33,014 nt of DNA, from IMG/VR virus record IMGVR_UViG_2713896896_000010, positions 1 to 33,014 of that record. The stretch is one strand, 5' to 3'. The notes under the pieces are model-generated. The model made no database searches and had not been told where the DNA came from. It saw only the letters and a program-made list of their open reading frames with translations. Below, one piece after another: positions 1 to 33,014 of the stretch. The stretch comes from a virus. Taxonomy: Duplodnaviria; Heunggongvirae; Uroviricota; Caudoviricetes. The position numbers were made by a program, and so were the translations under genes. The number at the start of each line of letters is the position of its first letter. Position 1 is the first letter of the stretch.

Positions 1-270
1 ATGCAGTTGTTGAGACAAGATCTAACCGACCTGTTTGTTCGTCGCGGTCATGACTGGTCAGCAATGGCGATTCAAACGGCATTAAAAAATAAAGGGATTG
101 ATTTACCCACGCTGGAAAAAGCGCAGGGATTAAAACCCGGCTCCATGCGGAATGTGTTTTATCGACCATGTTCCAAATACGAACAGGTAATTGCCCAAGC
201 TGTAGGCGTAACGCCTGATGTGATTTGGCCAAGTCGCTATTTGCATGAGACATCGCAAATAGCGGTGTAA
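1..270 (+). CDS. ner: Ner/Nlp-family DNA-binding regulator (Mu Ner-like)
   Basis: ORF starts at an ATG at position 1. The C-terminal motif ...PDVIWPSRY matches the Ner/Nlp signature as I remember it. It sits immediately upstream of the MuA-like gene, as in Mu. The true start could lie upstream of the window. Confidence 0.75.
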   Translation: MQLLRQDLTDLFVRRGHDWSAMAIQTALKNKGIDLPTLEKAQGLKPGSMRNVFYRPCSKYEQVIAQAVGVTPDVIWPSRYLHETSQIAV

Positions 271-279
271 GGTGGAATC

Positions 280-2322
280 GTGTGGTTTGTAGTGCGGGAT
301 TGCCTGGGATTATCCGGTTTTCCATCGGCAGAAAAAAACATCCGGGCACGTCTGGATCGTCTTGCTGAAAATAACCCGGAATGGAAGCGCAAGCGTGAAG
401 GCACCAAAGCATTCGAGTATCACATCGACTGCCTGCCCGCTGAAGCGCAGAAAGTTTTACGTAAGCGCCTGACTCATCAGGTCCTGGAAGATGCGCAACT
501 GCCCGTCGTGGTTGAGCAGAAGGCAGTTAAAAACGTCGCCGTTCGCGATGAACTTGAAGTGATGGTCAAATGCCCGGAGCTGGCATTACGCGAAGTTCAG
601 GCACTGACTGACAAGCAAAAGGCCATCGCTGATGCGCGGATATTACTGGCTACCGAAGTGCATAAACTGCGTGAATATGCCGGAATGACCAGGAAGGCTG
701 CGTTAAAGCACATCGTTGATGGTGTGCGCATGGGGGCGTTACCTGACCGCATTATTGAGGCGGCAAATACCGCAAATGCACGTCAGGGAAAGCGAAGCGG
801 TGTCAGCACCGGCAGCCTGGACACCTGGTACTCCAGCTGGGTGATGGCGCGCGGTGACGCCAATCAGTTACTGGCGTTACTGGCTCCCGGTCATCATAAG
901 GGTACACCGTGGGAGCAGGTCTGGTGGTTGAGCGATTTCTTTATGTTCTATCGCTCATGGAAGCGCCCGACCGTTGAATATGCGTATCGCGAGTTTTCAG
1001 CCTGGTGGCATGAGAAGCACGCGAACGATGCGGGAATGCTGGCAGCACTGCCTTCAGTTCACGCAGTAAGACGGGTGTTAAGCAGCGTCCCGGTGATTGT
1101 TAAGGAGCGTTTCCGCTCCACCGGTTCAGCCTGGCGTTCGCTTAATCCCTTTGTGCGGCGCGACTGGACATCATTACCGGTTAATGCGGTATGGGTTGGG
1201 GATGGTCACTGTATGAAAATGACCGCGTTTAACCCCCTGACCGGTAATATTTTCCGGCCAGAAGTGACGCTGGTTATGGATGCGGGGCAACGCTTTGTTG
1301 TTGGCTGGTCGCTGTCCCTGTCGGAGAACGTGATAGCCGTTGCTGATGCGTTACGTTACGGCATGGCGCAGCACGGGATACCGCTGATTTATTACTCCGA
1401 TAACGGGGGCGGCGAAAAAAACCGGGTGCTTGATGCCGATATTACCGGGATTCTGCCCCGGCTGGGTGTGGAGCATCACACGGGGATACCCGGTAACCCG
1501 CAGGGGCGCGGGGTAATAGAACGGGCAAACAAAGGAATACCCAAAGACGTGGCACTGAGTTTCCAGACGTACTGCGCAAAGGATGCAGACAAGGAAACCG
1601 TAATGATACAGCAACGGATTATGCAGTCAGCCATTAAGGCCACCCACAAAGGGAAAGAGCTGACAAAACGGCAGGTTAAGGCAAGGGATGAAATCCCCAC
1701 CTTTGAGCAACTGATGGCAGCCATAGAGCTGGAGGTCAGACGCTATAACAACCGGCCACACAGCAGCCTTCCCCGCAAAGAGGATGGCGAGCATTACAGC
1801 CCGGCAGCGTATCGCCGGAAACTGATAAAAGAGCAGAATGTTGAAATTGATTTCCTGTCGCCGGAAGAACTGCATGAAATGTTCAGGCCGGAAGTGACGC
1901 GCAAAACATTTCGCGGGGAAATTCAGTTATTCAACAATATTTATTACTCGTATGAGCTGGCCGCAGAGCACGGGAATGAAGTCAGGGTCAGTTACGATAT
2001 TCATGATGCAAACAGTGTCATTGTCCGGCGGGCTGATGGCTCTTATATCTGTGATGCCATCTGGAACGGTAACAAGGTTGATGCCTTCGCTAAACCAGTT
2101 ATCGAACAAAAACTGGAGAAACGCGTCAGGGGCCGCATTGCACGGGCCACGCAGAAAATCGAAGAGGCTAAACGCGAGCTTACCCCGGCTATTACGCAGA
2201 AGCCTGACTTTAATCTGGGATATGGACTGGAACGCCCGGAGAAAAAGGAAAAAGAAGAACTTTATTTATTTGCATCTGAACGCGAACGCAATTTAAAGAA
2301 AAACGGCACAAACAACCGTTAA
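280..2322 (+). CDS. Mu-type DDE transposase (MuA-like)
   Basis: 680-aa ORF with a GTG start, positioned between ner-like and the MuB-like ATPase. Size and position match MuA (663 aa in Mu). DDE residues were not mapped rigorously. Confidence 0.85.
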   Translation: MWFVVRDCLGLSGFPSAEKNIRARLDRLAENNPEWKRKREGTKAFEYHIDCLPAEAQKVLRKRLTHQVLEDAQLPVVVEQKAVKNVAVRDELEVMVKCPELALREVQALTDKQKAIADARILLATEVHKLREYAGMTRKAALKHIVDGVRMGALPDRIIEAANTANARQGKRSGVSTGSLDTWYSSWVMARGDANQLLALLAPGHHKGTPWEQVWWLSDFFMFYRSWKRPTVEYAYREFSAWWHEKHANDAGMLAALPSVHAVRRVLSSVPVIVKERFRSTGSAWRSLNPFVRRDWTSLPVNAVWVGDGHCMKMTAFNPLTGNIFRPEVTLVMDAGQRFVVGWSLSLSENVIAVADALRYGMAQHGIPLIYYSDNGGGEKNRVLDADITGILPRLGVEHHTGIPGNPQGRGVIERANKGIPKDVALSFQTYCAKDADKETVMIQQRIMQSAIKATHKGKELTKRQVKARDEIPTFEQLMAAIELEVRRYNNRPHSSLPRKEDGEHYSPAAYRRKLIKEQNVEIDFLSPEELHEMFRPEVTRKTFRGEIQLFNNIYYSYELAAEHGNEVRVSYDIHDANSVIVRRADGSYICDAIWNGNKVDAFAKPVIEQKLEKRVRGRIARATQKIEEAKRELTPAITQKPDFNLGYGLERPEKKEKEELYLFASERERNLKKNGTNNR

Positions 2323-2340
2323 TTTAAAAGGTATTTAATT

Positions 2341-3234
2341 ATGAGTTTAATTACGCAATTAAATGACGTAATGGCCCGTCGCGGCTATACGCAGACCCAC
2401 GTCGCCCGTGCTATTGGTCGTAGTAGCGCCGTTATCAACCAGTATTTACAGGGTAAATATCAGGGCGATATGGCTGATATTGAAGAACGCATTTCTGCCT
2501 TTGTGACCCGTGAGCGGGAAAAAGAAAACAGCCGCCGTATTAAAGCGAAATTTGTTGCCACCGGTATGGCTGCCAAAGGACTGGAGGTGCTGGCCTATGC
2601 TCACCTGGAATGTGAAATCTGCGTACTGTATGGCGCGGCAGGTCTTGGCAAAACAATGATTCTGCGTGAATACGCCGCCAGAAACCGGGATGCGGTCCTG
2701 ATTGAGGCCGATCCGGGCTATACAGCCAGGACACTGCTTGAGGAGCTGTGCCGCCAGTTGGGGGTAAAAGTTCGCGGCAATATCCACGAACTGATTGATG
2801 CATGTGTGCGAGAACTGCGTGATTCCGGTCGCCTGCTGATGGTGGACGAGGCTGAACTGCTCCCCTATCGCGCACTGGAGGTTCTGCGCCGTCTGCATGA
2901 CAAAGCGGGTATCGGGATTGTCCTGGCGGGTATGCCACGCCTTCTGATTAACCTCAAGGGACGTCGCGGTGAGTTCGCCCAGTTATACAGCCGTGTGGCG
3001 CTGGCGCTTAACCTGGGCGATACGCTGTCGCAGGAAGATTTTAACCAGATAGCTACCGGGCTGATGCCGGAAGCAGCAGAACCGGAAATCAGCGAGGCGC
3101 TCTACGCACGCTCGCTGGGTAATGCCCGCCGCCTGTTCAAACTGGCGCGCGGTGTGTACCGGATTTGTGATATCAGCGATGCACCGGTCAGCGTGCAGGC
3201 CATTGATAAATTCGCAGAAATGTTAATTCACTGA
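2341..3234 (+). CDS. Transposition target-DNA activator ATPase (MuB-like, AAA+)
   Basis: 297-aa ORF with a Walker A motif (GAAGLGKT) and a Walker B-like motif (LLMVDEAE), directly downstream of the transposase. Confidence 0.85.
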   Translation: MSLITQLNDVMARRGYTQTHVARAIGRSSAVINQYLQGKYQGDMADIEERISAFVTREREKENSRRIKAKFVATGMAAKGLEVLAYAHLECEICVLYGAAGLGKTMILREYAARNRDAVLIEADPGYTARTLLEELCRQLGVKVRGNIHELIDACVRELRDSGRLLMVDEAELLPYRALEVLRRLHDKAGIGIVLAGMPRLLINLKGRRGEFAQLYSRVALALNLGDTLSQEDFNQIATGLMPEAAEPEISEALYARSLGNARRLFKLARGVYRICDISDAPVSVQAIDKFAEMLIH

Positions 3235-3473
3235 TGGAGAACAAGACGATGGACAAGCAGACCATTAACGCCGTCCGTTCCCGTGCCCGTGTGGCCATCC
3301 ACACCACTGGTGGTCGTGTAACGGGACAACATCACCGTTTACCTGTGGTTTATGCCTGCCCGCCCGTGGGTGGTCCTGTATGGCCGGTAACGGAAATCAT
3401 CCAGACATTCAGCGGCCTGCGCCGCGTGGTGAAAACATCCTGTATCGACGGCTGCACCGTCGTATGGCAATGA
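3234..3473 (+). CDS. Hypothetical small protein
   Basis: 79-aa ORF whose ATG overlaps the MuB stop (TGATG), suggesting translational coupling. No recognisable motif. Confidence 0.5.
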   Translation: MENKTMDKQTINAVRSRARVAIHTTGGRVTGQHHRLPVVYACPPVGGPVWPVTEIIQTFSGLRRVVKTSCIDGCTVVWQ

Positions 3474-3485
3474 GAGGAAATCAGA

Positions 3486-3701
3486 ATGGCGGTTAAGTTA
3501 GAAGTAATCATCTATACCGATGAAAATAGCACGCTTCGTGTCAGGAGTATGGGGGCTGTTGATAAAAAAGGATTTACGGATGAAGAGGTCGGAGTAAGAC
3601 AACGGTTATGGGAGGTAATAAATCAAACTCTTAATAAAGAATTTGACGGCGTTGATTTATTTTCTGTTGGCGTGGAACCCTGCGCGCATAACACACATTA
3701 A
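3486..3701 (+). CDS. Hypothetical small protein (AT-rich)
   Basis: 71-aa ORF, visibly AT-richer than its neighbours by eye. Confidence 0.5.
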   Translation: MAVKLEVIIYTDENSTLRVRSMGAVDKKGFTDEEVGVRQRLWEVINQTLNKEFDGVDLFSVGVEPCAHNTH

Positions 3702-3730
3702 TCTGTAAATATCACTGAGGTAATTTAATC

Positions 3731-4375
3731 ATGACGACTGAAAATAAAGTTAAGCAATACACGAAAACTCAAGCGCCTGAAGGTTACTGGGTGGATGCCC
3801 GTGGCGTAATGACACCTGAAAGCCTTATCAAAGATATTGACCGCGACCGCGAGCAGCTGGTCGGTGAGCTTGTGGAGATGGTGATTGCTGCCTCCGCCTC
3901 ACTGCGGGAACTGAAACTACGTGCCTTTGGCGATATTCAGGCATTTATTGACCTGTCGGCGGAGAAATACGGCGCTGTGAAAGGCGGTAAAAAAGGGAAT
4001 ATCACGCTTTACAGCTTTGACGGGCGTTACAAGATTCAGCGCGCCATGCAGGACCGTATCGCGTTTGATGAACGCATTCAGACCGCGAAGTCGCTGATTG
4101 ATGACTGCCTGGCTGACTGGACGGAAGGCGCACGCCCTGAAATCAAAGCGATTATCAGCGAGGCATTCAGCACGGACAAGGAAGGTAACATTAACACCGG
4201 GCGCGTTCTGGCCCTGCGTCGCCTCGAGATTGAGGACGAACGCTGGAATAACGCCATGACGCTGATTGGTGAAGCCGTCCAGGTGATTGGCAGCAAGAGC
4301 TATATCCGCGTGTATGAGCGCGTCGGCGATTCTGACGAATATCGCGCAATCCCGCTTGATATTGCAGGGGTTTAA
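3731..4375 (+). CDS. Early-region protein, DUF3164-like (assignment from memory)
   Basis: 214-aa ORF. It sits where Mu-like phages carry gam or other semi-essential early genes. It does not resemble Mu Gam as I recall it. Confidence 0.7.
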   Translation: MTTENKVKQYTKTQAPEGYWVDARGVMTPESLIKDIDRDREQLVGELVEMVIAASASLRELKLRAFGDIQAFIDLSAEKYGAVKGGKKGNITLYSFDGRYKIQRAMQDRIAFDERIQTAKSLIDDCLADWTEGARPEIKAIISEAFSTDKEGNINTGRVLALRRLEIEDERWNNAMTLIGEAVQVIGSKSYIRVYERVGDSDEYRAIPLDIAGV

Positions 4376-4376
4376 C

Positions 4377-4610
4377 ATGCAACAAAATATCAAAGAGAAC
4401 AGAGCCGGGAACCGTTGCGCGGCGTATTCACTGGGAGCGTCAAGAGCTGAACAGCGCGGTGATTATGACGAGGCGGAAAAACTGTGGCGCAAGGCAGCGC
4501 AAAGCCCGTGTAGCACCCTGCGCCGCATCTGGGCTGAACATCGTGCGGAGTTCTGCGCTAACGCTCACCTGAAGGGATGGAGGCCACGCCATGAATGCGA
4601 AGAACTTTAA
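4377..4610 (+). CDS. Small protein, possibly an ANR-like regulator
   Basis: 77 aa from an internal ATG that overlaps the upstream stop. The pattern YSLGASRAEQRGDYDEAEKLWRKA...RIWAEHRAEFC resembles ANR-family small regulators. Weak, memory-based. Confidence 0.45.
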   Translation: MQQNIKENRAGNRCAAYSLGASRAEQRGDYDEAEKLWRKAAQSPCSTLRRIWAEHRAEFCANAHLKGWRPRHECEEL

Positions 4611-4782
4611 TAAGTTATATCCGCCTGGTACTCGTTTCATGCACATTGCACATCAGGCGGTGCGTGGCGGGCGGGTGGTAAAAACTGTTGCACCGGCCAG
4701 AGATTTTAAATGTGGTTGTGTGGTTGAAATTAATGTCGAGCCTTATTTCGTAAAAGTCGAAACGCTGAAAGCAGCACATTAA
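4591..4782 (+). CDS. Hypothetical small protein
   Basis: 63-aa ORF overlapping the end of the previous ORF. Confidence 0.4.
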   Translation: MNAKNFNKLYPPGTRFMHIAHQAVRGGRVVKTVAPARDFKCGCVVEINVEPYFVKVETLKAAH

Positions 4783-4811
4783 TTTAATTCATTTTTAATT
4801 GTTATTTAAAA

Positions 4812-4845
4812 CAGGCGTAAACCCGTCGGGGCTGGCTTACGCCTG
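4812..4845 (+). other. Stem-loop (9-bp stem CAGGCGTAA/TTACGCCTG, 16-nt loop) in the intergenic region
   Basis: Inverted repeat read directly from the sequence. Preceded by an AT-rich tract, followed by a GGAG Shine-Dalgarno and the ATG at 4863. No U-run follows. Confidence 0.4.
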
Positions 4846-4862
4846 AATCTGGAGAATTAATT

Positions 4863-5579
4863 ATGGAAAATAAAAGCAAATATATTGCCAAAATAAAAAA
4901 ACTGTTACGCCTTGCCAGAGGGACATCAAGCCCGGAAGAAGCCGCTAACGCTATTGCAAAAGCCCAGGCTTATATGCGCCAGCATGGTATCAGCGAAAAC
5001 TGCGCTGAATTGTTCGACATTCAGGAAGCGGCAAGCTCGGGTGCGCCGAGTGATGCCAGTACGCCGCCGCGTTATATGCACGTTCTGTGTGGTCTGGTCT
5101 GCAATGCCTTTGGCGTTAAGTGTTATATCTCCGGTGAGTACCGGGCCTCTGGTTTACTCAAACGTTACGTGCGTTTTTATGGCCCTGACAGCCGACCGGA
5201 AATCGCGGCTTACGCGTTTGATGTGCTTTCCCGTCAGATGATGGCTGAACGCAAAAAATATCAGGATAAACACTGCAAGCGTTGCAAACCATCCACGCGG
5301 GTGGCCCGTGGCGACCAGTTTTGTGAAGGCTGGGTCTTCGGGGCACGAAAAGTGATTGCAGTGTATGACGTCTCGCCGGAAGAAAGAAACCTCCTTGAGC
5401 TTTACAGAAAGAACCTGCACAGCACTAAAGGGCTGCGCGACGGGGATATGCGCACAGCTAAAGCGTGCCGGGGTGCAGAGTTTGCCGCTACTGCCGGTTT
5501 CATCGCCGGGAAAAACGCCAGGCTGCATCAGGGGGTTAATGGTCAGAACAACAGACCGCTGGCACTGGGGAGGGTGTAA
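4863..5579 (+). CDS. DUF2786-like protein
   Basis: 238 aa. N-terminus KIKKLLRLARGTSSPEEAANAIAKAQAYMRQHGI matches the DUF2786 signature as I remember it. Function unknown. Confidence 0.7.
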   Translation: MENKSKYIAKIKKLLRLARGTSSPEEAANAIAKAQAYMRQHGISENCAELFDIQEAASSGAPSDASTPPRYMHVLCGLVCNAFGVKCYISGEYRASGLLKRYVRFYGPDSRPEIAAYAFDVLSRQMMAERKKYQDKHCKRCKPSTRVARGDQFCEGWVFGARKVIAVYDVSPEERNLLELYRKNLHSTKGLRDGDMRTAKACRGAEFAATAGFIAGKNARLHQGVNGQNNRPLALGRV

Positions 5580-5581
5580 CG

Positions 5582-5809
5582 ATGGCTTTTAAACTTCTCA
5601 GTGTTACCGAAGCAATATACCAGCCGCCAGGAGAACGCCACGAATACAGGATGAATGACGGTAGCGCGGCGGTTGAGTTCCCCGGATATCCGGGGGCTTC
5701 CCGGTGGCGATTCTATGACAGTGCGGGACGCCGGATTATTAAAAGAACCGTGCACAACGCCATGAAAGCCGCCGTAGAGCGTCATAAAAGGAGGTTTAAC
5801 TGCAAATGA
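5582..5809 (+). CDS. Hypothetical small protein
   Basis: 75-aa ORF in a tightly packed run of small early ORFs. Confidence 0.5.
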   Translation: MAFKLLSVTEAIYQPPGERHEYRMNDGSAAVEFPGYPGASRWRFYDSAGRRIIKRTVHNAMKAAVERHKRRFNCK

Positions 5810-6030
5810 ATATTGAATTTTATGACTACGGGGTCACCGCAAAAATCATTGTTACCTGCTGGTTCTGGGAGTTCCGTCGCTATTGCCGGGTTGTGGATGC
5901 GGCGCTGTTTGTGGCCCCTGAAGTGCACCATCAGAGCGGTGGTGGTCTTTTAATGAGAACCGTCATCACCGGTAAAACGGTCCCGATGTTACGGGCGTTT
6001 AAAGTGGCAAAACAGGAGGCGGCGCAGTGA
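5806..6030 (+). CDS. Hypothetical small protein
   Basis: 74-aa ORF with an ATGA stop/start overlap with the upstream ORF. Confidence 0.5.
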   Translation: MNIEFYDYGVTAKIIVTCWFWEFRRYCRVVDAALFVAPEVHHQSGGGLLMRTVITGKTVPMLRAFKVAKQEAAQ

Positions 6031-6215
6031 ACCAGCAAACCAGAATAAGCGATAAGAGCCTGACCAGGCTGATTGCCGATGCTGACAGAATGCTTGGTAT
6101 GCGTTCTCCGGTTGTAGACAGCGAGTGGTGGACGCTCTTACGGCAGTCCCTGTTTGAACTTCAGGAGCGTCGCAGGGCTGATAGCGCAGAGCCAGTAGTA
6201 AATACAGGAGAATGA
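6027..6215 (+). CDS. Hypothetical small protein
   Basis: 62-aa ORF with an ATGA overlap with the upstream ORF. Confidence 0.5.
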   Translation: MNQQTRISDKSLTRLIADADRMLGMRSPVVDSEWWTLLRQSLFELQERRRADSAEPVVNTGE

Positions 6216-6219
6216 AACG

Positions 6220-6399
6220 ATGAAAAACCGTAAAGCAAAACTGCTTACAGCAAATCCCGGGCAGCTTATCCGCATCTCAAATCGACTTGTTGTTCGTTAT
6301 GCGCCTTCTGGCCTTGCCAGGTGGTTACCAACGCATTTTTACGGTGTCAGGCGACGTAGAAGTGCAGCCCAAAACCGCTGGAAAAATCACGGTATGTAA
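6220..6399 (+). CDS. Hypothetical small basic protein (59 aa, below the ORF-track cutoff)
   Basis: Read manually: ATG at 6220, stop at 6397-6399. Product MKNRKAKLL...RRRRSAAQNRWKNHGM is arginine/lysine-rich. It fills the gap between flanking genes. Confidence 0.3.
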   Translation: MKNRKAKLLTANPGQLIRISNRLVVRYAPSGLARWLPTHFYGVRRRRSAAQNRWKNHGM

Positions 6400-6411
6400 A
6401 GGAGGTACCAG

Positions 6412-6822
6412 GTGAAGAAAATGATTTTTGTGGCGGCATTGCTGACCATTACCCAACAGGCGCAGGCTTCAGCAGTTATTGTGGCATCTACCGCTGCGAC
6501 CACTGCTGCCGCAGCTGCTGCGAACTCTGCGAATATCGCAAACCAACAGGCACAGCGTGCTGCTAATGCATCAGCCAGTGCTCTCCCGGTTTCTGTTAAG
6601 GGCAGTAAGCAAAATCTGGGGTTCATAACATGCGGTAAGCGTTCTTCTGAAGCTGTAGGCTCACTGGGATGTACGGTATATGGCGATGGTGAGAGCAGAG
6701 AAATTCCATGGAAAACGTGGCCCGGATACGTTCTCGGCTCGAAGCTCCCGGCCAGCTATGAAGTAAACGCCGTATCGTTTGATCACTATAACAGCGTGGC
6801 AACTGTCTATTTTACATACTGA
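6412..6822 (+). CDS. Secreted protein with N-terminal signal peptide and Ala/Thr-rich linker
   Basis: GTG start 7 nt after an AGGAGG Shine-Dalgarno. Signal-like N-terminus MKKMIFVAALLTITQQAQA, then a low-complexity A/T/N/Q stretch and a Cys-containing C-terminal domain. Confidence 0.6.
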   Translation: MKKMIFVAALLTITQQAQASAVIVASTAATTAAAAAANSANIANQQAQRAANASASALPVSVKGSKQNLGFITCGKRSSEAVGSLGCTVYGDGESREIPWKTWPGYVLGSKLPASYEVNAVSFDHYNSVATVYFTY

Positions 6823-6921
6823 GGCTCGATATGGAATTTTCTGAATCACGGAGTAACAACTCGATGAAAACTATCACCGTAACGGTTGAAATCGACGTTC
6901 CTGATAACGCGGGGTGAAAAT

Positions 6922-7173
6922 ATGAGATGGGCTGACCTTTTTATTATCGCTCTGATTGTTACGGGGATTGCGCTTTGTGTGACAACTAACAAGGCTTCTG
7001 ATGATGCGGAAAATGGGCATTGCGTGGTAAAGAGAAATTTCATCAAAACCATTACGCATTGTGATGATGGAAGCGCCACCATGACCAGCGGGGATAAGTT
7101 TATTTATTGCTCTGCGGGGAAAAATGGCACGCCATCCTGTCATGAAGTGACGCTCGGTGATGGTGATAAATAA
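6922..7173 (+). CDS. Small membrane-anchored or secreted Cys-rich protein
   Basis: Internal ATG of track ORF 6886..7173. Hydrophobic N-terminus LFIIALIVTGIALCVTT followed by a region with at least five cysteines. AT-rich. Confidence 0.45.
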   Translation: MRWADLFIIALIVTGIALCVTTNKASDDAENGHCVVKRNFIKTITHCDDGSATMTSGDKFIYCSAGKNGTPSCHEVTLGDGDK

Positions 7174-7203
7174 TTCATCATATTGAGCAGATAATAATCA
7201 AGC

Positions 7204-7231
7204 GCAGACCAAAACATATGTTTTGGTCTGC
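7204..7231. repeat. 28-bp perfect palindrome GCAGACCAAAACAT|ATGTTTTGGTCTGC
   Basis: Read directly. The 10-mer TGTTTTGGTC from the right half recurs as a direct repeat at 7241..7250. Lies in the gap upstream of the 7254 ORF. Confidence 0.8.
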
Positions 7232-7253
7232 CAAAAGTAGTGTTTTGGTCATT

Positions 7254-7532
7254 ATGAAGATTGAACAAATCGGAATGGCAGCTTTCAGGCAACAGGCTGA
7301 AAGCGGTGGCGTGGATGAGTTCGTCGTGCAGCGGTTCGGTGGTGTGTATCACCTCTTCGCTGTGAATCGCCGCGCCGGGGTGTCCTATTTTCTACAGGAA
7401 CGCCGTGGCGATTACAAGACGTGGTTGTCTCTTGACCGTGCCGCTGCGTTCTTGTCAGGGATTGGCGTTTCACGTTTTACCGTGCGTTTTGAGGATAACA
7501 AACATGCTGAAAAAGATGATCGGGGCCATTAA
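7254..7532 (+). CDS. Hypothetical protein upstream of gemA-like
   Basis: Internal ATG of track ORF 7218..7532. The 7218 ATG sits at the palindrome centre, so 7254 is preferred. Overlaps the gemA-like start. Confidence 0.4.
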   Translation: MKIEQIGMAAFRQQAESGGVDEFVVQRFGGVYHLFAVNRRAGVSYFLQERRGDYKTWLSLDRAAAFLSGIGVSRFTVRFEDNKHAEKDDRGH

Positions 7533-7902
7533 AGCTGGTCAGGCGTATCTGGGGTGGGATGATGCCCTTTATCGCCAGACGCTGGCCCGCCTGACCGGTA
7601 AAACCAGCACCACACGCTGCAATCTCGATGAACTGCGCATCATCCGGGAATACATGCACGAACAGGGATTCCCGCGCAAGGCACCCGCCGGTAAAGGTCG
7701 CCGCCCTCGTGTTGCAATGAGCAGAAAATCAGTATTATCCAAAATTGAAGCGTTGCTGGCTGATGCAGGTCGTTCCTGGGCGTATGCAGAAGGACTGGCA
7801 TCTCACATGTATAAGCAACATGTGATCGAATGGCTGACGGATGAACAGCTTTTTGGAGTGATGGTGGCGCTGGTTAAAGATTCAAGAAGGAGAAATCAAT
7901 GA
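7504..7902 (+). CDS. gemA: GemA-like regulatory protein (Mu gp16 family)
   Basis: Internal ATG of track ORF 7405..7902. N-terminal pattern KKMIGAIKAGQAYLGWDDALYRQTLARLTGKTS matches the GemA/DUF1018 signature as I recall it. Position upstream of mor-like matches Mu. Confidence 0.65.
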   Translation: MLKKMIGAIKAGQAYLGWDDALYRQTLARLTGKTSTTRCNLDELRIIREYMHEQGFPRKAPAGKGRRPRVAMSRKSVLSKIEALLADAGRSWAYAEGLASHMYKQHVIEWLTDEQLFGVMVALVKDSRRRNQ

Positions 7903-8375
7903 TGAAAAAATGGTTGTTTTGTTTAGTAGGGGTTATTTTCTCTTGTTCTGTGCTGGCACAGACAGAGGAACAGGCGCAAAAGGAACTGAAACGTTATCAG
8001 GATATGAAGCCATTGGCTGAACAGATGCTTCGGGAAAGTGGAAAACTTTATTACGCTATGCCAGAAGCTGCATCGCAGTATCAGCAGGGAAATATTGAAG
8101 AGTGGAAGAATATCAAAAAAGGACTAAAACAACTGGATGAACAGGCCAGTAAACTGGGGGACGACCCGCTTGATCCTGTGTATGGTTCCTGCATAAAAAT
8201 GAAAAACCAGCTACAGGATTACTGGTCTAACGTTATCAGGGATGACAGGCAGTTTCTGGAGCGTTCAAGAAATCAGTTTAAAGAATATCGTATGGATTGT
8301 TTTGATTCGTTTGTTTTTGGTAAAGAGCAAATAGAATCAAGAAAAGGCCTGGTTATTCTAGACCTGACTAAATAA
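7899..8375 (+). CDS. AT-rich cargo gene (moron): secreted or lipoprotein-like, helical
   Basis: 158 aa with signal-like N-terminus MMKKWLFCLVGVIFSCSVLA. Clearly AT-richer than flanking phage genes. Followed by a strong intrinsic terminator. Confidence 0.6.
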   Translation: MMKKWLFCLVGVIFSCSVLAQTEEQAQKELKRYQDMKPLAEQMLRESGKLYYAMPEAASQYQQGNIEEWKNIKKGLKQLDEQASKLGDDPLDPVYGSCIKMKNQLQDYWSNVIRDDRQFLERSRNQFKEYRMDCFDSFVFGKEQIESRKGLVILDLTK

Positions 8376-8385
8376 GACTTAGTTT

Positions 8386-8412
8386 AGCCCCTGCCATGCA
8401 GGGGCTTTTTTT
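8386..8412 (+). terminator. Rho-independent terminator
   Basis: Stem AGCCCCTGC / GCAGGGGCT with a 3-nt loop, followed by a T7 run. Read directly. Confidence 0.7.
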
Positions 8413-8418
8413 GTGGTC

Positions 8419-8446
8419 TGTACAGGCGATCATGTATGGCTATAAT
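8419..8446 (+). promoter_or_regulatory. Candidate sigma70 promoter for the mor-like gene
   Basis: Perfect TATAAT at 8441..8446. A weak -35 (TGTACA) lies 16 bp upstream. GGAG Shine-Dalgarno before the ATG at 8476. Confidence 0.3.
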
Positions 8447-8475
8447 AACAGTAAGTTACTACCGGAGACGCCATC

Positions 8476-8943
8476 ATGCAGACCTTCAGTGAAACAGATC
8501 TTCGCGATGCGCAGGCACTGCTGCCCGATTCCGTACAGCAACTGATTAGCGTGATTGGCTTCCCCGCTCTGACCCGGTTGATTCGTTCTTTTGGTGGCGT
8601 GACGTTAAGCGGTAAAACCGGCGCACACGCCGAACGCACCGGCGGTGTCCATGCCCTGTTACATGACGTGCTGACCGAAGACGAAATCAACAAACTGATC
8701 CGCTTTCTTGGCGGTGCACCGTTTTACATTCCCCGTTGTGATCATGCTTTACGTGCCCTGCGTAACACCCGTTTTATGGCTGATTTACAGCAGCATGTTA
8801 AAGGCGGTTGCTCACACCGACAGGCGCTGGCACTGCTTTGTCCCCGTTACGGGATTTCAGACCGGTATGCATGGCAACTGATACACCGACGACAAAAACA
8901 GACTTCGCTGAAAAGCCCCACCCAGGTGGGGCTTTTTGATTAA
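8476..8943 (+). CDS. mor: Mor/C-family transcriptional activator
   Basis: 155 aa. The C-terminal helix-turn-helix-like segment ...RYGISDRYAWQLI is typical of the Mor/C family. Position after gemA-like matches Mu mor. Confidence 0.65.
   Translation: MQTFSETDLRDAQALLPDSVQQLISVIGFPALTRLIRSFGGVTLSGKTGAHAERTGGVHALLHDVLTEDEINKLIRFLGGAPFYIPRCDHALRALRNTRFMADLQQHVKGGCSHRQALALLCPRYGISDRYAWQLIHRRQKQTSLKSPTQVGLFD
8914..8937 (+). terminator. Rho-independent terminator embedded in the 3' end of the mor-like gene
   Basis: GC-rich stem GCCCCACC / GGTGGGGC followed by TTTTT. Overlaps the last codons of the ORF. Confidence 0.55.
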
Positions 8944-8968
8944 TGGGACTCAGAAAAAGGAGACACTT

Positions 8969-9247
8969 ATGACCAACTATACGGCACTTGGCGAGTATAC
9001 GGCCTACTCAGAGCAGGCACGGGATGCTGCCGGACGCCGCTTCGCTTATATGAAAAATCTGGCCAGCCAGCTAAACCGAATGGCCGAACAACCGGATATG
9101 GTTGTTCAGGAAGAAGCGTTGCAGTGTGCCATTGCTGACATCATCGCCAGCGAAAACGAGATGCGCGCAGCGATGGAAAAGGCGAACGCCTCTGCTCCGC
9201 TTTGTAATAAACCTCTTATTACGCCGGACTCCCTTTCCCGCTTCTGA
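8969..9247 (+). CDS. Hypothetical protein
   Basis: ATG preceded by AAGGAG at 7-nt spacing. Internal start of track ORF 8936..9247, which begins at a TTG. No helix-turn-helix seen. Confidence 0.5.
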   Translation: MTNYTALGEYTAYSEQARDAAGRRFAYMKNLASQLNRMAEQPDMVVQEEALQCAIADIIASENEMRAAMEKANASAPLCNKPLITPDSLSRF

Positions 9248-9267
9248 TTTATCACCCCGCCGCTGCG

Positions 9268-9294
9268 GGGTGCTGAACTCCCCCAGCAGTACCC
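9268..9294 (+). promoter_or_regulatory. Conserved motif copy A (GGGTGCTGAACTCCCCCAGCAGTACCC)
   Basis: Matches the copy at 17427..17453 at 23 of 27 positions. Lies 135 nt upstream of the first lysis-cassette gene. Confidence 0.35.
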
Positions 9295-9430
9295 ACCACA
9301 CCAGACCGTTTACCCTGTCCACTCAGACCACAAGACACCTTAAGGGATAGCGCCCGGCAAAAGTCATTCTTTGTCTTTGACCGGGTGTTATTTACGGGCC
9401 GTCAGTGGCTCAGATTTACAGGAGAAACTC

Positions 9431-9823
9431 ATGTCTGAACCCTTATCAGGCGGCGGAGCGGTGGCTGTCACCATCGGTGGCGCCAGTGTGTTTGGCCTTC
9501 TCACCAATACCGATTTCGGGGTCGTGGTGGGCGCGTTTGCCGGGGCGCTTTTTGTTGTCACGCAGCAGAAAGAAATCCCGGTCTGGCGAATGGCTATCCA
9601 CCTGCTCGTCGCGTTTGTGGTTGGCGTTCTGGGGGCTGGCGTGGCTGCGTCACTGATGCAGTGGCTGACCCACTACAACGACAAGCCGCTCGATGCATTG
9701 TGTGCGGTCGGTGTCTCTGCTTTATCCATCAAGATACTGACTTTTCTTTATCAACAGGAAATTTCATCGCTGTTCAGCCTGTTTTCAAGACTGCGCGGCG
9801 GAGGGGGCGGAAATGGAAAGTAG
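9431..9823 (+). CDS. Holin-like membrane protein
   Basis: ATG after an AGGAGA Shine-Dalgarno. Several hydrophobic segments. Immediately upstream of the endolysin. Confidence 0.5.
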   Translation: MSEPLSGGGAVAVTIGGASVFGLLTNTDFGVVVGAFAGALFVVTQQKEIPVWRMAIHLLVAFVVGVLGAGVAASLMQWLTHYNDKPLDALCAVGVSALSIKILTFLYQQEISSLFSLFSRLRGGGGGNGK

Positions 9824-10109
9824 CCTTGCCGGTATTGTGAACGTCTGGCTGTGTCTTGCCATTGTGCTGGGGTTGTTTATGTATCGCCGCCACGGCGCAG
9901 CACATAAACCAGTGATTACCTGGCTGGCGTACTGGCTGATGCTCGGCTACGGCATCATCCCGCTCCTCTGGCTGACGGGGTCACATACGCACTCCAGCTG
10001 GCTGGCGGTGGCACTGAATCTGGTTTTCTGTGCGCTTATCGTGTGGGCGCGCGGGAATTTATCAAAAATCCTTTCGTTACTGAGGCATCCGTATGAAATC
10101 AAAAGATGA
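9813..10109 (+). CDS. Small membrane protein (holin/antiholin-like)
   Basis: 98 aa with about three hydrophobic helices. Overlaps both neighbouring genes. Confidence 0.5.
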   Translation: MESSLAGIVNVWLCLAIVLGLFMYRRHGAAHKPVITWLAYWLMLGYGIIPLLWLTGSHTHSSWLAVALNLVFCALIVWARGNLSKILSLLRHPYEIKR

Positions 10110-10638
10110 CATTTTTGATGAAGTCCTGGGCAAAGAAGGCGGTTACGTCAATCACCCGGATGATAAGGGCGGTCCGACCAAATGGGGCATTACGGAAAAA
10201 GTTGCCCGCGCCCACGGATACCGTGGTGATATGCGCGATTTAACCCGCCAGCAGGCGCTGGACATCCTTGAAGCCGATTACTGGTATGGCCCGCGATTTG
10301 ACCAGGTCGCCGCATTATCCCCTGATATTGCCGCAGAGTTGTGTGATACCGGTGTGAATATGGGGCCATCCGCGGCGTCCAGAATGCTTCAGCGCTGGCT
10401 GAATGTGTTCAATTTGCGCGGGAAGCTGTACCCGGATATGGATGCAGACGGACGCATCGGGCCTCGCACCATCAGTGCATTGCGCACCTTCCTGAATAAT
10501 CGCGGTCAGGACGGTGAACGGGTGATGCTGACGGCCCTGAACTGCACGCAGGGGGACCGCTATCTGGAACTGGCAGAGAAACGCGAGGCTAACGAATCGT
10601 TTGTTTATGGCTGGCTGAAGGGGCGCGTGGCGGTATGA
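10093..10638 (+). CDS. Endolysin, glycoside hydrolase family 108-like with a C-terminal peptidoglycan-binding region
   Basis: N-terminal EGGYVNHPDDKGGPTKWGIT is the GH108 signature as I recall it. 181 aa. Confidence 0.75.
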   Translation: MKSKDDIFDEVLGKEGGYVNHPDDKGGPTKWGITEKVARAHGYRGDMRDLTRQQALDILEADYWYGPRFDQVAALSPDIAAELCDTGVNMGPSAASRMLQRWLNVFNLRGKLYPDMDADGRIGPRTISALRTFLNNRGQDGERVMLTALNCTQGDRYLELAEKREANESFVYGWLKGRVAV

Positions 10639-10817
10639 CGCGTCAGCACTGGACCCACAGAACGCCACGTAAAGCCGCGCGCTGTGTTCTGGCCCTGTTT
10701 CTGGTGATGTTGCTTCCGGTGGGATGCACGGACATTAACAGAGCGGGCCAGTTGTTTGACGCGGCGGCGCAGGTCTGTCGGATTATTGACGGCATCCGGC
10801 AGTGTTCACAGAACTGA
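10635..10817 (+). CDS. Small lipoprotein (lipobox LPVGC)
   Basis: 60 aa with a signal peptide and lipobox-like LLPVGC, then a 29-aa mature region with two Cys. ATGA overlap with the endolysin stop. Confidence 0.45.
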   Translation: MTRQHWTHRTPRKAARCVLALFLVMLLPVGCTDINRAGQLFDAAAQVCRIIDGIRQCSQN

Positions 10818-10837
10818 TTTTTTGAAGGTCTGACACA

Positions 10838-11044
10838 GTGAGCATTATCAGATTTACAGAATGCGCAGGCTCAGGGAGCGCCAGCGCTGTCATGGTAGTC
10901 GCTGAACACATCACCCATTTTTACCGTCAGTGTGGTGCATATGGTGGCACGATCATTGAACTGGATACCGGGAAAAACGTGTATGTTCTTGAAAATCCCG
11001 ACGAAGTTAAATGCCTGATTGAACAGGCTCAGAAGGACACTTAA
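10838..11044 (+). CDS. Hypothetical small protein
   Basis: 68-aa ORF between the lysis and packaging genes. Confidence 0.45.
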   Translation: MSIIRFTECAGSGSASAVMVVAEHITHFYRQCGAYGGTIIELDTGKNVYVLENPDEVKCLIEQAQKDT

Positions 11045-11544
11045 TGGCGTGGTCACAGGATATCAGGGACAAAGTCCGTAACGGGTACATCTTTGACCAG
11101 CTTCCGCTGGATATCGTCGCCATGAAGTACGCCGTGCCGCACGACACCGCGCGGCGCTGGAAAACGCAGGCGATGAAGAACGGCGACGACTGGGACAAAC
11201 TGCGGGCCGCTCACGCGCTCGCCGGTGACGGGCTGGAAAGTGTTGCCCGCACCGTGCTTATCAGTCTGGTGGTGAAGTGTCAGACGACGCTTGAACGGCT
11301 GAACCAGAACCCGGACATCCCGCCGCAGGAGTCTGTCGAACTGCTGGCGAGTCTGTCTGACAGTCTCAGTAAGGCGGTGGCCAGCAGTAAAAAAATCCTG
11401 CCGGAAACCGACCGGCTCGCCACGGCACTGGAAGTGGTGCAGCGGCTCGGCGCGTTCATCAAGGAGCGTCACCCGGCGCAGTATGCCCCGTTTCTTGAGG
11501 TGCTCGAAGGCTTCGCTAAAGAGCTTGAGGATAATTTCAGTTAA
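11044..11544 (+). CDS. Putative terminase small subunit (Mu gp27/DUF1804-like)
   Basis: 166-aa ORF directly upstream of the packaging module. Family assignment from memory. Confidence 0.55.
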   Translation: MAWSQDIRDKVRNGYIFDQLPLDIVAMKYAVPHDTARRWKTQAMKNGDDWDKLRAAHALAGDGLESVARTVLISLVVKCQTTLERLNQNPDIPPQESVELLASLSDSLSKAVASSKKILPETDRLATALEVVQRLGAFIKERHPAQYAPFLEVLEGFAKELEDNFS

Positions 11545-11590
11545 CCATAGCGGCCCGGTTTTCCGGGCCGTCTGATATTCGGGATTTGTA

Positions 11591-12331
11591 ATGCAAAAAC
11601 AGATTATTGGTAACGCAACGTTGTATTGCGGTGATGTTCTTGATGTGCTGCCGGCGTTATCCGAACGTTTTGATGCCGTCATTACCGACCCGCCTTACAG
11701 CAGTGGTGGCATACACAAATCAGACCGCAGCATAGCCCCTTCGGACAAGTATGTCGGCCACACCCAGTATGCCGAGTTCACCGGCGATAACCGCGACCAG
11801 CGCAGCTGGGCGTTCTGGTGTTCCATGTGGATTTCTCATGCATTGCACAGGCTGAATCCCGGCGGTTATTTCATGGTGTTCAGTGACTGGCGACAACTAC
11901 CGGCACTTACCGATGCATTTCAGGCCGGTGGTGTGCTGTGGCGTGGTCTGGTTGTCTGGGATAAAACGCAGGCTTCCCGTGCGCCACACACCGGCTATTT
12001 CCGGCATCAGGCCGAGTATGTGGTCTGGGGCAGCAACGGAAAACTCGACAAATGCCCGCACGGTGGCCCGTTCCCGGGTGTGATTACGCAGCGCGTTGTC
12101 CCGTCCGAAAAACTGCACATGACCGCAAAGCCGGTTCAGCTGATGGCCGAGCTGGTTAAACCGCTGGCACCGGATGCGCACGTTCTCGATCCGTTTATGG
12201 GAAGCGGCACTACCGCCATCCCTGTACTTGCCCGTGGCGGACGGTTTACCGGCATTGAAATGACTAACCAGTATTTTGATATCGCCTGCGCACGTATCGA
12301 AAAAGCGCAGGCAGAAGCAGTGCAGGTGTGA
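11591..12331 (+). CDS. DNA N6-adenine/N4-cytosine methyltransferase (DPPY motif)
   Basis: Catalytic motif FDAVITDPPY near the N-terminus and an AdoMet-binding motif FMGSGTT near the C-terminus. No adjacent restriction endonuclease gene. Confidence 0.8.
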   Translation: MQKQIIGNATLYCGDVLDVLPALSERFDAVITDPPYSSGGIHKSDRSIAPSDKYVGHTQYAEFTGDNRDQRSWAFWCSMWISHALHRLNPGGYFMVFSDWRQLPALTDAFQAGGVLWRGLVVWDKTQASRAPHTGYFRHQAEYVVWGSNGKLDKCPHGGPFPGVITQRVVPSEKLHMTAKPVQLMAELVKPLAPDAHVLDPFMGSGTTAIPVLARGGRFTGIEMTNQYFDIACARIEKAQAEAVQV

Positions 12332-12332
12332 C

Positions 12333-13973
12333 GTGGCAAAACGTAAACTTTCCATTAAAGAGTTTCAGAGAAGCCTGCAGGAGTACATCGCCAACCTCCG
12401 CCAGACCATCGAGGCTGAATGTCTGGGGTTCGATGTTAACCCGCAGGCCACACAGGCCCGCCGGGCGGCAGTCTGCGACCCGGTGACGGGCTACGATTAT
12501 TTTGTCGAAAACTATTTCCCGCACTACGTCCGCAACCCGGCAAAAAGTGAGCTGCATAAATACCTGTTCACCCGTCTGCCACAGGTTGTGGCAAGCCCGG
12601 ACCCGGAGAACGACGCCATCGCCGCGCCCCGTGGTGAGGCAAAATCCACGCTGGTGACTCAGCTGTTTACCCTGTGGACCATTATCCGGGCCATTAAACA
12701 TTACCCGGTCATCATTATGGACAGTATCGACCAGGCTTATCCGATGCTGGAAGCCATCAAGGCTGAACTGGAATTTAACCCCCGTTTAAAAAACGATTTC
12801 CCGGAAGTGTGCGGACAGGGGCGCGTCTGGCGTATGGGGACCATCGTCACGGCCAACAATATCAAGGTGACCGTCGCCGGTAGCGGTAAAAAACTGCGTG
12901 GTCTGCGCCACGGTCCGTACCGTCCTGACCTGGTCATCCTCGACGACATCGAGAACGACGAGATGGTGCGTAACCCGGAGCAGCGCGACAAGCTGCATGA
13001 CTGGCTCACCAAAACCGTGATGCCGCTGGGTGAGGCTGGCGGTAAAACCGATATTATTTATATCGGGACCATTCTGCATTACGACTCCGTACTGTCGCGC
13101 ACACTCAATAACCCGATGTGGAAAACAGCCCGCTTTAAGGCCGTTATTCAGTGGCCTGCCAACATGAAGCTGTGGGACGAGTGGGAAGAACTCATCCGCA
13201 ACAAACAGCCGGAAGCAGCGGAGGCACTTTACCGGCAGAACGAAGCCGACATGCTCGCCGGGTCAGTGGTGTCATGGGCGGCGCGTCCCCTGCTGGCGCT
13301 GATGAAAATCCGTGTCCGTGACGGTCACGACACCTTTGATTCTGAATACCAGAACGACCCGGTCAGCGGTGAAGATGCGCTGTTTGCGGGCTGCATTAAG
13401 TTCTGGGTTAACCGTCTTGATGAATGGGTGTTCTACGGCGCTGTTGACCCCAGTCTCGGGAAGAAGAATAAAAACCGCGACCCGTCAGCCATTCTCGTGG
13501 GGGGCTTTAACCGCTTTACCGGCATTCTGGATGTGGTTGAAGCCGATATACGCCGACGTCTGCCGAATAAACTTATCGAAGACGTGATTAAGTATCAGCG
13601 GGAATATCACTGCCTGTGCTGGTCGTTTGAGTCCGTCCAGTTTCAGGAGTTTCTGCGTACCGTGCTGGTTGAGCGTTCGGCGGCGCTGGGTGTGCCGGTT
13701 CCGGCGCTGCCGGTCATCCCGCTGGAGGATAAGGCGCTGCGTATTGAGTCCCTTCAGCCGCATATGGCCAATGGTCTGATTCGTATCAGTCACACACATC
13801 AGACGCTGATTGACCAGCTGCGCCACTATCCCAAAGCCGACCATGATGATGGGCCGGACTGTCTGCACATGCTGTGGACGCTGGCGGTATCGCGCAGCGC
13901 AAAATTTCAGATACACACCCCACGCAGCACCGGGCGTGACCGTGGCGGGCGTTTTGGTTCAGGAGGATGGTAA
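12333..13973 (+). CDS. Terminase large subunit (Mu gp28-like)
   Basis: Large ORF after the small subunit. GTG at 12333 chosen because it follows the methyltransferase stop. The track start at 12276 is a TTG inside the methyltransferase gene. Confidence 0.75.
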   Translation: MAKRKLSIKEFQRSLQEYIANLRQTIEAECLGFDVNPQATQARRAAVCDPVTGYDYFVENYFPHYVRNPAKSELHKYLFTRLPQVVASPDPENDAIAAPRGEAKSTLVTQLFTLWTIIRAIKHYPVIIMDSIDQAYPMLEAIKAELEFNPRLKNDFPEVCGQGRVWRMGTIVTANNIKVTVAGSGKKLRGLRHGPYRPDLVILDDIENDEMVRNPEQRDKLHDWLTKTVMPLGEAGGKTDIIYIGTILHYDSVLSRTLNNPMWKTARFKAVIQWPANMKLWDEWEELIRNKQPEAAEALYRQNEADMLAGSVVSWAARPLLALMKIRVRDGHDTFDSEYQNDPVSGEDALFAGCIKFWVNRLDEWVFYGAVDPSLGKKNKNRDPSAILVGGFNRFTGILDVVEADIRRRLPNKLIEDVIKYQREYHCLCWSFESVQFQEFLRTVLVERSAALGVPVPALPVIPLEDKALRIESLQPHMANGLIRISHTHQTLIDQLRHYPKADHDDGPDCLHMLWTLAVSRSAKFQIHTPRSTGRDRGGRFGSGGW

Positions 13974-13976
13974 TTA

Positions 13977-15572
13977 ATGGCACAGCTTGTTGATATTTAC
14001 GGACGCCCGCTGAAACGTGAGGCACTCAAAACCACGCAGTCGGTCAGAGTGGCGGAACGGCTGCGCATTTATCCCGACCACCCGTCGCGTGGTCTGAACA
14101 TCAGAAAACTGCCGCGCATTCTGGAAGCTGCCGAACGCGGTTATCTTCCGGCGCAGGCGATGCTGTTTGCGGATATGGAAGAACGTGATGGCCATCTGTT
14201 CGCTGAAATGGAAAAGCGCAAAAAAGCGCTGCTGACGCTGGACTGGTCGGTGGAGCCTCCCCGCAATGCCTCGAAGGCAGAAAAGGAGCTGGCCGCTGCC
14301 GTGGATGACTGGCTGCATGGTATCCCGGACATGGAGGACATCATCCTCAACGGGATGACCAGCGTCGGTTACGGCTTCAGCTGTCAGGAAATCAGCTGGG
14401 CGTTCGTGGATAAAACGTGGTTACCGGATGCGGTGACGCTGCGACCGCATAACTGGTTTATTACCCTGCCGGAACACAATGATGAACTCCGGCTGGATGA
14501 CGGCAACCGTGGGGAAGATGGCAAGGATGGTTCTGCACTGTGGCCGTTCGGCTGGCTGGTTCACCGTTACAACGCCCGGTCGGGGTTCCTGGGTTCATCT
14601 GGTCTGTTTCGCGTACTGGTCTGGCCGTATCTGTTCAAAAACTTTGCGCTGCGTGATATGGCAGAATTTCTGGAGATTTACGGTCTTCCGGCGCGCATTG
14701 CTTACTATGCACAGGGCACCAGTGACGAGGACCGGGATAACATTCTTGAGGCGCTGGTCAATCTGGGGCATGAAGCGGTGGCAGCCCTGCCGCAGGGTAA
14801 CGAAATTGAGTTCAAGGAGGCCGCATCCGGCGGACCGGAGGCTTTCATGTCGATGGTGGAATGGGCAGAGCGTACCACCTCAAAAGTGATTCTGGGCAGT
14901 ACGCTGACCAGCCAGGCCGACGGTAAAACCTCCACCAACGCGCTGGGTACTGTGCATAACGAGGTCCGGCACGACATTCTGACCGCCGATGCGCGCCAGC
15001 TGTCCGGCATGTTCAGCAGCCTGATACAGATGATGGCCAGCCTGAACGGCTGGCAGGATATCCCGCAACGCCGTCTGCCGCGACTGGTGTTTGATGTACA
15101 GCAGGAAGCCGACATTAAGGGCGTGGCGGAAGCCGTCAGCGTTCTGCTCAACAATGTGGGAATGAAGGATATCCCGGCGTCGTGGGTGCGCAAAAAAACC
15201 GGTATCCCCACCCCGAAAGACGGCGAAGAGGTACTGGTGCCGGTGGCACAGCGTCTCCCTGTGCAGGCCGGCCTCAGCCAGCTGCGTGAGCGGCTGAATG
15301 TTGTCGCACTCAGTCAGCAGGACAACGGGGAGGACGACCCGGCACAGCGTGCCATCGACCGGGCAGAGCTTCCGGCAGAGGCCATCGCGCAGGGGATGAA
15401 CGAACTGGTGGCCCCGCTGGTGCAGGCCATACAGGAAGGCCGGGATGCAGACGAGACCATGAACGTACTGGCGGAAGCATGGCCGGAACTGCCGGATGAC
15501 ACGCTGCGGCAGTTGCTGACGCAGGCATTCTTTGTGGCGGATATCTGGGGGCGACTGAATGCCGACAGCTGA
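13977..15572 (+). CDS. Portal protein (Mu gp29/DUF935-like)
   Basis: 531 aa, immediately after the large terminase. N-terminal region resembles Mu-family portal proteins. Confidence 0.75.
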   Translation: MAQLVDIYGRPLKREALKTTQSVRVAERLRIYPDHPSRGLNIRKLPRILEAAERGYLPAQAMLFADMEERDGHLFAEMEKRKKALLTLDWSVEPPRNASKAEKELAAAVDDWLHGIPDMEDIILNGMTSVGYGFSCQEISWAFVDKTWLPDAVTLRPHNWFITLPEHNDELRLDDGNRGEDGKDGSALWPFGWLVHRYNARSGFLGSSGLFRVLVWPYLFKNFALRDMAEFLEIYGLPARIAYYAQGTSDEDRDNILEALVNLGHEAVAALPQGNEIEFKEAASGGPEAFMSMVEWAERTTSKVILGSTLTSQADGKTSTNALGTVHNEVRHDILTADARQLSGMFSSLIQMMASLNGWQDIPQRRLPRLVFDVQQEADIKGVAEAVSVLLNNVGMKDIPASWVRKKTGIPTPKDGEEVLVPVAQRLPVQAGLSQLRERLNVVALSQQDNGEDDPAQRAIDRAELPAEAIAQGMNELVAPLVQAIQEGRDADETMNVLAEAWPELPDDTLRQLLTQAFFVADIWGRLNADS

Positions 15573-16725
15573 CGATGTTGACCTGGGTTATGCGTACACC
15601 CTGAAACCGGAAGAAGCGATTAAGTATTTCGAAAGCAAGGGATACATTATCGGCTTCCGCTGGCACGATGTGAAGGATATTGCAAACGCCCGGGCGTTCA
15701 CGGTGGCGGGCGTGCTGAAACTGGACATTCTGAAGGATATCCGTGATGGCCTGACGGCGGCACTGGCTGACGGCGGGACGTTCAGGGAGTTTGCTGCACA
15801 ACTGGAGCCACTGCTGGAGAAAAAAGGCTGGCTGGGTAAAAAACTGATTGTGGACGAGGACACCGGCGAACTGCACGGCAGACAGCTGATGCCGCGCCGG
15901 TTGCGCACGATATTTGATACCAACATTCAGTCGTCATATAACGCCGGACGTTATCAGCAACAGATGGCGAACGTGGCTGACCGGCCTTATTTTGAGCGCG
16001 TGGCGGTGATGGACCTTCACACCCGCCCGAAACACGCCGCTCTGAACGGCTTTACCGCCCGGGCGGATGACCCGGTCTGGGAGTTTTTATACACCCCGGA
16101 CGGTTATCACTGCCGCTGCCGTATCCGGGCGCGTTCGGCGTCTGATGTGGAGAAATACGGCCTGACGGTGCAGAGCAGCGAGGGGCGACTGGTTGAGGTT
16201 GAGCAGGAATATGGTCAGCCGGGCCAGACCATCAGAACAATGGGACTGAAGATGCCGGACGGCTCCGTGTATACCGCCGACCCGGGCTTCGGATTTAATC
16301 CCGGTCGGGTGGCATGGCAGCCGGAACTGGAAAAATACGATTACCGCAGTGCCCGCCAGTATGTCACCGGCACTCTGACCGGGCCGGATTTTGCCCGGGG
16401 ACTGGCAAACGTCAGCGAACTGGATGCGCGCCAGCGATATCCGCTGGCCATCCGTTCACCGGAACAGGTCGCCGCCACGGGCGCTGCACGGCAGACGATA
16501 AACCTTACGGCTGACGTTATGAAGCGCCTCAGTGCAGCAGACACGCCCCCGGGTGTGTCTGACTATGTGCTGATGCAGCAGACCATCGAACGGGCGGAGC
16601 ATGTCACGCAGGACGGCAACGCGTGGCGGTATGCGTTACAGTCGGGCGACCGCTGGTCAGTGGCGACGGTTGAGGATGACGTGCTGACAGACTGGGTTAT
16701 GCAGGACACCCCGGAGGCATCATGA
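15559..16725 (+). CDS. Head morphogenesis protein (Mu F/gp30-like)
   Basis: 388 aa, following the portal as in Mu. Overlaps the portal stop. Confidence 0.7.
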   Translation: MPTADDVDLGYAYTLKPEEAIKYFESKGYIIGFRWHDVKDIANARAFTVAGVLKLDILKDIRDGLTAALADGGTFREFAAQLEPLLEKKGWLGKKLIVDEDTGELHGRQLMPRRLRTIFDTNIQSSYNAGRYQQQMANVADRPYFERVAVMDLHTRPKHAALNGFTARADDPVWEFLYTPDGYHCRCRIRARSASDVEKYGLTVQSSEGRLVEVEQEYGQPGQTIRTMGLKMPDGSVYTADPGFGFNPGRVAWQPELEKYDYRSARQYVTGTLTGPDFARGLANVSELDARQRYPLAIRSPEQVAATGAARQTINLTADVMKRLSAADTPPGVSDYVLMQQTIERAEHVTQDGNAWRYALQSGDRWSVATVEDDVLTDWVMQDTPEAS

Positions 16726-17273
16726 GCGGCGGTAAACTGGATATTAAGATTGATTTAAGCGCGTATAACACCACACTGGGGAAACTGATTCGTTCCGTGA
16801 AGGACCGGCGCGACCTGATGACGGCGCTTGCGGGTTCCATGCTGGATGCGGTTGAGACTAACTTTGAACAACAGGGCCGTCCGAAATGGATGGGCTGGAG
16901 TCCCTCCTATGCGAAGCGACGCGGCCCCGGGCAAATCCTTCAGAAGTCCGGGCGACTGGCTGCCAGTATCCGCTCTGCGGTTAACAATAACGAGGCCACG
17001 GTCGGGACAAACGTCCGTTATGCCCGTATCCACAACGAAGGCGGCGAAATCCGCCATCAGGCACGGACGCAGAACCTGTATTTTAAACAGTACAAAAACG
17101 GCAGCGTCAGCACCCGCTTTGTGAAAAAGCGCAACAGTAATTTTGTACAGAGCGCAACGGTCGGAGCGTATACGGTCAACATGCCCGCGCGCCCCTTCCT
17201 TCAGCTTGTGCAGGACGACATCGACGAGCTGGAGAACACCGCAAACCGCTATTTTGCGCGTGTGATTGACTGA
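16722..17273 (+). CDS. Virion morphogenesis protein (Mu G-like)
   Basis: 183 aa with an ATGA overlap to the upstream gene. Position matches Mu G. Confidence 0.6.
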   Translation: MSGGKLDIKIDLSAYNTTLGKLIRSVKDRRDLMTALAGSMLDAVETNFEQQGRPKWMGWSPSYAKRRGPGQILQKSGRLAASIRSAVNNNEATVGTNVRYARIHNEGGEIRHQARTQNLYFKQYKNGSVSTRFVKKRNSNFVQSATVGAYTVNMPARPFLQLVQDDIDELENTANRYFARVID

Positions 17274-17355
17274 ATGACCAGAAACGCGCTGTAATCGCCT
17301 GTGACAACATAAACGCCTCACGGATGAGGCATTACAGCACCGCACCCCATAAATG

Positions 17356-17380
17356 CCGTCAGAATCGTTTTTAAAAGGGT
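17356..17380. promoter_or_regulatory. AT-rich dyad CGTTTTTAAAA-GGG-TTTTAAAAACG
   Basis: 11-bp perfect inverted repeat around a GGG centre, read directly. Lies in the gap between G-like and the protease/scaffold gene and is followed by a T-rich tract. Confidence 0.4.
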
Positions 17381-17426
17381 TTTAAAAACGGTTTTATTTC
17401 CCATTTTATCCTTTCGCGTTATGGCA

Positions 17427-17453
17427 GGGTGCTGAACACCCTCCACAGTACCC
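17427..17453 (+). promoter_or_regulatory. Conserved motif copy B (GGGTGCTGAACACCCTCCACAGTACCC)
   Basis: 23 of 27 identical to copy A. The first 15 nt from the GTG are identical to copy C. Overlaps the annotated GTG start of the protease/scaffold ORF. Confidence 0.35.
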
Positions 17454-18598
17454 CGTGTTCCCCTTCCGTCATCATGCCGCGTATGAAGATGAACATTGCG
17501 GCATTAAGCCTCGAAATCACCAAAGCAACCCACAGCGAAATCCAGCTGTTTCCGGCAGGCGAGTTCAGCGCGGTGGATGGTCGCCCACACACCGATGAAG
17601 TCGAAAGCGGTAAATGGGTGCTGACTGCCGGACTGGCCGCGCAGCTTGTCGCACAGGTGGCAGCCCGTACCACGCCTTTTGTCATTGATTACGAACATCA
17701 GACGCTGCGCGCCGTAAACAACGGCAAGCCCGCCCCGGCGGCGGGCTGGTTCAGCCAGGTGGAATGGCGTGAAGGTGCGGGCCTGTATGCCACCGGCGTG
17801 GAGTGGACGGAGAACGCGGCGGCCATGATTGCCGCCGGTGAGTACAAATTTATTTCCCCTGTTTTTGCCTACAACAAGCGCGGCGAAGTGCTGGAGCTGT
17901 TACACGCTGCGCTGACCAATACCCCGGCGCTGGATGGTATGGACGCGGTCATGCTGGCTGCGGCCAGCCGTCTGGCGAGTCTGTCAACTGAAACGGAGAC
18001 CACAACGGTGGATGAAGAACTGTTAAACGAATTGCTGTCCAGCCTGCGCTGGATGCTTAACCTCCCTGTCACCTCAACGGCGGAAGATATTAAAAGCGAG
18101 CTTCAGAAAGTCATTGACCAGATTTCAAAAGGTCAGGGAACGGCGGCGGCTTCTGTCAGCCTGCTGGCCCTGCTGAATCAGAAAGATGAGCAAATCGCCA
18201 GCCTGTCAGCCAGTGCCTATGACCCGGCAAAACATATTTCCCTTGCCGCATATGAAGAACTTCAGGGGCGTTATGCCGCACTGGCGCAACAGTCCGGTGA
18301 GGCCGAAGCCGGGGCACTGATTCAGGCGGCGCTGTCTGACGGGCGACTGCTTCCGGTACAGGAAGACTGGGCGAAAGATTACGCCAGCCGCGACATCAAC
18401 GGTTTTAAAACATGGCTGGAAAAAGCGCCGAACATTGCCGCACTCAGCCAGACCCAGACCGGCGGCAAAGCCCCCAAAACGCCGTCGCCTGCCCCGGCAC
18501 AGATTAAAACCGGCGATGACGTTGATGTCGATATCGCCATTTGTTCAATGATGGGCGTCGATCCAGAGGATGTCGCCCGTTACGCAGGAGATGAGTAA
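17429..18598 (+). CDS. Head protease/scaffold protein (Mu I-like)
   Basis: 389 aa from the GTG at 17429. In-frame ATGs at 17474 and 17483 are alternative starts, so the start is uncertain. Confidence 0.7.
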   Translation: MLNTLHSTPCSPSVIMPRMKMNIAALSLEITKATHSEIQLFPAGEFSAVDGRPHTDEVESGKWVLTAGLAAQLVAQVAARTTPFVIDYEHQTLRAVNNGKPAPAAGWFSQVEWREGAGLYATGVEWTENAAAMIAAGEYKFISPVFAYNKRGEVLELLHAALTNTPALDGMDAVMLAAASRLASLSTETETTTVDEELLNELLSSLRWMLNLPVTSTAEDIKSELQKVIDQISKGQGTAAASVSLLALLNQKDEQIASLSASAYDPAKHISLAAYEELQGRYAALAQQSGEAEAGALIQAALSDGRLLPVQEDWAKDYASRDINGFKTWLEKAPNIAALSQTQTGGKAPKTPSPAPAQIKTGDDVDVDIAICSMMGVDPEDVARYAGDE

Positions 18599-18994
18599 AT
18601 GGATCGCAATACCCCCTATCGTGACGGCGAACTGAACCCGGTGCCGGTTGCCGCTGCGACCGAAATTTTTGGCGGTCATATGGTGGCCGTTAACGCATCC
18701 GGTTATGCCGTTCCGGCCAGTGCCACGGCCTCACAGATTACGCTGGGCGTGTCTGATGGCTGGGTGGATAACAGCAAGGGCAGCGATGGCGACGCCACCG
18801 TTCTGGTGCGTTGCGGCAAAGCCTTTCTGATGGCGAACAGCACCTCAGACCCGGTCACGCAATCGCAGGTCGGCAAGCTGTGCTACGTGGAAGACAGCGT
18901 GACCGTGGCAAAAACCGACAACAGCAGCGCCCGTCCTGTCGCCGGGAAAGTGATCGGCATCGGTGGCGATGGCGTCTGGGTTCATTTCAGTTAA
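18599..18994 (+). CDS. Hypothetical head-associated protein
   Basis: 131 aa, between the protease/scaffold and major capsid genes. TAAATG overlap with the upstream gene. Confidence 0.5.
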   Translation: MDRNTPYRDGELNPVPVAAATEIFGGHMVAVNASGYAVPASATASQITLGVSDGWVDNSKGSDGDATVLVRCGKAFLMANSTSDPVTQSQVGKLCYVEDSVTVAKTDNSSARPVAGKVIGIGGDGVWVHFS

Positions 18995-19004
18995 GGAGCG
19001 AAAC

Positions 19005-19913
19005 GTGTTAGTCAACGTTAAAAACGTCAAACAGATTTTTATCAATCTGAAGGCCACTTTCCAGAAAGCCTTCGACCAGTCACCAACTGACTGGCAGAAG
19101 GTGGCAATGGAAGTGCCATCAAACGGCAGGGAAAACGACTACAGCTGGTTAAATCGTTTCCCGAAAATGCGCGAGTGGATTGGTGACAAGGTCGTTAAAT
19201 CACTGGCGGCATTTAACTACACCATCCGTAACAAGGACTGGGAAGCCACGGTTGAAGTCGATCGTAACGACATCGAGGACGACCAGATTATGGGCTATGC
19301 CCTTCAGGCAAAAGGAGCCGGACAGTCGGCGGCAGAGCTACCGGCAGATATTGTGGCATCCCTTATCAGTAACGGTTTTACCAACCTCTGTTACGACGGA
19401 CAGCCGTTCTTTGATACCGACCACCTGGTCGCCGGTAAATCGGTGTCGAACAAGAGCACCAAAAAACTCAAAGTGGGGTCGCTTGCTGAAGCGAAAGCCT
19501 CCTACGGTGCTGCCCGTACTGCCATGCGCAGCCTGAAAGATGACGAAGGCGCATCCCTCAAAATTCGCCCGGATCTGCTGGTTGTGCCACCGGCGCTGGA
19601 AGATGACGCGAACTACCTGATGACCGCCGAGAAGTTCCCGGACGGCACGCCGAACCCATACCGCGGTACTGCCGACGTGCTGGTGATGCCGGAGCTGGCG
19701 TCGGATTCCGCATGGTTCCTGTTTGACACCACTAAACCGGTGAAACCGCTGATTTTCCAGCAGCGCAAGAAACCGGTCTTTGTGGAGCAGACGGACTACA
19801 GCAGCGACAACGTGTTCAAGCGTAAGAAATTCCTGTTTGGTGCCGAAGCGCGCTGTAACGGCGGTTACGGCTTCTGGCAGATGGCATTTGGTTCAGATGG
19901 TACGACGGAGTAA
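19005..19913 (+). CDS. Major capsid protein (Mu T-like)
   Basis: GTG at 19005 preceded by AAGGAG at 7 nt. This is an internal start of track ORF 18963..19913. Confidence 0.7.
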   Translation: MLVNVKNVKQIFINLKATFQKAFDQSPTDWQKVAMEVPSNGRENDYSWLNRFPKMREWIGDKVVKSLAAFNYTIRNKDWEATVEVDRNDIEDDQIMGYALQAKGAGQSAAELPADIVASLISNGFTNLCYDGQPFFDTDHLVAGKSVSNKSTKKLKVGSLAEAKASYGAARTAMRSLKDDEGASLKIRPDLLVVPPALEDDANYLMTAEKFPDGTPNPYRGTADVLVMPELASDSAWFLFDTTKPVKPLIFQQRKKPVFVEQTDYSSDNVFKRKKFLFGAEARCNGGYGFWQMAFGSDGTTE

Positions 19914-19916
19914 TGC

Positions 19917-20258
19917 ATGGAAAAAGTGATTGAAATTACCGCCCGCCGTGAGGGGTTTCGCCGCTGCGGTGTGGCACACAGCGCAACCACGAAGGCATGG
20001 CCTATGGATGCGTTCACCCCGGAACAGCTGGCGGTGCTGAAGGCTGACCCCATGCTGATTGTGGTGGAACGTGATAAAGCGTCCGGCCAGAACGACGCGG
20101 CCCGGGGTAATGAGCTGGCCGCACAGCTGGATGCCGAACGCCAGAAAGTCAGCGGCCTGACGGCACAACTGGAAGAAGAACGCCAGAAAGTCAGTGAACT
20201 GACCGCACAACTGAACGCCGCACAGAAAACACAAAAAGCTGACAAAAAGGAGAAGTAA
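19917..20258 (+). CDS. Hypothetical coiled-coil protein with an internal tandem repeat
   Basis: 113 aa. A 14-aa unit ERQKVSxLTAQLxx occurs twice, encoded by 42-bp tandem repeats at about 20136..20215. Confidence 0.5.
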   Translation: MEKVIEITARREGFRRCGVAHSATTKAWPMDAFTPEQLAVLKADPMLIVVERDKASGQNDAARGNELAAQLDAERQKVSGLTAQLEEERQKVSELTAQLNAAQKTQKADKKEK

Positions 20259-20261
20259 CCC

Positions 20262-20693
20262 ATGTCTTACGCCACACCGGAACAGTTCATCAGGGCGTTC
20301 AGTGAGCGCGAGGCGCGCACACTGACGGATGAAGACATGACGGGATTCATCGACGAAGAAAAACTGGCCTCCGCGCTTGCGCGTGCCAGTGCCCAGATTG
20401 ATGGCTATCTGGTGGGGCTTTACCGGACCCCGTGGCCTGACAGCCCGGGGATTCTGGTGGGTTACTGCTGCGATATCGCCCGCTATCACCTGGCGACCGA
20501 TTACCGTATCAGCTCAGAAGAAATTCAGATGCGCTACCGGGACGCCATCCGCTTTCTGGAGAAAGTCGCGGCAGGACAAATCAACCTCGGACGGGATACG
20601 TCCGGCAGCGTGATCCAGTCATCGTCACAGGTGCGTATCCGTTCCGGCTCCCGTCAGTTCGGGCGGGAGTCCACGCGGGGAGGTGCATTCTGA
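20262..20693 (+). CDS. Head-tail connector-like protein (Mu gp36/DUF1320-like)
   Basis: 143 aa. Position and size match Mu gp36. Memory-based. Confidence 0.55.
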   Translation: MSYATPEQFIRAFSEREARTLTDEDMTGFIDEEKLASALARASAQIDGYLVGLYRTPWPDSPGILVGYCCDIARYHLATDYRISSEEIQMRYRDAIRFLEKVAAGQINLGRDTSGSVIQSSSQVRIRSGSRQFGRESTRGGAF

Positions 20694-20746
20694 TTACTGA
20701 AATTGAACGGGCGCTGGTTGAGCGTCTGCGTTGTGGTCTGGGTGAA

Positions 20747-21328
20747 ATGGTGCGGGAAGTCCGCACCTATGCCGGTGAACTGGATGAAGATCCGGGCCGG
20801 ATTGTTCGCAGCCTTCCGGCAGCCTGGGTGACGTTCGGCGGCATCGTGAAAACCGAACGCTATTCCACGTCACGCCGGAAATACATTGCCACCGGACGCT
20901 TTGTGGTTGTGGTGGGTGATTACAACACCCGCAGCGAACAGAGCGCCAGACAGGGAGGCACGGTCCGGGATGAGGTCGGTACAAACCTGCTGGTTGAATC
21001 CGTCCGCCGCCTGCTGACTGGTCAGGATTTGGGGCTGGAGATTGATTATTTCGAACCCGGGCGGGTCAGGACGCTGTTTAACACCGGCGTGTCAGAGCGG
21101 GCAATGTCCGTGTTTGCCTGTGAGTTCGATACCCGCTGGGTGGAGCACGCACAGGAGAACGGCAAATGGCCGGAGCGCGGCGCAGAAGCGGACCGTCTCT
21201 TCAACCACTACCACGGCAGGCTGTCAGACCCTGACCCGGATTTACTGCGAATTGGTACGCAATACGGCGCAGATATCTGTGGTCTGGATGAATTAAGAGA
21301 GCAACAGCATGAACAAAATGAAGGTTAA
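20747..21328 (+). CDS. Mu gp37/DUF1834-like protein
   Basis: 193 aa, coordinates from the track. My manual base counting near 20746..20821 disagreed with the track by one base, which I attribute to my reading error; I defer to the track. Confidence 0.55.
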   Translation: MVREVRTYAGELDEDPGRIVRSLPAAWVTFGGIVKTERYSTSRRKYIATGRFVVVVGDYNTRSEQSARQGGTVRDEVGTNLLVESVRRLLTGQDLGLEIDYFEPGRVRTLFNTGVSERAMSVFACEFDTRWVEHAQENGKWPERGAEADRLFNHYHGRLSDPDPDLLRIGTQYGADICGLDELREQQHEQNEG

Positions 21329-21542
21329 GGCGGCTCCCGGGATGAAGTTCCCGATGGAGGATAACGCCCGAAAATACATCACCACGGAAGCGGTGACCGT
21401 TGAGAACACCGCTTATTACCGGCGCGCCGTTCAGGACGGTGACCTGATTCTGGTGGCTGAAGAGCCTGAAACGGCTGAACAGGACACCGGCCCGGAAAAA
21501 ACGAAGGCGAAGAAAGAGAAACAGGTGGGTTCCAATGAGTGA
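21309..21542 (+). CDS. Hypothetical small protein
   Basis: 77-aa ORF overlapping both neighbours, just upstream of the tail sheath gene. Confidence 0.45.
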   Translation: MNKMKVKAAPGMKFPMEDNARKYITTEAVTVENTAYYRRAVQDGDLILVAEEPETAEQDTGPEKTKAKKEKQVGSNE

Positions 21543-22956
21543 AATTCAGTTTGACACCATTTCGGGCAGTATCCGTAAGCCCGGTGTGCATTTTGAGTTT
21601 AATACCCGGCTGGCCGTTAACACGTTGCCGGGTAACGAACAGCGTGTTCTGGTGATTGGCCCGATGCTGCCTGATGGCACCGCCACACCCCTGAATGCGG
21701 TTTCCGTGTATTCCGAAGACGAAGCGGATTTGTATTTCGGGGCCGGTTCACTGGCTGCAGCAATGGCGCGCGCGGCCATTAACGCCAACAGCTATCTGCA
21801 ACTGGATGTTATCGGTATTGCAGACGGTGGTGCAGGAAAAGCGGCAACAGGCGCAGTTAAAGTCACCGGCACTGCAACCAGCAGCGGTACGCTGTCGGTA
21901 TGGATTGCTGGCGAGCAGATCGCCATTAATGTGGACGTCGGGGATGAACCGTCGAAAATCATTCCGGCACTGGTGACGGCAATGACGCAGACGCCATCGC
22001 TTCTGGTTACGGGGGAATACAAATCTGACACCTCTCAACTGACAGTGACCGCCCGGACCAAAGGTACCTGGGGGAATGATATCTCCCTGTCGGTATCCAC
22101 CACTGCAACCGGCCTTGTAGTGGCTACCACGCCGATGGCGAGCGGCGAAATGGACCCGGATATTCAGCCCGCACTGGATGCGGTCTTTGCTGCCGGTCAC
22201 AACATTCTGATTTGTCCGTTCAGTACCGCGCCAGCCCTTGCGGCCCTGAAGCAGCATCTGGAGAAAACCGGGAACGCGATGGAACAGCGCGGCGCGATTG
22301 GCTGTGCGGGCTGGACGGGCAGTCTCGGAAACGGGATCACCCTGGCAGCCGGTGTAAACAGCGGGCGCGTGTCCGTCCCCTGGTATCGCGGCTCCGTGAA
22401 GCTGCCAGCTGTGCTGGCTGCCATCTACGGCGCAGTGATGGCGAGCGAGGAAGACCCGGCACGTCCGCTGAACTCGCTGGCGCTGTCCGGGCTGGATGTG
22501 GTCGCCATGTCACAGCGTGAAAGCCGTAACGAGCAGGAAAACGCCCTGCATAACGGCCTGACACCGGTTGAGGTTGGCCCGGGTAATACGGTGCAGATTG
22601 TGCGTGCGGTCAGTACGTACACGGTTAACGCACAGGGCGTGACTGATGTCTCGTTACTGGATATCACGTCCATCAGAACGCTGGACTACACCCGCAAGGC
22701 GTGCCGTGAACGCATCAGCCTTCGCTTCCCGCGCGAAAAACTCAGCACCCGAACCATCGCAAAAGTGGAAAGCGAACTGTATGACGTGCTGATCAAGCTG
22801 GAGGAAGCGGAAATTCTGGAGAACGTGGAAGCGAACAAGGCAAAGCTGCGCGTTCAGCGAAACGGGAAAGATGCAAACCGTCTCGACTGCGCGGTTCCGG
22901 CGGATGTGGTTAACGGTCTGCATGTGTTTGCCGGTCGCATCGACATGATTTTGTAA
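21535..22956 (+). CDS. Tail sheath protein (Mu L-like)
   Basis: 473 aa, followed by the tube gene. Typical contractile-tail order. Confidence 0.8.
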   Translation: MSEIQFDTISGSIRKPGVHFEFNTRLAVNTLPGNEQRVLVIGPMLPDGTATPLNAVSVYSEDEADLYFGAGSLAAAMARAAINANSYLQLDVIGIADGGAGKAATGAVKVTGTATSSGTLSVWIAGEQIAINVDVGDEPSKIIPALVTAMTQTPSLLVTGEYKSDTSQLTVTARTKGTWGNDISLSVSTTATGLVVATTPMASGEMDPDIQPALDAVFAAGHNILICPFSTAPALAALKQHLEKTGNAMEQRGAIGCAGWTGSLGNGITLAAGVNSGRVSVPWYRGSVKLPAVLAAIYGAVMASEEDPARPLNSLALSGLDVVAMSQRESRNEQENALHNGLTPVEVGPGNTVQIVRAVSTYTVNAQGVTDVSLLDITSIRTLDYTRKACRERISLRFPREKLSTRTIAKVESELYDVLIKLEEAEILENVEANKAKLRVQRNGKDANRLDCAVPADVVNGLHVFAGRIDMIL

Positions 22957-22968
22957 GGAGCCTGATAA

Positions 22969-23343
22969 ATGTCTCTGCATGAATACATTGGCTCGATTGT
23001 GCTGGAGGTGGACAGCCAGGAAATCGAGATCACCGACCTTGATGTTCAGATCAACACTGGGCGCAAACTGGTCAAGACCATGAACAAAACCGGCAGGGCC
23101 AAAGGCTTTGCCCGGGGCATTGGCACCTACGAACTGTCCGTTTCGGCGGTGATCCCTGATACCAACGAGCCGGACTGGGAAAACCTTGAAGGTGTGAAAA
23201 TCTCGCTGTACCCGCTCAGTAAAAGCGGCAAACGCACCTCCTATCTGGACTGCTTCACAATCGAAGTGGGTGAAAAATACACCGTCGATAATGAAGCAAA
23301 AATTGATATCAAACTGGCTGCACTCAGGAAGGTGACAGGATGA
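22969..23343 (+). CDS. Tail tube protein (Mu M-like)
   Basis: 124 aa, directly downstream of the sheath gene. Confidence 0.7.
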   Translation: MSLHEYIGSIVLEVDSQEIEITDLDVQINTGRKLVKTMNKTGRAKGFARGIGTYELSVSAVIPDTNEPDWENLEGVKISLYPLSKSGKRTSYLDCFTIEVGEKYTVDNEAKIDIKLAALRKVTG

Positions 23344-23741
23344 CTTTGATTAATACACAGACCGGCGAACTGTCTGATGGCGTGGTGTTTAACGGCACCG
23401 TTCATAAAAGCTTTGAACTGCGTCTCCCGGTCATGCGTGATAACGGGCAGGCACTGGAAGAAACCGAAGAACGCTTTCAGACGGTGGATGGCTTCGCGGC
23501 GGATTATTACTACCGCTGTGCGGTGATGGCGGCAACGCTGGTCCGCCTGGGGGATATCCCGCAGGAAGAACTGACGGCGGAGCTGTTGCACGACAACATG
23601 ACGCTGGAAGATTTTAATGTTCTGATGGCAGCACGCGACATCCTGAAGGTAAAGCGGAACGGCGGGAATCCCGGCTCGCCGGACTCCGGTTCGCAGTCCT
23701 TATCCTCGGGCGCTACGGAATCACCGAAGAACAAATCATGA
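23340..23741 (+). CDS. Tail assembly chaperone (Mu gp41-like)
   Basis: 133 aa, between the tube and tape measure genes. The -1 frame stays open from 23618 to 23895. Confidence 0.6.
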   Translation: MTLINTQTGELSDGVVFNGTVHKSFELRLPVMRDNGQALEETEERFQTVDGFAADYYYRCAVMAATLVRLGDIPQEELTAELLHDNMTLEDFNVLMAARDILKVKRNGGNPGSPDSGSQSLSSGATESPKNKS

Positions 23742-23885
23742 CCATGAGCCGTCCCGAGCTGGACGGCTGGCTCGCCGCCGTTGACAGGCTGAACGGTGGC
23801 GGCTCAGGAAGAAAGGACACCTCACAGACCACCCGCCAGTCATTTAAATCCCTCAGAAAGAAACGCAGAAAAGGTAAGCAGAAAA

Positions 23886-26156
23886 ATGGCCGGTAATTTC
23901 AAAGTTGGCATGACCCTGACAGCGAAGGACGAAGCCTCGCAGGTTCTGGAAAAGGGACAAAAACAGGTTATCAAAGCCACCGAAGGTGTAACAAAGGCAA
24001 CACGGAAGGCAGGCGCAGAGCAGAAGCGTACCGAGCAGGAAAGCGTTAACAGCACGAAAAAGGCCGCAAAAGAGATACAGCGTGCCGCCCGTGCCCGGGA
24101 AACGCTCGGTATTCGTGCAGAACGCGAGATCCGGCGTGAAATTTATCTGACGGTCGCCAGCTATAACCGTCTGGCCCGTGCCGGTTTTGAATCTGCGCAG
24201 GAGCAGGAGCGCGCCATGCAGGCAACCCGGGAAAAAGCCCGGGCACTCAAGCGGGAACTGGATGGCGTTACTCAGGCACAGATGAAGATGGCGAAAACGC
24301 CTGTTATCCCCGAGCGGGGGCGTTTTGCACGTGCGGCTGCATTTGGCGGGAACGCCGTGACAATAGGCGGTGGTATCGCAGCAGGTGCTGCCATTATGGC
24401 GCAGCCGGTCAAAAAGCAGATGAGCTACGAACGCCAGCTGGCAATGATGGCCAATACCGCCTTCAGTGATGGTGGGCTGGAGGGGCGCAGGGCTGGTCTT
24501 GAGCAGATGAAAAGCAGTATCCGTAACGCGGTAACCTATGGTGGTGGCACGAAAGAGGATGCGGCTGAAACGCTGGATGCCCTGCTGAAAGACGGCATTT
24601 CATTTGAAACAGCCAGTAAGTGGCTGCCTGAACTGATGAAATACGCCACGGCTTCTGGTGCATCTGCAACAGACCTGGCCAACGTAATGGTCAAGGGTAA
24701 AAAGACCTTTGGATTCAGGGATGAAGATATTTCCACCGTTCTGAATATGGCGATTGCGGCGGGGAAAGAAGGCAGCTTTGAACTGAACGATATGGCGCAA
24801 TATTTATCGTCACAACTTGGGGCTGCTGCCAATGCCGGGATGAAAGGCAAGGATGATTTCGTCAAGATTCTGGCGCTGAATGAAGCCGCAGCGATTACAG
24901 CTGGTAACAGCAGCGAAGCCGGAAATAACGTATTTAACCTGCTGGCAAAACTGACCAGTAAGGATATTGAAACAGCAGCTGCGGGAATAAATTACAACGG
25001 TAAGGGCATCGACTTTGCAGGAACGTTGGTAGAAGCGCGCAAGAACGGGCTTGATCCGATAGACGCGCTGTCCAGCCTGATAGACAAAATCGTTGCCAGC
25101 GATAAACGCTATCAGGAGCTGCAAAAGAAACTGGCATCCGCCCGGGACAAAGGCGAGCAGACGGCTGTTTATGATTCGATGGTAAAACTCCTTGAAGGTT
25201 TTGGTGTCGGGAAACTGGTTGCAGACCAACAGGCGTTAAAGGCGTTGCTGGCTTATCGTAACAACCCGGAATACCGGAAAAAGGTTGAAGATGCGATTAA
25301 TCAGCAGCGCACCCTGCCGGAAGGTCAGCGCGCGGGTGATGTGGATTTCGAATTCACGTCAGGCACGAATGATTTTAAAACCGAACAGGCTAAAAACACG
25401 CTTGAATTTTCACAAATGGACAGCGTGAAAAAGCTGGCTGATGCGTCCGGTACTGTGGCTGATGCCATAAGCTGGGCGGGTGAAAAGTTCCCGGGACTGA
25501 CCACGGCAGTGGTGGGGGCCACGACCGCCATTGAAGCGATGACCGCAGCGGCTCTGACATGGGCCGGGATCAAAATCCTGACCGGGGGGAAACCCGGTGG
25601 CAAGGCCGGCGAGGTTGTCGGTGATGTAATTGAAAATACGGTCAAAAAAGGCAAAGGATTTAAATTCCCCGGCATTGCCGGTAGCCTGCTTTCTTTCGGT
25701 GGCTCCGTTACGGCACTGGCCACCGCAACCAGCCCGGAAGAAGACGCCGCCGTCGAAGGCAGCGAAGAACGCTGGAAACGCATCCGTGCCCGATACCCCC
25801 AGGAAATCATCGACGCCGCCCGCAAAAAATACCAGCCGTGGTGGCAGTTTGGGGAAGGCTATTCCACCGAAAACGAAGAGTGGTTGAGGCGCTGGGAGGA
25901 AGACAGGAAAAAAGCGGCAGCTGATGCCCTGCCATCACCAGAGCAGGTTAACAAATCCGCAGGAAACACAACGCCTGAACCGGTATCAACGCAACCCGGA
26001 CGCATCACCCAGCCGGAATACCTCACGCACTGGGGACCACCTGCCAGCCCCATTAATTTCACCACACAACTGGTGCTCGATGGTCAGGTCGTGGCGGAAG
26101 CGGTGAACAAATACAACCTTCAGGACGGTAACAGAGGCACGGGAGGAACTTACTGA
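23886..26156 (+). CDS. Tail tape measure protein
   Basis: Long, Ala/Gly-rich, helical ORF after the chaperone. ATG at 23886 preferred over the track start, which is a GTG at 23796. Confidence 0.75.
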   Translation: MAGNFKVGMTLTAKDEASQVLEKGQKQVIKATEGVTKATRKAGAEQKRTEQESVNSTKKAAKEIQRAARARETLGIRAEREIRREIYLTVASYNRLARAGFESAQEQERAMQATREKARALKRELDGVTQAQMKMAKTPVIPERGRFARAAAFGGNAVTIGGGIAAGAAIMAQPVKKQMSYERQLAMMANTAFSDGGLEGRRAGLEQMKSSIRNAVTYGGGTKEDAAETLDALLKDGISFETASKWLPELMKYATASGASATDLANVMVKGKKTFGFRDEDISTVLNMAIAAGKEGSFELNDMAQYLSSQLGAAANAGMKGKDDFVKILALNEAAAITAGNSSEAGNNVFNLLAKLTSKDIETAAAGINYNGKGIDFAGTLVEARKNGLDPIDALSSLIDKIVASDKRYQELQKKLASARDKGEQTAVYDSMVKLLEGFGVGKLVADQQALKALLAYRNNPEYRKKVEDAINQQRTLPEGQRAGDVDFEFTSGTNDFKTEQAKNTLEFSQMDSVKKLADASGTVADAISWAGEKFPGLTTAVVGATTAIEAMTAAALTWAGIKILTGGKPGGKAGEVVGDVIENTVKKGKGFKFPGIAGSLLSFGGSVTALATATSPEEDAAVEGSEERWKRIRARYPQEIIDAARKKYQPWWQFGEGYSTENEEWLRRWEEDRKKAAADALPSPEQVNKSAGNTTPEPVSTQPGRITQPEYLTHWGPPASPINFTTQLVLDGQVVAEAVNKYNLQDGNRGTGGTY

Positions 26157-27505
26157 TGGGCTGGGCTGAAAATCTGCAAAACGCTTCCTTTCGCGGCGTG
26201 CAGTTTGATGTGCTTAACACGGATGAACAAATCAGCCGCGACCATGCGGTCTATGAATACCCGTTTGTTGACGGGGCAGATTTGCACGACCTCGGACGCA
26301 AGGCGCGACCGTTCCGCATGACGGCGTTCCTGTGGGGGGAGTATTACGAATACAAACTCGAAAAGCTGACCGCCGCCCTGGACGAAGGCGGCGATGGTGA
26401 GCTGATTCACCCGATTTATGGCTCCGTACCGTCGGTGATTGTAACCGGCTACAGCATCCGCCATGACGCAGAAAGCCCGGACAGCTGCACTATTGACATG
26501 AGTTTTCTGGAGAACCGCACCGACAGTGCGCTGTTCAGCACCCCGTTACCGGAGTTGTTTGCACAGCAGCTGTTTGAAGAACTGGATAAGTTACTGGCAC
26601 AGTTAAGCGAGTTTTTTGAAGCTGTTACGGCCCCTTTAAAGACCATTAACAGCGTAATAAAAAAAATCCAGACAGTGCGCGCCACACTGGTGAATACCCT
26701 GCTGACGTTCAAAAGCGATTTTATCACCTCTGTCGATAATATGATGTCACTGGTCAGCGAGCCCGGAAAGTTTATCGGTGGACTGGCAGAGGTGCTGGAA
26801 ATCCACACGTCAGATGTCGGGCACGCGGTGCCGGTTCTGGCGCGTACTGATTCCGCCACCACGACCGGACTGACCGGAGAGGACAGCGTCGCCAGTTCTG
26901 CGACCGTGATGACCTGCTGGAATAAGGTGATGGCAGATATGGATGAACTGGTCGCGCTGCCGGTCGCACTGGTCAGCGGTGATAAAACGCCGTCTGTGGC
27001 ACTTCCGCCGGATGCTTCCGTGGAAGACGTGCAGGACGTGAAAGCGGCTTATGCGGTTCTGGCAGCTTCCGAACTGGCCAGCGTGGCAACGGCAGTACTG
27101 TCCGATGGAGCCCAGTCAGAACAGCTTATACCGGCGGATATCGGGCGACTGGTCGGGGATGTGCGCACCCGCTTACAGGCAGCCATCACGCTGTTCCGTG
27201 AACGCTATGAAGGCGAACGCGAACGGATAACTGAAACCGCATCACCGCTGGGACTGATGTACCCGGAAATCATTCAGAGCATAAAGAACGTGGCGGCATC
27301 CGTGCAGGATATCGGCCTGCTGGTGCTTTCACGCCGCCCACCGCTGACGCAGAAACAGGTGCAGGCGGACAGCTGTCTGCTGTTGCTGGCGTGGCAGTGG
27401 TACGGCGATTACAGCCGTGCGGCAGAGCTGCAACGCCTGAACCCGCAACTGCGTGACCCGAACAATATAACCGCCGGGATGGTGATTAATGCCTGGACAA
27501 AATAA
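26156..27505 (+). CDS. DNA circulation protein (Mu N/gp43-like)
   Basis: 449 aa in the Mu N position after the tape measure gene. Confidence 0.65.
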   Translation: MGWAENLQNASFRGVQFDVLNTDEQISRDHAVYEYPFVDGADLHDLGRKARPFRMTAFLWGEYYEYKLEKLTAALDEGGDGELIHPIYGSVPSVIVTGYSIRHDAESPDSCTIDMSFLENRTDSALFSTPLPELFAQQLFEELDKLLAQLSEFFEAVTAPLKTINSVIKKIQTVRATLVNTLLTFKSDFITSVDNMMSLVSEPGKFIGGLAEVLEIHTSDVGHAVPVLARTDSATTTGLTGEDSVASSATVMTCWNKVMADMDELVALPVALVSGDKTPSVALPPDASVEDVQDVKAAYAVLAASELASVATAVLSDGAQSEQLIPADIGRLVGDVRTRLQAAITLFRERYEGERERITETASPLGLMYPEIIQSIKNVAASVQDIGLLVLSRRPPLTQKQVQADSCLLLLAWQWYGDYSRAAELQRLNPQLRDPNNITAGMVINAWTK

Positions 27506-28700
27506 CGAAGACAAAATCAGCCTGGTCATTGCCGGAAGGTCGCATTCTGACTGGAGCAGTTATCGTATTGACAGCGATTTCCTGAAAGCCGCCGACGGCT
27601 GGCAGCTTCAGCTGGGGCTGCCTGAAAAGGTGTTCCCGGCGGATATCGTCCGGGGCGCGCCAGTCCGGTTGCAGGTGGGAGACGAAACGGTGCTCAGTGG
27701 TCGCGTGGACAGCGTGCGCCGCAGTGTATCCCGTCAGAGCTGCACGCTGACGCTGTCCGGGCGTGATGATGCCGCCATTCTGGTGGACTGTGCCGCACCG
27801 GTGTTCAGCGCCAACCAGCTGACACTGGACGAGGTCATCGACAGGATAGTCAGACCGCTGGGGATACAGCGCATCCGTATTCAGGCATCCGGTGTGTCAC
27901 GTAATGACAAGGTCGTTATAGAGCCGGGAATGCGTGCGTGGGATGCACTGGCTAAAGCTGCCGCCGGTCGCGGCTTATGGCCGTGGTTTGAGCCTGACGG
28001 GACGCTGGTTGTGGGTGGCCCTGACTACACCACCACGCCGGTGGATACGCTGATTCTGAAGCTGGACGGCACCGGGAACAACGTGATGGAGCTGGACGAC
28101 ACCCGGTCCATTAACGGCTGCTTCTCCGAACTGACTGTACTGGCCCAGAGCCACGCCCGCCGCGCAGACAGCAAAAAACAGGTGGCCACAGTGCCTCTGG
28201 ATATCTGGAACGAGGACGGCAGCGTGCGCACATTATCCGGGCGGGACGGTGGTAATACGGACAGTGGTCAGACAGGCATTCATAACATGAAAGCCGTGGC
28301 CACCGACCCCACCGTGGATTATTACCGCCCGCAGATTATTACCCAGGGCGACACCAGCAACATGGAACAGGTGAACTGGCGCGCCAAAAAAATGATGAGT
28401 GATGCCCGCCTGTCCGGGCTGGATATCGTCGCACTGGTTGCAGGTCATCGCACGGCGGACGGTGTCCTGTGGCAGCCCGGACAGCGTGTGCGGATTGTCA
28501 GCGAACCCCACGGCATTGATGCCATCTTTTTCCTGATGGGGCGTGAGTTCAGCGGAGGCCGCAACGGGCAGACAACCCGGCTCCGTTTTAAGGAGGACGG
28601 CGTGTGGATACCTGATGCCTTCCCGCGCGAGAAGAAACGCCATCACCGCAGGGGCAAAAAGAAAAAAGAGGTCGCCATTGTTAAGGTCTGGGAGAAATGA
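27489..28700 (+). CDS. Baseplate/tail protein (Mu P/gp44-like)
   Basis: 403 aa. Position and size match Mu P. Confidence 0.7.
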   Translation: MPGQNNEDKISLVIAGRSHSDWSSYRIDSDFLKAADGWQLQLGLPEKVFPADIVRGAPVRLQVGDETVLSGRVDSVRRSVSRQSCTLTLSGRDDAAILVDCAAPVFSANQLTLDEVIDRIVRPLGIQRIRIQASGVSRNDKVVIEPGMRAWDALAKAAAGRGLWPWFEPDGTLVVGGPDYTTTPVDTLILKLDGTGNNVMELDDTRSINGCFSELTVLAQSHARRADSKKQVATVPLDIWNEDGSVRTLSGRDGGNTDSGQTGIHNMKAVATDPTVDYYRPQIITQGDTSNMEQVNWRAKKMMSDARLSGLDIVALVAGHRTADGVLWQPGQRVRIVSEPHGIDAIFFLMGREFSGGRNGQTTRLRFKEDGVWIPDAFPREKKRHHRRGKKKKEVAIVKVWEK

Positions 28701-29350
28701 TGTGGGACAAAGTTAATCAGCGCGTACAGCAGGCACTGGCCGCCGTTCGTCAGGCATTCAGGGTGGTGACCGGTACGGTAGACAGTTCGACCAAAGTACA
28801 GTTGCTTCAGCTTAACGGGCTGGCCGGCGAACAGCTGGACGGTGCGGAGTATTTTCAGCATTACGGCCTCACCACATCCCCGCCGCCCGGCTCAATGGGT
28901 ATTGCCGTTCCGCTGAATGGTAATACCTCCCATACCGTCGTCGTGGCCACAGAGCACGGCGCATATCGCCTGACGGAACTGAAGCCCGGCGAGGTGGCCC
29001 TGTATACCGACGAAGGCGCAAAAATCGTACTGAAGCGCGGGCGGGTTATTGAGCATGAATGTGATGTTTATCGCGTGAAATGCAAATGCTATGAGGTTGA
29101 GGCAGAGGAGAACGCCGCATTCACGACACCGTTACTGACGGCCAGCGATAAGCTGACGGTGGAAGGTAAAATCACCGGCAACGGTGGCATGGCCATCCGC
29201 GGAGGCAAGGAATACGCCGCCACTTTTGAAGGCAACATCAACCATGTGGGTGGTGTGCTTACCTCCGTTGACGTCACCATTAATGGCGTTAAAATCGGAA
29301 CACACAAACACGATACCCCTCACGGCATATCCGGCCTGCCGCATAATTAA
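28697..29350 (+). CDS. Baseplate spike/assembly protein (gpV-like, Mu gp45-like)
   Basis: 217 aa. N-terminal region typical of gpV-type spike proteins as I recall them. Confidence 0.65.
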   Translation: MMWDKVNQRVQQALAAVRQAFRVVTGTVDSSTKVQLLQLNGLAGEQLDGAEYFQHYGLTTSPPPGSMGIAVPLNGNTSHTVVVATEHGAYRLTELKPGEVALYTDEGAKIVLKRGRVIEHECDVYRVKCKCYEVEAEENAAFTTPLLTASDKLTVEGKITGNGGMAIRGGKEYAATFEGNINHVGGVLTSVDVTINGVKIGTHKHDTPHGISGLPHN

Positions 29351-29375
29351 GTGCTGAACACCCTCACCTGATTCT
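29349..29375 (+). promoter_or_regulatory. Conserved motif copy C (core GTGCTGAACACCCTC)
   Basis: 15-nt exact match to copy B. Lies in the 53-bp gap between the spike gene and the next baseplate gene. Confidence 0.3.
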
Positions 29376-29403
29376 GACCTGTCCATGCTGCCAGACTGGC
29401 GGC

Positions 29404-29754
29404 ATGGACCAGACGATTTCACCTGCAACCGGCGACTACGAACGCCGCCGGATTTACACACTCCATAACGCGGTTTATCTGCGACTGGCGACACCGCTTG
29501 GCAGTTACTGGGCGGATGCGTCGCTGGGGTCACGCCTGCACGAGCTGAAGCGGGAAAAAGACGTTCCCCGTGTTCACAGACTGGCGGCGCAGTATGCCAG
29601 CCAGGCACTTCAGCCACTGCTCGATGACGGGCGGGCAAAAGCCATTACCGTTGACACAAAACCGGGCCAGCGCGGCTGGCTGTTGCTGTTAATCACCGTC
29701 ACGGATAACGCGGGCACACCGCAGACGTTTGAACACCCTGTGAGGATTATGTAA
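29404..29754 (+). CDS. Baseplate protein (Mu gp46-like, gp25/W-like)
   Basis: 116 aa. Size and position fit the gp25/W-type baseplate wedge protein. Confidence 0.55.
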   Translation: MDQTISPATGDYERRRIYTLHNAVYLRLATPLGSYWADASLGSRLHELKREKDVPRVHRLAAQYASQALQPLLDDGRAKAITVDTKPGQRGWLLLLITVTDNAGTPQTFEHPVRIM

Positions 29755-30833
29755 TGCCGTTTCCTGTTCCGGGCGTTGCTGAAAACACAGAACGCCAGCT
29801 ACGTGATATCGCTAACGCCCTGCCGGGTGAAACCATCGACACCGGCGCAGACAGTGATTACCGCATTCGTGCAAATGCAGTATCCGGCGTGGCTGACGGG
29901 CTTTATATGCATCAGGGCTGGATACTCCGACAGGTGTTTCCTGACACGGCAGCCCCTGAATATCTGGAGCTGCACTGTCGCACGCGCAATGTTTTTCGTA
30001 AAAAAGCAACGGCCTCATCCGGTCCGGCGGTGATTACCGGCACACCAGGTAAGACACTGCCAGCTGGTGCAGAAATTCGTGGTGAAGGTGTCAGTGTGAC
30101 CACCACAGCAGACTGCATCGTCGGTGATGAAGGCAACGCAGAGGTGACGGTAAAAAGTACCACCACAGGAGCACGGACGAACGCATCCGCAACGCAGACG
30201 GCGACACTGGTCAGCCCGCCGGAAGGCATCAACAGCACGGCGACGATTAAATTCCTGACCGGTGGAACGGACAACGAGAGCGACGCTGATCTGCTGGTGC
30301 GTTATCTGGATATTCTGCGCAGGCCTCCTGCTGGCGGTAACAAATATGATTACAAACGCTGGGCGCTGGAAGTTGATGGTGTTACCTCTGCGTACGTAGA
30401 GCCGTTACGTCGTGGCCCCGGCACGGTTGATGTGGTTATCACTTCTGCAAATGATTTACCGTCACAGGAGCTGATTAACGCGGTTATGGCCCATATCAAT
30501 GATGTCCGCCCGGTAACGGCGAAGGATACAATGGTACTGGCACCAACGAAAAAAAACGTTGACTTTGTTGTCAGGATAAAAACCAGTGGCCTTACTGTTG
30601 AACAGATAAAACCACAGATAACTGAAGTTATCACGGATTTTATGAACCGACTGGAGCCGGGGCAGGAATTAATTATTTCACAACTGGAAACTCAGATTTC
30701 ATTAATTTCTGGCGTCAGTGATCGGCGGGTTATTATGCCGTCAGATAATGTAAAAGCAGTTGTCAATGAATCCACATGGGAGTGGCTGCGTCCGGGGAGT
30801 ATTGATATCCAGCCATTTCCCCGGGAGAGTTAA
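29754..30833 (+). CDS. Baseplate J-like protein (Mu gp47-like)
   Basis: 359 aa in the baseplate module. The C-terminal third is visibly AT-richer by eye. Confidence 0.75.
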   Translation: MPFPVPGVAENTERQLRDIANALPGETIDTGADSDYRIRANAVSGVADGLYMHQGWILRQVFPDTAAPEYLELHCRTRNVFRKKATASSGPAVITGTPGKTLPAGAEIRGEGVSVTTTADCIVGDEGNAEVTVKSTTTGARTNASATQTATLVSPPEGINSTATIKFLTGGTDNESDADLLVRYLDILRRPPAGGNKYDYKRWALEVDGVTSAYVEPLRRGPGTVDVVITSANDLPSQELINAVMAHINDVRPVTAKDTMVLAPTKKNVDFVVRIKTSGLTVEQIKPQITEVITDFMNRLEPGQELIISQLETQISLISGVSDRRVIMPSDNVKAVVNESTWEWLRPGSIDIQPFPRES

Positions 30834-30836
30834 TAC

Positions 30837-31409
30837 ATGAATACGGTTGATTTATTTCGTGCCATGTTACCGCCGGTCAGCTATGACCCGAACGGGAAAT
30901 ATATTTCAGCAGAGCTGAACGCAGAAGCAGCCATTATGGATGAAGTAAAAGCGTCAGCTGCACGAGTGCTTGCATCTGTCACACCATTTTATGCATCCAT
31001 GACGCTGTCTGACTGGGAACGAGTATATGGAGTAATACCCCGCGACGGTGCCACACAGCAGGAACGCCGAGAAAATATTCTTATAAAGATGGCTGCAACT
31101 GGTGGGTTATCCATCCCTTATTTTAAACAACTTGCAGCCAGCCTCGGATACACCATAACAATTACTGAACTTCATCCATTCAGAACGGGGGTAAACCGAT
31201 GTGGTGATCGCCTCTATATAACAGATGCCCGCTGGATTTGGCAGGTTAATGTCACAGGAAGCAGAACGCCAGCTTATAGATTCAGAACCGGAGTATCTGC
31301 AACCGGGGAACCGTTACTTTCCTTTGGTGCTCCTGTTCTGGAAGAAACATTTAAAGATCTTAAACCCGCTTTTACTTATTGCTATTTCACATATAAGGAG
31401 AAGCAGTAA
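30837..31409 (+). CDS. Tail protein, DUF2313/YmfQ-like (Mu gp48-like)
   Basis: 190 aa, between the J-like and tail-fibre genes, as in Mu and e14. Confidence 0.65.
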
Positions 31410-31723
31410 TGCAAAACCTGATGCCCCAGATAAATACACCAGACAAATTGTTCCATGATGGTGACCCAACTCAGGGGATAGAAGGAACCATCGTGACAGC
31501 TGATTATATGAATAATCAGCAGGGAGCAACCCGTGATTTGCAGCAGGAACTCCTTAATGTTCTAAGTAGTGCGCATATTCAACCTGATCCAAAAAAAACG
31601 GATCAACTACTTACTGCACTTTGTGCGCTACTGTTAAGCCGTAAGAATCCGTTTGGCGACATCAAATCAGATGGCACGGTGAAAACGGCTCTCGAAAGTA
31701 CCGGATATGAACAGCTTTGGTAA
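31409..31723 (+). CDS. Tail fibre, N-terminal constant part
   Basis: 104 aa. The pattern ...[25 protein letters not shown] resembles conserved tail-fibre N-terminal domains. Ends in a stop 17 nt after the next ORF begins. Confidence 0.55.
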
Positions 31724-32006
31724 CTCATTGACCGCCAATGGATACCAGAAATTACCTGGGGGGATGATTATTCAATGGGGGAATTTTTCTGTCTCACCAA
31801 CCGGAGGAAGTGTTGGAACAGTTGATATAACATTACCTGTAGCTTTCCCAGCGGCTTGTCGTTCGGTAAATGCTCTTATTTCAACTAATGATCCTTCTGC
31901 CCGTTCTGTGGGCTTTGATATTGGAAGTACCAACAGAACTAAAATCAGATTTACTTACACTTCTGCTACAATAAATTCAATTTACTGGATGGCTGTAGGG
32001 TATTAA
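31707..32006 (+). CDS. Tail fibre, C-terminal variable (receptor-binding) part in a different frame
   Basis: 99 aa. [15 protein letters not shown] looks like the start of a tail-fibre C-terminal domain. No obvious Shine-Dalgarno before its ATG. Confidence 0.5.
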
Positions 32007-32008
32007 CT

Positions 32009-32440
32009 ATGGAAAAGACATATTATTTTAATCCCTCTGATTCGGGGTTTTATATTTCACCAGATAGCCAAACCATTCCTGAGAACGCTACGAAAATAAA
32101 CTTTACTATTTATTCTGAGTTCGCAGGAGTTGCATGGCCTGATGGTAAAATACTTGGTTCAGATAAAAATGGTTTTCCAATATGGCAGGATGCGCCACCA
32201 CTTACCAGCGAAGAATTAATCACAATCGCTGAATCAAATAAACAGCGATTAGTTAATCAGGCCAACGAATACATGAACAGTAAGCAATGGCCCGGTAAAG
32301 CCGCTATTGGCCGTCTGAAAGGCGAGGAACTGGCGCAATATAATCTGTGGCTGGATTATCTGGACGCACTGGAACTGATTGATACCTCCAGTGATCCAGA
32401 TATTGAATGGCCTACGCCTCCGGCAGTTCAGGCCAGATGA
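32009..32440 (+). CDS. Tail fibre assembly protein (Tfa)
   Basis: 143 aa. C-terminal LWLDYLDALELIDTSSDPDIEWPTPP is typical of Tfa chaperones. Confidence 0.7.
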   Translation: MEKTYYFNPSDSGFYISPDSQTIPENATKINFTIYSEFAGVAWPDGKILGSDKNGFPIWQDAPPLTSEELITIAESNKQRLVNQANEYMNSKQWPGKAAIGRLKGEELAQYNLWLDYLDALELIDTSSDPDIEWPTPPAVQAR

Positions 32441-33014
32441 CATCCGGCGCGGTGCTGGTATCTGTTGCCGTCACCGCGTCAATGTAATCCAGCACAGCGT
32501 TAAGTCTGGTTGTTTCTGCCTGCGTCAGTTTACGTCCGGCCTGCAATTTCAGTTGAATCAGACTGGTGGAAGCCATTGCAGTATCAATCAGCGACTGGCG
32601 CTGTACTTCTGCTGCATCTACTGCGGCGCTGTGCTGTGCCTCGGTATCCGTCACCCATTTCTCACCATCCCATTTATCGTATGACGTTAACGGAGCGAGA
32701 GTGGTTGTATTTTCAGGATAATCTCCCGGTACTGTAATTTCTTTTGCTTCTCCTGTTTCAGTGTTATAGACCGTTTCACCGCGATGGTCTGGCACGTACT
32801 CCCATGAGTTTAAATCTGCTGAACGGCAGATAGCATAACCAGCTTTATGTGTGCCAGGTGCATCTAAACAGGAATACGCCGGAATACCAACACCTACAGC
32901 AAGAAATTCGGTTGATGCAGAAATATATTCCCTTGTCTCACTGTTATAGTTGTAAACGATAATGTTTCCTTCCTGTACGGCAATAAGCTCATTGTTTAAT
33001 ATCGCGTTATTCAT
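32412..33014 (-). CDS. Alternative tail fibre assembly protein (Tfa'), convergent
   Basis: 200 aa on the minus strand. C-terminal LNAVLDYIDAVTATDTSTAPDVIWPELP parallels the + strand Tfa. Its ATG is the last three bases of the window, so anything upstream is unseen. Confidence 0.7.
   Translation of the reverse strand: MNNAILNNELIAVQEGNIIVYNYNSETREYISASTEFLAVGVGIPAYSCLDAPGTHKAGYAICRSADLNSWEYVPDHRGETVYNTETGEAKEITVPGDYPENTTTLAPLTSYDKWDGEKWVTDTEAQHSAAVDAAEVQRQSLIDTAMASTSLIQLKLQAGRKLTQAETTRLNAVLDYIDAVTATDTSTAPDVIWPELPEA

Follow-up and report, generated by a model that had tools for sequence, protein, structure and literature searches.

The tail-fibre gene of the prophage analysed here is split between two reading frames in the window (the whole 33,014-nucleotide stretch under study), and this split is very probably an artefact of draft short-read assembly. 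It exists in the letters of the window and not demonstrably in the organism, because base 31697, at which the two frames lose register, is an N in the source scaffold BBVE01000014.1. On present evidence, the split gene is not a real feature. The underlying locus belongs to the known Gin/Pin/Cin family and consists of e14-like cassettes on a Mu-like backbone, forming a standard host-range switch; the real locus is most likely the ordinary Gin/Pin-type switch of a Mu-like prophage. The finding carries little biological weight and its interest is methodological only. Conversion of an N to a base makes a scaffold join resemble a frameshift, a deletion or an insertion, and invertible segments, which systematically break short-read assemblies, are hot spots for such joins. 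Anomalies in this and similar windows need to be compared with the source record before they are interpreted.

The split fibre gene and its source scaffold

The Mu-like prophage in the window harbors a MuA-like transposase ORF (280..2322) with matches to Mu-transpos_C and HTH_Tnp_Mu_1, a MuB-like ATPase (2341..3234) and baseplate genes of the Mu gp44-gp48 type, the latter assigned from Pfam matches of identical products in relatives. Next to the gp48-like gene, the fibre module follows in the order constant part, gp53-like variable part, chaperone and second, inverted chaperone [Table 1]. The exact 190-aa gp48-type product is found in at least 24 contigs and matches Pfam PF10076 (Phage_Mu_Gp48), and the variable part matches PF21882 (Gp53-like_C, E = 1.8e-18). 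The position of the 143-aa chaperone gene equals that in the e14-type loci L001 and L002, while the 200-aa assembly gene pairs with an alternative, collar-type variable part lying just past the window end. Two variable C-termini are accordingly encoded in opposite orientations, with the gp53-type Sv and its tfa on the plus strand (31698..32440), tfa' on the minus strand (32412..33014) and the collar-type Sv' following in the tail of the scaffold.

Table 1 Features of the tail-fibre module in the window
Feature	Position	Strand	Remark
Mu gp48-type baseplate/tail protein gene, 190 aa	30837..31409	+	directly upstream of the fibre gene
Constant, baseplate-proximal part of the tail-fibre gene	31409..31696	+	real sequence up to the scaffold join
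Placeholder base	31697	.	N in BBVE01000014.1, A in the window; contig join
Variable C-terminal fibre part, gp53-like receptor-binding domain	31698..32006	+	first ~50 nt missing
Tail-fibre assembly (chaperone) gene, 143 aa, pairing with the gp53-type variable part	32009..32440	+	PF02413 Caudo_TAP, E = 3e-28
Second tail-fibre assembly gene, 200 aa, inverted	32412..33014	-	PF02413 Caudo_TAP, E = 1.4e-31

The initial annotation had described two ORFs in different frames that fuse when 37 nt are taken out between them, and both observations were reproduced in the window letters: a constant ORF of 104 aa (31409..31723) is followed in another frame by a variable ORF of 99 aa (31707..32006), and removal of 31706..31742 in silico joins the two in frame. 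Both frames are open over 31683..31723, and the junction reads ...GGCTCTCGAAAGTACCGGATATG.... The start of the 99-aa 'ORF' at 31707 is an internal methionine of the variable part.

Alignment of window positions 22837..33014 with BBVE01000014.1 (L028; assembly GCA_001514555.1, Escherichia albertii 20H38) spanned 10,178 nt without a gap, the sole mismatch being an A at 31697 of the window facing an N at position 8861 of L028. This is the only N in the 10.4 kb of the L028 locus. It is placed exactly at the junction, ...GGCTCTCGAA-N-GTACCGGATATG..., and its position is where homology to all other relatives breaks (31697/31698), such that the junction coincides with an unresolved base of a scaffold-level record. 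BBVE01000001-92 are listed as the '>500 bp scaffolds' of a 41x draft of E. albertii 20H38 (Table S1 of Ooka et al. 2015, PMC4700944), assembled from MiSeq reads with Platanus 1.1.4 (methods of PMC4700944). The record annotates this same 104-aa product, the codon containing the N being translated as X, and it is for this reason that the exact 104-aa sequence is not on record; the exact product was absent from the gene index. The scaffold itself stops 235 nt past the window, still within the same invertible module, and these last 235 nt match the collar-type variable gene of L024, a complete chromosome, with 100% identity.

The window is devoid of any N although its source scaffold has one at the equivalent of 31697. 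Ns were evidently turned into A when the window was prepared, and further joins could be hidden in positions 1..22836, the comparison with the record having covered 22837..33014. Because the single N became a normal base in the window, the gap is invisible from the sequence alone. The window ends at 33014, on the start codon of the inverted chaperone gene, and the scaffold continues for its remaining 235 nt, which suggests that gene boundaries, rather than a contig end, determined where the window was cut.

We propose that the left boundary of the invertible tail-fibre segment is a contig join written as one N, the N standing for a gap of under-estimated length rather than for an ambiguous base call, and that the presence in the culture of both orientations, or of further cassette copies, may have broken the assembly graph. 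In strain 20H38, the fibre gene would be intact and switched by a Pin/Gin-type serine invertase. This enzyme would flip a segment of ~1.8 kb between the site in the fibre gene and the site beside the invertase gene, thereby fusing the constant N-terminus to either the gp53-like or the collar-type receptor-binding C-terminus, each with its own chaperone. The junction resembles short-read scaffold-gap artefacts in that the break lies at the boundary of a repeat present in two orientations, an N marks the join, downstream calls are frameshifted and homologues are partial; it differs from usual scaffold gaps in that the N is single and became an ordinary base in the window. Some points speak against an assembly artefact. 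An isolated N may also denote an ambiguous base call. The dropping of precisely these 54 nt (see below) by Platanus is not accounted for by the exact inverted repeat, which is only ~15-20 nt long and whose limits do not match the contig ends (…CTCGAA and GTACCGG…). Finally, the window might derive from another, unindexed assembly of a sister strain truly having an A at 31697, a possibility made less likely by the gene index, in which the exact 104-aa product does not occur.

Missing sequence and the crossover site

Comparison with related loci indicated that the window is short of 53 nt rather than long by 37. All relatives carry these 53 nt between ...GGCTCTCGAAA and GTACCGGATATG...; they have 54 nt (AACCTTGGTTTGGGAGAAGCGGCAAAAAGGAATGTGGGGACAGGAGAAAATCAG) where the window has one base, 31697, and the collapse of 54 nt to one base, a net loss of 53 nt, throws the two halves of the gene into different frames. 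In the alignment to L001, L002 and L003, the 53 nt absent from the window fall between GCTCTCGAAA and GTACCGGATATG, and the 37 nt taken for an insertion correspond to normal coding sequence of intact fibres. The missing 53 nt comprise the right two-thirds of a 26-bp Gin/Pin-type crossover site together with the first 16-17 codons of the variable part. Downstream of the break, many E. coli genomes have intact e14-type fibre genes whose variable part matches window positions 31698..31780 with 100% identity.

Among 5,426 complete E. coli genomes, six cover the junction, each with exactly 53 nt more than the window, and none carries it uninterrupted as in the window; the exact junction likewise had no match in IMG/VR viral contigs or in JGI metagenome contigs. 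In every other locus compared that contains GTACCGGATATGAAC, the missing stretch lies directly ahead of it. The sequence ...TTGGTTTGGGAGAAGCGGCAAA(A/G)AGGAATGTGGGGACAGGAGAAAATCAG directly precedes it in L001, L002, L017, L020, L021, L022, L024 and L027, and the L023 contig begins partway through the missing stretch, before GTACCGGATATGAAC. When the N was filled with 54 nt, made up of the AACC of the Sc-side half-site and the 50 nt preceding GTACCGG in L027, a 651-nt in-frame gene encoding a 216-aa fibre was obtained, in which the junction is modelled as ...GGCTCTCGAAAACCTTGGTTTGGGAGAAGCGGCAAAAAGGAATGTGGGGACAGGAGAAAATCAGGTACCGGATATG...; with an intact site, the junction would read ...CTCGAAAACCTTGGTTTGGGAGAAGCGGCAAA....

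The placement of the junction at the constant/variable boundary of a Gin/Pin-type invertible module, and of the anomaly where a crossover site is to be expected, was borne out by the relatives, which carry CTCTCGAAAACCTTGGTTTGGGAGAA exactly there. The site is found at the homologous position in L015, L024 and L027, which are 99.9-100% identical to the window upstream, as well as in the more distant L018 and L019 and in the e14-type L001; in L015, L024 and L027 the constant part continues through it in frame. A search for TTCTCNNAAACCNNGGTTTNNGAGAA allowing up to five mismatches returned no site on either strand of the window, where all that is left before the N is CTCTCGAA (31689..31696), the last 8 nt of the constant part, with which the left half-site begins. 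The scaffold gap would account for the absence of the crossover site from the window. L024 and L027 contain a second site at 10669-10694, along with a 188-aa Resolvase+HTH_7 protein.

In all proteins sharing the constant N-terminus (P0001-P0030, 84-98% identity), the reading frame continues across the junction into one of several variable C-termini, and most of these homologues are 'partial', their contigs ending at the junction. The initial annotation had considered that intact homologous phages might encode the same two separate ORFs; the opposite was found, all homologues being fused. Had the N not come to light, these fused homologues would have pointed to a mutation.

Alternative readings of the junction

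The N could be an ambiguous base and the loss of 53 bp real in 20H38, in which case most of the left site and the start of the variable part would be lost, the invertible segment locked and the frameshifted fibre gene a pseudogene in a decaying prophage. The letters do fit a clean loss of 53 nt relative to all relatives, and fibre modules decay in this lineage, as illustrated by truncated remnants of the invertase in L018 and L019, an IS1 insertion in L026 and, in L025, a broken product of 121 aa. We nevertheless consider a real deletion unlikely: the only N in 10.4 kb falls on the junction, the record is scaffold-level output of a short-read assembler, the scaffold itself ends in the same module, and the junction recurs in none of the other collections searched (IMG/VR, the JGI metagenome contigs and the 5,426 E. 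coli genomes). Nor do the ends of the putative deletion display microhomology, and the left end lies 3 nt from the central dinucleotide cut by the invertase. A microhomology-mediated deletion was rejected upon inspection, since the ends share no bases and a GAAAA...GAAAA slip would remove 48 nt, not 53. The frameshifted pseudogene of the initial annotation likewise found no evidence, in that homologues read through the junction and the break sits on the N. It is a distinctly improbable proposition that the 53-bp loss is real and arose through a mis-repaired invertase break that deleted the site with its flank, froze the host-range switch and inactivated the fibre; if true, it would provide a natural case of an invertase destroying its own substrate. 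It would be a stretch to suppose, further, that the fibre of such a strain is still made by a +1 slip at CUU_UGG_UAA.

We regard as very improbable that the junction is the scar of aberrant invertase action at the crossover, produced either by recombination with a pseudo-site in the variable part or by mis-repair of a double-strand break. That the missing stretch includes the cleavage point of the crossover site is in its favor, but the product of such an event should retain the left half-site in full as far as the central TT (CTCTCGAAAACC-TT), of which the window has only CTCTCGAA(A). Moreover, the sequence to the right of the junction is a poor match to the site consensus, with no site of five or fewer mismatches on either window strand, and the break falls on the one N of a draft scaffold. 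The biological recombination scar raised in the initial annotation is not upheld on that last ground.

There is an exceedingly small chance that the fibre is made from two frames, whether by +1 ribosomal frameshifting within 31683..31723 (e.g. at CTT_TGG_TAA) or as two polypeptides that assemble. Both frames are indeed open over this interval and a slip at CUU_U would enter the variable frame; yet every homologue is a single fused ORF, so that neither the two-frame layout nor the slippery site is conserved. The arrangement is private to one scaffold and hinges on the N base, and one sequence cannot support the claim of a conserved stimulatory element.

The GGATA direct repeat reported to flank the 37 nt is present in the window, at 31703-31707 and 31740-31744, but it carries no weight as the signature of an insertion: at least one 5-mer repeat at a frame-restoring spacing arose in 54% of shuffles of the same 111 nt (mean of 1.0 per shuffle against one observed), and both copies are ordinary coding sequence in intact homologues. 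Despite the restored frame and the repeat on both flanks, the notion that a 37-nt insertion with GGATA duplication split a continuous fibre gene has next to no credibility, since intact fused fibre genes contain the 37 nt and both GGATA copies with 100% identity, 5-mer repeats of this kind are expected by chance, and the in-silico fusion product lacks the LENLGLGE... stretch found in all homologues.

The invertible module in related prophages

Five E. albertii loci (L015, L024, L027, L029 and L031) match the window at 99.92-100% identity as far as base 31697, and the divergence sets in at precisely this point. Over 22837..31697, L027 is 100% and L024 99.93% identical to the window, and L015 is 99.93% identical over 27489..31697. 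L024 and L027 harbor an intact site as well as the 188-aa protein, a Resolvase+HTH_7 serine invertase, and their fibre is a 247-aa fusion ending in a collar-type C-terminus. In both loci, window positions 31698..33014 lie reversed (10632..9316) with 99.85-99.92% identity, and the variable part is 99.8-99.9% identical to their inverted cassette and to the cassette of L020. Thus, the inverted orientation that the initial annotation had proposed to look for in assemblies was seen: both orientations occur between near-identical flanks, the window segment being flipped relative to L024 and L027, whereas the upstream region (22837..31697) is in forward orientation in both at 99.93-100% identity. In the phage collection, no close relative of the baseplate and constant region was found, no sequenced phage showing similarity at the DNA level over 27000..31720 except for the junction-proximal ~100 nt, and a protein search of genome contigs returned only distant e14-type loci.

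The module is most readily compared with the P-segment/Pin system of the E. coli prophage e14 (stfP/stfE, tfaP/tfaE, pinE), with which it shares the gp53-like part, both chaperones and the site at ~92% DNA identity or better; the window sequence beyond the break, from 31698 on, matches the P-segment at ~92%. The order is the same in the e14 P-segment, namely constant part, site, Sv, tfa, inverted tfa', inverted Sv', site and invertase. Next to pinE, the variable sequence of the window is the C-terminus of a fused 215-aa fibre in L001, while L002 carries the alternative 260-aa fusion, the two loci representing the two orientations. Unlike in e14, the constant N-terminus (first ~65 aa) and the whole baseplate of the window come from a Mu-like transposable prophage, and the left site is not represented in the window, owing to the scaffold gap. 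The module also resembles the G-segment/Gin system of phage Mu (S and U versus S' and U') and the C-segment/Cin system of P1, in which the fibre C-terminus and its chaperone are swapped by a serine invertase acting on a site within the gene. This swap of C-terminus and chaperone is the established mechanism of Gin and Cin. The MuA- and MuB-like genes and the gp45-gp48 baseplate are further likenesses to Mu; in contrast to Mu and P1, the fibre is short (216-247 aa) and the variable cassettes are e14-like.

Several related loci displayed variations of their own. In L027 (10324-11801, equivalent to L021:4143-5620), an extra collar-type cassette of 172 aa with the leader MLLDSSVFEVKNVGLGE lies between the gp53-type cassette and the invertase, such that this near-identical E. 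albertii prophage has three variable cassettes and probably three sites, the third site falling just outside the five-mismatch threshold. The arrangement is reminiscent of Min of p15B, a multiple-inversion system. A cassette consisting of Sv, tfa, tfa', Sv' and the invertase, 99.85% identical to window positions 31698..33014, was observed in L020 (7900-10424), L022 and L023. In L020, it sits in a P2-like prophage remnant on another E. albertii chromosome (CP043262.1), with no constant fibre part upstream and with the left half-site replaced (GCTGTTCTTGGTTTGGGAGAA); the cassette evidently moves between phage types.

Two E. coli members of the same Mu-like lineage, L018 (10000-10300) and L019 (10070-10300), have kept both crossover sites, and their invertase gene is a remnant of ~31 codons (MFIGYVRASTNDQDTDLQRNALNCAGYELIF*) located before the phage right end and host genes. 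Inversion in these prophages would depend on the invertase of another prophage acting in trans. The fibre module is damaged in two other copies of the Mu-like prophage, in L025 (8573-11698), which lies on a 200-kb Tra-bearing plasmid (CP043265.1) and has a fibre call of only 121 aa, and in L026 (8573-12187), where the IS1 element is inserted between the fibre gene and the chaperone gene. Finally, an imperfect inverted repeat of 18 nt (32350-32367 and 32476-32493, 83% complementary) is present at the 3' overlap of the convergent chaperone genes of the window. The pair also occurs in L001 and L019, and it is most likely a consequence of C-terminal homology between the two chaperones rather than a recombination site.
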